Shown here one piece after another: positions 1-64,000 of a stretch of 64,000 nt of DNA. Source of the stretch: Azolla caroliniana (lineage: Eukaryota > Plantae > Polypodiophyta). The first letter of the stretch is position 1, and the number at the start of each line of letters is the position of its first letter. A program made the position numbers and the translations under genes. The stretch is taken from NCBI GenBank assembly GCA_043228905.1, contig JBHGNT010000009.1:18104001-18168000 (forward strand), read 5' to 3'. The notes beneath the pieces were generated by a model that saw nothing but the letters and a program-made list of their open reading frames with translations, did not search any database and was not told where the DNA came from.

Positions 1-2176
1 ATTGCAAATTATGTGGTTTTCATGGGTCTGGGACACTAACACGTTTAGTTGCTCACCTTGCTAGAATTAAAGGTGAAGGTATAGACAAGTGTGAGCAAGT
101 AACTCTAGAGGCATATCAAGATGCTATAGCAGTAGCACAAGGAAGTGAATTGACTCGCAAGAAGCTAAAACGCATTAAAGAAGTAGAAGCCATGGAAAAA
201 CAAATTGAGCAAGAAGGCATGGTGGATTCAATGGTTGATTCAATGTTCCAATCACAACCTTCAATGGATAGCATATGTGCCTCATCTAAGAAGGATTCAA
301 TAGACCAAATTCCTATTGATATTGAAGATACAGAAGGTTCAAGAAGAAAAAGTCTCACTCAAAGCACAATAAGGAGAGGATCAATTGCCGCTATGTTGAT
401 CAAGAAAGACCATGCAAACACAATGTTGGTTAGATGCATTGTGGAAGGTAATCTATCTTTTAATCTTTTGAAAATGTCATGTTGGAGGAACATGTTGTTA
501 GCTTTCTCTGATATTGGGGAAAAGTATAGTGGTATTACCTACAATGATTTAAGAGTTAAATATTTAAAGAAAGAGCATTTGAATGTGCAACACAAAGTGG
601 AAAATGTGAAAGCCCTTTGGCCAAAATATGGAGTTACCATACTTTTAGATGGATGGATTGACACTAGCAAGCGAACACTTGTGAATATTTTGGTCTCATG
701 TTGTTATGGCATAATGTCCCTTAAAACTATTGATTGTAGTGGTGTTTCTACAAGGGTTGATGGTCCATGGTTGGCTGAAATGCTATCAACTGCGATAAAG
801 GAAGTAAAAGTAGAAAATGTGGTGCAAATTGTCACAGATAATGCATCTAATTGTGTTAGCATGGGTCACATTCTAGAGACTGAATTCCCAAGCCTTGTAT
901 GGACTCCTTGTGCATCACATTGTTTAGATTTATTGCTAGAGGATATTGGGAAGTTGAGTTGGGTTCGTCAAGTGCACAAGAGAGCAAATTGTGTGGTTAG
1001 ACTATTCTCCAAGAAGAGGAATGCACGAAAAATTTTCAGCAACTATTCATCTCTTGTGCTCCTTAGGCCAAGTGCCACTCGATTTGGCTACATTCTTATT
1101 GTCCTTGAGAGGCTGGCAAGAGTTTGGAGAGCCCTTGAACAAACTGTGGTTAGTAACTATTGGGAGGATTGGAATGACTCCAAAAAGCCAGATGCGGTCA
1201 AGGTGAAGTCCATTGTGCAAGATAACTCTACTGTGCCGTCAATTATGATTGTAATTTCGATTATGCGTCCACTGTTTTCTGTTTTGCGGCTAACTGATCA
1301 TGAAGGATCTACAATGGGCTTACTTTATGAGTTCATGAGGAGGGCTAGAGACAAATTGCAACAAGGCGCGAGAGAGAATACATTAAACAAGGACAGGTAA
1401 TATGTTTCTATGTACTATGTAGTATGTACATTTGTTGTTTATTGCATCTTTTTCATTTCTTTAAATCATTGATATCAACTACGTTATGCATATTTTGGTA
1501 ACTGTTTACGAGTTTTAATTCAAATTCAAATGTTAGTGCAGATATAAAGAGGTTTTGGAACATTTTGATTGTCGTTGGTCGTGGTTCAAAAAACCAATTT
1601 ATATTGTTGCACATATTTTGCATCCTTTATGGAAGCCCAAAGATCAACCAATAGTTATGAATGAAGAGATGACAGATGGATGGCTTGCATATATTCAAAA
1701 GGTATATTCTATAGATGAATGTGAAATCTTGCAAGATCAATTTGACATGTATAGGAATGGTGTGGGCTGATTTAGCAATGAACTATCAAAATCACACATT
1801 GCAAAATGTAAACCTGTCTCATGGTGGGAAAGATATGGGGACAATGTGCCCTTACTACAATCGTTAGCTTGTAGAGTATTGTCTCAGGTATTATATTTCA
1901 TTTTTTATTAATGTTTCAATTTTATTAATCTTCTATATAGTACAATGACATATATTGTTTTCTTAAAACTTTGTTTGTTTTTTTTTTTTTTCCAAAAAAG
2001 AATATACTCCATTAGTTAAAATATACATGAACACGATCCCTTTCTCAGGTAGGCCGTGCCAAGATTATCCTAGCCTACATACGAGATCTCACTTATTTAT
2101 CTTACACTTTTACATATGACTCAAGCCATCCTTTCAGATACATCACCTACCTTCACTATCCCACTTGCCATGTCTT

Positions 2177-3877
2177 TCACGCCCCTCGTTCAACTAATGG
2201 GAGGGGAAACAACCATCTAGGTACATCATACTTCCATAGTATATCCATTCCATTTGCTGCGGCCATCGGTGTCGTACACCATCTTTTTCGAAAATTCAGC
2301 CTCATTAGGTCTGCAGCATCATTAGTACCATTAATCCGCTCATATTGAGCTCTTAGTGTAGTTATGAGTGTGTGCCAAATTAGCTTAATCGATTCAGCTC
2401 GAGGGCGTTTGTGTGCGGAAAATACCCTGGTACACCTTGCTGTCCATATATGCCATATAGTAATGGGGGCAAGCAACATCCGAAGATCTTCAAGTTTTTG
2501 ATTCTGTACACAAGTTGTAGGTACCCTGTTGTCAGGGATCAGCCGAACAATGCCATTCTCCCCTCTGTACTTAGCATTGCATGTGCTATCGTATGTCGCC
2601 ACATCAACGTCAAGACACATCCAACAAGCATGTCCCCAGTTGAGGGTGAACGAACTAGAGGCATGGCAAAGCAAACGAAGTGCCCTTCCCCATACAGCCA
2701 TTGCATCACGACATTCCCATAGACAATGGGAGATGCTTTCTATCTGTCCACATGCAGTACATCTAGGGTCTACATTGGGGCCTTTACCCCATGTCCCTAC
2801 CGGCAAGGCTCTATGTGCAATAAGCCATAAACACATCATTATCTTGCGGTCATATTTGTCATGCCATATCATTTTCCAGAATTTATCTAGTCTCCTTTCA
2901 CTTATGCCCTCCTGCATCCAAAATTTCCTTGCCGCAACCTTGTCATGTTTTTGTTCTAGAAGAATTTGCCTCCCAATCTTCGTGTTATACCTGAAAAATT
3001 GAACCAGCTTTTCCCCATCAGTTTGTCCTTGAGTTCTCCAAAAATACCTGGTTGGGTCCCATGATAACTGATCCAAATGCCCTTCTATAGGCCAACACAC
3101 TGTCGCCGGTGTGATCTCCCTTGGCTTAGGGTCAATAATCATATTCTTGCCAGTTTTTACGATCAGCCTAATCGGCTTTTCTCTTTGAAAGACTGGTTGC
3201 TCACCTCTTGCCCTTCCGTGCTCTAGTTTGTAGTAGCATACCTCGTTCGATTCTACTTTCATTCCCTTAATGCCAATTAAACAGTTTTCAGCATCTATAA
3301 GACCTGTCCACGCAATTTCAGAGGTTGTTACTTCTTCCTCTTCCAATGTATTCTTGTAGCATGCAATGGCATCTGTAATTCTCTTGAGCATGCCTTTACC
3401 CCTGCTTATTCTCCATATTCTAGCCTTTTGAGTGCCCACCTCATTGGACAAAAACCTCTCCCACTCCACTAATGCATTCCCTTGGGCATTGATTAACTCA
3501 GCCCATTTGAAACCTGTTTTTTGGCCTATCATCAGCCCATCCACATCTCTAATCAATGGGTTCCACACAATTGGCATGTATATCCGCGCATATGCATCAT
3601 TTCTCCACCTACATATGATCCCCTTTCTGATTTCTTGCCATGCTTTCATAATTCCGATAGCACAAAGACTCTGCATACTTCCCCAATATTTGGGCCTCAT
3701 ATCTGGCACAAAGCCCCAAAATGGGCTGCTAGGCCAACATCCACCTTGTCTTGGCAACCACATCTTCCATCTACTCCGCCATAGAACTTTCCAAGGTGCC
3801 TCAGGAGGTTGTAGGCTCCGGACCACTAGTTTGCCTAACAAGGCCTTCGTTTGCATCACGGGATCTATCAATCCCAC
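2177..3877 (-). pseudogene. LINE ORF2 C-terminal region with zf-RVT
   Basis: CTACGQIESISHCLWEC zinc knuckle and IWHIWTARC motif. Confidence 0.88.
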
Positions 3878-3884
3878 CCCCCCT

Positions 3885-5564
3885 TCACTTTTCCTTTTTA
3901 TAAGTGTGGTCCAAGCAATCTTTGCAACGGCTTGTTTTTCCTCTGTGCCCCCCCCATAAGAAATTTCTAATGATCTTTTTTATCAATTTCATCGACTTGG
4001 GCACGATTATCCAGCATGCAGCAGTGTGCCATATAGTGGCCATTAGAATCTGATTTGCAATCACAATCTTTCCCGCAAAGGATAGTTTTCTTGCATTCCA
4101 CCATATTAGCTTCATTTTTATTTTATCCACTAGTAGATTGTAGTGTTTTGCCCGATCAATGTCCATACCAATTTTGAAGCCCAAGTATCTAGTAGCTTCT
4201 CCTTTCCTCAACCATCTAAAATTGGGGTCGGGGACCCAGTTTAACATGGGTTTATTACTGATCCAAATGCCCACATATTTATTCCAATTTATTTTAGCAT
4301 CAGATCCCCTACAAAACTCATCAATTGCATTTTGCAATCTGCCCAAGTTGTGTGCATCACCTTTGACATAGGTCATTGTGTCATCAACATATGTCGTATC
4401 AAGCACCATAACTTCAACATCGGGTAAGGTAAGGCCTTGTATTTGCCAAGATCTATCAGCAATTTGATAATGCAAAGCTTCTGCTGCAATTATGTATAAA
4501 TACGGGGCTAATGGGCATCCTTGGCGTACCGAACGTAGCATCTTAAAGCTCTTCCCCATACTTCTAGCCATTAACACTTGGCTGGATGCACCTCTGTAGA
4601 AGGCACCCATTCCACGGATCCATTGTTGTTCAAAACCTAGGGCTGCCATCATTGCTTCTAGGAAATCCCATGAAATCCTGTCATATGCTTTTTCGAAGTC
4701 AAGTAGCATTACTGCTAGGTCCACTTCTTGCTCCTCAGCCCATGTTGAGTATTCCCAGAATGTTATCACATTGTCCACAATACTCCGGTTTTCCAAGAAA
4801 CCAGTTTGCGTTGTATGTATAATGTCCCCAAGTACCATTTTCAATCTCTTACTTACGACTTTGGCCATTATCTTATATGTATTGGTAAGGATCGTCAATG
4901 GTCGCCAATTATCAAGCGTTGCTAGGTCTTTACCAGCCTTGGGTATTAAATAAATCATGCCTCTACACATTGTTGTGGGCATTAGTCCTTCTACCATAAT
5001 GTGTTGCATCCCTGCCAGCATGTCATCCTTAATTAGATCCCAATACTGGATGTAAAAGTATAGAGGAAGTCCATCAATTCCTGCACAACTTTGTTTGTTC
5101 ATATCCCCAATAACATCCCACAATTCATGCATACTTATAGGGGTATTTAGTTGGTCCATCATTTGAGCCGTAACTTTCCTTGGTATCCTCTTTATTATAT
5201 TTCTAAAGGCAACCTGATGAATCAGATCCTTATTGCATACATTTAGTAGTTGAGTATAATAGCTTGTGGCTATTTCAAGCATTTCCTCTTTGCATGTGGT
5301 CATTGTGCCATCTGTCTTTTTTAAGCATGAAGGTTGAAACCCAGATCCTTTGCATTTAACACCTTCAAAAAAACCTTTAGTAACCTGATCTCCTACCCTC
5401 ATCCAGCTTGCTGCCCTACTTCGATAGGCATAGGTACTCCTAAGTTTTTGGTACCTCTCTAATTTGCTTTTGGCCTCCTCAAGTTGCGCCTCAATCCATA
5501 CATTATGTGGGTATAATTCTCTTAGTCGTTGCATAGAAGCGAGTGACCATTGCATTCTTTGCAT
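3885..5564 (-). pseudogene. LINE ORF2 reverse transcriptase domain
   Basis: GIDG, NWRPLTIL, LDFEKAYD, RQGCPLAP, YVDD and RYLG motifs. Frameshifted relative to the neighbouring ORF2 pieces. Confidence 0.93.
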
Positions 5565-5852
5565 TTTCTCTCTTATCTCTTTTCTAATTTCAATCGCTTT
5601 TTGTTGAAAAAACCCTGCACATGCCTAAAGTTTCCCAGCTAGCCTATGAGCAGGGTCAAGGTACCTCCATCTGATATCATACCATATTTTCCGTATATCA
5701 TCGGTTCATTTAGTATCCATAACCAATTCCTTACAAACCTTCACATTATGTGGCTTGCAGCGATTGTTTTCTTGTATGTGTAACAGAACTGGGGCATGAT
5801 CAGAGAACATTGTACCCGGGCAAATAATGCATCTACCTTTCCTATCCATGAG

Positions 5853-6539
5853 TCAAGGGTCCAAATACCATCTGTCCAGCCTAGACATCGTCCTCCCGTG
5901 CACACTTCCTCCTACTCCAGAGTAGCGAAGAGATTTTTCTTTTTGCATTTGAAAGTTAGGGGCATTCCAACAATCTATCACATTATATGCTAAACAAAAC
6001 TTATCCCATGCATTCTTCTCTGCCCCCTGTACCATTCCATTTGCATTGCCTCTTCTATCTTCTGGATGCTCCACCATATTAAAGTCTCCTCCAATGATCC
6101 ACAACTCAGCATCTAGTTTCTTGGCCACTAGTTGCAACCAGAATTCTTGTCTTTCAGTAGCTGAATTTGGGGCATAAATGTTCAGTATGCCCAAGTGCCC
6201 ACAACTGTGTTTTATCCTTATGTAGATAGCACGACCCTCTATTAAACTACCCCTGCCTGTACAGTCAGCAGTAAACTTAGCTTTCATAGCTATAAGTACT
6301 CCCCCCTGAATCTGCCTATCTCCCGTAGCTGCTGACCATGTATTGGTCCAGTTTCCGGGGCAAATGCTTCCTATTTTATCGATCTTGTCCCCATCTAGAT
6401 GGTGCTCCTGCACCAAGATAATATTAGGCAACACTGCCTCAGTGCATCGCTGAATTTCAGCAGCCAACACATTCTTTTTCATCCGGAATTGGGTGCCACC
6501 AATTCCTTGTATATTCCAAGTTAGCAAGTTGAGATTCAT
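5853..6539 (-). pseudogene. LINE ORF2 APE endonuclease domain
   Basis: LLTWNIQG, ILVQEHH, NIYAPN, IGGDFN and SRLDRWY motifs. Confidence 0.92.
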
Positions 6540-6708
6540 ATAAGCTGCACCTTCTGAGGCCCAGCCAATGCATTTTCCGCTTCCAATATGGTAGCTAATA
6601 TCCGATCTTGGAGATTTTCCTCTTCCAACTGTGTCAGCATTTCAGGGATGTATACCATGAACTCCGTTATCAGATTAGGAAGCTTCCTAAATTTCACATT
6701 TATGAAGC
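6536..6708 (-). pseudogene. C-terminal remnant of LINE ORF1
   Basis: Open frame from the 5' truncation point to a TGA that overlaps the ORF2 ATG (ATGA, 6536-6539). Confidence 0.5.
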
Positions 6709-7537
6709 TAAAACTTTGTGTCATAGGATTGCTCTTCTGGAGCTGCTGAAAGAAATTGGAATGCACATGCATCAGCACATACAAAAAGGAGGAACCGTTT
6801 GAAGGTGAAACAAGTGGAGAGATTAGTATATGTTAGAGAAAACTTAAGGCTTGTTCAAAGCTTTCAAACTCATGCAGGTCTTCCAATGTAGGTCTACATC
6901 TTTCTTATTCATGTTTGATATTTGATGTTTAGAAAACCATTTGAATTTTGTAGGTTAATTAACAAGCCTTGTTAATTGGTTGTGGTTTAAATATTGTAAA
7001 TCATTATTATGATACCAAAATATTATTTGATTTCGGTAAATCCAAATGAGATAGACATTGACAAGACTCCTGAAATGCCTCCATCAACAACCAATATTGA
7101 TACTCAATTCGCACAAGCATATTTTGAGGAAGCTGAGGCTATGCATATTGGTCGGGTTACTCGAAGTAGATCTAAGTTTACCGATATGATAGTGGATGAA
7201 GGATTGGTGGAATCAAGTTCTAACACTATTAGAAAGGGTCGTGGATATGTTCGTAGTCATGCTTGTGCAAGAGTTGCAAGTACAAGAAGGATAATTACTC
7301 GACAAACTACAACTGAGGCTTGCAATGCTGAATTTGGTAAATGATGATGGAGATAAAGAGGATGAAGACATTGACAATGCCATAGTTGATTCATCTTCTG
7401 ATAGTGATTATGTGGACAACTATGATGATACAACAACGGAATCTTCTAATGATGATTTAGAAGAAGAAATATAATCGAAAATTGCATGGAGATATGTATT
7501 GTTGGTTTTAACTTTTACATATCTATTCTAATTTTGA

Positions 7538-7630
7538 TTCAAACTTCAAACTTCAAACTTCAAAGTTTAAACTTCAAACTTCAATTTTGGTTCAATTTTG
7601 ATGTGTTTTGGTTCAAACTTCAAACTTCAA
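7538..7630. repeat. Degenerate (CAAACTT)n 7-bp tandem repeats in the hAT subterminal region
   Basis: ttcaaacttcaaacttcaaacttcaaa... seen directly. Confidence 0.8.
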
Positions 7631-7962
7631 TTGTGTTCTCGAATCTCAAATCTCTAGTGTCCACTTTCATTTAAAAATATGTAAATCACGTGTATAATGT
7701 ATAAATGTATTGAAACATAGATAACTATTTATCCAAATTACAAGTATATAGTATTCAAGTTACAAGTACCTTTGCAAATTGGTTTTTAAGTATTTGATGT
7801 TTTTAACGTATTCAAAACATACTCAACGAACTCAATGAACTCAACGTATTTTACCTTTAAATACGTATTCTAAGAGCTTATAAATTATTTTTAGAATACT
7901 TATAAAATACGTAGCATACGTATTATACGCGTACGGTATGCTATGTATGTTACAACCATGGC

Positions 7963-8387
7963 TGTCATGAGATGGCAAGACTCGAACCCATGACCTTATG
8001 GTATATGGGTCGAGCTCTTAACCATCACACCATCTATTGTAATTCATAGGATATTATTTTCATTTATGTTTTATTATAAGAAAGTAATGTATATTCCAGA
8101 TTTCTCTAGAACATTCTAGAAGTTTCAGGATTACTCCTGACAACACTATAAAAGAAGGCACTAGGCATTATGTTGAACCAAATTGGTTCAACACCAGTCT
8201 TAAGCCTCTTAGCCGATTTGTACTTATCTTTCATATAATATAAGAGTTGTTGTCATCATCCTCTCTCTCTCTCTCCTCTACTCACTTCCTCTCTCTCGGG
8301 AATCTTACGCAGTCTCGTCCTCTTAGTACTAATAGTACTGTTCTTCTTAGTACTAATTCCATCTCTGCTTTAGTACTATTCCTGACA
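7963..8387 (+). repeat. 5' LTR of the chromovirus
   Basis: TGTCA...TGACA termini, TATAAAA at 8147-8153, about 5 substitutions versus the 3' LTR by eye. Confidence 0.95.
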
Positions 8388-8389
8388 GT

Positions 8390-8400
8390 TTGAACCAATT
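8390..8400 (+). promoter_or_regulatory. Non-tRNA primer-binding site, probably self-priming
   Basis: TTGAACCAATT lies 2 nt after the LTR and is the exact reverse complement of AATTGGTTCAA at 8181-8191. Confidence 0.75.
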
Positions 8401-8459
8401 TTCCTTTCCTCCAGCCTACTTGTCGTTCTCCCTCATCCTCCTACCCTTTTCCCTATACT

Positions 8460-9534
8460 ATGGCTACTGTTAGCGCCCAAGAATATCAATCCGTTTTCTC
8501 CGAGTTACAGTGCCTAAAAGAAAAGTTTGTTGCCCTGGAACAAGAAAACCAACGGTTGATAGGGGATCTGCAACAAATCGCTCTCGAAAAACAACAAACG
8601 CAACAACAACATGGGGAGTTAGCATTACGGGTACAACAACTCGAAGCAGCGTTGCAACAACAAGGATCAAGTCCCCAAGGATTTCATAAAGAGCCCAAGA
8701 TTGGACTTCCTGTGAAATTTGATGGAGCGTGATCGCAATTCCGGGGATTCCTTAATCAGGTACGCTTAGTCATCCAGATGCATCCTTCCCGATATCCCAC
8801 TGATGCATCTCGAGTCGGCCTAATAGGCACGTTACTTAGCGGTTCAGCCTTGGCATGGTTCGCTCCGCTTCTAGAAAAACAATCCCCCTTGCTTAATAAC
8901 TTTGAAGATTTTATTGGTGAGTTTAAAGCCTGCTTTGGAGACATCGACAACATCAGGACGGCGATCAACAAGATCCGGCGATTGCGTCAAGGCGATCGTC
9001 CAGCCTCTGCCTACGCGGCGGATTTCCGCCTACTCGCTTCCGACATACCCTGGGATGAGCAAGCACTAATGGAGCAGTTTCGCGGTCCGATGTGACAACC
9101 GCCTCTTCGAACGGCGTTCGGAACGTCAATTACAGATACCACGCGCTAGGCCGGAGCCCACTTACGCCGCAGTCGCGGCTAGACCGTTTGCACGAGACAT
9201 ACCTCAAGCAAATACTTCGACACCAATGGAGATCGATACCATGCGTCGACGCGGCCCGTTATCAGAAGAAGAAAAGCAACGACGACATGCAAATCGATTA
9301 TGTCTTTATTGCGGTGGACCAAGGCATATCGCAATCAATTGTCCCCATAGGCCAAGAAGACAGGTAAATCAAATTGTAGCCTGTACTAAACCTGAGTCAA
9401 TTCTTCCCTTAGGAGTGTTTGATAGTATCAATAGTACTAATAGAGTGTTTGATAGTATTCATAGTACTAATAGCCCAAGTATCTCAAATAAATTTGAAAT
9501 CCTTGGTCAATTAGATGAAGAGTTAAATGATTGA
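8460..9534 (+). pseudogene. Chromovirus gag (coiled coil, capsid, CCHC knuckle), disrupted
   Basis: LPVKFDG, LSGSALAW, LRQG and CLYCGGPRHIAINC motifs. TGA at 8730-8732 and a frameshift/deletion near 9090. Confidence 0.9.
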
Positions 9535-12500
9535 GTCCAGCCAAAATAGGAGCCGTTTGGTTGGACAGCAGCCCTAGATCTGTACAGCCCATTAGTGGTT
9601 CCATTCCTTCCAAGCAAGTTAGCAATGTGTTCCTAGCCCAAGTCATTGTTAGTACTAAAAGTACTCCCCCAGTACCCGTCCTAGAACTTTTAGATTCCGG
9701 AGCTAATTCTTGTTTCATGGATCGAAATTTTGCCCAAGCTTCTCAGATATCCCTAAGAAAACTTCCCTGTCCCGCATCTGTAGTAGTCATTGATGGTCGT
9801 CCCATTGCTTCCGGGAATATTGTAGAAGAATCAGAACCCATTCAAGTTGTCCTAGGTAGTTTTGTGTGTGTAATATCATTTAATATAATTAGTAGTCAGC
9901 CATAGATTGGAGAACAAGAGAAGTCCGCTATCGACCACCCCAAGAATCTACTCACCGAGTTTCGACCATTTCACTCCATCAATTACGCGAAGAAGGACAC
10001 AAGGAGGCAATGTTCCTATTTGCAATATCAGTACATCCTTCCAGCACTATTAAGAAGGACTCCTTAGTACAACTTCCGGCAAAATATCATCCTTATGCCG
10101 ATGTATTTGACAAGGTAAAACCCAGTACCCTTCCTCATCACCGTCCCTATGACTGTCCCATCGATTTACAACCAGGAACCGAGCCACCATGGGGACCAAT
10201 TTACAACTTGTCACCCACCGAGTTAGATTCAGTCCTTCGAGCCTACATAGAGGAGAACTTAGCAAGCGGGTTCATCCGTCATTCGAAATCTCCGGCCGGT
10301 GCACCCATCTTCTTTGTCAAGAAGAAAGATGGCTCACTTCGTCTCGTCGTTGATTACCGCGGATTGAATAAGGTCACCATCCGGAATAGGTATGCACTTC
10401 CTCTTATATCAAGTCTTTTGGAGCGAGTTAATGGTGCCAAGTTTTTTACCAAAATCGATCTACGAGGAGCGTATAACCTCGTGCGGATCTGACCGGGAGA
10501 TGAATGGAAGACCGCCTTTCGCACGCGGTATGGGCATTTCGAGTATACTGTTATGCCGTTCGGCCTAACCAATGCACCCGCAGTCTTCCAACACATGGCA
10601 AATGATATATTCAGAGACCTCTTGGATATCTGTTTGATCATCTATCTTGATGATCTATTGATTTATTCGAAGACCCAGCAAGAGCACGATTCTCATGTAC
10701 TATTAGTACTAAAGCGATTCCGTGAGAATGGTCTTTATGCCAAGCTAGAAAAATGTAGCTTTGATTGCAAGCAAGTGGAATTTCTAGGCTACGTCATCTC
10801 CTGAAAGGGCATCGCCATGGATCCAGCTAAAGTCCAAACTGTACTAGAGTGGCAAATTCCACGGTCGGTACGAGATATACAATGTTTTCTAGGTTTTGCT
10901 AACTTCTACCGTAAGTTTATACAGGATTACTCGAAGATTATCTTACCCCTCACACAACTTACGAAGAAGGGCCAAGCATTTCTTTGGTCCATTGAAGCAG
11001 ATATGGCTTTTCGGCATCTTAAGAAAGCCTTTACATCAGCACCGATTCTAGCTCATGTGGATACTAGCAAACCATTCATCATGGAGGCCGATGCTTCAGA
11101 TTTCGCCCTCGGTAGCATCCTTTCTCAACAAGGAGATAAAGAAGAGTTGCATTTGGTGGCTTTCCATTCACGCAAATTCGATGTTGTGGAAATCAACTAT
11201 GAAATACATGACAAGGAGTTATTAGCCATCGTGGATTCATTTGTGCAATGGCGGCATTTCTTAGAGGGCTCTCCACATCAGGTCATTGTCTTTAGTGATC
11301 ATAAAAATCTTGCTTATTTCCAGAACGCTCGCGTACTAAATCGACGGCAAGCTCGGTGGGCGCAATTCCTCACGCGTTTCGACTTCAAAATCACATATCG
11401 ACCGGGGAAGCAGCAAGGAAAAGCAGATGCACTATCACGGTGTTCATATCTTGCACCTCGTCCTGGTGATCCAACATTTGATAATCAAAAGCAAGTAATC
11501 TTGGGACCAACACGATTGCACATGACGCGGATTTTTCATACCCTGATGGATTCACGGATTACCGACGACATACGTGCAAACTTGAAGACGGATAGTTTTG
11601 CTCAAAACATCTTGGCGCACATTGATACTTCTCGGGCATCCTGTTCTCAATCTCAACAACCAGGTATTGACTACCGACAATTCAAATATCATGATGGTTT
11701 GTTATTCTTTAAAAAGCGTGTATATGTCCCCGATTGCTCCTATCGCCTTCAAATCGTCCAGCATTGTCACGACACCCATACGGCGGGACATTTCGGTAGT
11801 ACTAAGATGTTGGAGCTAGTGCAGCGATCTTTTTGGTGGCCCCACATGCGCCGTTTTGTCGATGACTACGTTCGGACCTGTGATGCTTGCTGCCGAGCAA
11901 AGATGCCACGACACCATCCATATGGCTTGTTGGAACCGTTACCGATTCCAAGTAAGCCGTGGCAATCTATTTGCCTTGATTTTATCACAGATCTGCCGGT
12001 CTCGCAGGGGTTCGATGCTATCTTAACCGTTGTCGATCGATATACGAAGATGGCACATTTTGTTCCATGTACTAAGGCCATCACTAGCGAGGAAACCGCC
12101 GCCCTAGTCATGCGTGAGGTATTTCGGCATCATGGCCTCCCAGACAGTATCATTAGTGACCGAGGACCGCAATTTGTCTCCAAATTTTGGCAGCTTCTCT
12201 TCAAGATGCTCAAGGTCTCTTGCAACCTCTCCTCCGACTACCATCCTCAGACCGATGGGCAGGCAGAACGAGCAAACCAAACGTTAGAGCAATATCTCCG
12301 GTGTTTCCTGAGTTATCAACAAGACGATTGGGCCGAGATTCTCCACTTTGCGGAGTTTGCGTATAATAATGTTGTTCACTCCTCGACTCGAGTCTCCCCA
12401 TTCTACGCTTATACCGGTTCTCATCCTCGCTGGTCGGTGATCGACACCCCGGAGCTACCTACCAATCCTCGTGCCGGGGATCATTTGGAGAGACTACGCA

Positions 12501-13057
12501 AGATCCAGACAGATCTCTCGACTCATCTTCGTCATGCGCAACAGACACAGAAGACTTACGCGGATCGTCATCGGCTTCCCTCCTCTTTTGCCATCGGAGA
12601 TCGAGTATGGCTCTTACGTCGTCACATCAAGACTACTCGACCGTGCGACAAGTTGGATTATCGACGACTCGGTCCTTTCCTTATTACGGGTAAAGTTAAT
12701 GATGTCACATTCCGCCTTGATCTCCCTCCGCAGCTTCAGATACATACGGTTTTCCATTGTTCTCTTCTTGAACCTTATAAAGCAAACACCATTCCCGATC
12801 GTGTTACGCCGCCGCCGCCGCCGCTGGAGTTGGACACCGGCCCGGAGTATGAAGTTGCTGCCATCTTCGATTCCAAACTTATTCGCAACAAACTTTATTA
12901 TTTGGTCGATTGGGTTGGTTATAGTCCGAGCGAATGCACTTGGGAACCTGTCGAGCATGTTGCCAATGCTCAGGATTTGCTTGCTGATTTCCACCGAAAG
13001 TATCCGGACAAACCCGGTCTGCAATCAGCGCCGACTCGTTCTACTCATCGTCTTTAA
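9531..13057 (+). pseudogene. Chromovirus pol (PR, RT, RNase H, integrase, chromodomain), disrupted
   Basis: LLDSGA, KIDLRGAYN, YLDD, DASD, HHCC and SDRG integrase motifs, GPF, and the chromodomain EYEV...YLVDWVGY...TWEP. In-frame TGA at 10490 and 10802. Confidence 0.95.
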
Positions 13058-13068
13058 GGGGGAGATAG

Positions 13069-13493
13069 TGTCATGAGATGGAAAGACTCGAACCCATGAC
13101 CTTATGGTATATAGGTCGAGCTCTTAACCATCACACCATCTATTGTAATTCATAGAATATTATTTTCATTTATGTTTTATTATAAGAAAGTAATGTATAT
13201 TCCAGATTTCTCCAGAACATTCTAGAAGTTTCAGGATTACTCCTGACAACACTATAAAAGAAGGCACTAGGCATTATGTTGAACCAAATTGATTCAACAC
13301 CAGTCTTAAGCCTCTTAGCCGATTTGTACTTATCTTTCATATAATATAAGAGTTGTTGTCATCATCCTCTCTCTCTCTCTCCTCTACTCACTTCCTCTCT
13401 CTCGGGAATCTTACGCAGTCTCGTCCTCTTAGTACTAATAGTACTGTTCTTCTTAGTACTAATTCCATCTCTGCTTTAGTACTATTCCTGACA
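13069..13493 (+). repeat. 3' LTR of the chromovirus
   Basis: Direct repeat of 7963-8387, preceded by the PPT AAGGGGGAGATAG (13056-13068). Confidence 0.95.
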
Positions 13494-14150
13494 ATGGCCG
13501 AATTTGAGACACCTCCGGATATTCGGCAACATAGCCTATGTACATGTGTCGGATTAGAAGCAGCAAAGCTGGATACAAAATCGGAAAAATGCATCCTAGT
13601 CGGCTATGATCAAGAGCAAAAGCGGTATAAGTGTTATAACCCCCGGACGAAGCAGGTCCGAGTCAGCCGAGATGTCGAGTTTGATGAATCGGCATCGTGG
13701 TATTCCTTACCGACTCCGACTTCCGATCTTGACCCGATGTCGGAGGATGGGGCTAGTGAGCCCGAACCGGCCTAGGTAGAGAAAGATGAAGTCGGGACTC
13801 AAGATGAGAGTCCGGAATCGTTCCGGTTAAGCGGACTGAATGAGAGACTGGATCAGTCCAACCAGTCGGATGATGGGACGACAAGTAGTAGAGACTCTGT
13901 CATGCTCTCCCCGCGCAGGGAACCGAGGAGACGGTTCACATGCAAAGAGAAAGGGAAGCAGAAGATGCTGGAATTCGAGACCGGCAATGATGAGTCGGAT
14001 CGGTGCGTATCTGACTTCGACAAGGACATAGGCAGATCTTCGGGAACGAAGACCGAACTGGCCAAGAAGGGTCTCATACCGGGTAACGGTGAGTTACGCC
14101 GGTCCACCCGCTAGAAGGATCCCGTTAAACGGTACGGGTATAACGAGTAC

Positions 14151-15644
14151 ATGGCGCATCATTATGCGTACATGACCAAGGTCGCGGAAGTGCGTGAGCC
14201 GGAGAGCTACACAGAAGCGGCAAAGGAGGCAAATTGGCGTGCCGCTATGGAGGATGAAATGCGGGCACTAGATGCCAACGGAACTTGGGACCTGGTTGAC
14301 CCTCCCCGTCACTGTAAACCGATCGGATGCAAGTGGGTGTACAAGGTAAAGTACAATGTCGACGGTACAGTTAACCAGTACAAGGCTCGGTTAGTGGCGA
14401 AGGGATATGCGCAGACCCACGGAATCGACTACGACGAGACCTTCGCCCCTGAAGCGAAGATGACGACGGTTCATGTGGTACTGGCAGTTGCAGCGGCAAG
14501 GGGGTGGCATCTTCATCAGATGGATGTGAAGAATGCCTTCCTTCAAGGAGATCTTGAAGAAGAAGTCTTTATGACTCAGCCCCCCGGATTTCAGTCGGAG
14601 ATGAACAAGTCGGTGATATGCCGGCTGAGGAAGTCGTTGTGCGGCTTGAAGCAAGCCCCCCGTGCTTGGAATGCTAAGATCACGCACCGGTTGCGAGAGA
14701 TGGGGTTTGTTGCCTCTAAGTCAGACTCTTCCCTATTCATCCGTCAAGGCTTAAACGGTCCGGTGTGTATCTTACTCTATGTTGACGATTTAGTCATCAC
14801 CGGCACAGGTCTTCCGGAAATCAACCGCGTCAAGTCCCAGTTGTTGGACGCATTCGATATGAAGGACTTGGGGGACCTTCATTATTTTTTGGGGATCGAG
14901 GTGATCCGCACCCCCGACGGCATATTGCTTTCTCAACACCATTATGTGTTGAATATGTTGTACAAGTTCGGCATGACGGAATGCCGACCTGTCTCCACAC
15001 CCTTAGATCGGAATCAGAAGATCCGTCCCAACTTCGGACCAGCCTGCGATGAGAAACGGTTCCGACAAATAGTCGGAAGCTTGATCTATTTGACCATCAC
15101 CCGACCCGACATTAGCTATCCGGTCGAAGTGGTAAGCCAATTCATGCAGAAGCCGACCGTGGAGCATCTTCAGTGCGCACAACGAATACTGAGGTATGTA
15201 AGCGGCACTAAGGACCGGGGGCTCTTATACCGGCAAGGTATAACCGAAGAGCTTGTCGGCTACACGGATGCCGACTGGGCTGGCGACGCAACGGATCATT
15301 GCTCAACCTCTGGCTTTATGTTCTCTCTTGGGAGCGCGGATGTTGCGTGGAGCAGCAAAAAGCAGCCAACAGTAGCTCTATCCAGCACTGAGGCTGAATA
15401 TCGGGGCGCGACCGTTGCCACCTGCGAAGCCATTTGGCTTCGGTGACTACTGCAAGACCTGCGGATCGAGGTACCGACCCCGATCCTAATCAACTGCAAT
15501 AACCTCAACAACATGCAGTTGGCCAAGAACCCTGTATTCCATGCTCGCACAAAGCACATAGAAGTGCCTTATCACTTCGTGCGTGAGCGGGTCCTGAGCG
15601 GTGAAGTTGAACTACGGTATGTTCACACGGATCGGCAAGTTGCC
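14151..15644 (+). pseudogene. Copia RT/RNase H
   Basis: 431-aa ORF with Copia RT motifs. TGA at 15444, after which the RNase H frame continues. Confidence 0.92.
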
Positions 15645-16063
15645 TGTTATTCGCTAGCCGGACAAGGCCTAACACAAGGTGTCACGGAGACACTTCACCA
15701 AAGGGTGATTACGGCATAGGATTAAGATTCAACGATTACACCGACTTACGTAGGTTACACGATTAAAGTGCTTTGGTTAATTACACGCGTAAGATATAAC
15801 AGTAATTACAGAACGGACATCAAGACAGAAGTATAAACATCATAAGCTCTATTAATTATCCGCTGTGATTATAATGGGGTCCGGGCCTTTAAATAGGTTT
15901 CCGGCCCGTAGTACAAAACGGTGCCTCTCGCACCTATTCGGGATCCGTCCGGATCTGGAACGGCATACCGTTTCCAGTCCGTCCGTCCACACTATCCTCA
16001 TTTACAACCATATATAATTAATTCCTTCACTCCGTATTTTGGACTCCTTGCCGGCCGGTAACA
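15645..16063 (-). repeat. 3' LTR of the Athila-like element
   Basis: TGTTA...TAACA termini; direct repeat of 25025-25443. Confidence 0.95.
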
Positions 16064-16115
16064 CATGGCACGCCCGTGGGACAGTACCTTGTACGTCGAA
16101 CCCTTCTCGGCCCCT

Positions 16116-19018
16116 TCATTGTTCACCCAAATTGTCCAAAAGACTTTGTTCAAGAATTTCCACTTGTTCTTCCGGTTGTGGTTGTTGCGGATGTGCTTGC
16201 TGCTGCTGTTGCGGTTGGGACTGCGGCTGTTCCGGCTGCTCTATAGGCGGCTGCTCCGTTTGTTTCTCTGACTCCGGCTGCTCCGTTTGACTGCTTCCGG
16301 TCCGGTCTCCTTCCAGTAACGGTTCCTCATCACTGAGGTTGACCGTAACCGGTTCTCGTTCTTTCTCTCCCCGGATCCGGGACCTCTCGTAGCTTTCAAA
16401 CTGGATCTGCGCCTCCAGCCTGTCGTCGTCCAGCTGAGCTACAAGTTGCCTGACTTGCCCTAGTTGGTCGTCTGCCAAGGCTTGAAAGTCTTCGGCCAGC
16501 TCATCTCTTATGCCGGTGAAGTCTTCGGAAGTCAGCATATAGCAATCATCTCCCTCCTTCCGCCGGTTCTCTACGTCGGCCCGGAGCAGTTGGAGTTCCG
16601 CCGCGTTCGTGGCCCACTTGGTCCACCATTTGACGGAGCCGTTGTCAATCAAGCTCTTGGTCTGGTTCAACCAGGCCCGCATGATATCCTGGATGCGACT
16701 TGCTCCCATTTGCGCTCTGCTTTCCACCACTTGTCGCTCCTCCTTCAACTGCTTGATGAGATTTGCCGTATCTTCCGCCTGCTCTCTGTAGCGCGTCAGC
16801 TGCCCTTGATATGTCGTTTGCAGCCTCTGCAGTACCTCCGTCGCTCTTTCTTTTTCCGCCTGCTGTTGCCTGAGGAGCTCTGTCCGAACCTTCTCCGCCT
16901 CTTCCAACCGTCTTCTGGTTTCCGCTTGTTCCTTGGCGAATGCGGTTGCGGTCCGATCAACTGCTTGCCGGAGCTCATCTGTCCGTTCCTTGTGCTCCGT
17001 TTGCAACCGTTTATACTCCCGGTGCAATTGCTCAAATTCCTCCGTTTTTTGTTTGAGCTTGCCGTTGATCTGGCGATGGTTCTGGTCCTCCCGGTCCTTT
17101 ACCTGCCGGAGTTCCTCTTTCAGGCGCTCTACTTCTGTTTCGGCATTTCTCCGGAGCCTCTCCTTCTCTTGCAGCATTTTCTCCTTCTCCTCCTTGAGCC
17201 GGTCGTACGCTTGGTGGCCTTTCCGTAAGCTCTCCTCGGCCCGGCGTAGATTCTCTGCAGTCTTTTTGAGTTCTGCCTCCGCTGCCGTCTTCAATTCTCT
17301 TTCGCGGCTCCTCAGCGCTTCTTGGGCAGCTAGCTCATCCTTTAAATCCGCCAGCTCTTGGGCTTGTGCCGCATTTCTCTCCGGAACGGTTTCCGTTGCC
17401 GGGGTCTGGTTGCTATGTACAGGTTGATCTGACGTCTTATTCTGTACATTGCCCGGAGTCACCGGTGCTTGGACTTGTGTTTTCAAAGCCAATTGAGCCA
17501 TTTCCCTTGTGACCCTGTCCAAGTCTTGCTCAAGGCTCCGGATTCTGGACCGGGCCGTCTCAAGATCTACGGTTGTGACGAGCAACCGTTCGTTGTGCGC
17601 TCTCTCCTCCGCCTCTATGTACTCGACCGCTCCGGCGATCTGCTCACCTACCCACCGTAGCCACATGCTACTGGTGCCTTGTTGATGTACCGCTCCTACT
17701 CCTTGGCCGTCGTGTGTGCTGGCTGGGCTCGCCGGCTGTTGAGTTCCGGTTCTCGCCGTCTCCGGAACCGTTGGAATGACTTCTTCTATAGAAGTCGACA
17801 AGGCCGGTTCCCTACGCACCGGTTCCGGTTCCTCCCTTGTGGTTTGCTCAGGTTGAGTTGGGGCGTCTCTGCCTCTCGCGAGTACGACCGCTCCCCCCCT
17901 GTCTCGGCGGTCCTACTTCTTGACCGTCGTTGGAGGTGCTCTTCTGGCTCCTCCGTTTCCTCTTCCTGTGTAACGGCATGTTTCTGTGCCGTCAAGGGTT
18001 CCGGTTCCTTCTGTCCTGGTCGCCGTATGGTTATCTTAACGGGTCCCACCGGTGACACCTCCTCCGGTTCTGGGAGCCGTTTCTTCCCTTTCGTCGCCTT
18101 CGACGCCAGCAGCTGCTGTCGTTTGGACGCCGGCTTCGAGGTGCTTCCTTCCGATACTCTTGGCCGCTTCTTTGGCTGAACGGTCTCGACCGGCGGCACG
18201 AGCAATGTTATCCACTGAGCTACGGCATGCCACAGCTTCTGGCCCTCCTTGCCGTCCTTTCCTCGTACCATGTCGATTGCCACGCACAACCCGTCTGCAA
18301 TCAACACCGGCCAATCCACCTTGGTCCCTTCATAGGTGGCTATGATCATCCCTGCCCGATTTTTTGGCATGACAGGGGGTCGGGGGTACACGTGGCCGTA
18401 CTCATGGAGCACTCGAGCTATCTCCCTGAATAGCGGATCTTCGCCGCCCTGCGTTCGATAGCCTTTGCCGGCAACAGAGTACTCACTGAAATATCGGATG
18501 AGTTGCTCCGAGGATGGGTTATCAATCTGAAAAATACCTCCCTCCGGAAGGCCTGTTAGCGCACGGATCGCTTCTTCTGTGATGACTTCCGTGTCGAGCT
18601 CCTTGATGACCCGGTCGGCTTCTCTGTGCGGCGGTGCCTCCATGATGGCCAAGAACCCCTCCAGTCCGTGTTGCCTGAACCATTTCCTGGCCGCTTCCGA
18701 CAGCGTTTGTGGTTCCATGTCTGCTTCGAGGTCGAGGGAAGATGGCGAGGTAGAGTGGTGATGAGAGTGAGAGCGAGAGCGAGAGCGTTCCGAACGTGGG
18801 GGTTCTCTGCGTGCAGGTTCGCGTTTGCTCAGCTTCCACTGCTTTGGTGCTTCTGTGCTTCTTGGCTCGCGAAATGAAAAGGTCTCCATGCGTTCTGCTT
18901 CTTCTTTGTGCGTTTTGGCGCCTTTTTCGAGCATGCACACGTCGTGTACCAATTTAGTATTAAGTCGCGTGGCGGCTCTTAAATGCCCACTTCGTACCTT
19001 TTCGCTCCTTGCTTTCAC
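16116..19018 (-). CDS. Extra ORF(s) between pol and the 3' LTR: globular N-terminal part and long coiled coil, probably one ~960-aa ORF with a frameshift near 17800
   Basis: The 410-aa and 567-aa ORFs overlap by 34 bp, in sense orientation. E/K/R/Q heptad-rich. Confidence 0.7.
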
Positions 19019-19102
19019 GTCCGTTCACACCTCGATTTTTAATGATTTCTTTTCTTTTCTTTTTTTTCTTTTCTTTTTTTTTTTAAATGACGGTATGTGA
19101 CC

Positions 19103-22100
19103 TTACATATCCGTAGGTCCCTTCGGACCCTTACCGTTTTCCTTACGGGTTGCCGTGTCTTCCTTCACCTCTGCTACGGGTTCCCCGTTGTCTTTTTCTT
19201 CCATCCGTACCGTTCCCGGTATAGTGCCGGTGGTCTGCATAAACGGGTTCTTTGGCATCGGTCCTTTATAGGGCTTTAGTCTAAATCCGTTCACCCACTT
19301 GCCTAGTACTTCACCGGTAAGTGTCCCTATCTGATAGGACCCGTTGTATTCCCGTGTCAACCAATACGGGCCTGTCCATCTGAACCGGAGTTTACCCGGC
19401 ATTTTACCCATCCTCGTTTGGAATACTAGCACCGGCTTTCCGATTTCGAACATCTTTTCATTACCTTTCCGGTGACGGTCAACGAACGCTTTCCGTCGTC
19501 GTTGCTCCAGTTCCATGTGTAGGATGCTGGCCAGCCGTTGCTCCTCCAGTTCGCATAGTGCTGCTAGCCGCATTTCCTCCGACTTCTTTTCATTCAGCCG
19601 TTCCCGTAGTTGGATCTGTAAGCTTGGTACCTGAAATTCCACCGGCATGACCGCTTCTAAGCCGAATGCTAACCGGAACGGCGTTGTCCGGATACTTGTT
19701 TTGTATGCCGTTCGGTATGCCCATAGCGCGCTATGGAGCTTTGTATCCCAGTCCGTCCGGTTTTCATTGACGATTTTGCGGAGAATGTTCTGCAGCGTTT
19801 TGTTGGTGGACTCTGCTAACCCGTTCGCTTGTGGGTAGTACGGTGTGCTCCGTTTATGGACCACGGCATAGAACGTTGTTAAGCTTTCCACTACCTGGCC
19901 GAGGAAGTGCCCTCCTTGGTCGCTGATTAATTCAATCGGACATCCATATCGGCACCAAATGTTCTCGTACAGGAATTTTGTTGTGGATGACGCGGTATTG
20001 TCTCTCAAGGCCTTAGCCTCTACCCATTTAGTGCAATAATCCGTTGCCACGATGACATAACGATTACCCGTTCTCATTGCCGGTGGCTTGAACGGTCCGA
20101 CAAAATCCAACCCCCACTTTTGGAATGGCTCTAGTGGAAGTACTGGTTGGTGTGGCATCCGTGCTTGCTCCGTAGGCTGGCCCATTCGTTGGCATAGGTC
20201 ACATTCCTTAGCATACTTGACGGCGTCTTTTAACGTCGTGGGCCACCATAAGCCGCTCTGCCATACTTTCCTTGCCGTCGCTTCCCCGGCATAGTGTCCT
20301 CCGGCCACCCCACAGTGTGCTTCCCGTAAGATTACTTCTTTCTCGTCACTACGGACTGCCCGTCTCCATATTCCATCTGCTCCTTTGTGGTAGAGAGTGT
20401 CCCGTAACAGACAGAAATTGCGGCTCTACACCGCCAGTCGTTTCCTCTCGTCCCGGTTCATTTCCTCTGGTGGCAGGCCCGTGCTTAGGAACTGGTGCAT
20501 GTTTGTCAGCCACCTATCTTCTGATGCCACCGTGTCGTCCGCTGCCGTTTCCGGGGTGATACGGAATAACTCTGCGTCCGGGAATTCATCCGATACTCCG
20601 TCGCCTGCTTCTCCGGACTCTAACCGGCTCAGGTAGTCTGCTACGACATGCTGGATACCGGGCTGGTGGAAAATCTCGAATTCGAACTCCTGCAACAGCA
20701 AGGTCCAATGAGCCAACTTACCGGTCAGGGACGCCTTGGACACTAAGTACAGGAGCGCCGAGTGATCCACATGAAAGGAGAACTTCCTTCCCAATAGGTA
20801 ATGCCGAAACTTTGTGACACTGTAGATCATGCCCAGGGCCTCCCGTTCCATCGTCGAATAGTTCTTCTCCGCTTGGGACAGCTTCCGGCTGGCGTAATAG
20901 ACCGGCCGGTACCATTTAGGCTCCGTAAGTTGCATTAAGGCGCTGCCGATAGCGATGTCGGACGCGTCAACGAACACGTGAAATTCCTTGCTCCAATCCG
21001 GAGGCTGCACGACGGGTGCTTGCGACAAAAGCACCTTCAGGGCATTGTATGCCTTATCCTCCGTATCCGTCCATTGGAACGGTGTCCGATGTACCGCGGT
21101 GTGCAATGGTGTAGCCAAGTCAGCCAAGTGACGGAGCATCCGGCTGTGCCACCGGATCTGTCCTAAGAATCGGCTTAGTGCTTTGGCTGTTTTCGGCGCC
21201 GGTGCCCCTAGTATCGCGTTTACTTTGTCTGGGTCGACCGCAATGCCCTCCTTGCTTACAATGTGTCCCAGCAATATTCCACTTGACACTCCAAAGATGC
21301 ATTTTGCTGGGTTTAAGCTTAGCCGGTATAACCTACACTTTTCAAGGCATAACCGTAGGTGCTGCAAATGGTCTTTTCCCCGGCTATAGACTGCAAAATC
21401 ATCCAGGAAAACCTGCATGAAGGCAGGAATGTATTCGCCGAAGATCTCCATGATGATTCGCTGGAAAGTTGCTGGTGCCGTTTTTAGGCCGAACATCATT
21501 ACTTCGGCCACAAACACCCCCCATTCGGTGACGAACGTTGTCTTCTCCTGGTCGTCAGGGTGCATCCGGATTTGATTGTAACCGCTGAACCCGTCTAGAA
21601 AGCTATAAACTTCATGGCCGGCGACGGCATCCAGTACTCCATCCGTGAACGGAAGAGGGAATGCATCCGTAATTGTGGCTGCATTTAGTTTCCGGTAATC
21701 TACACACACACGGATTTTACCGTTCTTCTTTGGGACGACGACGATGGGGCTCAGCCACGTCGCTTTCTTTACCGGCCGGATGAAGCCCACTCTTAGGAGT
21801 TTGTCGATTTCCTCCTTCACTTTGGCGGCGTAGTTGGGGTTCATTCGGTAACGTCTTTGCGCCACTGGTTTCGTGTCCTTGCCTAAGTGGATCTGATGCT
21901 GATATAATTGAGGGTCCAGCCCTCGCATGTCTTCGTATGACCAGGCGAATACGTCGCGAAACTCCGTGAGAAGTTTGATCATTGCCGCTTTATCTTCCGG
22001 CTTCATTTCTTTGGCGATGTGTACCGGCTTTGATTCGTCATTGCTTCCCAGGTTCACTTCGTCGAGCTGGGATGCTTTTACCCGTTGGGAAACGGCCATT

Positions 22101-24973
22101 TCCCGTTCCAACGCTTCCTGTGCTTGCCGTAATTCCCGAATCGCATCTTTGTCTGGTTCGGCTTCGGTTTCGTCCCGCTGCGGCAAGTATGGCGCTACGG
22201 CTTCAGCTACGTCAATCTCGAAGAGTGGTACGATCTTCGGGTGTTCCTCTAAGTACTGGGCTTCTTCGTCGTCTGCCAATCCTTCAAGCATGTTCACGCA
22301 TTCCGCATACAGCGGTGTGCATTCCTTACCGTTGCTCGTCCGTGGTTGTGTCGGAACCCGGACCTTGGCTTTTCCGCGCCGGAAGGTAATCATATTTTTC
22401 CGCCAATTTTGCTTGATGTGTGCTGTTTTCAACCATGGTCTGCCCAGCAACAGTGGATACGCGCCTTGCGCCTGTAGCTGCAACACTACAGCCGAGATGT
22501 GAAATGTGTGACCTCCTATGGTGACCTCCAATTTCCGTATTAAGCCCGTCGGCCGTACAGAGCTCGTATCCGCCATCCGTAGCCAGAACGGACATGGCTC
22601 CCATTCATGTATACCCAAGGCATCACACGTGCGGAGGCTTAATACGTTCACTCCGGAACCTCCATCGATTACGGTGCCGGGGAGTTCGTGCCCTTTGACA
22701 ATAGCTGTAATCACCGGACTACTAGTGTCCACCACCGTCGGTCCCTCCTCCGGATTCGAGAAGAGGACTGGTGCCGGTGGGGCTATACCGTCTGTCATGA
22801 CCGTTTTTAGTCCTTCCGTAAATCGCGGCACGAGCTGCAAGAGTCTTCCTAATGGCAACGTGATCTGACATTCTTGCAGTGCTTGCCATGTCTCGTTTTC
22901 TGGGTGGCCAGCGCCGACACTCCCTATGGTATTCGCCTTTTGCCGTTCCGCGTCCGCGACGTTCCTTTCATTGGCTTCCTTCACCCATTCCGTCGCCTGT
23001 TTTCGTATGGCCTCTTGTGTTTCCCACTCCTTGGCCATGCCTTTCGACCGTGTGGTTACTTGCTGTATATCCGCCACTTCCGGAACTACCATATTAACTG
23101 CTGGTCGTTTCTCGTAGCTCTTTACCGGGCACTGGTTACTGTAGTGGCCTTCCTGCCTGCAGTAATAGCAGTACTCTTTACGGGTATTGCTGGATTCAGC
23201 TTTGCTGGTATCCGGAGTCGGTCCCGTAGTGAGTGGTGCGTTCTGTGCCGGTTGGCTCCTTGGGGTTCCCTGTTCTGGGTCCCTAGTGTGACCACCTTTC
23301 TTGAAATTACGTTTCTTATTATTCTTATTTTTATTTCGGTAGTCCGGTCGTGGTGGATCGTAAAATCGGCCGTAGTCCTCCTGGTGCCTTCGGTAACCAG
23401 GGGAATGGTCTCTGTCGTATTGCTCGTGTCGTCTGTTGGGCTCCCGATAACGGTCCGATCGCTCATACCGGTCGTAGTTATCACGCCGATTCCCGTACCG
23501 GCCATCATTCTCTTGCCTGTCTCCGTACCGGACATCCTGTGCCGGTGGGTACCGGTTCATTCTTTGCCAACGATCGTCATCTTCGTCTCGGCTGTTTCTT
23601 GGTTCAATCCGTCGGACGGGTGGCGCTTGTCGGTTTAACAGGTTATACTCGCACCGGTCCGTTGTATGACTCTTGGATTGACAAATCACACACTGGGTTC
23701 GCATGGTGCACTCCACTGCCGAGTGTCCGGCATTCAAACAGATTGTGCATTGAATTGCCTGCCGGAACCGGAGATCTTCCTCGGTGGGTAACGCCCGTTG
23801 CAGTGTTCCCAGCGTAAGCCATGAGCTTGACTTTTCCATTTCTCTGACCCGGTCAATGACCTGGTCGATGGTGCATCCTCGAAAGTCGATCACCGTACAC
23901 ACCGTGCGTAACGGTTCCCGGAGTGCGTTTAAAAATATCGTCCGTAATTCCTCCTCCGGGGGTGCACGGGCAAGCTGGCTATGCATTCGTTGGAAACGGA
24001 TGACGAATTGGGGAATGCTTTCCCCTGCCTCCTGTCGGATCGTATAAAACAAGCCCACCATTGTCGTCTGGTCGACCTCCTTGTGGAAAAAATGCAAGAA
24101 TTTTGCTTTTAATTCTGCAAAGGTTGTGATGGTCGCCGGGTCCTGCGTCCGCCGCCATCGTGTCGCTGGTCCCTCCAACGTGACTCCGAATTCCGCTATC
24201 TTCGAGCGTTCTTCTTCCTCCGGTGTCATTCGCTGGGACGTGTGATTTGCTTCCCATGTCTGCTCGAAGTCATGAACATGCGCTTCCGCGTCCGGATCAT
24301 CGCGATACTTTGAGTATTGGAACGGCATGTCGTCGTCCAGTATTAGGCCGCGGTTTAGTGGCGTTTGTTGATATCTTTCCGGTTTTCTCTCCGGCTCCAC
24401 TTCCGGTTCTTTTGCCGGCGCTTTTTCCGGTTCCTTTTCCGGTTCTTTTTCCGGTTCCTTCGCCGGCTCTTCTTCCGGTACCTTTGCCGGCTCTTTCGTT
24501 GGTGTCGGTGGCTTTGCTTCTTCCACTTCCGGTGTTGGTGGGTTGACGGCTTCCGTTTGCGGTTCCGGATAGCCCTGGTTGAGCAGTTCCGGTTCTGGAG
24601 TCGGCACGGTATCCGACCCGTCGTCCTCCGGGCCGCCGGGGGTATCGTTGCTGCTCCGGTAGTTCGTGTGCACGCTGTATCCCCCTTCGGAATCCGATTC
24701 GTAGGCTGAAAAGGCTTCTGCCTCGTTTTCTCCGCTTGCCAGCGCCTCGAGGAGGCGTTCGGTTTCCCGGAGACTACTTAGACTGCTTCCGTCGTCCTGG
24801 TCGCGAGTTTGCCGTAACCGAAGAGATTCCTCCGCGACTCTCCGGATCTCGTTGGAGAACGAACGATCCGAGCGAATTTCGTTCGCTGCTTGCTGGAAAG
24901 TCTCACGCCGTCTTTGCCGTTCGGCGAGGCGTCGAGCTCGGTCTGTAACCAGGTCGTGCGTTGGTCTAGTCAT
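19103..24973 (-). CDS. Gag-Pol polyprotein (gag with three CCHC-type knuckles, PR, RT, RNase H, integrase) with one in-frame TAG at 20426-20428
   Basis: VIDGGS, LDGFSGYNQI, FLDD, DASD, GGHY, WGLDFVGP, SDQG and GPY motifs. The 1515-aa and 401-aa ORFs are in the same frame. Confidence 0.9.
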
Positions 24974-25024
24974 CCATTACCGTCGTTCGCTGCGAGAAAG
25001 CAGGAATCGTGGTCGCCAAAACTG

Positions 25025-25443
25025 TGTTATTCGCTAGCCGGACAAGGCCTAACACAAGGTGTCACGGAGACACTTCACCAAAGGGTGATTACGGCATAGG
25101 ATTAAGATTCAACGATTACACCGACTTACGTAGGTTACACGATTAAAGTGCTTTGGTTAATTACACGCGTAAGATATAACAGTAATTACAGAACGGACAT
25201 CAAGACAGAAGTATAAACATCATAAGCTCTATTAATTATCCGCTGTGATTACAATGGGGTCCGGGCCTTTAAATAGGTTTCCGGCCCGTAGTACAAAACG
25301 GTGCCTCTCGCACCTATTCGGGATCCGTCCGGATCTGGAACGGCATACCGTTTCCAGTCCGTCCGTCCACACTATCCTCATTTACAACCATATATAATTA
25401 ATTCCTTCACTCCGTATTTTGGACTCCTTGCCGGCCGGTAACA
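25025..25443 (-). repeat. 5' LTR of the Athila-like element
   Basis: Followed on the minus strand by CAGTTT-TGGCGACCAC, a tRNA-type PBS resembling tRNA-Arg. Confidence 0.95.
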
Positions 25444-26147
25444 TTGCCGACATCTTCACCAAGTTGCTCGGGTCGGACAAGTTGCAGCACTTTACCGAAA
25501 TGCTTGGTGTTCAGCATCTCGACGTGCCGCACTTGAGGGGGAGACGCAAGGGAAAAGACACTACCGAAACGGGCAAAGGCAAAACTGTTGAACCTGTAGG
25601 TAAGAGAAGAACCGATAGAGGTGGAGACAAGAAGAAAAATGAAGCCGAGTCGACGAAGGAAGTCGACCCATCCGAACAAGTCGGTGAACCGGTTTAAGAA
25701 GCCAAGGGAAGCATGGAGAAGGCCAAGACCCGGACGTGGTCCCATGTGGTGAGAGGCCTGAAGCCGAAAATCGAATCGGAGGATACCGATTTGGACAAGA
25801 GCTGGAACGAGTCGGAGACAACCGATTCGGATCAAGAGACGGATCCGGATGAGTCGGATCAACGAAAGGCCAAGGAGACACGGACACAACGGAAGTCGAT
25901 GCCATCGCGGTGGAACCGACGGATCAGCAAGCGTCGGAGTCATAGCAACGAAGGAGCTGAGATGGGCCTATTGAGCCGACATGCCGAAGGTCGAGGCACG
26001 CAGAACCAAAGGGGTCGCGGCAAACGGAACCAGACCGGACAAGGAGCGCGAGCAAGGCGAAGCGACGCCAACAGAAGTCGGTTGGAAGAATCGGCTGCCA
26101 CAAAGGTTGACACTACGACCCTACCTCAGGTTGAGCTTGAGGGGGAG

Positions 26148-26570
26148 TGTTGAGCGGCAAGCTCAACCGGAGCCGGATCAGCTGAATAAGCCTCAGCCGG
26201 TAAGCGAGAGGAATCAGTATGCCGATGAGCAACCGAGCCGGTAAGCAGTAAGGACCGGTAAGCAAGAGGAGCCGATATGCCGGATCCAATCCATAACCGG
26301 AAGCCTAGTATAGGTTAGACTACTAGGCAGTTATGTCTTGTAGTTTGTGTCGGATGCTCGTGTGAGCATTGAAGTACACCGTACTTCAACAATCCCGTGT
26401 GGACTTGTATAAATAGCGCTGATGAGCGCGTTGTAGATACAGAGCACAGAGTATTAATATAATCTTGGGAAATAGTGTGTTTTGCTCTCTCACTCTCTGT
26501 CTCTCCCGCGCACTCTCTCTCTCTCTGTGTGTATTGTTCTTTCTAACGCTTCCGCAAGCAATCTTTCACA
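26148..26570 (+). repeat. 3' LTR of the + strand Copia
   Basis: Follows the PPT GAGGGGGAG. TGTTGA...TTCACA termini; TATAAATA near 26408. Older Copia RT resumes after it. Confidence 0.8.
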
Positions 26571-29500
26571 CCTAGGCAGTAATGAAGCTCTTTCTAGTTC
26601 GTCATCTTGATTTTGTCGGAGAGGAGGGACTTGACCTTGTTGATGTCAATTAGAGATTCACCACCAATGACCAGATCATCTATGTAGAGCATGACGATAA
26701 TCAGGCTTCCAAAATCGTTTCTTACGTAGAGGGAACTCGATGAAGATACTGAGTGATCTTCCAGTGCCAAGCACGCGGTGCTTACTTGAGTCCGTACAAT
26801 GGCTTCTTGAGACGACATACTGCTTTTGGACGGTTGCTAGATTCGAAGCCAGGTGGTTGTACTATGTACACCTCTTCTAATTTTCCTTGAAGAAAGGCGT
26901 TCTTGATATCCATCGGGTGGAGGTGCCACCCTTTTGCGCTACAAGTGCAATCATGGTTTAAACAATCTTCATCTCTGCCACCACGACAAAGGTTTCTTCA
27001 TAGTCGACTCCATGTGTTTGTGCATATCCTTTTGCTACGAGTCGGGCTTTATAGCAATTGATAGAGCCATCAACATTATGCTTCACCTTGAATATCCCTC
27101 TATAGACGTTTGCCTTCTTGTGAGGTGAGTGGAGGACGAGATCTCATGTCTTGTTCTTAGAGAGAGTTTGCATCTCGTCGTTCATCGCCTCAATTCATTG
27201 CAGATCTTTAGTGGCTTCGGTAAAGCTCTCCAGTTCACGAACAACTACCACCTTCATCACAAAGGCATAATGGTATGCCATGTAATCATTATAGCCGAAT
27301 CGACTGACTTGGTTCTTCTCTTGGGTGGAGCGACGACATTTTTCGTTTGTTGTGGTAATAGTTTTCTTCACTCTAGTGTCCTCATGATAGGCACATCAAA
27401 AGCACCAAACTCACTGTCAAGTGAGTCACTTGATTTGTTGCCGTCAGATTGTTTGTCTTCATATTCTGGCATTTCAGTCTTCCCTTTGCCCATCTTTGGA
27501 CTCGGCGAGATGTGTGTTGACCGGTCAGAAGAGCAAGGACAAGTGGGAAGGCGGAGTCGGATCGGATAATAGGAAGTAAATAATAGTATAATTATTATTC
27601 GGAGGGACGGATCCGGTACAGTTGTACCGATCCGGATCCGGACCGATTCGGATGCCGGTTGCCTAAGCGCACCGATTGTAACCTTGCCGGATGCCTATAA
27701 AAGTATCCAATGATTTGTAAAGGCTTGACAGAAGTAATACAATTATAATTATTGCGTGTTTATCTGTATCTTCGTATTGTTTTACCGTCTAGGCTTAATT
27801 GTAATCATCTTACGCGTGTAACCTAGCATCCAATCCTTACCACCCCTTTGGAGAAGTGTCGGATAGACACTTGTGTTGAGGCTAGTCCGGCCAGGCAGAC
27901 AACAATGTGCTTTGGTCGCTTTGAGGCTCTTGTGGTCTGCTCAATCTGGTGTAGAGAGACCTCTCCTTGAGTATTGACCTTAGTCGATCATCATCTTCAG
28001 TGTCATCAAGGTCGGCTGGAAAAGGTTCAGGAGGAGTTGGCTCAAGTTCGTATCATGATGCCGATTGGTAAAAGACTAGATCTCGGCCTACGCGAACCTT
28101 CAGAGTAGAAGGGTTGAAGCATTTGTACCCCTTTTTCTATAATGAGTATCCTACGAGGACACATTTATTCAACTTGAGGTCTAGCTTTTGCCGCTTTTCG
28201 TTGGGGATGTGCACGTATGCATTAGAGCCGAATATCCTTACATGGGATATATCTTACTTCTTTCCATAGTACTTCTCATGAGGGGTGACCTTGTGCATAT
28301 CGGATGTTGTACATCGGTTCATTAGGTAGACGGCAATGCATGCTGCTTCAGCCCACTATGACTTCGAAATATGCTTCTCGTTCATCATGGTCTATGCTAC
28401 TTCGAGGATGTGCTGATTTATGCATTTGGCCTCTCTATTTATTCCGATTTAGAGCCATCAACATTATGCTTCACCTTGAATATCCCTCTACAACCGATTG
28501 CCTTCTTGTGAGGTGAGTGGAGGACGAGATCCCATGTCTCATTCTTAGAGAGAGCTTGCATCTCCTCGTGCATCACCTCACTTCATCGCGGATCCCCAGT
28601 CGTTTGAGTAGCTCCCCACACATCTGAGTGGATTATGTCCAATAGGCCTTTGATCACATTTCGTTCTTTTGGAAATGGGTGCCGATGTTGTTTCCCGAAT
28701 CGGCAATCTTCACATACATCTTCAATCTCTTCCTCTTTGAAGGTCAGGAGCCCGATGACAATACCTTTTGATTGCATCCCCTTGAGCTTTTGGAGGTTGA
28801 TGTGGCCTATTCTCTTCTGCCACAACTCTATGTCCGTGTCGGCTTTGAGGCCCTTTACAAACATGGCCGATTTTACCTCGTTTGGCTTGAGGATAAACAT
28901 TTGGCCCTCCCTTCGACCACGAGCGGTGAGTCGGCCTTCCTTCTCAATGACGCAACTACCTTGGTTGAATCGGACTTACATGCCTTGCTCAGACCAAATT
29001 CTTCGTTATGGTCGGTACGTGCAAGACGTTTTTGATGCAAGTTTGCTCGTTTTCTTTCCCAAATGGGCCATTGCCGGATGTGTAGTGTCATCTCCGGTCT
29101 CGACATAGCCGGGTTGATCCGGCCTTCGTAGGTTTAAGAACCATTCTTGATGTGACATCATATGGTTTGATGCGCTAGAGTCGACAAACCATACACCTTC
29201 CGGATTAGAGGTGTTGGTCGGGCCAGAGGCTGACATAAAATTTGCACTATGTCTCATTACGAAAAATTCACCATAATCATTGTATTCAGAGTTGGTGACA
29301 TAATTGGTGAGTTGTCAGATTGTAGAAGCCTACTCGCGCTTCCTCTTTCGGCACTCTTCTTCGTGGTGGCCAATTTAACCACAATATCCACATTTGATTG
29401 AGTTGTTTTCTCGGCTTAGTCCTACATGGAAGCCCCCCCTTCTTTCGAATGTTTCTCTTGAGTTTACACCGTCTTGCCGGTCATGGGAGTTGTTTTCATA

Positions 29501-30045
29501 AGTTGAAGCTCGTCTGCCTCGTCCTTGGCCGAATTGGCCTCTTCTTGCATGGTCGCATCCTCTTCCTCCATCCGCGTGTGTAGAGCATGTGGCCTTCTGA
29601 GGCGTTGCTCCTTGTTCGTACACGATTTTCTTCAATCGACAACATTGATTAAAGATCCAAGAAAGAGGGAGGATTCTCTCTTGCTAGGGCGGTGATTCTC
29701 ATCGTACCGAACCATGGTGTGAGATTGTCTAGGCATATTTGCACCATCTTATCATTCTCCACATTGACGCTTATTGAGTCGAGTGAATCACAAAGCTCCT
29801 TGATCTTCGAGGTGTAGTTTTTGATGGACATGCCCCTTTGTTGGATGTTGTTCAACTCTTGGTGGATTTGAAGCTTTCTTGTAATTTTGTTGGCCGCAAA
29901 AATCGTCTGTAGATTCTCCCACGCTTCCTTCAACGTCTTGGCTTCTCAAATGTAACCGGGTGGGCTTAGTATATATGCTAAATCACAGGCTCTAATACCA
30001 TGTAAATAATTAGCTAGAGTAATTATGTTATGTGAAATAGATTAG
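26571..30045 (-). mobile_element. Degraded Copia (gag, CCHC, protease, GAG-pre-integrase, RT fragments) with a degenerate Met PBS
   Basis: LYIDDL, WFVDSSAS, LWQKRIGH and AWENL motifs. PBS TGGTATTAGAGC at 30000-29989. Confidence 0.85.
27515..27904 (+). mobile_element. Solo LTR related to the Athila-like LTR family
   Basis: TGTTG...CAACA termini with TSD ATGTG (27510-27514 and 27905-27909). Shares motifs ATCTTACGCGTGTAA and CCCTTTGG.GAAGTGTC with the reverse complement of 15645-16063. The empty site is visible at ~57150. Confidence 0.88.
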
Positions 30046-30832
30046 CGATGTGTATGTTAAAGAGGAAGTGAACCTTGTCAAGGACGAAATGACGTGGGTG
30101 GTCGACTCCGAAATGTCGTTTCACTTTACCCCCGACCGGAAATGCTTCTCATCATACACAACCGGAGACCACGATCTTGTGAAAATGGGAAATGAAGGAG
30201 CATGTCAAATCATCAACATAGGAGGCGTGTGTTTGATGGTATCACCCGGGTGCAAATTGGTATTGAAAGATGTGCAACACGTTCAAGAGGTCAAATTGAA
30301 TCTCATATCGGCCGGTCGGCTAGATGATGAAGGCTACATGAGTAGCTTATGGAACAACACTCTAAAATTTTGCAAGGGAATCCTGATTGTGGCCCGAGCT
30401 CGAAAGATAAACACATTGTATTTGATACATGCTCGATTATGCCGAGAGGAAGTAAATGTGGTAGTCGACACAACCGAGGAGTTATGGCACAAGAGGCTAT
30501 GCCATATGAGTGAGAAGGGGATGCAGAAGTTTGCCGAGGGTAACCTCATTTCGGAGGTGAAGAATGTGCAACTTGATAAGTGTACCGATTGCTTGGCCAG
30601 CAAACAGAACAAAGCCTCCTTTTGATCCATGCCCCCGAAGAGGAAGAAGATGTCATTGGAACTCGCGCATACGGATGTATGTTACGTAGATACAAAGTCT
30701 CATGTTGGTTCACAATATTTCGTGACCTTCATAGACGACTGTAGCCGAAAGTTGTGGGCTTCCATATTGAAGACCAAGGACCAGGTGTTGTCGGTCTTCA
30801 AGGAGTTCCAAGCGAGAGCCGTCAGAGAGACC

Positions 30833-31936
30833 CCTGTTAGCTATAGACCAATTTGCTCATATAATGGTTTATTATTTGAACAAACGTCTAAATGGCTTCA
30901 CCACCAACTCCTCCCTATACTTCTATGTCAAAAACAATATCTTAGGGACTCCCATTCCCTTGTCCAAACCTTAGAACAACTTATAACACCACCCAATAGC
31001 TTCATTTTTTCTTTTGATGTTGAATCACTCTACCCTAGCATCCCACCAAAACTAGGACTCTTAGCCCTAAAAAATATTATTTCCCCCCACTTTTCGAACC
31101 AAAAAACTAATTTGATTTATACCCTTAGCGCCCTCACTTTAGAATACCACTTCCTAAAATTCAACAACCAAATTTATCAACAGGTAAAAGGAACAGTCAT
31201 GGGCAGTAATTTTTCCGTTGTCTACGCATGTCTCTTCCTCTCATATCTAGAAAATTCCAATCCATCACCCCACCTTTTCTATTTCACTAGGTATATTGAT
31301 GATGCCTTTGGCGTTTGGACTGGTACTAAACCCCAACTTTTCGAATACCTAAACTTCTATAGTAACGCTACTCAAAACTCTATCAAACTAACCATACATA
31401 CTTCTTACACGAAACTACCATTTTTAGACTTGTGGATTAACTTAGATAATAATAGATTCACTTTTAATTGCTTTCAAAAAACACTTAATACTTATCAATA
31501 CATCCCTTATTCCTCCAATCACCCTCTCCATGTTAAAAATAGTTTCGTTTTGAATAAATTAAAAAGATATATGGTTAGAGAAAGCACATCCCTAGGTTAT
31601 TTGAATATGCAAAAGAAATTCTTTACGAGACTTAGGGCCCGAGGTTATCCCACGCATTTTATTTTAAAGAACTTTAGAAAACACCCTTACTCCCTTAGAC
31701 ACACTTTCCTCTTCAAAGAAAAAACTAAAAAAACCACCCCACCCACTATCTTTAAACTTAAATATACTCGCCATACCCCCACACTAATTATCAATGAAAG
31801 GCTCACTAGCCTACACTCTAGCCTACAATTAGATCCCCAACTACAACATATCCCTAAACCCATTATCTGTTGGACAAAATCCAAAAACCTCCACTCTTTT
31901 CTAGTCAAAACTAAAAACATCCTAGACCCCCCATAA
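30833..31936 (+). CDS. PLE reverse transcriptase (partial, uninterrupted frame; in frame with upstream Copia integrase)
   Basis: C-terminal ~367 codons of ORF 30629-31936. Confidence 0.85.
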   Translation, partial: PVSYRPICSYNGLLFEQTSKWLHHQLLPILLCQKQYLRDSHSLVQTLEQLITPPNSFIFSFDVESLYPSIPPKLGLLALKNIISPHFSNQKTNLIYTLSALTLEYHFLKFNNQIYQQVKGTVMGSNFSVVYACLFLSYLENSNPSPHLFYFTRYIDDAFGVWTGTKPQLFEYLNFYSNATQNSIKLTIHTSYTKLPFLDLWINLDNNRFTFNCFQKTLNTYQYIPYSSNHPLHVKNSFVLNKLKRYMVRESTSLGYLNMQKKFFTRLRARGYPTHFILKNFRKHPYSLRHTFLFKEKTKKTTPPTIFKLKYTRHTPTLIINERLTSLHSSLQLDPQLQHIPKPIICWTKSKNLHSFLVKTKNILDPP

Positions 31937-32149
31937 ACATATTTTCTCACCCTTCATCTATCCCCCTTCCTCATTCCTCTCTCCTTCCCCCTTACTACTA
32001 TTTACTAGTCACACACATCTCCTTTTTCCCCTTCCCTCCTATCTATAGTCCCCTATCATTCCCTCATATTTCACTAAAATCTCTCTCTCTCTCTCTCCCT
32101 CTCTCCCTCCCTTACTACTATTTTATATCTTCACTCATTCCTTCTCTCT

Positions 32150-32470
32150 CTCTCTCCCTTTTTTCTCCCTTCTCCCTTCTCCCTTCTCCCTTCCCCCTCC
32201 CCTATACCTCTCACAACCTTTTTATACACATTACACTAAAATCCATAGTTCTCTCTCTCTCTCCCCCTTTTTTCTCCCTTCTCCCTTCCCCCTCCCCTAT
32301 ACCTCTCACTACCTTTTTATACACATTTCACTAAAATCCATAGTTCTCTCTCTCTCTCTCCCCTCCCCTATACCTCTCACTACCTTTTTATACACATTTC
32401 ACTAAAATCCATAGTTCTCTCTCTCTCTCTCCCCTCCCCTATACCTCTCACTACCTTTTTATACACTCTC
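32150..32470. repeat. About four ~70-90-bp pyrimidine-rich tandem repeats in the PLE 3' region
   Basis: Repeated unit CTCCCCTATACCTCTCAC..CCTTTTTATACAC...AAAATCCATAGTT(CT)n. Confidence 0.85.
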
Positions 32471-32871
32471 TCTCTTCCCTCGTTTCCCTCAAACCTTCTC
32501 CCCACCACCTCTTACTAACTTCCTTCTTCATTTTCCTTCCTTTCCCTTCTTATTCCCTTCCTTAATTTTCACCTTCTCACCATCTTATGTTTACTTACTT
32601 ATAATTACATACCCTATCACTCATTCATTTCCCCTTATCACCATATCCCACTCACTCACCTGTCTTATCACCCTATCAATCTTCCTATCACCAACTCATT
32701 TCCCCCTTTATCACCACCTCCCCTATCATCAAGATCTTCCACCTTAAATCCTTACAACCTTCCATCTATTTACACTCTTATTACACCCCACTCACTATGA
32801 TTATACTTTCCCTCTTTCTCCTCCCTTCCCCATTCTCAACATCCTATATAAACCACCATTTGTATTTCCAT

Positions 32872-32926
32872 GACCTTTTGCACTGATGAGCTCCAAGCGA
32901 GCGAAACTAGTTTGCTGCATAAGGTC
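32872..32926 (+). ncRNA. Type I hammerhead ribozyme
   Basis: CTGATGA at 32883-89. Stem II GCTC/GAGC, then GAAA, minimal palindromic stem III (ACTAGT) and a GUU triplet. Stem I is GCA/TGC plus GACCTT/AAGGTC. Confidence 0.85.
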
Positions 32927-32955
32927 TTTCCTTTCATTTTAATGAAAATTTCTTG

Positions 32956-33005
<50 letters not shown>

Positions 33006-33837
33006 CTCTGTGCTTAGAATCTCTTCTTTTACTATTACATTATCTACTATATCACAAAGTCGCCCGCACTCCTTGCTACAACCAAATGGTTCACAATATT
33101 TCGTGACCTTCATAGACAACGTTAGCTGAAAGTTTTGGGCTTCCATATTGAAGACCAAGGACCAGGTGTTGTCAGTCTTCAAGGAGTTCCAAGCGAGAGC
33201 CCTTAGAGAGACCGGCCGGAAATTGAAAGCGGTTCGAGCGGATAATGGAGGTGGATATCAAGGGCGGTTCGAAGAGTACTGCCGGTCGAAGAGAATTCGG
33301 CTCGAATACTTCATGCCGAAGACTCTAGAGCTTAACAAGCGAGCCGAGAGAATGAACTGAACCACAACGTGGATTATAGAAAAAGGGAGGGACTTTGTGA
33401 TGGCTATTGGGGTTATGTTTTTTGCGAAAGAGAAGAGAAAAAAAAAAATTGAGGAAATTTTTTTGACTTAAAAAGCCCTAAGTGTGTAACTCGATTAAGT
33501 GCGCACTTTTCCCTTGCGTTCAAAGTGCACACTTAACCGAATGTCTATTGTAGTAGGTCCCATAAATGACTTGGGTCCTACAATAAGAAGCTAGTGCATT
33601 GATACTAACCACTCAATGTACCCACCGACTAAAACACTCTTAAATCCTTTTTTAGCCTTTCAACATGTCACATATTGGTAAACTCTTCATTACCTTTTGA
33701 TTGTTTGCAAGTGACATCCTATGGCATAAAATGTTCAAGAGGAACTGTCACAATCAATAACATATAATCGAAATCGTAGAGAGGGTCCAAATTTTACAAA
33801 GTTTACTATGATACTATTGAGTGTAGTTGGATATCAT

Positions 33838-34115
33838 AAAATTTGACAAAGGTTCGTTATCAACATCACTATTGTTATTATTTCATCTTGAGAACGAATT
33901 GCAAGAATCATATTGCCGATGTTGAACAATATTGAGGACTTTTTTATATAGAATGCGTAGACTTTATTTCTGCGAATTAAATTTGACAAAGGTTCATTAT
34001 CAACATCACTATTGTTATTATTTCATCTTGAGAACGAATTGCAAGAATCATATTGCTGATGTTGAACAATATTGAGGACTTTTTTATATAGAATGCGTAG
34101 ACTTTATTTCTGCGA
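33838..34115. repeat. ~140-bp direct tandem duplication
   Basis: AAATTTGACAAAGGTTC...TTTCTGCGA occurs twice. Confidence 0.9.
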
Positions 34116-34320
34116 GTATGTTATAACGATGCATAATCCCTTATGGTACATAACACACATTATGCAAAACCAGCTCATTAGTGCCATTTGTAAAAAAACG
34201 CACAGTGCCAATACCCTCAATGGAAGATGCATGATTGTTTCCAAGGTATACATGGGCCATGGTTGCATGCAGTAAACTAGAAAAACACTTCTTGATAGGA
34301 GTCACATGAGATCTTTGGAG
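34116..34320 (-). mobile_element. Copia protease-region relic
   Basis: VYLGNN..IEGIGTV..LHNVCYVP. Confidence 0.7.
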
Positions 34321-36489
34321 GTTTGAGCTAGAGAGAGAGAGAGAAGCCGCCAACTTAATTCTGAAGGGGAGCCCTTGTTTAAGATGTGTGTCTCTCAGTC
34401 CCTTAAGCCGTCAGAAAGGTATGGCCTTTCATTTCGCCTTACACCGACACAAAGGACTTCAATGCCAATACGTTGGAGTTTGAGAAGTGTCAGGTGGCTT
34501 TGGTGCATGAGAGATCTTGAGCATGACTTTGGAGAATAAGATATTGTTTGACCACCTCCTTCACTTCAGGAAAGAGTATCTAGATTACCTCAAAACCTTT
34601 TGGCCATGGTTATTCGGCACAATTCAATATTCTACATGTCGAGAAAAAGGGGGCTGATTTGTGTTTTTTCTGAAAGAGCTTATGATGGGACTAATTTGAT
34701 TCACAAGAATGAATCGATCCTTCTCAAAGATCAGTATGTTGGCCTAATGAATGGTAAAAAGCCTCCAAGTTTTGAAGAAAACAAGTTCATAGAATGAAGT
34801 ATTTGTTTACATAAGAACAATAGTAATGTTGCAACCACGAAGGTGTTGTCGCCTGCGGATGAAGATGCTGCACTTCATGCTCCGGTGAGCCTCCTTAAGA
34901 ATAATATCAAGGAAGAAGATGTGGATCATTACTTTTACATTTATTTTTCTGTTTTAGTTGACACTGTCAAAAGTCATTTCCATCCATTCTTAAAGGAATC
35001 TTTTGAACGTTTGTAGTTACAAACATGTTTGGAAACCAAAAATCTTATGGAATTTTTACCAGATTAAAAAAACAGAGTGCTGTAAAGCTGGAATGTGTTG
35101 TACCAAAAATTGCACTTCAATTCTTCGGAGGCTGAGAATTTGTCTTCTTCTCAAGCTGTATGCAAGAAGAACTTACTGGTTATCCCTCACTAAGCTGAAT
35201 GACATCTGAAACCAAAGATGAGTTGCTCATGTGCTGGAATCGAGCGATGGTGTTCAGTTTATCGACATTTTTCTAAAATAAAAGCTGTTAATGTATGAGA
35301 TGGCTTTACACTTTACAACGTGAAATATTTGACATGGTTTTTTACAAGCATAAACTGCAGGACTATTCCATATGGGTTGAATGGGTGGTAAGTGGATGTG
35401 GAATCTATTGTTTGTTGGTGTGGAGTGAGGCAGTGAGGAAGTAAACTGTTTGCATTTTGGGTGTCCTTGTGCAGATCATTGAATGTGAATGATGATCTCC
35501 ATGATCTGGTGTTGGGATGGCCTATGTGCACTCGCAATCTTTGTTAGCAGTTTTCCTTTTGACTTGCTTATTATTTACTCCCACAATGCCAATGGAGGCA
35601 CAAGCCGATGGAAGAAGTGAGTGATATGTGATTTCCTTTTGCATACCATGTGCCAATCAATGCCAATATTAAGTGTTGGTTCGTTTTCCTTTGTCTGATG
35701 GCGGTGTAGTGTATTCGGGAAGTGTGGGATACTTCTGTTGGATATTCGGGAAGCCTTGGCCTCTGCTCCTTGGAGGAAGATAGAAAGGCCAAGTTAACAA
35801 CAGGTTGAGAGAGAATTCATGGAGCTTCACTGTTGCCACAATCCAAGCTCGTGAAGAGAATCAACACCAAAACCTCTCATATATTGTGTGATTCTATTAC
35901 CCTAAAGTTTGGTTCCCTACTTTTGCCCACAAACCCAAAAGTGTAGAATATGCGTGGAAAGTTAGTAATATATGCACATTCAAATTCAACCTCGAACATA
36001 TATGGGCAAAATTAGGTCCGTTATGTAAAACCCTGCACAGGTAGGAACTGGTTTTGTGTATATTGACCATAGTGAAAGTTTTATCCACGCTGCCTATCAA
36101 AGTCATACATTATCATGTATGGGTCCAGCAATGGCACATCTCAATGGTCCTACATGTTCCTACATGTTTTATGTATAGCCTCGTTCTCTACCCTTAATTG
36201 CAATTTGGCATTGGAATCATGTGATTTGTACAGAGGGACATGCATATCTCCATGCCTCCATCATTACAGATATCCTTAATTGCAATTTGGCATCGGAATC
36301 ATGTGATTTATACAGAGGACCCGGGGCATTCATATCTCCATGCCTCCATCATTACAAATTGTATGTTGTCTGTCTTCTGTTGAATGCATGTCTCCATTCC
36401 TCCATCATTACACAACGCGTAATATAAATTGATTGAAATCATCCACGGTAAATAGAAATGGACAAAACATATTACGTTATTGTTATTAT

Positions 36490-37008
36490 TGTTCAATTTT
36501 CTTAGCCTCTCCTATCTGCGAGGTGCACCAGTCTTAATTTGTCCCTGCGATTATTTGGTAGTTAGAATTAGTTAAAATGAATAAAACAAGACTCATGCAA
36601 ACTTCACTAGATTGAACATATTTCGAACAATTAGAAAGCTGAGTTCTGAGCATACCTTGCACAAACCCACAGCCAAATCAGTAATTAAAGTATCTATTCC
36701 TGTGACAAGTCATCACAGTTCCCCAACCAGCCTGCTTCAACATCTTTACCCCCTCTATGCTCTCAAATACTGAACCTATTTTGGTTCACCTACCCATATA
36801 GCTTACATTTCAGTTATAAATAGGAATCGAAATCCCACTAAATTCTTGCGTATCTAGCAAAAATTGCCAAACATTACGCCAAAATCCACCAAATCCTTTG
36901 CAAATCTAACTATATATAATTTTCAAGAAAAATGTCATAAACTTGAGCCACCATTACCTTCAAAAGAAGTCCATCGCATGATGATTCCTTGATTGCCTTA
37001 AGTACTCT
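36490..37008 (-). pseudogene. ENO: Enolase 3' pseudo-exons, copy 1
   Basis: Exon 36958-37008 reads RVLKAIKESSCDGLLLK. The next exon is [17 protein letters not shown] and the last is GQIKTGAP. GT-AG flanks; frameshifts and stops present. Confidence 0.85.
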
Positions 37009-37016
37009 CTGCCCAC

Positions 37017-37051
<35 letters not shown>

Positions 37052-37196
37052 TATAAGTAAACATTAAAAGAAGTAATATAAGAAGGGGAAATGTGAAAAA
37101 TAGAACCTGTTACAACACGGATGGAAGGTTTATAAAGTGTCATTTAGACCATTTCCGTGGTTCTGATGGAAAATCAGGAGATAACACTCTCATATC

Positions 37197-37265
37197 TGAT
37201 GGTGATGATGGTGATGATGGTGATGATGGTGATGATGGTGATGATGGTGATGATGGTGATGATGG

Positions 37266-37281
<16 letters not shown>
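37197..37281. repeat. Compound (GATGGTGAT)n/(GAT)n microsatellite
   Basis: Seen directly. Confidence 0.95.
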
Positions 37282-37300
<19 letters not shown>

Positions 37301-37749
37301 GTAGTGGTTGTGGTGGCGACGAGGAAGAAAACACAGCCACCATGCCATGGGGGAGGTAAGTTTTGTTTGTTTCTGGTGACTACAGAGATTTCTGAGGGAG
37401 AAACTGTAAAATGGTTTTCAGTGAAGAAGAGCAGAGACTACATAGATGAAAAAGAAGAAGAAGTGAGAAGTGATATATAAGAGTTATTCTGAGAGAGAAA
37501 CCAAACCCTGGAAGGAAGGAGAAGCCCTAGAGGTTTTGCTTTAATTCATTGTAGCAGGAGAAGGAAGGCGCAATGGAGTGGGTCTCAAAGGTTTCAGTTC
37601 AGAGAAGGGGATGGTGTTGGGTGTCTCAGAAACCCTAATTAATTAGGTTTATTAAAAACTGTAAATTATATAGAAGCAAATGCCCAAATGTATACAGAAA
37701 CACAATGGAGTCTCTTCTGCTCTACTCTGTTTGTGTTCTGCATACATAT

Positions 37750-37784
<35 letters not shown>

Positions 37785-38304
37785 CAAATGAGAAAAGAAA
37801 GGAAAACACACAGAAAGAAAGGTTTCCATTTCCATCAAAAAATTATGGGCAGCCATCCCATCCCATCGCATTTCATGTCATTTCATTTGTCCCACATACA
37901 ACGGCATACACGTAGAATGGGGGGTGGCAGGCATGAAGAAGAAGGAGAAGCCCACAATAATATGTATATGTAATGGACACACACAAACTTTGGGCCTAAA
38001 CGTCACAATACATGTAGAAATGGGAAGCCATATGCCCATCCCATATATCCCACATACAAATGGCATCTATCCCATATGTCCCACATACAATGGCATATGG
38101 CCACGAACCCTATAAATAGGGACTAGGGGGCCACTTGTGCTGCACATACAAAAATCATGGCTAAGAACAAAGTGCTCTTAGCTATGAAAAAGGCCATGGC
38201 TTGCATTGAGCAAGACGTGGCTTATTGCCTCTTACTCCTCTCCGTCCTCTCCGCCTTCAGAAAAGTGGAGCAAGAAAGAAGGGAAGAAAGGAGTAAGAAT
38301 AAGG

Positions 38305-38500
38305 CCAAAATATGGCCTCTCCCATAAATCGGGAGTGGCCATAACTGGTATAACGCCCATCAGGTGTCCAGGGGACACCACCCCCCCAAAACCCTAAACC
38401 CAAGGAGGAGTAAAAATATGGCCCCTCCCATAAATCGATTGTGGCCATAACTAGTATAACGCCCATTGGATGTTCATTGGACACCCCCCCCCCCCCCCCC
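38305..38500. repeat. Two ~105-bp direct repeats ending in C-runs
   Basis: AAAATATGGCC..CCCATAAATCG..GTGGCCATAACT.GTATAACGCCCAT occurs twice. Confidence 0.8.
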
Positions 38501-39034
38501 TTAATACACTCACCCAAATACTCTATACATCCAAAAAAAACCCCAAAACATGTGTGGAAATCACATGATTCCTCAAATCAATCCATTGTCCTTGTCATGC
38601 ATTCCCAATATATCAAGTTGTTTCAACCAAGCCTAATCCACCATGTCATCTATGTTGAATTGCTCCTCAAATCCAAACATACTTACATGAAATTTATTTC
38701 ACTATGACCCTATTCATCATAATTTGACCTAAAAACATGAAGATATACACTACTATTATTAGAACGGTTGTAACAAGGCGACAATCCTCTCCGATGAATA
38801 TCCCTTCCAATTCCACAATCTCTTTTATTCCCCTCATTCAAATTCTCGGCACAATCCTTCGTCTCACAAAGAAGGGTGGAACAAGGGCCCCAAAAACTCC
38901 CCCCCCAACCACGACAAACAAAAGTTATTAGGCTTGGATGGAATACGACAATTTTTTGCTCAAGTGGTGCAAACTCGGGGACTTTGATTTTGAGCAAACC
39001 ATTCTCCATGGTTGTGGCCCGCAAACTCACTTAA

Positions 39035-39500
39035 TAATATGTGTATGCATATATCCATATGTAATGTATGTATATATATATGATGCATGCATGTATGTAT
39101 GTATGTATGTATGTATCCGTATGACAATGTACACAATTTGATGTGTAAGGATGTGTGATTGTAATATGTGCATAATATTTGTGTATATATCTAATTTATG
39201 TATATGTAGCAATGTATAAATGAATATAGGTATGTCCATGTACGAATGTACATATGTGTATGCATATGTAATGTATGTATGTGTATGCATATATGTATAT
39301 GTCAATGTATATGAATGTGTGATTGTAATATATGCATATGCCATGTATGTATGTACATGCATGAATGTACATATGTGTACATATGTAATATGTAATGTAT
39401 GTATGATTGTATGTGTAACAGTGTATGCATATATGCATACATGAGTGTGTGGATGCTTGTTCGTAATATTTATGTATGTGTATGTATGTATGTATATATT
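39035..39500. repeat. Degenerate (TATG/TA/TG)n low-complexity tract
   Basis: Seen directly. Confidence 0.9.
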
Positions 39501-39504
39501 GTAG

Positions 39505-41045
39505 TTTTTTTTTAAAGAAGATATCCTGTCATTAGTGTAACGATTTTTACAAGATTTAAATTCTATGTGATTGGGAGGGGAAACAACCATTTCGGAGGTT
39601 GAAAATGCCAATAAGGAGTACCATAGTTGGTTGTCATGAATGGAGTAGCTTTCCATATAGTGATGAAGTCATGTCGTTGAGCAATTTTAGCATCAGAATC
39701 TCCAACAATACCATCCCATTGTCCCTTCAAAGTATGAACTATGTCTAACCAAATATTTGAAACCAATTCAGCCGGTGGTGTTTTAAGCTGATGGAAAATA
39801 AGAGACCACCTAACCTTCCAAATGTGATATATAGTGGTACTACTCAAAATCTCCCATACTGGTTGGACTTCCTTTCGTGTTCCTATAAATTGTAAAGACA
39901 ACAATGGTACTATATGGACACTTCCAAATTTAGTGTAAAATCCATGGTCCATAGATTTAGTGTCATAATGAAATGCATCATGGACAAGAGATGTCCAAAC
40001 CACCATGCCCCAAGTGAAAACCAATGGGGGGAAATAATTAGCAAAAATTCTAAGGAGACATTGTTATATCAGTTGAGACTCAGTACATTCCCATTAGCAA
40101 TATTTTTGAGTTTCCATTTGTAAATGGCATTGTGCACAGGTAGAATCTACTCCCATCCTATGCAACCATGTGCCAACTGGCAAGGCTCGGTGTACAAGTA
40201 ACCACTGTACATGCAATATTTGATGCGGTTGTTTTCTTGCCCATAATACCACCCAGAAGTTTGCAGGGAATGGGGGAGTAATACCTTGTTGATTCCAATA
40301 TTGAAATGCAATTGGCATCACATCTCATGTACATGTCTTCCTAACTGTACAGAATATTGGAAGAAATTAAACTTGTTACCCATAAAAGGATCTATCCATT
40401 GACAATCAACTAGATCCCATTCTAATCTGAATACCGGTTTTTTAGCCAACACCCACAACTTCCAATGTGTCTTTATTTCCTCGATCATTGGATCAATATA
40501 CCATTTCCGGTCAGCATATCCGATGACTCTTATCTTGTGTTCCATAGCATAAGAGTAATCTATCCTCATTTCCCCTGACTGTGTCAATTGGTTTGCTTCA
40601 TCCACGTCAAAAGATTGGTAGGTCTTATCATCTGAAGATCCCTTAACAGCCAAGAGTACTTCCAATCTTGAATAAACCCCAACCCATCTGTGTTTAGAGT
40701 TATTGGGTGGAATGGGGAATCTACTCATAGCATCTTGAATTTGTTGATACATTATTTTTCCACCATGCATACTACCTAGGATTTCTTTTTGTTCTTCCCA
40801 TGAACGTGATAAAAACGTTGCCATGTCTGAACTGTTTTTGCAGGACCTTCTGTCATTTGACCCCACGCTAACCATTGTCTAGAACCCAACACTAAACCAT
40901 CCAATGTTGTAAACAACGTATTCCAAACTATCCTTTGTTTGAGATACTTAAGATAATGTTTGGGTTTAGGATTATTGCGAAGCAAACCAGGTAATACTTG
41001 CTTCCATGTTGAAAATAATGTTCTAATAAAAGGTCTTGGCATCTA
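39505..41045 (-). mobile_element. 3' fragment of a LINE related to 1975-6708
   Basis: T-run at 39505-39513. WLLVHRALPVGTW, CAQC, IYHIWK and PKWLFPLP match the first LINE's C-terminal region. Confidence 0.85.
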
Positions 41046-41400
41046 TTTCTTTTAACATCCGGCAGATCAGAAATGTGTCGTTTCTCTATACCATTTTTGA
41101 AAAACCGTAACTAGAATTGTAAATATTCAATGTGTAACTGGTATAGTTTAAATGCCTATATTTTTTAGCATTGAAATATGTTGCTTGGAAAACCACAAGC
41201 TGTTGCTTTTGTGCTCAAAGGATTGCAAGTTCCTGTCCTGAGAGAGAGAGTGAAGGAGTCAATTGTATGTCGATATTTTATTAATGGGTTAAAGGTAGGT
41301 TATTGACCACGTTTTTGGACTTTGCTAATTTCATCTGAATGTAATTTGCAGATAAAGTGTGCTCCTGTGAATGGTTGTCATATTTGTGGCAATATGTTCC
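41041..41400. repeat. Dispersed duplicate of 48576-~48990
   Basis: Shared ATCTATTTCTTTTAACATCC..., GCTTGGAAAACCACAAGCTG and TGTAATTTGCAGA. Confidence 0.8.
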
Positions 41401-41439
41401 TATATGAGTGTTGCCAAAGACAAAGACATATGAGTGTTG

Positions 41440-41760
41440 CTAGTTCCACTCTTTTGGTGGAGAATGGAGTGGCATAAAGCACACTTTACAACCGAAGCAA
41501 GACTGAGCCACAACTGAGACTTTGTTTTGTCGTTAAAATACCGGAACTCTACATTGACATTAGAAGCGCAGAGAGGGCATGGTGGAAATGTCCAAAGGCC
41601 TATCTTGAAGGTGTCCAAAACCTTGAAATGGGTACTGGTCATTGGTGTGGTGAGACTCTTTTTAAACCCGCCTTCAGCATTTAGGAGGATCACATCCAAC
41701 TTTGCCTTTATCGCCTCAATGATCGTCGTGCCATTTGTCTGCTGTTGCAGCTCTTGTAGA
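41440..41760 (-). pseudogene. Dof-like zinc-finger exon fragment (left hairpin arm)
   Basis: ELQQQTNGT..LLNAEGG..TPMTST..CPLCASNVNVEFRYFN matches 53593-54441. Confidence 0.85.
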
Positions 41761-41764
41761 ACCT

Positions 41765-42020
41765 TGGAGGCAATGTTGGATACAATCCTCCTAAATGCCG
41801 AAGGCGGGTTAAAAAAAGAGGCAGACCACACCAATGACGACTACCCAACTCAAGGCTCTAGACACCTTCTTCAAGATGGGCCTTCCGACATCACCGCCAT
41901 GCCCTCTCTAGGCATCTAATGTCAATGTAGAATTCCAATATTTTAACAAAAGAACAAAGTCTCAGTTCGTTCAGCCTCACTTTGGGTTGCACAGTGTGGC
42001 TGCAACGTTTCTGGTCGACT
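41765..42020 (+). pseudogene. Dof-like zinc-finger exon fragment (right hairpin arm)
   Basis: LDTILLNAEGGLKK..FFKMGLP..ASNVNVEF..VQP, frameshifted. Confidence 0.85.
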
Positions 42021-44091
42021 TCTGGTGATCATATACATATATTCTTCACGTCAGAGGGTGGGGATTCTTGTTCTTGCAATTTCTTGCTTCTTCTGCTCAT
42101 TCGTTTCCTTCTCTCATGTGCAAGGGTTTGAGACTCTACACCCATGCTAGACTCTGCTACAAAGATTGTTTGGTTTTGTAAAGCTGTTGATGCAAAAGCC
42201 GAGCAGATGTTGTTCTATTTCCCTGAGTTTCTATAGCTCCATGGGAAGGCAATATCTGACTGTGTTTTCTTTTCTAGTTATGCAAAACGTGTTTCTGAGT
42301 ACTTCGGATGTGTGAAAAGAAATAAAATCAATTGAATTGAATTTAGTGGATGCTTCTTCACAATTTATGCCAATATCAATTCAACTCTGAAGGCACACTT
42401 TCATTTCTTTGTCTTCTTCTTACCTAGAATGGCCAAATGCAGATCAGAGAACACATACAACAAGAAGAAGGCCACATTACTCTAATTATGATTACAGTGA
42501 TTAGGGTTATCAGTACTCCACAAAGAAAAATTCTTGTAACTCAGATTGCCAGTTATGAAGTTATTATTATTATTATCATTATAGGTTTCTTGGATCACAC
42601 ACAGTGGTGAAGTGACCATTGCGAGTCCTCACAGATATGATAGAGCTCTCCTCGGATCAAGAAAGAAGGATTGTACAACCAAAAGAAGATGGGCAACAAC
42701 CCATTCATGGATACGTAATGGTGGACATGGGAGTGAAATGTCACTATAAACCAATATATCCATAATCCAAGCAGTTCCACAAATGCATATGTAACAAGTG
42801 AGGTTGGAATCATTCACTATTTTAAAGACTAGATGTCAGATTTTCCTTCAGCCTTTAAGGTATAAGTCACACTATCATATTTTTGTGACAGCTTCAAAAC
42901 TATGTACCAGGTTTTAGTTGTAGAGCATATGTTATTGTTTAAAACCCTCTCAAGGGGTGGTAGAAATAAAGGACCTTTGATCTCTCCCACATGAACTTGA
43001 ATCCATAATAGCATTATACACCATATGAAACTTAAACAATTTTTGCAAGTCTGGGTTCCCAAAAGTTGTTAGTTTCCCTATTCGGTAACGAGAACGATGG
43101 ATGGCAAAATAGTACCTCAAAGCACGTCCCCTCCTTAAAAGTGTGATTAGCACCAACCTTATCAAGCAAAACATACTTTGGCATTTTGTCCCTAGGACAT
43201 CAAACCAAGGATATAGGCACGTTGTACCTAGTTCTAAACCATATGAATGAAGGTTGTGGAGGTGAATATTTTGTAGTTGGTTGACGAGTAGAAGAGAAGT
43301 AATAATCTGATGCACAGATTCATCAAACAGAAACGCATTATTGGTGGAGGCACAAGCTACAAAAAAAATCTCTCAAACACGATGAAAGTGCCTAGACATG
43401 CATCACAACACTTGAAAAGGGAGAGAGGTCATCAAATAAGCCAATAGTACACATGTGGGCATGTTGGAATGCATTAGGTTGCATATTCCACCACATAAAA
43501 TAGTTCTATCAACAATAATATTTGATCGATCAAAGTGTAGACTACGTAATAATAGTGTGAGTGCATTAGTTTGTATATTTGGCCACCAGATAATAGGATT
43601 GAGAATGAAGATATGACAAAAGGGCCATATAATTGTTGCATAAACCAACTGCCATCACTTCATGGATAGTGATAGGCCCAAGCAACCCATCCCACTCCAT
43701 GGCCATGATGACTAAATGCATAGTCTAAGTGACATATTGTATCTAGGATGAAAATTTTAATGGAAGATTGGATCAATGCAACTGAATTGAATAAATCAAT
43801 ATGCTAACATGACCCCATTCCTTCTTATTGATAGTCCAATGTGATCTACCATACGTGCATTCACATTTGAGAATGATTCAATGAAACGTGTATGGTAAAT
43901 CATCTCAAAGTTGGGAAAAAAATAAAGATTGGAATTTCAAAAAATTCACTATGGTCTATCTTATATATTGATTGAATCAAATGTCAACACAATTGAAAGT
44001 TCAAAACCTAGGAATTACTTAACTACTAAATATTAGAAAGCACGAACATAAAAATCATATAATTCAAAGACATAATTGTATTGATGATGAG

Positions 44092-44152
44092 CTCATCTTG
44101 CAATTATCGATGTTCTCATCTTGCAACTATCGATGTTCTCATCTTGCAACTA
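44092..44152. repeat. 23-bp tandem repeat, about 2.7 copies
   Basis: Unit CTCATCTTGCAAYTATCGATGTT. Confidence 0.85.
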
Positions 44153-44344
44153 GTGAAGGTATCAATTTCTTCACTTTAGAAATTTACAAAAAAATGAGTA
44201 TGAATTATAGAGATTGAATAAAAAGATGTCATTATACATTATAATCAAACGTTGAAAACCTCATAAAACGTATATTCGAGAATATGAAGGAAACATGAGA
44301 CTAACATAAAATTTTATTATGACATCACACTAAAGAGAGAGATT

Positions 44345-44422
44345 TAGGGAGAAAATTGGAATTCGAACCCAAGACATACATAGGTGATAGTAGCACAACA
44401 ACTTACCACTAGGGTGAGCTCA
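44345..44422 (-). mobile_element. Possible tRNA-derived SINE relic
   Basis: Minus-strand B box GGGTTCGAATTCC, with an A-box-like ...TAGTGGT upstream. Confidence 0.35.
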
Positions 44423-45737
44423 TTATCAATAATAGAAAAGGATAAATAAGAAAAAACAAGAAACACCTATTTTTCCTTTTTCTAACGTTTGTATGCTTGC
44501 ACGAACACATTTATTACGTTATATGGATCTAACCATCTCTCAGAACAAACTTGGGGAAGGTAACAATGTGTGAATTTACTAATATGTTAGGCCATGGCCT
44601 GATTGCCATCCATTGACGTTCCTTTATGTCCACGAATGTGAAACTCGCGACATGTCCATGATATCTAATGCATGTCCATGATATGTATCTCATGCATGGC
44701 ATGTAATCCCATCATCTCATTAATATTTACACAAACAAAAAATAATTCAAATGATTCCACTTCATTTATTTCATGTATTTATTCATTTAATGGCTTGAAC
44801 GTACAAAAAGTCTGCGAAAGAAGCAGCAATAGAATAAGAAGAAGAAGTAGCTCATTATCTTGTTCCTGCTTTTCTCCATCTCCATCCTCACTGATCCTCC
44901 AAATCATGATAATAAAGATGTTGTCACAAATGGATCAGCAAGTACATACCCTTAGTATCTTTAGCTATAAATACTTTAATGTTGGTGCTTGCGTACTTGA
45001 TTGACTAACATCTAGTATGCCACTTCTTTCAAAATACGAGAGAATGCTCCTAATTTAGGAGTTGAGAAGTATTCTGGGTTTTTGTTAACCACTAGGAAAT
45101 ATTTTTGGAAAAGTCATACGAATCTCGTCTTAGGTGGAGTTTTCATGCATTCACTCATCCTGCTCTCTTGCACTTTCTTGCACTCGCTTGAACACACCTC
45201 CACATAAGCTTTCTCTATTCCTCCTACTTCTATCTTTCTTGCTTATATTGGTGTGTGTGCTAATGCATTCATCATCGTGGACGAGTACTAGGAACAAGGA
45301 CAAAAGTGAAGGGATTTAATGTCAATCACATACATATTTAAATGTGTTGGAAGTAAGCTCAAGCTTGGAGTATGTTACATTGTCCATTTTAATATAGAGA
45401 ATGGATATATTGACATAAGACTAGACCAATCAAAGTTTGGATTAAGTAATCACACCCTGAGTGCATTAGTTTGTATATTTTCTTGCATACGATTCGAGGG
45501 AGATAGGATCGAGGGGTGTCGGGACATATAGTAATTACTTCATGGATTGACACTCCCAAACACCCAACATGATGGGCATGATGACTGCATGCATAATCAA
45601 GTTGCATATCTCGTCTAGGATGCAGGGTTTGACGGAAGATTAGATTTAAGATGACTCGACTCTATAGATAAAATGATAACATGAACCTAGTCCTCCTTAA
45701 AGCTCTCCTGACCAAACGAAATCTCAAAACACATCAG

Positions 45738-45783
<46 letters not shown>

Positions 45784-45842
45784 GCAAATGTCCTTGAAAC
45801 TCATGCTTTTGTTCATGTCTCCTCATGCATATTGATATAAAT

Positions 45843-46148
45843 TTATAATTGCTTTTGTTCATATGTTATGTTATGTATGTATTAACTAGCGATGATGATG
45901 TACCATCCACCCCCATTGATAGATGGGTCATCATGGTCATGCATGAGCTGGTTTATATTGATATAAATTTATAATATAAACCAGCTCATGGCATGCATGC
46001 ATGACCATGATGACCATGACATGCATGGGGGGTGGATGGTAAGTACATATATCATCCATCCCATCATCTCTACTTAATACATACATGCATACATACATAC
46101 ATACAATTAATACATACGTACATATTTACAAAATCAAAAGCAAATTAT
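45843..46148. repeat. Imperfect ~300-bp inverted repeat (fold-back)
   Basis: Perfect 18-bp inner stem at 45942-45959 / 45973-45990, with outer complementary blocks. Confidence 0.8.
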
Positions 46149-46389
46149 GGTCTCGAATGAATGAATGATTCCTCTCTCTCTCTCTCTCTCTCTCTCATCA
46201 CATTCAATGAAATGCTTTGCCGCCTTTCATTCATCTCTGATTCCTCTTCTATCCCATGAAAAGCCTGCTGCAGCATTCTGTCTGCCATGAAGAAGATGTC
46301 ATCATCATCATCATCATCATCATCTCACTCTCTCTGTCTCTGTCTCTGTGTTTCAGTGGAGGTGAGGTAGCCATTGATTGGTAGCATTC

Positions 46390-46448
<59 letters not shown>

Positions 46449-49299
46449 TTACTATTGATCGATCAAGCCAAGTGCCTTTCTTCTTCAAATGGATACAGTT
46501 GTTGATCTCCTAAACCTACCTGCAGTATGATCCTCCTCACGTCAAGAACAAATCCACGCATTAAACTGTACATGACACACACACACACGCACACACACAC
46601 ACACACAGACAACTTGGAGGTCTACTAACTCCTCCATGATTTACCAAGCTTGTCCTCGCGACTTGACTTACGCAGAAAACTCTTTCAGTCTTATTTGCAT
46701 CACAAGTGTCTCCATAAGACTATTGGCTTCGGTTTCAGAGAAGAAATTAGTTTTGAGGGTACAATTGGAGGACCAAGAACTTGATTTTGCCTTTGCCTGA
46801 ACCTGCAGAACCAGCTTTCCATCACTCGTGAACGTGAAATCTCCTGCAGCACTTTCTACTCACTTCTTTTTCCCAATGCTCAACACTATTTCGCACGAAT
46901 TCAACGGAGTGATTAAACGAACCTTCCCATTTTCTGCAACATAAAGATGGATGTAAATATCTTCTTCTTCTACTTCTGAATGAGATTATCTCAAGCGCAT
47001 CAAGTCTAACAAGCTCTACTTCCCCATCTCCTGTGACAAGGTATTGTCCTTTGTACCATCTTTTGGATAAACCCCAACGGAAGCCTGAAGTCTTGATCTT
47101 TCTCGCTTTTCTCTCATTGAACCTTCGATGTTTTTTTTGTTCCTCTTATTTTTCAGGTCCATTTGATTTATTCATCTTCTTATAACATCGCTTTTCTACG
47201 CGTGGATAAAATACTGTAAGTAAAAAACAATTCCTTTTCCCTCCGTTCATTATCTGTACAGGAAATCTCCGTTCGTGTATTACTACAAGTCAAAATTTGA
47301 GTTTGGGAAGTTTCTTTGATTTATCTCTTTACATTCGGGTGATATTGTTTGTGGAGTTTTGGACAAAACGTCGTTTTGATTCATCCAATCAGAGGCATTT
47401 CAAGGATTTTCGTTTTTGGCGTTCATTGATTATTCGAGAAAAATTTCTTTTGAAAAATCTGTTTGATTTTTTTCTCATGTTATTTTGTGGAGAGTATGTT
47501 CTCATTGAAGATAAAGACACTCGTTTGAGTTTCTTTTCATATGATTTTTCTTTTGGTAATGTTCATGCTTTACTCCCAATCAAAATTTGGTCCAACCATT
47601 CCTTTGCATCGTATTGTGGAACTCCGTTTTTCTTTCATATGAAAAACTAGGGAAATTCGTGTGTTCATGCATGCCATTCTGTTTATGGATGTTCATCCGT
47701 CCAAGACATCCAAAGGGGGACATATCAAGGATTCTCGTTTTGCTATTCATTTAGTGTGAGTAAAGTCCGTTTGATTTGGTCCTCTTTATCTATTTAGACT
47801 AGACATCAATCAACATCCCTTTGGTTCATCCAAATTGCACTAGTTTAATGATAAGCATATTGTGGAACTTCATTCTGCCCCCAGAAGATGATCTCCTTGG
47901 AGTACCATCTTATCACCTCTAATATTTAGTGTCTTTAGCTGTTAGGAGGATTTTCCTAATCTTGAACTAAATGTCATTAACCAATAATTAAAAAGGAACA
48001 AATGATTATATTCAATTTCATAGAACGTTCAAACGATAGAGTAAAGTGGCATGTCTCTTGCATCCTGACATGGAGAACCTCAATGCTAAATGATTAAGCA
48101 AGGTTTCTAGGGCTAGGCACCTCTACACCGACATTGTAAGGCTATTTTATGTGTTGCTTTTCTGAATAAAACATGGATTTTTTAGTTGCGTTGAAGGTCA
48201 ACAATGACGTGTTGTATGCCTTTGATGGTTTGTATAAACCAAGAACTTTGATATCTAGGAGACAACAAGATATTATGCTCTTTCTGTCTAACATTTCTGG
48301 AGTTTGGGTATTTAATATTTGCTGTTACTAGAAATCCATAGGTTTTCAGATTATTGTACCATATCATTTATGCCTCCAGTCTTCCTAGCTTGTGCATATA
48401 CTTGACCCTCAGCCTCTATGCTAAATAATCAATGAAAGAGTGGAAAATTTGTTCCTTGTACGTGATGTTTATGCAACAGGAATAACTCATTTGTTGGTTA
48501 AAGAATCATTTGTTAGTAAGGATCATTGTATGTATGCCTTCATTCTTCCTAGTTGTATCAATAAAAGGTCATGTCATCTATTTCTTTTAACATCCAGCAG
48601 ATCAGAAATGTGGCCTTTTTGTGCAACATTTTTGAAAAACGAGTGACTACTAATGTCAACATTAAATGCGTAACTGGTATTTTGCTCTAATGCCTGTATT
48701 TTTTGTTGCATTCAAATCTTTTGAGCTTGGAAAACCACAAGCTGTAGCTTTTGTGCTGAAGGATAGCATGTTCGTGTCATAATAAAGATAGAGAGAGAGA
48801 GGGAGAGGGAGAGCGATGGAGTAAATACCATGTCTATATTTCATTAATGACTTAAAGGGAGGTTGTTGACCACATGTTTGTTACTTGCTCGGTTCATCTA
48901 TTTGTAATTTGCAGACAAAGTGTGCCCCTGTGAAAATGTTTTTTGGATATGGGGCTGAATGGTTGTCCCACTTGTGGTAATATGTTCCTGTATGGGACTG
49001 GGACGGGGATTGAATGGTTGTTCTTTGGTTGAGTATGCTATCATTTGAGCCGGCTCACGCACATTTTTAGGGATAGATGTCATGGTTTAGCAATTATATG
49101 TAATGACCAAGAATGGAATCATTCAAGGGCATGATAGATGTCGTGTCTAGCCCATGTTGAAGTTCAAAATTAAGAGACTCAACATGTTGGTGGCAGGCCG
49201 TCAATTCTTTGTTGAAGATAATTGAGAACCAAGGAAACACTCCTTTTCTGACTTATTTAAGAATGGAAGTCTCGTGTTTTCTATCCACAGAAATATAAG

Positions 49300-50910
49300 T
49301 ATTGGAAATACATATATTACCTTATAGAGTAATGGTCCATAGTACGTAATATACTTGAATGCATTGGCAAACATTCTTTTTCATTCGAATGCAACCGAAT
49401 GTGTATGATACAACTTTCCCACAAAGAGATGGGCTTGAAAGGTTCTTTTGGCAAACCATGGACTAGATTATTACATTGTAATGTTTTTAGAGCATTGAAA
49501 TGCATATGGCCTAGACGAAAGTGCAAAAGAGAAGAAAGAGAATGAAGATTGGTTAAAGATATGGATGATTGTATTGGGGTAGAATGATGTGCATCTAAAT
49601 GAGAGATATAGAAATGCATTTTATGGGATATAATCCTCATTTGCAACAAGTTCTAATAAGTTCTGCATTTGTGGCTTTGTGTTTAGTAATAGCATGGTTA
49701 GAATTAAATTCAATGATAGTACCATTTGTGGTTGCTTGACTAACCAATAACACGTGTTTGGTGATTCCTGGGACATAGAGAACTTCATTGATTGTGAAAT
49801 GTCTTGCTAATACCTTGTTGAGTCCCATTGTTACCAAATCTTACTATGATAGGGGGTTGAGCTTCAGTATAATTATATAACCAATCTTTTCCATGAGTTA
49901 AGTGGTTAGTAGCGCCAATGTCAAGATACCATATGTCATTTTTTCATCGCTTGGATTTGGAGTCGTGATGGGAAGTGATTTGACAGTGAATGCTTGAAGA
50001 ACATCGTCATACTTGTCACCAGTTTGATATCCCTCTCTTACGTCTTTATCATCATTCATTTCTTCTTCAACAAGATGGGCTTGTACATGCCTCCAAGGTT
50101 GACATGCCTCCAAGGTTGATAATTCTTGAAACTTGACTTTGAGCGCCAATCTTTTGTTGTATGATTAGTAAGTTTGCATATTTTATAATAGGTATTGTTG
50201 AATCACATTCCTTCTAGTTTAGTGTTTTGATCTTTCTTTATCCATGGCTTTGAGCTTTCTCTTCTTTGGTTGAACCTTTTATTTTTGTATGCTATCATTG
50301 CCATGCTTGGAGTTGAATTTGAAGTCCTTTGTGAACGCATTATTTCTTCCTATCTAATATTTGCAAGAAGATCAATTAAAGTTGAATAGTTTATAAAGTT
50401 TTGGGTGGTTCGGACGGTGGGCCGTGAGGGAGAAAGAGCACCAAGAAGGAGAATCTTTTGTAATTTACCATGGATTTCTAATCCCGAAGTTAACACATCA
50501 TCGAATTTCTTTTGCCATATTTAAAGAAATTCACCAACCGGTTGTTCGTCAATCATTTTGTAATTGACGAGTGCTTGAAGTGTATGAGCTCGTTGGGCAT
50601 CGTTTTTTTTGTTCGTCGATAGTTTGCAAATGCTTTCACATTTCTTGGGCCATCTCCATTTTTCGCACGTTTTGCTGATGCCGTCACTTACGTGCATTAG
50701 AATTTCCATTCTTGCGCATAGGTCTTTTTCCTCATATTCTTTAAGTTCTTCTCCTTTTTCAGGTTTTGTTGATGATCTTGAAATTATGTCCCATAGTTTA
50801 TTATATTTAAAGAGTAATTCTAATCTTCCCTACCATATTCGATAATTTGTGTCTGACAGTTTGTCGATTGTAAATTTTCACATGTTGGGTTGCGACGATG
50901 ACATGGATTG
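49300..50910 (-). mobile_element. Highly degraded Copia relic (gag to GAG-pre-integrase)
   Basis: LYVPGIT..LLVSQ, LHFRLGH..VHGLP and NYRIW..LWDII motifs. Confidence 0.7.
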
Positions 50911-51823
50911 TGCATTTATTGCAGAGGATTGTCTGGATTAGTGCTCGGCAAACACAAACTTGACTTTCGTTATTTGTCAACTTTAGACACTACAAATATG
51001 ATTGTTTTGTATGGTAATAAGAGTTAAATTATGATAAGGGCATGTGTTTTATGATTTTAGAAAGGCACATGCTATAGTTTACAGGTTGTTAACATTAACC
51101 TAGGGCTGGTTCTAATCTCAGACTAGTTTTGCCACCTGCCCTGTGTTAATGTTAATAAGGCGAAGATAAAAAAGAACACAGTGTGCCAGGCGATGGACAT
51201 GAGCAAGTAAATTCTACACATCAGAGGGTGGAGATAGTTGGACTTGCAATTTGCTTCCTCAGTGATCACACATTCAGTGGAAGCGATCACATGCTGCTCG
51301 GTTTTGAGACAATTAGACCAGAAAAACAAGACAGAATAATTTTTTACCCGACGAAAACTAGAAAGAGAATATTCTACGGTCCAAAGAAAGAGAAAAAATG
51401 AAAAATAAGAAAACGAGTGCATCGCAGCCGTTGAGAAAAAACATTTCTAGAAAAATAAAAGGACGGCATCCAGCCCATCGAAGCCGTGCGCCGTCGGATG
51501 GACGTCAGGATCCAACGACCCACGATTGCTTACTTACAACGCAAACTGTCTTCTGCCCATTTCCTGACAGAGAAACATCAGTTGCAAGAATTTCGAACAC
51601 ACAGAGAGAGAGAGAGAGCGCGAGAAGGAGCTTTGAACACCATCGCCATCCTGCTCAACCCATTGAACAGCAGTTGCCTTGTAGGGTAAGGAGGAACCAA
51701 CATTCTTATATGGAAATGATAATTACCTGCAGAATCCTACCTTATCAATCGTATACTAGTTAGTAGGTGGGACATCACCTTCACCTGCCTCGGCTTCAAT
51801 TGACGATCAATCCAACCCAGACT

Positions 51824-54441
51824 ATGGTTGCTGCTAGCGTGGGCAGAGATACCCAAATCAGTCGTAATGATGAATTCGCAGGATTATTATTAGATGAGAA
51901 GGAGGTGGAAGACTTCCAACAGTTGGTGCTTCAATTGCTCCACCAAACAGAAGAAGATCAATCAATCAGAGCTGACTCCTTGGAGCTTCCCATCACTTCA
52001 ACCTCCGACGACAATGTGGACTTATATGCAGATGAGCTGGAGCAATTACTGCTCCTGCATCAGGAAAATCAAGAGATACCTGAACCTCTGACATCCGCAG
52101 GTCAATTAGGAGCTTCCAATATCAGTCGATGTGTAGGAGTAAAAAAGTAAACAAGTTTCTGAATCTTTTTGGGATGATAAAGCTGTAGAGGGTTCCGCAG
52201 AAGCTCCCGTCACATCTTTCTGCGACAATTATGCAGAGGAGCTGGTCATCATGCTTGATGAGGATCACGAAATACTTAAAGATATTCCTGAAGATTCTTC
52301 AGCTCCCAGCTCAGCAGGTGAATTGGGAACTTCTGCTTTCCCACTCTGTTAATATATTGCATGGACTCAATACCTAAATCATTTTCTAACTTATATCATG
52401 ACGCTGCAGCTGGTTATACAGCGCCTCCCAGGACACCATTTTCTGACAATTATGCAGAGGAGCGGGATCTTGATGAAGATCATGAAAGAATGGAATGGAG
52501 TTATGAATATCCTTCAGCTTGGACATCAGCAGGTGAATTACTAGCTTCTGCGCATAAGTACAACCTCAATCAATATGCACAAATGACTAAATAACCTCCT
52601 CCTAACTTATATGTAGATCATGAAGCTGCAGCAGGTTCTACAGAGCCTCCCATCATATCATTTTCAGAAATGTATGCAGAGGATCTGGAGCACCAATTAT
52701 TGCTCCTACTTGATACAGACCATGAAATAATCAAAGGGAGTTCTGAATATCCTCCGTCAACTACATTAGCAGGTGAATTAGTAGCTTTTGCTCATAATGG
52801 CAATGTCAATGTAGCGCATCAATGAATTGATTACATAACCATCTAACTTATATTAGATCGTAAAGCTGCAGCTGGTTCTACAGAGGCTCCCATGATACCA
52901 TTTGCTGACAATTTTGTAGAAGAGCTAGGGCATGATGAAGATCACGAAAGAATTGAATGGAATTATGAATATCCTCTAGCTCCGACATCAGCAGGTGAAT
53001 TGGTAGCTTCTGCGCATAAGCACAATACGAATCAATATGTGCAAATGACTAAATAACCTTCTAACTTATATTTAGATCATGAAGCTGCAGCAGGTTCTAT
53101 AGATCCTCCCATCACATCATTTTCAGATATGTATGCAGAGGATCTGGAGCAGCAATTACTGCTCCTTCTTGATGAAGATCATGAAATAATTGAAGGGAGC
53201 CCTGAATATCCCCCATCAACTACATCAGCAGGTGAATTAGTAGCTTCTGCTCATAACTAAAATGTCATTATAGTGGCATCCATAAATTGACTACATAACC
53301 GTCTAACTTATATTAGATCGTAAAGCTGCAGCAGGTTCTACAGATCCTCCCATCACATCATTTTCAGATATGTATGCAGAGGATATGGAGCAGCAATTAC
53401 TGCTCCTTCTTGATGAAGATCATGAAATAATCGAAGGGAGCCCTGAATATCCTCCATCAACTACATCAGCAGGTGAATTAGTAGCTTCTGCTCATAACTA
53501 AAATGTCATTATAGTGGCATCGATAAATTGACCACATAACCTTCTAACTTATATTAGATCGTAAAGCTGCAGCTGGTTCTACAGAGGCTCCAATGAATAA
53601 TGCCCAGGATGATTTTATACTTGCAGAGCTGCAGCAGCAGACAAATGGCACGGCCATCATTCAGGAGATGAAGGAAGAGTTGGATGCCATCCTGCTAAAT
53701 GCTGAAGGCGGCTTGAAAAAGCGGCTCATGACGCCAATGACCAGTACCCAATTCAAGGTTCTGGAGGCCTTCTTCAAGATGGGCCTGCCCACGTTACCAC
53801 TATGCCCTCATTGCGCGTCGAATGTCCAAGTAGAATTTCGATATTTTAACAACCGAACGAAGACTCGGTTGGTTCAGCCTCGCTTCAGCTGCAAGGTGTG
53901 CTTCACACCACCCCATTCTCCAGAGAAAGACTGGAACCAGCAAAAGCAGGAGGAGCATGTGAATAATAGGAAGAAGCTGGAGTTTACGCTTCACCAAGAG
54001 GAATTGGAAATGCTGGCTGGTGCCTGGGGAGGGCTTCATGCGCTGGTGCAACGTTTCTGGTCGATGCCACATGCCATCGAAGTTCTGGAGGCCAACAAAT
54101 TTATCCCGTGTAGCAGCCGCCACTGCAAGTCTGAGAGTCCAACCAAGTCATCGCCAAAGAGGAAGAGGAGATCGTGGGAGTCGAAGCAGGTCAATGATGG
54201 TGGTACTGCTCCTGAGAATGTGATGGATCGTCAATTGCCTCTTATGAGAGATCATCATGATGAGCATATGTTGTGGATGGAATCTTTTAATTCCATCATC
54301 GCAGCAGAGAGGCTAGGTAGTTCTGCTGCCTATACCTCCAGCACTACTAATCCTAACAATAATGATAGTGATTGGTATTATGATTACTATATGAGTTGGA
54401 ACAATCTAAACAATAACAACATTGCTGCTTTCACTTGGTAA
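51824..54441 (+). CDS. Divergent Dof-like zinc-finger protein with acidic exon repeats, ~647 aa; exons 51824-52100, 52189-52317, 52410-52532, 52632-52772, 52872-52994, 53091-53231, 53332-53472, 53573-54441
   Basis: All introns are GT-AG and phase 1, and most carry a CTAAC branch point. Internal exons are 129/123/141/123/141/141 nt and stop-free. The last exon has CPHC..FRYFNN..QPRFSCKVC. Confidence 0.78.
51960..53600 (+). repeat. ~220-240-bp exon+intron tandem array, about 7 units
   Basis: Recurrent AAGCTGCAG..GGTTCTACAGA and CATCAGCAGGTGAATT. Confidence 0.92.
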
Positions 54442-55339
54442 CTATCTTCTCAACTGCATTAATATAATTACCAAGTTTGCTCACTAAAGGGGTTGACCTG
54501 CTAATGATGTTTGATATCGTTAAATGTTTGATGTTATATATAGTTAAAGGTTTGACCTACTTAGTTCAGAATTATCAGTCATTAATTCTTTTCTTAAATT
54601 AAGTATTATTTATTTTACGGTCTTGTGTGTGATGCTTGCTTGCCTAGTTGATTGCAGTAATATATACAAGATATGTTGTGTTCCTCAAGCTTCTTGTAAT
54701 TCGTTCTTTTTTAATCTCATCCATTACTTCTGTTAATGTTTTTTTTTCATAACTGATTGTCAACTGGTTGGGTTTTTGTTAATTTATTAAACAAGGCATT
54801 TCAGCTAAATATATATGTACAACACATTCTATTTGGTCTTGCTTCTGACAATCTTGTTCATTATAAAGTTCGCACAGGGGAAACGACAGACTGAAACGTA
54901 CATACATTTTTAAGCTTTGAATTTTCCAATGTTTGCAGAATGCAAGGAGTGGTAGTATCTTTACTGTTGATGTACAATATGTGTGCCATGGAATTGTACA
55001 ATTGCCCTGTATTGTTAAAGATATCTCCCACACTTTCATGGACATCTGGCTACCACCTAGCCGTGATTGTTTCACGTCAAGCAGCTCGGAAACAACCTAT
55101 CACTAGATGATGGCAATCCAACTTTTGTGAACACATATATATATTAGACGTGATGTCTGATCAGGCTGCAAATACCATACTCAGATATGTAATGTCTAAT
55201 ATGGTTGTGTTGTACCGTGAACTTCTCTACGCGTGGATTGATGATGTTGATTCTTGTTATTTTAACATCTGGACCAAGAAACATCAGACCGTTGTCAGAG
55301 AAAGAAGAGAAGTGGAGCAACATGAGGAGAAGTAGTAGT

Positions 55340-55700
55340 AACAGCAGAAATAGGGGAAAGAAGTCACAATTCGTGATTCGGTTTCGAAATTTGCAGAGTC
55401 CAAATTTCACGACCAATTCCAGAAGAAGAGCTGATGGACATCTTCTTGGACATGATACGTGAGCCTCTCCGAACAACTCTAGCGTTGCTCAATGTTTGGA
55501 ATCAATCACTAGAGGAGGTGATAGATAAAGCTTGAGCAATGGATCGTACTAATAATAGTATGAATATGTCAACATTACACAGATATTTACCTCCATTAGA
55601 AGATTTGCGGTTCCGACAAGCGGTGCAATGTACCACTTGTCTCAACACCGGCCATTGGATGATGAAATGCAGTTTATGTACATTGTACGATTTGCTATTT
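55340..55700 (+). mobile_element. Degraded gag fragment related to the Athila-like family
   Basis: QFVIRF..EEEL..IREPLRT..EDLRFRQAVQCTTCLNTGH matches the gag at 23700-24010 (-). Confidence 0.8.
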
Positions 55701-55967
55701 GTTATGAGGTAAATAAGCCTAAAAATGAAAAAAAAAAAACACAAGAATGTTTGAATAACATTCGCATTCGTTTTCCAACGTAGGAAAACGAATGTTATGT
55801 TAGACGAACACGTATTTTACGTAGTATGAGTCGGAGTATTTATAGATTTATATTTAGTTTTGACAAGAAGGGAATGATTGGATTAGACTTAGTCCAACCT
55901 ATGAAGGGTCTTGGTAGTTGGAATAGTTGGGGATCAGTAATTGATTATCTAACGTTATTCTTATTAT

Positions 55968-56273
55968 TGTTCAATTTTCTTAGCCTCTCCAATCTGCAAG
56001 GTGCGCCAGTCTTAATTTGTCCCTCCTATTATTTGGCAGTTAGGATTAGTTAAAATGAATAAAACAAGACTCGTGCAAACTTCATTAGATTGAACATATT
56101 TCGAACAATTAGAAAGTTGAGTTTACCCTGCACAAACCCACAACCAAATCAACAATAAAAGTATCCATTCCTGTTTCTCCACTCCTTTAACTAGTCATCA
56201 CAGTTCCCAACCCAGCCTTCTTCAACATCTTTACCGCCTCTCTTCTCTCAGATATTGAGCCTATTTTAGTTCA
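55968..56273 (-). pseudogene. ENO: Enolase 3' pseudo-exons, copy 2
   Basis: Paralogue of 36490-36790 (GQIKTGAPCR, KKAGLG). Confidence 0.75.
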
Positions 56274-56384
56274 CCTCCACATATAGCTTACATTTCAGTA
56301 ATAAAAAGGAATCCAAAACCCACGAAATCCTTGCATATCTAGCAAAAATTTGCCAAACATTGAGCAAAAATCCACCAAATTCAC

Positions 56385-59300
56385 ATGCAACCACCATCAC
56401 ACCCCTCTATTCAGCCTCTGTGCCGGAAAGAGCGACAATCAGTTGCCTCTTACTGCTCCATGATATTGCTCTGTTGCTGATGGAGAAAACAAAATACGGA
56501 TGTCGATCGTCTAATGGTGCTATAACTGGCCAAGTCGTCATCTATGTACCCTTCGAGTCAAATTGGCTATAGAGAATGTCGTAGTCCATCGTTCCACTCA
56601 CATATCGTACCATTTGCTTACCACGACAAAGGTTTCTTCATAGTCGACTCCATGTGTTTGTGCATATGCTTTTGCTACGAGTCGGGCTTTATAGCGATTG
56701 ATAGAGCCATCAACATTATGCTTCACCTTGAATATCCCTCTACAACCGATTGCCTTCTTGTGAGGTGAGTGGAGGACGAGATCCCATGTCTCATTCTTAG
56801 AGAGAGCTTGCATCTCCTTGTTCATCGCCTCAATTCATCGCGGATCTTTAGTGGCTTCAGTAAAGCTCTCCGGTTCACGAACAACTACTACCTTCATCAT
56901 AAAGGCATAATGGTATGCCATGTAATCGTTATAGCCGAATCGACTAACTGGGTTCTTTTCTTGGGTGGAGCGACGAAGTTTTTCGTTTGTTGTGGCAATA
57001 GCTTTCTTCACTACACTGTCCTCATGATAGGCACATCAAAAGCACCAAACTCACTGTCGAGTGAGTCACTTGATTTATTGCCTTCATATTGTTTGTCTTC
57101 ATATTCTGGCATTTCGGTCTTCCCTTTGCCCATCTTTGGACTTGGCGAGATGTGCTTTGGTCGCTTTGAGGCTCTTGTGGTCTGCTCAATCTGATATGGA
57201 GAGACCTCTGCATCAGTATTGACCTTAGTCGATCATCATCTTCAGTGTCATGAAGGTCGACTGGAAAAGGTTCAGGAGGAATTGGTTCAGGTTCGTATCA
57301 TAATGCCGATTGGCCAAAGACTAGATCTCGGCCTACGCGAACCTTCAGAGTAGAGGGGTTGTTTACTCCTTTTTCTACAGTGAGTATCGTACGAGGACAC
57401 ATTTATTCAACTTGGGGTCTAGGGTTTGCCGTTTTTTGTTGGGGATGTGATGTATGCATTAGAGCCGAATATCCTTACATGGGATATATCTTACTTCTTT
57501 CCATAGTACTTCTCATGAGGGGTGACCTTGTGCACATCGGATGTTGTACATCGGTTCATTAGGTAGACGGCAGTGCATGCTGCTTCGGCCCACTATGACT
57601 TCGACATAGGCTTCTCGTTCATCATGGTCCGCGCTACTTCGAGGATGTGTTGTTTTATGCATTTGGCCTCTCCATTTATACCGATTTAGAGCCATTAGCA
57701 TTATGCTTCACCTTGAATATCCGTCTACAGCTGATTGCCTTCTTGTGAGGTGAGTGGAGGACAAGATCCCATGTTTAATTCTTAGAGAGAGCTTGCGTCT
57801 CCTCAATTCATTGCGGATCTTTAGTGGCTTCAGTAAAGGTCTCTGGTTCATGAACAACTACCACCTTCATCACAAAGGCATAATGGCATGCCATGTAATC
57901 GTTATAGCCGAATCGACTAACTATGTTCCTTTCTTGGGTGGAGCGAAGAAGTTTTTTATTTGTTGTGGCAATAGCTTTCTTCATTGCACTGTCCTCATGA
58001 TAGGCACATCAAAAGCACCAAACTCATTGTCGAGTGAGTCGCTTGATTTGTTGCCGTCAGATTGATCGTCTTCATATTTTGGCATTTCGGTCTTCCCTTT
58101 GCCCATCTTTGGACTCGGCGAAATGCGCTTTGGTTCCTTTGAGGCTTTTGTGGTCTACTCAATCTGGTGTAGAGAGACCTCTACTTGAGTATTGACCTTA
58201 GTCGATCATCATCTTCAGTGTCATCAAGGTCGGCTAGAAAAGGTTCAGGAGGAGTTGGCTCAAGTTCGTACCATGATGCTGATTGGCCAAAGACTATATC
58301 TCTGCCTACGCGAACCTTTTGAGTACACGGGTTGAAGCATTTGTACCCCTTTTTCTCTAGTGAGTATCCTACAAGGACACATTTCTTCAACTTGTAGTGT
58401 AGCTTTTGCCGCTTTTCGTTGGGGATGTGCACGTATGCATTAGAGCCGAATATCCTTACATGGGATAGATCCGACTTCTTTCCATAGTACTTCTCATGAA
58501 GGGTGACCTTGTGCACATAAGATGTTGTACATTCATTCATTAGGTAGACAACAATGCATGTTGCTTCGGCCCACTATGACTTCGACATATGCTTCTCGTT
58601 TATCATGGTCTGTGCTTTGAGGATGTGCCGATTTATGCAATTGGATTCTCCATTCTGTTGTGGTGTATGTCAACACTAAAATTCACATCGGATTCCTTCT
58701 TGTCGAATGTATGTCATGTATGCATCGAAGAAGTATTCCTTGTCTCCATCTGACTAAAGCCATCGTACATGCTAGCCGGTTGTTTTTTCGACTTCGCTTT
58801 TGAATTTTTGGAAGAGGTGTGTGAACACTTCGCTCTTCTACCTCATGGGAAAGATCCAGATGTGCATGGAGAAGTTGTCGATGAGAGTGATGTAATATCG
58901 ACAGTCGCCGAATGTAGTCGTTTGAGCAGGTCCCCGCACATATGAGTGGATTATGTCCAATACGCCTTTGATCACATTTCGTTCTTTTGGAAATGGGTGT
59001 TGATGTTGTTTGCCGAATTGGCAATCTTCACATACATCTTCAATCTCTTTCTCTTTGAAGGTCAGGAACCCGATGACAATACCTTTTGATTGCATCCCTT
59101 TGAGCTTTTGGAGGTTGATGTGGCCTATTCTCTTGTTCCACAACTCTATGTTTGTGTCGGCTTTGAGGCCCTTTACAAACATCGCCGATTTTACATCGTT
59201 TGGCTTGAGGATAAACATTCAGCCCTCCCTTCAACCACAAGCGGTGAGTCGGCCTTCCTTCTCAATGAAGCAACTACCTTGGTTGAATCGGACTTACATA

Positions 59301-60660
59301 CCTTACTCAGACCAATTTCTTCGTTCTGGTCGGTACGTGCAAGACGTTTTTGATGCAAGTTTACTCGCCTTCTTTCCCAAATGGGCCATTGCCGAATGTG
59401 TAGTTTCATCTCCGGTCTCGACATAGCCGAGTCGATCCGACTCTCATAGGTTTCAGAACCAATCTTGATGTGACATCATATGGTTTGATGCACTAGAGTC
59501 GACAAACCATACGCCTTCTGGATTAGAGGTGTTGTTCGGGCCGGAGGCCCACATAAAATTCACTCTATGTCTCTTTACGAAAAATTCACCATAATTATTG
59601 TATTTAGAGGAGTTGACATTATTGGTGAGTTGCTAGCTTGTAGAAGCCTACTCACGCTTCCTCTTTCGGCACTCTTCTTCGTGGTGGCTGATTTTACCAC
59701 AATATCCACAATCGATTGAGTTGTTTTCTCAGCTTAGTCCTACATGGAAGCCCCCCCTTCTTTCGAACGTTCCTCTTCAGTTTACACCGTCTTGCCGGTA
59801 ATGGGAGTTGTTTTCATAGGTTGAAGCTCGTCTTCCTCGTCCTTGGCCGAATTGGCCTCTTCTTGCATGGTCGTGTTCTCTTCCTCCATCCGCGTGTGTA
59901 GAGCATGTGGCCTTCTAAGGCGTTGCTCCTTGTTCGTACAGGATTTTCTTCAACCGACAACATTGATTGAAGATCCAAGAAAGAGGGAGGATTCTCTCTT
60001 GCTAGGACGATGGTTCTCATCGTACCGAACCATGGTGCGAGATTGTCTAGGCATATTTGCACCATCTTATCATCCTCCACATTGACGCTTATTGGGTCAA
60101 GTGAATCACAAAGCTCCTTGATCTTCAAGGTGTAGTTTGTGATGGACATGGCCCTTTGAAGCTTTCTTGTAATTTTGTTGGCCGTAAAAATCGTCTGTTG
60201 ATTCTTCCACGCTTCCTTCAACGTCTTGGCTTCTCAAATGTAGCCGAGCATGTGGTCATGGACACATGTCTCCAAGCAATACATTACTCGACTTGTTGCT
60301 TGCTCCCACCCATGTTGAGTTGTCAGCATCCTTAGGGTCACGTTTGTTTTCATGGGGTCCTTTGATATAGCTCCAATAACCTTGGCCGACAAGGTATTGG
60401 TGCATATATCAACTTCTTGTTAGGGAGAGAACTACCCATTTGAGTACTCATTATGTCGATGCACATTTACTTGTTGTCGTTTTTCTTCGTCCTTAGACAC
60501 GAACTATGTAGTGGCACTACTCTAGAGGATAGCCAAATTTGTCGTCGGTGTATCGAACACACAATCACTATGAGTGGGGTGGGCTTAGTATATATGCTAA
60601 ATCACATGCTCTAATAGCATGTAAATAATTAGCTAGAGTAATTATGTTATGTGAAATAGA
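56385..60660 (-). mobile_element. Degraded Copia, paralogue of 26977-30045, with an internal ~1-kb tandem duplication
   Basis: SWSSKRQ, KARLVAK and LWNKRIGH motifs. 56690-57680 is repeated at 57685-58650. Confidence 0.85.
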
Positions 60661-63595
60661 TTAGAGATGTGTATGTTAAAGAGGAATTGAACCTTGTCAA
60701 GGACGAAACGATGTGGGTGGTCGACTCCAAAATGTCATTTCACTTGACCCGTGACCGGAAATGCTTCTCATCATACACAACCGGAGACCACGGTCTTGTG
60801 AAAATGGGAAATGAAGGAGCACGTCAAATCATTAGCATAGGAGGCGTGTGTTTGATGGTATCACTCGGGTGCAGATTGGTATTGAAAAATGTGCAACACG
60901 TTCGAGAGGTCAAATTGAATCTCATATCGGCCGGTCGACTAGATGATGAAGGCTACATGAGTAGCTTATTGAACGACACTCTAAAATTCTTCAAGGGAAT
61001 CCTGATTGTGGCCCGAGCTCAGAAGACAAACACATTGTATTTGATGTATGCTCGATTATGCCGAGAGGAAGTAAATGTGGCAGTCGACACAACCGAGGAG
61101 TTGTGGCACAAGAGGCTATGCCATATGAGTGAGAAGGGGATGCAAAAGTTTGCCGAGGATAACCTCATTTCGGAGGTGAAGAATGTGCAACTTGATAAGT
61201 GTACCGATTGCTTGGCCAGCAAGCAAGTAGTACAGAGCCTCTTTTCGATCCATGCCCCCAAAGACGAAGAAGATGTCATTGGAACTCACGCATACAGATA
61301 CATGTTACGTAGATACAAAGTTTCATGTTCGGTCACAATAGTTTGTGACCGTTATAGACGACTGTAGCCGAAAGTTGTGGGCTTCCATATTGAAGACCAA
61401 GGACCAGGTGTTGTCGGTCTTCAAGGAGTTCCAAGCGAGAGCCGTCAGAGAGACCGGCCGGAAATTGAAAGCGGTTCGAGCGGATAATGGAGGTGGATAT
61501 CAAGGGCGATTCAAAGAGTACTGTCGTTCGAAGGGAATTCGGCTCGAATACTTCGTGCCGAAGACTCTAGAGCTTAACAAGCTAGCCTGAGAGAATGAAC
61601 CGGACCACAACGTGTATTATTGAAAAAGGGAGGGTCTTTGTAATGGCTATTGGGGCTATGTTTTTGCGAAAGAAAAGAAAAGGAAAAAATTTGACTTGAA
61701 AAGCCCTAAGTGCGCAGCTTGATTAAGTGCACACTTTTCCCTTGCGTTCAAAGTGTACCGAAAATTGCACTTCAATTCTTCGGAGGCTGAGAATTTGTCT
61801 TCTTCTCAAGCCTTGTGCATGCATGTATGCAAGAAGAATTTACTGGTTATCCCTCACTAAGCTAAATGACATCTGAAACCAAAGATGAGTTGCTCATGTG
61901 CTGGAATCGAGCGATGTTGTTCAATATATTCTCATGGAGTGGATATTAGAACTTGGGTTGTCTCCTGTGCTGGAATGTCAGTTTATCGACATTTTTCTAA
62001 AATAAAAGATGTTAATGTATGAGCTGGCTTTACACTTTACAATGTGAAATATTTGACATGGTTTTTTACAAGCATAAACTGCAGGACTATTCCATATGGG
62101 TTGAATGGGTGGTAAGTGGATGTGGAATCTATTGTTTGTTGGTGTGCTGGAGTGAAGCAGTGAGGAAATAAACTGTTTGCATTTTGGGTGCCCTTGTGCA
62201 GATCATTGAATGTGAATGATGATCTGGTTTTACACAACGAACCTATCAATTGACCATAGTGAAAGTTTCGTGTATATTGACCATAGTGAAAGTTTTAACC
62301 ACGCTGCCTATCAAAGTCATAAATTATCATGTATGGGTCCAGCAATGGCACATCTCAATGCTTGAATAAATTGACCTGTTCCTACATGTTTTATGTATAG
62401 CCTCGTTCTCTACCCTTAATTGCAATTTGGCATTGGAATCATGTGATTTGTACAGAGGGACATGCATATCTCCATGCCTCCATTACAGATATCCTTAATT
62501 GCAATTTGGCATCGGAATCATGTGATTTATATAGAGGGCCCGGGGCATGCATATCTCCATGCCTCCATTACAAATTGTATGTTGTCTTTCTTCTGTTGAA
62601 TGCATGTCTACATGCCTCCATTACAGAACACGTAATATAAATTGATTGAAATCATCCACGGTAAATAGAAATGGACAAAACATATTGCAATGATGCCTAC
62701 TTCACAGCCTTACAGCATGACATAAATCAGTTGGTAGCTTCCAGAGTAAAAACATATAAAGAGACAAATCAGAGGTGAATTAGGACTACATTGTTCAAAT
62801 TTGGATTCAAACAAGGCCTAATACACAGCCTTCCTATTGAGGCTTCTCTCCCTTTTGTATACATAATTAACACAAAAAAATGGATCAAAAAATACCATTG
62901 GTTTTGATAGTTATTTAGGGCAACACCATCAATTTTGCCTGTTATTTAATTTAATGCTAGTTTTACTAGCAATCCGTTAGGCTAAACTTGAATCAAAGAA
63001 TGATCCATCGGGAGCATATCGTCCACTTCCAGTAATTTATTATACAACGTTATTGTTCTTATTATTCAATTTTCTTAGCCTCTCTGATCTGCAAGGTGCG
63101 CCAGGCTTAATTTGTCCCTGCTATTATTTTGCAGTTAAAATTAGTGAAAACGAATAAAATAACACTCACACAAACTTCAATAGATTGAACATTTCGAACA
63201 CTTAGAAAGCTGAGTTTACCATGCACAAACCCAGAGCCAAATCAGCAGCAATAAAAGTATCCATTCCTGTTTCTCCACTCCTGTGACAAGTCATCACAGT
63301 TCCCCAACCAGCCTGCTTCAACATCTTTACCCCCTCTATGCTCTCAGATACTGAACCTATTTTGGTTCACCTACACATATAGCTTACATTTCAGTTATAA
63401 ATAGGAATCGAGAGCCCACTAAATTCTTGCGTATCTAGCAAAAAATTGCCAAACATTGAGCCAAAATCCACCAAATTCTTTGCAAATCCACACACACAGA
63501 GAATATAAGTAAACTTTGAAAGAAGTAATATAATAAGGGAAATGTGAAAAATAGAACTTGTTACAACACGGATGGAAGGTTTATAAAGTGTCTTT
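56620..63595 (+). repeat. Segmental duplication of ~26977-37140
   Basis: Collinear blocks (Copia -, Copia +, unique spacers, enolase exons), roughly 90-95% identical by eye. Confidence 0.88.
60661..61600 (+). mobile_element. Tnt1-like Copia fragment, paralogue of 30046-33365 without the PLE
   Basis: Near-identical translation, continuous through AVRETGRKLK. Confidence 0.88.
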
Positions 63596-63893
63596 TAGAA
63601 ACTAATAAGGTGTCTATGTATTTAACGTGTGTGAACATTAGAATATATTGAAACAACTAAGAGCTTGTCTCTTGGGTTTGTCACACTTTTAGCGTTGGGT
63701 TTGTGACCAAACGATCAATCTCCAACAATCTGGACTTTTTCACCAACTTGTGCAGTGAACTTGCTGTAGTGCTCCCAATCATCTTTGGTCAAATTGGTCT
63801 TCAATTGACCCGATCGGATACTGCTCAATGAAGGACTTAGTACAGATCAATTCAATTGATCTCCAGTTATATTTTGGCTGCCATTACTGTTCT
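63062..63893 (-). pseudogene. ENO: Enolase pseudogene fragment, copy 3 (includes the upstream IED..DWEHY..VQIVGD..VTNP exon)
   Basis: Frameshifted enolase C-terminal motifs (HRSGET, GQIKPGAPCRSERL). The RV.KAI exon is deleted. Confidence 0.85.
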
Positions 63894-64000
63894 AAGCATA
63901 AAAGAAAACATAATACAACTTCAGAATATAAAGCACGGATCGGAATGGTAACAAAATGAGTGGATATACCTGCATAATATAAAGCACAGATCATAATGGT

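Follow-up and report, generated by a model that had tools for sequence, protein, structure and literature searches.

The 64,000-nucleotide stretch of the Azolla caroliniana genome analysed here (the window; contig JBHGNT010000009.1, G000:C9, positions 18,104,001 to 18,168,000) carries a 5'-truncated, endonuclease-less (EN-minus) Penelope-like element (PLE) of family A, which occupies positions 30830..33091 on the forward strand (the strand to which its parts and its flanking duplication are also assigned) and aligns end to end with other genomic copies. As full-length relatives show, the copy starts with the 3' part of ORF2 (30830..31936), which encodes the YIDD and thumb segments of a PLE reverse transcriptase (RT) up to the stop codon, with no GIY-YIG domain, and continues into a pyrimidine-rich 3' region with internal repeats (31937..32844). 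The end of the copy comprises a TATA box, TATATAAA (32845-32852), a hammerhead ribozyme motif, a (CT)n(CA)n microsatellite that varies from copy to copy (32958..33005) and a conserved CGCACTCCTTG motif followed by a 4-bp hairpin (33065..33091, with the hairpin at 33080-33091). The RT part is 97.6-98.1% identical to two compared family A copies and, with ORF1 lost, the window copy is non-autonomous. It sits in a copia-type element, 127 bp of which are duplicated on its two sides (30706..30832, 93.7% identical to 33087-33213, about 8 mismatches); TGGTT occurs both at the end of the element and in the target, and 60577-61758 holds homologous copia sequence free of a PLE. More broadly, positions 26980-30832 and 33091-33530 form a duplicated block with 56620-61758 (88-94% identical), the second copy of which lacks the PLE and provides an approximate empty site. 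Elsewhere in the window, 52174-54441 holds a degenerate tandem repeat of ~240 bp and, after it, an ORF that matches Dof and zf-Mss51 weakly, and 41512-41967 holds a long imperfect inverted repeat, MITE-like in appearance.

The hammerhead consists of the stem I 5' arm GACCTTTTGCA (32872-32882; distal GACCUU, proximal GCA), the catalytic core CTGATGA (CUGAUGA in RNA; 32883-32889), stem II GCTC/GAGC with the 5-nt loop CAAGC (32890-93 with 32899-902), GAAA (32903-06), which closes the core block 32883..32906, and the stem I 3' arm (UGC, a bulge and AAGGUC; 32913-32926). Between GAAA and the 3' arm, the 10-nt palindrome AAACTAGTTT (32904-32913) encloses a 2-bp stem III (A32906-U32911 and C32907-G32910) and the GUU triplet (32910-12), with cleavage predicted between 32912 and 32913. 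Thus, the complete core, stem II, bulged stem I and 2-bp stem III within a palindrome, which an initial annotation had described from the letters of this stretch, are all in place. A full descriptor (core, stem II, stem III, NUH and a 3-bp stem I) matches the window once and none of 200 block shuffles; the loose core-only pattern alone is not significant (1 match in the window vs 2.9 expected). The Rfam scan proposed in the initial annotation yielded no match in the window at the gathering score for HH9 or Hammerhead_1, the best sub-threshold match being to Hammerhead_HH9 (22.2 bits vs 52 needed, E 0.0035). An alternative register of stem I, in which UGC 32913-15 would be an insertion, was ruled out, given that the core-adjacent GCA/UGC is conserved and covaries.

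Intact relatives of the element are 4.7-6.1-kb tandem units with ORF1 of ~850 aa, an overlapping RT frame of ~660 aa and then the repeat, and include seamless 5.58-kb tandem units with intact ribozymes; as is typical of PLEs, tandem or partial-tandem units form pseudo-LTRs that carry the hammerhead. The RT motifs are of the PLE type, namely ADKN (DK(G/N)), GTAMG, YIDD and the thumb, and the CxC motif that precedes the RT in PLE-X elements is absent from the RT alignment. The closest named RT relatives, in a search limited to proteins of 367-1169 aa, are uncharacterised proteins of Cryptomeria (40%) and Selaginella (37%). The RT search produced 146 matches spread over all 22 large contigs of the 523-Mb host genome, whose telomeric arrays consist of CCCTAAA repeats. 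For ORF1, we found no useful Pfam family and no Atlas match. Intact units stop after the thumb, with no GIY-YIG endonuclease, and among 9 genomic candidates for this domain the only match is an intron-containing host-type gene, presumably SLX1. Judged by this domain content, the element is an endonuclease-less two-ORF Penelope-like retrotransposon. Copy alignment, RT homologues and the intact tandem relatives agree in placing the hammerhead in the terminal repeat of a PLE, as the initial annotation had surmised, here one of the EN-minus, two-ORF type. A slippery A-AAA-AAC and a hairpin-forming stretch are kept at the ORF1/ORF2 overlap in six families (L034:4268-4340; homologues in L031, L113, L114, L116, L119 and L120); the site and its downstream complementary stretch likely constitute a -1 frameshift signal. 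Derivatives are also present: a 2521-bp unit (L229; G000:C1:21.148-21.151 Mb) with the ribozyme and the 3' motif, in which the sole frame, of 96 codons, starts like ORF1, is likely a non-autonomous PLE derivative, and in families D and H truncated modules of TATA box, ribozyme and motif recur in tandem at intervals of 1.2-3.2 kb, the intervening DNA being captured copia or other host sequence (L107-L108 at G000:C20:13.309-13.316 Mb, L109, L111 and L280).

The hammerhead is widespread in the host genome, where one genome-wide pattern finds at least 279 copies vs 0 control matches, and another finds 124 vs 1. We compared 22 representatives, comprising 15 families sorted by eye from the genome itself and 7 from metagenome contigs (the hammerhead is present in 42 of 67 such contigs). 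In all 22, stem III lies within a 10-nt palindrome and U17 is kept; GUU, which the initial annotation had regarded as an uncommon triplet, is thus the rule in this clade, a single genomic copy carrying GUA (L173). GUU is among the triplets that hammerheads can cleave. The palindrome, another element of the initial annotation, holds throughout as a palindrome while its sequence changes between families (ACUAGU, ACAUGU, AUGCAU, ACCGGU). Stems I-III covary, as the annotation's check for covariation among copies had called for: in 14 aligned representatives, pairing is complete (140/140 cells) and compensatory double changes affect 5 of 10 pairs, the 100% pairing being partly built in because the rows came from scripts demanding stem pairing. 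The innermost palindrome pair, which was not demanded by this selection, varies among UA, AU, CG and GC, and distal helix I swaps GACC/GGUC for GGUC/GACC between families. The catalytic core is conserved across elements whose RTs are 39-100% identical. More distant PLE RTs (L372-L374; 27-28% identity) are also accompanied by hammerheads; their palindrome is ACGCGU, position 17 is A, C or U and, exclusively in these three, A9 is followed by an extra nucleotide.

The motif displays the features of a type I hammerhead, namely CUGANGA, GAAA, NUH and helices I-III, open at helix I. By the definitions in PMC4209133, minimal hammerheads have an absent or reduced helix III/loop 3, whereas all 22 representatives have 2 bp and a 2-nt palindromic loop; helix II likewise departs from the minimal class, measuring 4-5 bp, and A9 is not followed by an extra nucleotide. 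Conversely, the 4-bp helix II and the 1-2-bp helix III with a palindromic loop are those of the canonical type I class, of which the 6-bp helix I and the conserved tertiary-contact loop nucleotides are lacking: in most families the proximal helix I spans 3-5 bp and is followed by a bulge or mismatch, and loop II is 4 to 9 nt long and unconserved, with UUCG among its variants and no conserved tertiary nucleotides. Thus, on comparative sequence evidence, the motif is a real, conserved type I hammerhead, and the label 'minimal' used in the initial annotation does not apply, since helices II and III are canonical and nothing extra follows A9. Because a 2-bp helix III is combined with a conserved palindrome, activity likely depends on two copies paired via the palindrome. 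In predicted folds, the window motif taken alone favours a competing hairpin, the hammerhead geometry being 5.4 kcal/mol costlier (5.1-5.4 kcal/mol across family A), and the family A double hammerhead lies 16.8-17.3 kcal/mol above the free fold; the cost of the hammerhead is only 1.6-2.0 kcal/mol in 11 of 17 representatives. The ribozyme of family A, to which the window copy belongs, is therefore predicted to misfold.

If the ribozyme cuts the RNA from which copies are made, 5' ends of genomic copies could mark the cut. We examined the first 100 listed of the 308 sites of the 3' motif, picked regardless of their 5' ends, of which 93 had enough upstream sequence and 88 remained after removal of repeats. 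Most of these distinct contexts (60/88) extend through the ribozyme into upstream sequence; a further 20 end downstream of the predicted cut, and the remaining 8 end at -2..+1 relative to it. The interval -120..+130 contains 26 counted junctions, and the 8 at -2..+1 correspond to a binomial probability of 5e-9 and a local-density Poisson probability of 1e-8; a count of 7/26 gives 1e-7. Three rows were left out of the tally (L275, at the locus edge; L262 and L272, with a poor family reference), and five offsets were adjusted by eye (L169, L243, L288 and L292, with L111 kept as printed). None of the sampled 26 falls inside the catalytic core. Five further cut-site junctions, encountered outside the sample through targeted or incidental inspection, are at L219, L220, L237 (twice) and L242. 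No clear cut-site case includes G16.2. In families D and E, patterns with a preceding non-T base revealed no cut-site starts, junctions after T being missed by such patterns, and family H gave 2 matches, one of them due to chance; L238 was discarded as a chance match. No full-length copy starting at the cut was found, and L220, a candidate for one, proved to be a composite in which a stub adjoins a truncated long copy. ORF1-bearing copies with an upstream repeat reach past the ribozyme and hence exceed unit length. The cut that the initial annotation predicted after 32912 is thus matched by 5' junctions of the family at that very bond, and these junctions likely record self-cutting of the RNA in living cells; given that 60/88 copies read through the ribozyme, cutting is likely partial.

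The same pile-up could, in principle, reflect stalling of the RT, rather than cleavage, at the 10-bp duplex that paired ribozymes form through the palindrome. The last base of this duplex is the first base past the cut, so that the stall and cut positions differ by no more than 1 nt; the RT may indeed stall at stem I, as four junctions at +8..+12 suggest; and five cut-site junctions have one or two T in common with the uncut sequence, which is compatible with stalling. The extra T, however, may be explained by untemplated addition of A, and the palindromic duplex is worth about -8.4 kcal/mol, no more than stem I, which the RT would already have passed. Stalling would also be expected to leave a smear into the core, which is not seen, nor is there a junction in the GC-rich stem II, and it sits poorly with a catalytic core retained over the whole range of RT divergence. 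We therefore consider stalling a highly improbable source of the junctions and cleavage the likely one.

The TATA box lies upstream of the ribozyme at a largely constant distance. Its first T is 27 nt before G32872, close to the spacing of about 25 nt before stem I given in the initial annotation, and 38 nt before C3. TATAWAWR is found in 18 of the 22 representatives at -36 to -53 from C3 (16 at -36..-42, 2 at -52/-53), at least three of the other four carry one-mismatch variants, and the 300-nt upstream stretches of the representatives contain one other separate match. Transcription starts ~30 nt downstream of a TATA box, which would place the start in the window at ~32873-32880, within the stem I 5' arm. 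A class of 3-4 junctions, spread over 8 nt, lies 28-36 nt after the TATA box: L169, L230 and L181 at -10, -8 and -4 from C3, with one more, L227, at -3. Among the sampled junctions, the cut class (8) outnumbers this start-site class (3). L074, L222 and L217 lack 18 nt between the box and stem I; the box consequently sits at -20 and the distal 5' arm is missing. We regard the TATA box as the likely promoter of the element. That the sequence is no promoter, with read-through transcription from outside and the motif inherited or serving as a 3' processing signal, is improbable: the spacing does extend to -53 in distant families, and the tested promoter of the Drosophila virilis Penelope is TATA-less (PMC2377424), but the box is conserved where its flanks diverge, and the start-site junctions fall at the distance expected of a promoter.

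The CGCACTCCTTG motif with its hairpin has 308 genomic matches vs 0 control matches, and the hairpin stem stays paired while its loop varies. In family A, the motif is present in 21 of 22 compared copies, 16 of which (16/21) terminate 6-20 nt beyond the hairpin, and the window copy terminates at the hairpin itself. Across families, the motif and hairpin lie ~120-860 nt beyond the predicted cut. This arrangement suggests that they likely serve as the start signal for reverse transcription; as the motif is downstream of the ribozyme, the RT must traverse the ribozyme to produce long copies. A poly(A) site as the cause of the fixed 3' end was dropped, the motif and hairpin being common to all families, unlike an AATAA-like sequence. 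Families B and H, unlike A, have degenerate CCCTAAA tracts between the ribozyme and the 3' motif.

Flanking duplications are variable: there are none in several copies, 20 bp at L269, ~67 bp at L219 and 127 bp in the window. At L118:9180-9520 (G000:C3:1.695 Mb), CCCTAAA repeats form a head-to-head junction, with a short RT fragment in between, of two 5'-truncated elements that belong to different families. The variable duplications and this head-to-head junction fit insertion by priming at existing DNA breaks, the mode we infer for these elements. The copies are mostly interstitial, departing in this respect from the telomeric location of EN-minus PLEs: 91 of the first 100 listed hammerheads are >250 kb from contig ends, and the window copy is ~4.3 Mb from its contig end. 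Nine of the same 100 lie within 250 kb of an end vs 2% expected, so that end-proximal copies are enriched. At the tip of G000:C7 (L112:3700-3720), a family B array broken in ORF1 is capped by telomeric repeats; this copy, the one at a true tip, points tipward, opposite to the orientation expected of telomere-primed insertion. By eye, insertions at L012, L029, L220 and L259 abut what we take to be a 5S-like repeat, and those at L002 and L181 lie near presumably tRNA-like sequences.

Taken together, our preferred reading, to which we assign a probability of about 0.75, is that the type I hammerhead in the terminal repeat of this EN-minus PLE likely cuts after U32912 in vivo and that the upstream TATA box is likely the promoter. 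RNA polymerase II would start ~28-35 nt past the TATA box, within the stem I 5' arm, and the transcript would span the 5' UTR, ORF1, the RT frame (likely via -1 frameshifting) and the next repeat. Cleavage at GUU is slower. The ribozyme would be slow and would likely need two palindrome-paired copies, so that only part of the RNA is cut. The RT would start where copies are seen to terminate, a few bases past the motif and hairpin. The predicted cut is where a minority of copies begin, most copies extending across it; run-off of the RT on cut RNA would produce the stubs, and passage over uncut or re-ligated RNA the long copies and tandem arrays. Without an endonuclease, the cDNA would be primed at existing DNA breaks, mostly in chromosome interiors. 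Against this reading stand the predicted misfolding in family A and the Poseidon element PAc, whose ribozyme mutants inserted normally in vitro and for which no RNA reads ended at the cut (PMC11167929). The initial annotation's overall interpretation, a promoter and self-cleaving module of the terminal repeat, is thus partly supported.

Other fates of the cut RNA can be envisaged. Cutting might be a side road, serving RNA turnover, decapping or translation control, with transposition proceeding via uncut RNA only. The read-through of the ribozyme in 60/88 copies agrees with this, as do two published systems: the ribozyme is dispensable for insertion of PAc in vitro (PMC11167929), and canonical hammerheads are missing from Naiad and most Chlamys elements, which spread all the same (PMC8557442). 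Against it, the core, the palindrome and U17 are kept in 22/22 representatives, and their retention even in non-coding derivative families indicates a cis role in propagation; we hold the side road to be possible, with the odds somewhat against it. It is also conceivable, if rather unlikely, that two ribozymes excise a unit-length RNA that is circularised, whereupon an internal start and rolling of the RT would generate long copies and arrays, the stubs being unligated linear monomers. Such circles were proposed in PMC4209133 and would account for the seamless 5.58-kb units and for the ORF1-bearing copies longer than one unit. The same pattern, however, would result from uncut multimeric array transcripts or from template jumps, which are seen at L237, L220 and L230. 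A more elaborate extension of the preferred reading strikes us as doubtful as a whole. It holds that the promoter tunes the ribozyme: with the start inside stem I, a unit transcript would begin with a ribozyme copy that lacks the distal 5' arm, the double hammerhead would then be cut preferentially at the 5' copy, sparing the 3' copy that the RT must read, and U17 would act as a brake, while patching of breaks would spread the element over whole chromosomes and mobilise non-coding satellites bearing the TATA box and ribozyme. Trimming of the first copy to -8 is predicted to weaken the helix closing the 3' cut site by 5-11.5 kcal/mol.

Canonical type I hammerheads in plant EN-minus elements are already known, having been reported in Selaginella (PMC4209133). 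The closest parallel, the Coprina elements Sm1/Sm2, telomere-associated EN-minus PLEs of Selaginella moellendorffii (PMC13159263), are also from a plant and carry a type I hammerhead in the pseudo-LTR (PMC4209133), and a Selaginella protein is among the closest named RT matches. Their telomere association contrasts with the distance of most listed Azolla hammerheads from contig ends, and, compared with the Selaginella ribozyme as described, that of Azolla has a 4-9-nt loop II devoid of conserved tertiary nucleotides, in a two-ORF element. Athena/Terminon elements share the two ORFs with a frameshift signal, the tandem arrays and a hammerhead near the 3' end (PMC8557442; PMC6431247), as well as 5' truncations capped by telomeric repeats, of which Azolla offers one case (L118). 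Their 3' end, as described, consists of telomeric repeats right after the ribozyme, whereas the Azolla copies have the distant motif and hairpin, no telomeric repeats in family A and mostly interstitial locations. In PAc of Anolis carolinensis, internal RT initiation near a stem-loop past the hammerhead has been shown and copies end beyond the ribozyme, as in Azolla, but PAc encodes a GIY-YIG endonuclease in a single ORF, and no RNA ends were found at its cut, unlike the genomic junctions that mark the cut here (PMC11167929). EN-minus PLE-X elements of Chara and Selaginella resemble the Azolla family in the plant lineage, the missing endonuclease, the canonical hammerheads and, in Chara, the genome-wide distribution; their proteins, by the same account, have the CxC motif and an N-terminal CxCX1-8C extension (PMC8557442), the former lacking before the Azolla RT. 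Metazoan non-LTR retrozymes, like families H2 and D, are non-coding hammerhead tandem units likely moved by a PLE RT (PMC7761336; bioRxiv 10.64898/2026.07.22.740005), whereas the Azolla units reach ~2.5 kb, carry the TATA box and RT motif and reside in a plant.

The present analysis contributes a likely fossil trace of cutting, the conservation of U17 and of the TATA geometry, and a spread that is mostly interstitial; our literature search on hammerhead with TATA box in PLE pseudo-LTRs, and on cut-site junctions of truncated insertions, found no precedent, and older key studies may already describe some of these features. EN-minus PLEs have been described as generally confined to chromosome ends, whereas the Azolla families are mostly interstitial. 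The genome of this fern likely preserves, to the exact base, the traces of cutting in a plant element, alongside a putative promoter and a putative start signal for reverse transcription; with all three present in young families that retain intact tandem units, the order of start, cut and copy is directly testable.

What the first reader, a model, noticed from the sequence alone, without database searches (positions are those of the whole stretch)
41490..41989. Inverted duplication of the Dof-like exon: candidate hairpin-RNA silencer of the neighbouring gene
Seen: a ~220-bp minus-strand copy (41490-41707) and a ~220-bp plus-strand copy (41768-41989) of the zinc-finger coding region lie head to head with a ~60-nt loop. 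They include long complementary blocks (TCTACATTGACATTAGA; AACCCGCCTTC.GCATTTAGGAGGAT). They sit about 10 kb upstream of the intact gene and match its region ~53680-53900. Known: inverted gene duplications yield siRNAs and are a recognised origin of young plant MIRNA genes. Inference: a linked transcription factor / hairpin suppressor pair. The arms have diverged, so a decayed rearrangement is also possible.
Basis: partly seen in the sequence, partly recalled or inferred. Interest (0 to 1): 0.75.

Follow-up and report, generated by a model that had tools for sequence, protein, structure and literature searches.

The report
Fern hairpin RNA from duplicated gene
This plant (likely a fern) carries four copies of a fold-back piece of a zinc-finger gene among copies of that gene; a sister copy appears to be spliced into RNA, so the hairpin likely makes small RNAs that would dampen the gene family, while the copy in this window has lost its leader exon and is likely decaying.

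Summary
The hairpin is real (MFE -299 kcal/mol, z -23). It is not a fresh copy of the neighbouring gene. It is an old paralog of a fern Dof-like zinc-finger family in which an inverted copy of the last exon replaced the upstream coding exons. The arms are 81-85% alike and 76-83% like this genome's genes. Three more copies lie in a nine-gene cluster on another contig, and a diverged orthologue with a shortened stem occurs in a separate assembly. One low-depth contig from a run guessed to be RNA splices a leader exon (GT..AG, 885 nt) onto the sister-copy hairpin on the + strand, which makes the 5' arm antisense. That arm has 32 nt of perfect complementarity to the window's gene. The window's own copy has two changes in that tract and lacks the leader exon. 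Against function: no compensatory pairs, the stem is no better conserved than its flanks, and no small-RNA data could be tested. Best reading: an endogenous inverted-repeat siRNA locus acting on the family in trans. This is a known kind (Allen model, SULF, Drosophila hp-pncr009), not found reported for ferns in my searches.

The parts
39563..40878 (-). LINE-like retrotransposon fragment standing where the hairpin locus's upstream leader would be (inferred)
   Evidence: ORFs 39563-40063 and 40318-40878 resemble by eye the end of the L1-like ORF at 2177-3979 (not family-tested). No homology to the C18 leader exon lies upstream of the hairpin in the window.
41025..41351 (+). 3' remnant of the leader intron, ending in the splice acceptor kept from the parent gene
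   Evidence: 76% to 48560-48934. The acceptor ends at 41351, the same site as the one used in the spliced C18-type contig.
41352..41436 (+). Leader exon piece in front of the stem; its junction with the inverted arm is shared by C9, C18 and L087
   Evidence: Alignment A2; 58 of 65 identical between L087 and C18.
41437..41707 (+). 5' arm: inverted copy of the Dof-like last exon; antisense to the family's mRNA if read on +
   Evidence: 93.8% to the C18 copies.
41614..41645 (+). Tract that is a 32-nt perfect complement of the window's gene in the C18 copies but carries two substitutions here
   Evidence: permutation p 0.021, 1 of 5 tests, uncorrected.
41708..41767 (+). Loop: unpaired continuation of the antisense copy; holds the best family-wide 21-mers (score 0.5)
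41765..42020 (+). 3' arm: sense copy of the last exon, with an internal deletion after 41998; it runs further in C18 (to gene 54117) and L087 (to about 54430)
47112..47338 (+). The neighbouring gene's homologue of the leader exon that is spliced to the C18 hairpin (donor GT at 47339, acceptor ends at 48914)
   Evidence: 70% to L026:1982-2674; splice sites; use of these sites by the gene is inferred.
51824..54441 (+). Predicted Dof-like gene: 8 coding exons, 647 aa without internal stop; seven exons each encode one acidic repeat, the last holds the zinc finger and a basic NLS-like stretch
   Evidence: Splice-site model (not confirmed by RNA); Pfam; dN/dS 0.28-0.48 among paralogs.
53625..53943 (+). 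Part of the gene covered by the antisense arm (putative target region)
53734..53765 (+). 32-nt site perfectly complementary to the C18 hairpin's 5' arm (L026:3363-3394)

Best explanation
This is one of four genomic copies of an old inverted duplication inside a paralog of a Dof-like zinc-finger family (likely fern-specific); the locus is likely transcribed from the family's own duplicated leader as a spliced hairpin RNA that would be diced into small RNAs silencing family members in trans, and the window's copy is likely a promoter-less, decaying duplicate. Shown: the fold, the paralog anatomy (leader intron and exon, inverted copy, sense last exon), the copy number, the orthologue, the target complementarity. 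Weakly shown: + strand spliced transcription of the C18-type copy. Inferred: shared promoter and co-expression with the targets, Dicer processing into a siRNA population, cleavage or methylation of targets.
For: Fold z -23. Hairpins lie only inside family clusters: 28 matches, all on C9 or C18; 7 copies with an open last exon and 3 broken ones. In run X1 one contig joins L026:2215 to 3101 across an 885-nt GT..AG intron with strong sites (32 nt on the short side, depth 2.8); three contigs cover 3098-3272, 3364-3630 (across the loop) and 3613-3809. All six matches of 99% or more to the leader run on into the intron, so no processed copy is seen in the assembly. The leader is homologous to the genes' upstream DNA. 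Orthologue L087 (84-89% per segment) has the same left junction and keeps a stem of about 160 bp after an inner deletion (z -14.5). 21-mers scoring 1 or better: C18 + strand vs window gene 28 of 760; L087 + strand vs L085 24 of 311, minus strand 0 of 311 (overlapping windows). The L087 5' arm is 127 of 141 identical to gene L085 but 116 of 141 to its own orthologous arm. Two Dicer-dimer domains are in the genome.
Against: No column of 123 changes from one Watson-Crick pair to another between C18 and L087. The stem is not better conserved than unpaired parts: arms 84% and 86% vs leader 89% and tail 88% (L087/C18); arms 93.8 and 92.5% vs loop 96.7, upstream 95.8, downstream 92.8 and 89.7% (C9/C18). 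Wobble pairs do not favour the + strand: 7 vs 19 (C9, p 0.029 towards minus), 12 vs 13 (C18), 7 vs 13 (L087). For C9 and C18 both strands give similar numbers of good 21-mers (C18 minus strand: 20 of 760), and the best family-wide ones sit in the loop. The RNA status of X1 is the tool's guess; the joint rests on one contig, and another contig lies inside the intron. Arm-tracks-target tests are marginal and uncorrected: p 0.043 (1 of 15 tests), p 0.021 (1 of 5), Fisher 0.084; the AU test does not reject a plain clade of 5' arms (p 0.124). 9 of 35 stem substitutions are CpG transitions, as in methylated decaying DNA.
Confidence: 0.55

Rival explanations
1. A neutral fold-back pseudogene: a rearrangement in an unstable gene cluster that is passively transcribed from an inherited promoter and carried along by segmental duplications, with no regulatory effect.
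For: No covariation and no excess conservation; arm-arm divergence (16-19%) is about the same as divergence between orthologous arms (14-18%); CpG decay; the cluster is rearrangement-prone, with 41.5-kb repeats at 99.5-99.9% and a large inversion; a fourth C18 unit has lost the stem.
Against: The locus and a long stem are retained in a lineage about 15% diverged; the splice sites are intact and apparently used; the antisense arm is anomalously close to a gene in L087. A transcribed stem of more than 200 bp is by established plant biology a Dicer substrate (PMC10827316, passages).
Confidence: 0.3
2. The locus acts mainly through 24-nt siRNAs and DNA methylation of the homologous exon (and of itself), not through mRNA cleavage.
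For: CpG transitions are enriched in the stem (9 of 35 vs 5 of 59 downstream; 5 of 10 listed X1 differences, while CpG sites are 32 of 712 positions). endoIRs yield 24-nt siRNAs (PMC10827316, passages).
Against: The genes' covered region keeps its CpGs (o/e 0.62-0.79 for open copies over the last exon) and its synonymous differences are largely transversions. Many ferns have a weak 24-nt class (PMC5569507, passages).
Confidence: 0.08
3. The locus has already matured into a young MIRNA gene that gives one dominant 21-nt miRNA from the 5' arm.
For: Imperfect stem, spliced precursor, shortening of the stem in L087.
Against: No 21-nt island of conservation across copies: the 32-nt tract of C18 is deleted in L087 and mutated in C9. 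No Rfam match in the window.
Confidence: 0.07

Closest known systems
Inverted-duplication origin of plant MIRNA genes / endoIR-siRNA loci (Allen et al. 2004, seen only as cited in bioRxiv 10.1101/2024.07.25.605110 and PMC10827316, passages)
   Same: Hairpin made of coding sequence of the target family, asymmetric arms, parent leader/promoter region retained, imperfect stem.
   Different: No small RNA shown here. The locus is old enough to have an orthologue about 15% diverged, yet shows no conserved miRNA island. In a fern-type genome.
Antirrhinum SULF and Mimulus YUP (review PMC12371187, passages)
   Same: [quoted passage not shown]
   Different: No phenotype or complementary expression is known here; the target is a multi-copy transcription-factor-like family; YUP silences an unrelated gene.
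Drosophila hp-pncr009 / 825-Oak cluster and Nmy/Tmy-Dox hpRNAs (PMC10317233, passages)
   Same: Several hairpin loci interspersed with about nine paralogous target genes in a fast-changing cluster; spliced hairpin precursors.
   Different: Animal Dcr-2 pathway, testis expression and, for Dox, meiotic drive are shown there; nothing ties this family to reproduction or conflict.
Inverted repeats in NBS-LRR clusters (PMC5026261, passages)
   Same: Foldbacks born inside tandem gene clusters with gene conversion; small RNAs keeping pace with their targets.
   Different: The target here is a Dof-like zinc finger, and the repeat lies within one paralog rather than at the junction of two whole genes.
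Dof transcription factors (Pfam PF02701; CDF1, PDB 8xuf)
   Same: CPxC...FxYFNN...QPRxxC motif; weak hits (Pfam E 9e-6; 8xuf E 0.031).
   Different: Below the Pfam cut-off, longer spacing between the cysteine pairs, no C-terminal half of the domain; named relatives are hypothetical proteins of Ceratopteris and Adiantum.

Membership tests
endoIR-siRNA / gene-derived hairpin RNA locus | Long fold-back far beyond chance | tested here: met
   z -23.35, 0 of 100 shuffles; L087 z -14.5.
endoIR-siRNA / gene-derived hairpin RNA locus | Arms homologous to a protein-coding gene family | tested here: met
   76-83% to family genes.
endoIR-siRNA / gene-derived hairpin RNA locus | Both arms transcribed in one Pol II-type transcript | tested here: inconclusive
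   C18-type copy: one GT..AG joint and one contig across the loop, in a run only guessed to be RNA. Not shown for the window's copy.
endoIR-siRNA / gene-derived hairpin RNA locus | Dicer-dependent 21-24-nt RNAs from the stem | not testable with these tools
   Only contigs of two runs were served.
endoIR-siRNA / gene-derived hairpin RNA locus | Enough complementarity to targets in 21-nt windows | tested here: met
   Score 2 or better vs the window gene: C9+ 30 of 571, C18+ 37 of 760 (my own ungapped Allen-type score).
endoIR-siRNA / gene-derived hairpin RNA locus | Target repression (cleavage or methylation) | not testable with these tools
   No degradome, methylome or mutant data.
MIRNA gene | One dominant miRNA/miRNA* duplex | not testable with these tools
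   Needs small-RNA reads.
MIRNA gene | Duplex region conserved above the rest of the precursor, with covariation | tested here: not met
   no Rfam match.
Dof family (neighbouring gene) | Pfam PF02701 above the gathering score | tested here: not met
   26.1 vs 26.6 bits, model positions 6-34 of 59 only.
Dof family (neighbouring gene) | CX2CX21CX2C spacing and the C-terminal tryptophan-containing half (definition recalled, not from a call) | tested here: not met
   The sequence shows CX2CX25CX2C and an unrelated sequence after the last cysteine.
Dof family (neighbouring gene) | Binding to AAAG DNA (recalled) | not testable with these tools
   Bench assay needed.

The most novel reading that the evidence does not exclude
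A lineage-specific, co-amplifying suppressor system in ferns: a young Dof-like activator family expands in an ampliconic cluster together with a hairpin gene driven by the family's own leader, and the antisense arm is periodically re-matched to the current targets by gene conversion (91% to type-C genes in one lineage, a 32-35-nt perfect tract to type-A genes in the other), while synonymous sites in the covered exon part diverge 2-4 times more than the rest. This would be a plant counterpart of the Drosophila hpRNA-versus-amplified-gene arms races.
Probability: 0.15. Interest if true: 0.8.

Novelty: new member of a known kind. Interest (0 to 1): 0.5.

Why it matters
Gene-derived hairpins are the textbook intermediate between duplicated genes and new plant miRNAs, but clear cases are described as rare (bioRxiv 10.1101/2024.07.25.605110, passages), and none turned up for ferns in my eight searches. 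This locus offers a natural series: copies with the leader, a copy without it, a copy that lost the stem, and an orthologue with a shortened stem. That makes the siRNA-to-miRNA transition, and target tracking by gene conversion, directly testable. It also points to an unnamed fern Dof-like family.

Tried and rejected
No RNA holder listed for 40900-43400; this is no evidence either way. In run X1, L026:4009-10000 and the gene's last exon (53682-54188 bin) had no cover, and the contigs over the hairpin were C18-type (22 differences to the window vs 8 to C18 over 267 nt); X2 laid nothing. Lack of cover is not counted as evidence. The joint 51538-51664 (AC..AT ends) was not taken as an intron. Rfam: 0 matches. 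One 12-nt motif of the 32-nt tract was not found in the supplements of PMC5569507 or PMC8386757. This is uninformative: the second paper's novel-miRNA label 'miRNF' was also absent from the readable text, and the species match is only my guess; tables held as pictures could not be seen. Homolog search among longer proteins: none of 1191 candidates. ESM Atlas: best 0.84, no usable lead. Protein-coding reading of the ORFs across the hairpin (P0006, P0010 clusters) was rejected: they are half antisense, the right arm has stops and frameshifts and L087 deletes the middle. My first guess of a moss was dropped. Automatic exon models for 8 other family copies failed, so whole-gene intactness is modelled only for the window gene. 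AU tests on four groupings were all inconclusive. The excess of synonymous change vanishes in the three pairs with type D and within type C, so I do not count it as evidence of escape. No hairpin in L080-L086, or of family type in L071-L079. Left out of trees: identical or deleted gene copies and the distal-only fourth unit. Look-ups of earlier scan notes by sequence and nearby place returned nothing.

Full report
Observation. BLAST of the window against itself and against C18 shows an antisense copy of gene 53943-53625 at 41437-41761, followed at once by a sense copy starting at gene position about 53669. The 60-nt loop is therefore the unpaired 5' part of the antisense copy, not a spacer. 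188 of 229 aligned arm columns are Watson-Crick.

The neighbouring gene. The last exon has a Dof-like motif but scores below the Pfam cut-off and has CX2CX25CX2C spacing. A search of 1.84 billion representatives gave 17 hits. Of the 17 looked up, the 4 clusters with an organism name are hypothetical proteins of the ferns Ceratopteris and Adiantum; the rest are unnamed assemblies. With an earlier AI note that calls this genome a fern, I read the organism as a fern; this is inferred. The 220-240-bp repeats upstream each carry a donor, a branch-like motif and an acceptor; joining them gives 8 coding exons and 647 aa without a stop (model only). dN/dS among paralogs is 0.28-0.48 over the last exon, so the family is under purifying selection.

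Genomic context. The genome holds 7 copies with an open last exon, 3 broken ones and one distant remnant; all but the window's gene lie on C18, nine of them within about 200 kb. Three more hairpins lie there, identical to each other over the aligned 680 nt and 91-92% like the window's, in 41.5-kb repeats that are 99.5-99.9% alike and may be very recent or partly an assembly effect. A fourth, inverted unit keeps only the distal right arm. Window 41175-43778 and 43715-55699 match two parts of the C18 unit, mostly at 88-95%, so the window's hairpin-plus-gene module is a copy of that unit without the type-B gene in between.

Origin. Over the shared columns the arms are 81-85% alike and 76-83% like this genome's genes. 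The four arms form one clade (bootstrap 100; 52 once further paralogs and an outgroup are added), and at 14 columns all arms agree against every gene of this genome. So the hairpin came from a separate, older paralog, not from the neighbour. Its anatomy is that of a paralog: leader intron and exon homologous to the genes' upstream DNA, then the inverted copy, then the sense last exon, which runs to gene position 54117 in C18 and about 54430 in L087.

Transcription. Two runs with the same species label were served as contigs only, their RNA status guessed. In X1 one contig joins L026:2215 to 3101, removing 885 nt that begin GT and end TTTGCAG and are 66% A+T; further contigs cover 3364-3630 across the loop and 3613-3809. 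All six near-identical genomic copies of the leader continue into the intron. This is weak (one contig, depth 2.8, 32 nt on the short side, and one contig lies inside the intron), but it gives the + strand, on which the 5' arm is antisense to the family. The window's gene has homologous donor and acceptor sites at 47339 and 48914, so a shared leader and promoter are inferred. The window's hairpin keeps the acceptor (41351), but no copy of the leader exon was found upstream of it in the window or among the genome-wide matches; LINE-like sequence stands there instead.

Orthologue. A scan of metagenome contigs confirmed 8 loci of 114 candidate stretches; 7 are genes of types here called A/B, C and D, and L087 is a hairpin. 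It has the same left junction, 84-89% identity per segment, and an inner deletion of about 290 nt that leaves a stem of about 160 bp (z -14.5). Types C and D and the L087 form were not among this genome's matches, so they probably come from a related lineage.

Targeting potential. With an ungapped Allen-type score, 12 of 571 + strand 21-mers of the window's hairpin score 1 or better against the neighbour, mostly in the loop; for C18 it is 28 of 760, including a 32-nt perfect tract against 53734-53765 that has two changes in the window's copy. The minus strands score similarly (0 of 571 and 20 of 760 against the neighbour, up to 21 of 571 against type B), so there is no strand signal in this genome. 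In L087 there is one: 24 of 311 on + against 0 of 311 on minus for gene L085. Its 5' arm is 91% like L085 in the zinc-finger segment, while every other arm is 73-84% like any gene there. That suggests gene-to-arm conversion, but the tests are marginal and uncorrected (p 0.043, 1 of 15; p 0.021, 1 of 5; Fisher 0.084; AU 0.124).

Results against function. No compensatory change in 123 columns between C18 and L087 (3 columns changed on both sides, none from one Watson-Crick pair to another). The stem is no more conserved than unpaired sequence in either comparison. Wobble pairs lean to the minus strand or to neither. CpG transitions make up 9 of 35 stem substitutions against 5 of 59 downstream. 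A long siRNA-producing stem need not show covariation (inference), but these results leave neutral decay at about 0.3.

Side result. Four-fold sites in the covered part of the exon differ at 11 of 37 (A/B), 12 of 34 (A/C) and 10 of 36 (B/C), against 3 of 44, 3 of 42 and 4 of 42 in the rest (Fisher 0.008, 0.003, 0.043). The contrast is not significant for B vs L085 at four-fold sites (0.16) and absent in the three pairs with D and within C. The pairs are not independent and segment trees are mosaic, so conversion among paralogs explains it as well as escape from silencing does.

Comparison with what is known. It works like an endogenous inverted-repeat siRNA locus of the Allen type, with close parallels in SULF, NBS-LRR cluster foldbacks and the Drosophila hp-pncr009/825-Oak cluster. 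Membership is not proven because small RNAs could not be tested; the MIRNA conservation test was not met. Papers seen: passages of 10.1101/2024.07.25.605110, PMC12371187, PMC10317233, PMC5026261, PMC10827316, PMC8386757 (supplement 2 read, four supplements searched) and PMC5569507 (first part of supplement 1 read, four supplements searched). Allen 2004 and Bradley 2017 were seen only as cited there. Eight full-text searches (listings only, except the papers named) showed no report of this locus or family; subscription journals are largely not covered.

Verdict. A real feature; a new member of a known kind; interest 0.5.

Noticed in passing
window 51824-53572: Seven small exons, each encoding one acidic 41-47-aa repeat (the first within a longer exon) with leucine-rich cores, separated by same-phase introns: an exon-per-repeat array that looks like a multiplied activation domain; repeat number appears to vary between paralogs.
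   Followed up: partly
window 53625-53943 and paralogs: Synonymous divergence among gene types A, B and C is 2-4 times higher in the hairpin-covered codons than in the rest of the exon, but not in pairs with type D.
   Followed up: partly
G000:C18:17351827-17566308: Ampliconic cluster: three 41.5-kb tandem units at 99.5-99.9%, a large inverted duplication at 94-98% and an assembly gap at 17508748-17508847.
   Followed up: partly
L066, L067, L069, L070; P0011, P0014-P0017: A wider, unnamed fern family of Dof-like zinc fingers (invariant PxCPxC...VxFRYFNN...QPRxxC) in long single ORFs on C5, C6 and C13; no inverted repeats beside these copies.
   Followed up: partly
G000:C9:2819478-2820257 (L071) and C306:22474-23253: Orphan copy of the family's leader exon region (about 75%) with no Dof-like coding sequence found in the 20 kb fetched.
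   Followed up: partly
window 7963-13493 and 15645-25443: Two recent LTR retrotransposons of Gypsy type, with LTR pairs 98.8% and 99.8% alike.
   Followed up: no
window 26980-37148 vs 55935-63599: A patchy duplication of Copia-like fragments at 86-96% identity on both sides of the hairpin-gene module.
   Followed up: no
window 42015-42650: Directly after the right arm lies an inverted copy of DNA found upstream of type-B genes on C18 (76-79%).
   Followed up: no

What the first reader, a model, noticed from the sequence alone, without database searches (positions are those of the whole stretch)
51824..54441. Dof-like factor built by serial amplification of symmetric acidic exons
Seen: six internal exons come from one exon+intron repeat unit. 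All are phase 1-1, multiples of 3 and stop-free, while stops fall in the introns. Two types alternate (A 123 nt with EWxYEYP; B 141 nt with LEQQLLLLLD) in the order A-B-A-B-B, and exon 1 holds two more degenerate copies. Several acceptors have in-frame alternatives (TAG 15 nt upstream, CAGCAG). Known: Dof genes usually have 0-1 introns, and acidic Leu/aromatic-rich motifs are typical activation domains. Inference: a lineage-specific transcription factor whose activation strength could be tuned by repeat number or exon skipping. The six-frame ORF track shows only pieces of it.
Basis: partly seen in the sequence, partly recalled or inferred. Interest (0 to 1): 0.8.

Follow-up and report, generated by a model that had tools for sequence, protein, structure and literature searches.

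The report
Fern Dof-like gene with amplified exons
A plant (likely fern) gene in which one short exon-plus-intron block was copied six times in tandem, so that it is predicted to encode a string of acidic segments that likely recruit co-regulators, placed in front of an unusual Dof-related zinc finger; related copies carry two to seven such blocks, but splicing and function are still untested.

Summary
The structure is real.

Eleven related metagenome loci share the unit; complete arrays hold 2-7 internal exons. The frame is under selection: 47 of 48 exons are 3n versus 28 of 53 introns, and intact copies show 0 stop gains against about 6-11 expected. The repeat amino acids drift almost freely (dN/dS about 0.7), while the finger domain is conserved (0.19).

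The finger is not a canonical Dof: CX2CX25CX2C, no RYW after the last Cys, Pfam score under cut-off. It belongs to an unnamed Dof-related family whose named members are all ferns.

Five of six repeat exons match a published RCD1/TAF4 RST-binding motif, and B repeats pass an activation-domain predictor. Most likely this is a lineage-specific transcription factor with a multivalent co-regulator-binding arm. No RNA run was listed, so splicing, skipping, DNA binding and tuning are untested. Verdict: new variant of a known kind, moderate interest.

The parts
51824..52100 (+). Exon 1: conserved ATG, 92 acidic codons, one clear repeat copy at 51983-52097, phase-1 donor GTCAAT
   Evidence: homologous exon 1 in 6 loci; diverged exon-1 peptides
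52189..52317 (+). Exon 2, type C2 repeat, 129 nt, phase 1-1, motif DNYAEEL
52410..52532 (+). Exon 3, type A repeat, 123 nt; the TAG at -15 is deleted here, so CAG is the first AG
52632..52772 (+). Exon 4, type B repeat, 141 nt, motif EMYAEDL
52872..52994 (+). Exon 5, type A repeat, 123 nt, motif DNFVEEL
53091..53231 (+). Exon 6, type B repeat, 141 nt, motif DMYAEDL
53332..53472 (+). Exon 7, type B repeat, 141 nt; its unit is 97% identical to that of exon 6, the youngest duplication
52101..53572 (+). Span holding seven GT-AG phase-1 introns (88, 92, 99, 99, 96, 100, 100 nt); six have a CTAAC branch-like motif 21-27 nt before the CAG
53573..54441 (+). Exon 8: partial repeat, finger domain, basic motif, aromatic/acidic tail, stop
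53671..53988 (+). Fern-type Dof-related domain: predicted helices, CX2CX25CX2C finger (53803-53901), late KKLEFT strand (53971-53988)
54154..54171 (+). PKRKRR, nuclear-localisation-like basic motif (label from general knowledge); a P[KR][KR]x[KR][KR] form is in 23 of 23 aligned family proteins

Best explanation
This is a tandem array of six exon+intron units in an open-frame gene model that is likely spliced and translated into a lineage-specific transcription factor, whose acidic repeat arm is predicted to bind co-regulators multivalently while a non-canonical Dof-related zinc finger would anchor it on DNA.

Shown: the array, its symmetric phase, its descent from one unit (C, A, B clades; AB pair, then B duplicated), differing unit numbers in related contigs, and purifying selection on frame and finger.

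Inferred: unequal crossing-over between units adds or removes whole 3n exons without breaking the frame. Each exon brings one D-x-Y-x-x-(D/E)-L motif, and B exons add an acidic Leu-rich stretch. These would bind RST/alpha-alpha-hub or Mediator-type co-regulators, with avidity scaling with copy number.

Untested: splicing, skipping, DNA binding, activation.
For: Frame selection: 47 of 48 internal exons are 3n and 46 of 48 are also stop-free, against 28 of 53 introns 3n and 2 of 53 open if retained. Hand-counted indel events (3n: non-3n) are 9:1 in exons and 6:13 in introns, Fisher p=0.005, or 0.014 on a stricter count. Stop gains in intact loci: 0 seen against 10.7 expected (6.2 on terminal branches only), P=2e-5 and 0.002. 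GT is kept at 47 of 48 internal donors, and an in-frame AG at 0 or -15 is kept at 33 of 33 scored acceptors of intact loci.

Finger domain dN/dS 0.19, p=9e-14 against neutrality. The window copy shows no CHG hypermutation (2 of 53 sites), unlike broken copies (15 and 18 of 53).

Residues 1-358 have net charge -75. 37 tiles pass equation 1 of PMC10550315, at aa 15-100 and 256-354. The motif (DE)X1-2(YF)X1-4(DE)L as written in PMC7767404 matches 21 of 27 distinct exons of intact loci, 2 of 11 in damaged or doubtful loci, and 7.7% of shuffled units. Precedent for allovalent repeats of this motif: ANAC013 (PMC11811731).
Against: Repeat dN/dS is near 1: A about 1.0, C about 0.8 and exon 1 about 0.8 (none significant), B about 0.5, pooled about 0.7. 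Pairwise dN is close to intron divergence. The motif descends from one ancestral unit, so its copies are not independent, and the regex of PMC6908617 read literally matches 0 of 38. A and C exons mostly fail the activation-domain rule. The finger lacks R-Y-W after the fourth Cys, residues needed for DNA binding in CDF2 (PMC9477738), and the Pfam score is under cut-off. Several relatives are broken: L007 and L010 (stops), L012 (1-nt deletion), and one L005 exon is frameshifted. The related loci are short-read contigs at coverage 1.4-5.5, so some unit counts may be mis-assemblies.
Confidence: 0.6

Rival explanations
1. The gene is spliced and translated, but the array is a tolerated by-product. 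Symmetric exons expand and contract by drift like a minisatellite, selection keeps only the frame and rough acidity, and copy number has no tuned effect.
For: dN/dS of A, C and exon 1 is not different from 1. Near-identical loci differ from 2 to 5 units (L009 against L004, L006, L008; flanks 96-98% alike). The family has many decayed copies.
Against: B exons are constrained (dN/dS about 0.5, p=0.008), and the Leu run changes little on the tree. Activation domains can keep function with little sequence conservation (PMC13004512, abstract only).
Confidence: 0.25
2. The protein does not bind DNA. It acts as a decoy or scaffold that soaks up RCD1/SRO or TAF4-type hubs through its repeated motifs, with the finger serving protein contacts.
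For: The canonical R-Y-W is missing after the fourth Cys. P0009 and P0010 join a B unit to the tail with no finger.
Against: The finger is the most conserved part (dN/dS 0.19) and keeps FRYFNN, QPR and CK. A late basic K-K-L-E-F-T strand falls inside the range aligned to the DNA-bound CDF1 structure (low Z).
Confidence: 0.08
3. The repeat exons are not used: the locus is a young pseudogene, or only exon 8 is expressed from an internal ATG.
For: Exon 8 has in-frame ATGs before the domain. Broken family members are common.
Against: Frame and stop tests on the repeat exons. The first exon-8 ATG is TTG in L002-L006, L008 and L009. The exon-1 start is conserved in diverged paralogues. No CHG signature in the window copy.
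Confidence: 0.07

Closest known systems
Canonical Dof transcription factors (Pfam PF02701; CDF1 Dof domain, PDB 8XUF)
   Same: CPxC...(F)xY(F/Y)NN...QPR(F)xCKxC core; Pfam E 9e-6 over profile positions 6-34; 8xuf_D aligns over 44 of 51 residues, 34% identity, Z 2.9, rmsd 3.4.
   Different: Spacer of 25 not 21; no RYW directly after the fourth Cys; 26-residue insert before a late F-T strand; extra conserved helices before the finger; finger lies C-terminal to a 390-residue acidic arm; 7 predicted introns.
Unnamed fern Dof-related proteins (Ceratopteris richardii KP509_38G041000, KP509_39G002600, KP509_04G056200; Adiantum capillus-veneris GOP47_0006642; A. nelumboides L7F22_069139, L7F22_007257)
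   Same: Helical extension plus CPxC-x25-C with invariant V-x-FRYFNN-x2-K-x4-Q-x-R-x2-C and a late F; best distant hits.
   Different: About 30% identical in the domain only; their fourth ligand is not CxxC (a later C or H); no acidic repeat arm (0-1 predictor tiles); all named 'hypothetical'.
ANAC013 and DREB2A activation regions with RCD1-binding motifs
   Same: Acidic region with (DE)X1-2(YF)X1-4(DE)L-type motifs; ANAC013 uses two nearby motifs allovalently (PMC11811731); a DREB2A splice variant drops the motif (PMC10796322).
   Different: No homology. There are two motifs there, up to about eight here, one per symmetric exon. Binding is measured there and only pattern-matched here.
Tandem duplication of symmetric exons (general mechanism, recalled from textbook knowledge)
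   Same: Phase 1-1, 3n exons duplicated together with an intron.
   Different: Here the module is a short disordered acidic segment of a plant transcription-factor-like protein, not a folded domain. Searches listed no such case by title or abstract.

Membership tests
Dof family | CX2CX21CX2C finger spacing (PMC9477738) | tested here: not met
   CX2CX25CX2C in the window and in 22 of 23 aligned family proteins
Dof family | Pfam PF02701 gathering score over the domain | tested here: not met
   26.1 bits against 26.6, profile positions 6-34 of 59 only; close relatives score 24.2-29.2, on both sides of the cut-off
Dof family | K, R, Y, W around and after the fourth Cys, needed for DNA binding (CDF2 K166, R170, Y171, W172) | tested here: not met
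   K kept (CKVC); FTPP follows instead of RYW
Dof family | Dof fold, with the late F-T strand standing in for the Y-W-T strand | tested here: inconclusive
   AF2 model pLDDT 74.7 with three strands; 8xuf_D Z 2.9, rmsd 3.4, 44 aligned, ranges 46-118 and 50-94; second model Z 2.8, rmsd 2.8, 43 aligned; both tied with unrelated rows
Dof family | Binds (T/A)AAAG DNA | not testable with these tools
   needs EMSA or DAP-seq
Unnamed fern Dof-related family | Helical extension + CPxC-x25-C with FRYFNN and QPR | tested here: met
   spacer 25 in 17 of 17 proteins printed; 15-16 invariant columns
Acidic activation domain | 39-aa tiles passing the charge/WFYL rule (equation 1, PMC10550315) | tested here: met
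   37 of 609 tiles, at aa 15-100 and 256-354; none start at aa 63-255
Acidic activation domain | Activates a reporter when tethered | not testable with these tools
   needs a GAL4-fusion assay
RCD1-RST-binding motif (RBS/RIM) | Consensus pattern in an acidic region | tested here: inconclusive
   Matches the form in PMC7767404 (7 sites in the model; 6 if R/K are barred) but 0 with the regex of PMC6908617 read literally; chance rate about 8% per unit
RCD1-RST-binding motif (RBS/RIM) | Binding to an RST domain | not testable with these tools
Symmetric-exon tandem duplication | 3n, same-phase exons that share descent together with their introns | tested here: met
Symmetric-exon tandem duplication | Junctions seen in transcripts | tested here: inconclusive
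   no RNA holder listed

The most novel reading that the evidence does not exclude
A fern lineage has built a transcription factor from an undescribed Dof-derived DNA-binding domain plus a genetic 'valency dial': each symmetric exon carries one co-regulator-binding (RST/Mediator-type) motif, so unequal crossing-over and exon skipping set the number of docking sites, and hence regulatory strength, in whole-number steps between alleles and isoforms.
Probability: 0.25. Interest if true: 0.75.

Novelty: new variant of a known kind. Interest (0 to 1): 0.5.

Why it matters
If expressed, it is a natural dose series (2-7 modules) for asking whether activation-domain or hub-binding valency is tuned by copy number and splicing, a question so far studied with two-motif cases such as ANAC013. 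It also flags a conserved Dof-derived domain family in ferns that surveys requiring a complete C2-C2 finger would tend to drop (such a filter is described in PMC13161181), and whose DNA specificity is unknown. If the repeats merely drift, it is still a clean example of how symmetric exons let a coding array change size without breaking the frame.

Tried and rejected
RNA evidence: no RNA holder listed. The two runs offered were guessed RNA, contigs only. Laid on the window and on L006 they gave 3 and 9 short diverged pieces and no joint at a predicted exon boundary; one piece ran from an exon on into its intron. Uninformative.

Spliced protein search with a repeat profile, longer proteins: 17 hits, all ENA genomic-style ORFs, none with joined repeats. 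Only 7993 candidates were scored, so this is weak.

No own genome is held, so copy number per genome is unknown. ESM Atlas gave no usable feature hit; by structure, two Dof-labelled clusters appeared under the naming bar. Foldseek on PDB: no match at E<=0.001 for either model. PDB sequence search: CDF1 only at E 0.27; nothing relevant with the close-family profile. Pfam found nothing credible for the repeats. Earlier scan notes: nothing.

Idea that the TAG at -15 is the true acceptor because CAG is often lost in relatives: not upheld. Most CAG>CAA losses are in broken copies with CHG hypermutation. The acceptor choice stays open; the candidates at -15, -6, 0, +3 and +12 are all in frame.

Idea that the introns are decayed coding repeat: rejected; they collect non-3n indels, and only 2 of 53 are open.

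A transposon carrier was considered. Flank homology runs about 8 kb around the gene, which fits orthology or segmental duplication; element ends were not searched for. No complex prediction was run, as no partner was held.

Literature: 10 searches listed no paper on this family. The paper for 8XUF was not held. No supplements were read, and fern genome-paper supplements could list these genes.

Full report
1. Observation. The region holds a tandem array (TRF period 241). Splicing at GT-AG sites gives eight exons and a 647-aa open model. The six internal exons are 129, 123, 141, 123, 141 and 141 nt, all phase 1-1 and stop-free. The seven introns (88-100 nt) are AT-richer, and each would stop the frame if kept. 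Six introns have CTAAC 21-27 nt before the CAG. The order is C-A-B-A-B-B. Exon 1 has one clear extra copy and a trace of another, and exon 8 begins with a partial copy.

2. Relatives. No own genome is held. A protein search gave 11 relatives, all from ENA assemblies. A scan of metagenome contigs gave 12 loci from 136 pattern matches. L001 starts at the last intron; the other 11 contain the repeat unit. In the six with exon 1 through the last exon, internal exons number 4 (L002), 5 (L004, L006, L008), 7 (L005) and 2 (L009), against 6 in the window. L004, L006, L008 and L009 are 93-98% alike over long stretches, and L002 and L006 share upstream sequence with window 46.6-48.9 kb. They are therefore likely alleles or orthologues of one locus related to the window's. 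These are short-read contigs at coverage 1.4-5.5, so some counts could be mis-joins. L007 and L010 are broken (stops, 30-nt deletion in the finger), and L012 has a 1-nt deletion.

3. History of the array. A tree of exon+intron units separates C1, C2, A and B (bootstrap 100 for A and C1, 96 for B). The window's last two B units are 97% alike, the two A units 85%, and A against B 74-78%. The simplest reading, which is inference, is one unit, then an A-B pair, then duplication of the pair, then of B, by unequal crossing-over.

4. Are the exons real? Exon borders in relatives were set by splice-site profiles from the window, not by open frames. Of 48 internal exons, 47 are 3n and 46 are also stop-free. 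The exceptions are one A/B chimeric exon in L005 and one stop in broken L010. Of 53 introns, 28 are 3n and 2 are open if kept. Indel events, counted by hand from the alignments, are 9 in-frame to 1 out-of-frame in exons and 6 to 13 in introns (p=0.005; 0.014 on a stricter count). Neutral simulation on trees of the intact loci expects 10.7 stop gains (6.2 on tip branches) and none is seen. L007, L010, L011, L012 and the frameshifted L005 exon were left out of that test. GT is kept at 47 of 48 internal donors; the one TT donor (L002) has an in-frame GT 24 nt on. So the frame is under selection, which implies splicing and translation in at least part of the family's history. The window copy lacks the CHG-type C>T excess of the broken copies (2 of 53 sites against 15-18 of 53).

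5. What is selected. Codon models give dN/dS 0.19 for the finger domain (p=9e-14), about 0.5 for the tail (p=0.002), about 0.5 for B (p=0.008), about 1.0 for A, about 0.8 for C and exon 1 (not significant), and about 0.7 for all repeats pooled (p=0.012). The data are few and recombination between units is likely, so these values are rough. The repeats keep frame and acidity but little exact sequence. This fits a disordered activation region (PMC13004512, abstract only) and fits drift equally.

6. The finger. Pfam Dof scores 26.1 against a cut-off of 26.6, over half the profile. The spacing is CX2CX25CX2C and the R-Y-W that CDF2 needs for DNA binding (PMC9477738, passages and section 10) is absent after the last Cys. 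A profile search of 1.84 billion representatives gave 21 hits: close-family pieces, plus nine proteins about 30% identical in the domain that share a helical extension, the 25-residue spacer, FRYFNN, QPR and a late Phe. Those with a species name are from Ceratopteris and Adiantum. A domain-profile search gave 22 hits, of which 5 carry species names, all ferns (capped at 7993 candidates). The window's organism is therefore likely a fern, by inference. The AF2 model has helices and a three-stranded sheet whose last strand is the late K-L-E-F-T. The CDF1-DNA structure 8XUF aligns over 44 of 51 residues with ranges in register with that strand replacing Y-W-T, but at Z 2.9, tied with unrelated folds. 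A second family member gave Z 2.8 with a two-residue shift. It probably works like a Dof, but it is not a member by the defining features.

7. The repeat arm. Residues 1-358 have net charge -75. The rule of PMC10550315 (passages) passes 37 of 609 tiles, in exon 1 and the last two B repeats. Five of six internal exons, exon 1 and exon 8 each match (DE)X1-2(YF)X1-4(DE)L, the RCD1-RST-binding motif as written in PMC7767404 (passages). With R/K barred, it is in 21 of 27 distinct exons of intact loci and 2 of 11 in damaged or doubtful ones, with a 7.7% chance rate per unit. The regex printed in PMC6908617 (passages and section 9) matches none if read literally. All copies descend from one motif, so this is a lead, not proof. 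Precedents are the two allovalent motifs in ANAC013 (PMC11811731, abstract and passages) and a DREB2A splice variant that drops the motif, which binds RCD1 and TAF4 RST domains and Med25 (PMC10796322, abstract and passages).

8. Mechanism. Most likely (0.6): a spliced nuclear factor in which the finger binds DNA and the acidic arm presents several co-regulator docking motifs. Symmetric exons let recombination, and possibly skipping, change their number without breaking the frame. Rivals: a tolerated drifting array (0.25), a non-DNA-binding decoy (0.08), repeats unused (0.07). Shown: anatomy, descent, variation among contigs, selection on frame and finger. Inferred: splicing, activation, motif function. 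Untested: everything at RNA or protein level, since no RNA holder was listed.

9. Novelty. Symmetric-exon duplication and multi-motif activation regions are known (the first recalled, the second cited above). The combination, and the fern Dof-related family, were not listed by ten searches of the held library (listings only, apart from the papers named). Most subscription papers and all supplements were not seen. I also saw passages of PMC9897228, PMC13161181 and PMC5005469; they did not confirm the general '0-1 intron' claim beyond a 2-exon/1-intron CDF clade. Verdict: new variant of a known kind, interest 0.5.

Noticed in passing
window 41437-42082: Two broken copies of the finger-coding part of exon 8 lie back to back in inverted orientation (79% to the gene), followed by a 45-nt piece like the gene's upstream region. 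Database ORFs P0057 and P0011 look like the two arms (by eye), and a contig of run X1 shows an opposite-strand joint, so this inverted relic seems to occur in other material too.
   Followed up: partly
L007 and L010, last exon: Broken copies show strong C>T/G>A excess at CHG sites (15 and 18 of 53) but not at CG (1-2 of 29), likely a methylation scar. It explains their new TAG stops and CAG>CAA acceptor losses.
   Followed up: yes
L002 3586-3684, L004 2815-2913, L005 1170-1268, L006 4550-4648, L008 2511-2609: In the intron before exon A, the CTAAC branch-like motif (now CTACC) and the CAG acceptor (now AAG or ATG) are both lost while the TAG at -15 is kept; possibly a coupled shift to the upstream in-frame acceptor.
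   Followed up: partly
L002 3353-3444: Donor GT is TT; the only GT in the intron lies 24 nt on, in frame, so a rescue donor is possible.
   Followed up: partly
L012 213-311, L004 2575-2673; proteins P0079-P0081: A few 99-nt introns are open in frame, so retention would insert 33 residues without a stop.
   Followed up: no
proteins P0009, P0010 (relatives of window 53332-54441): A B-type unit runs on into the C-terminal part with the whole finger missing: finger-less derivatives.
   Followed up: no
window 51685-51763: A 17-codon upstream ORF (51710-51763) and a GGTAAG donor-like site at 51685 in the leader; relatives L002 and L006 have a short tandem duplication here.
   Followed up: no
L003-L006, L008, L009, end of last exon: A 2-nt insertion near the end gives an earlier stop (DYYI instead of the AAFTW end); L002 lacks it.
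   Followed up: no
proteins P0064, P0069, P0070, P0101 (distant family members): Some distant members end in an LxLxL (EAR-like, label recalled) motif, others in an acidic hydrophobic tail, suggesting both repressors and activators in the family.
   Followed up: no
window 2177-31936: Dense retroelements judged by eye from ORF translations: LINE-like 2177-6641; an LTR element with repeats at 7963-8387 and 13069-13493 (98.8%); one with repeats at 15645-16063 and 25025-25443 (99.8%, very young); copia-like pieces at 14115-15446 and 30041-30625.
   Followed up: no
window 48900-51150: About 2.2 kb with copia-like coding remnants sits between flank segments that are much closer together in L002 and L006: a likely insertion upstream of the gene.
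   Followed up: partly
window 26980-37148 and 55935-63599: Long duplicated blocks (85-96% alike) between these two regions.
   Followed up: no
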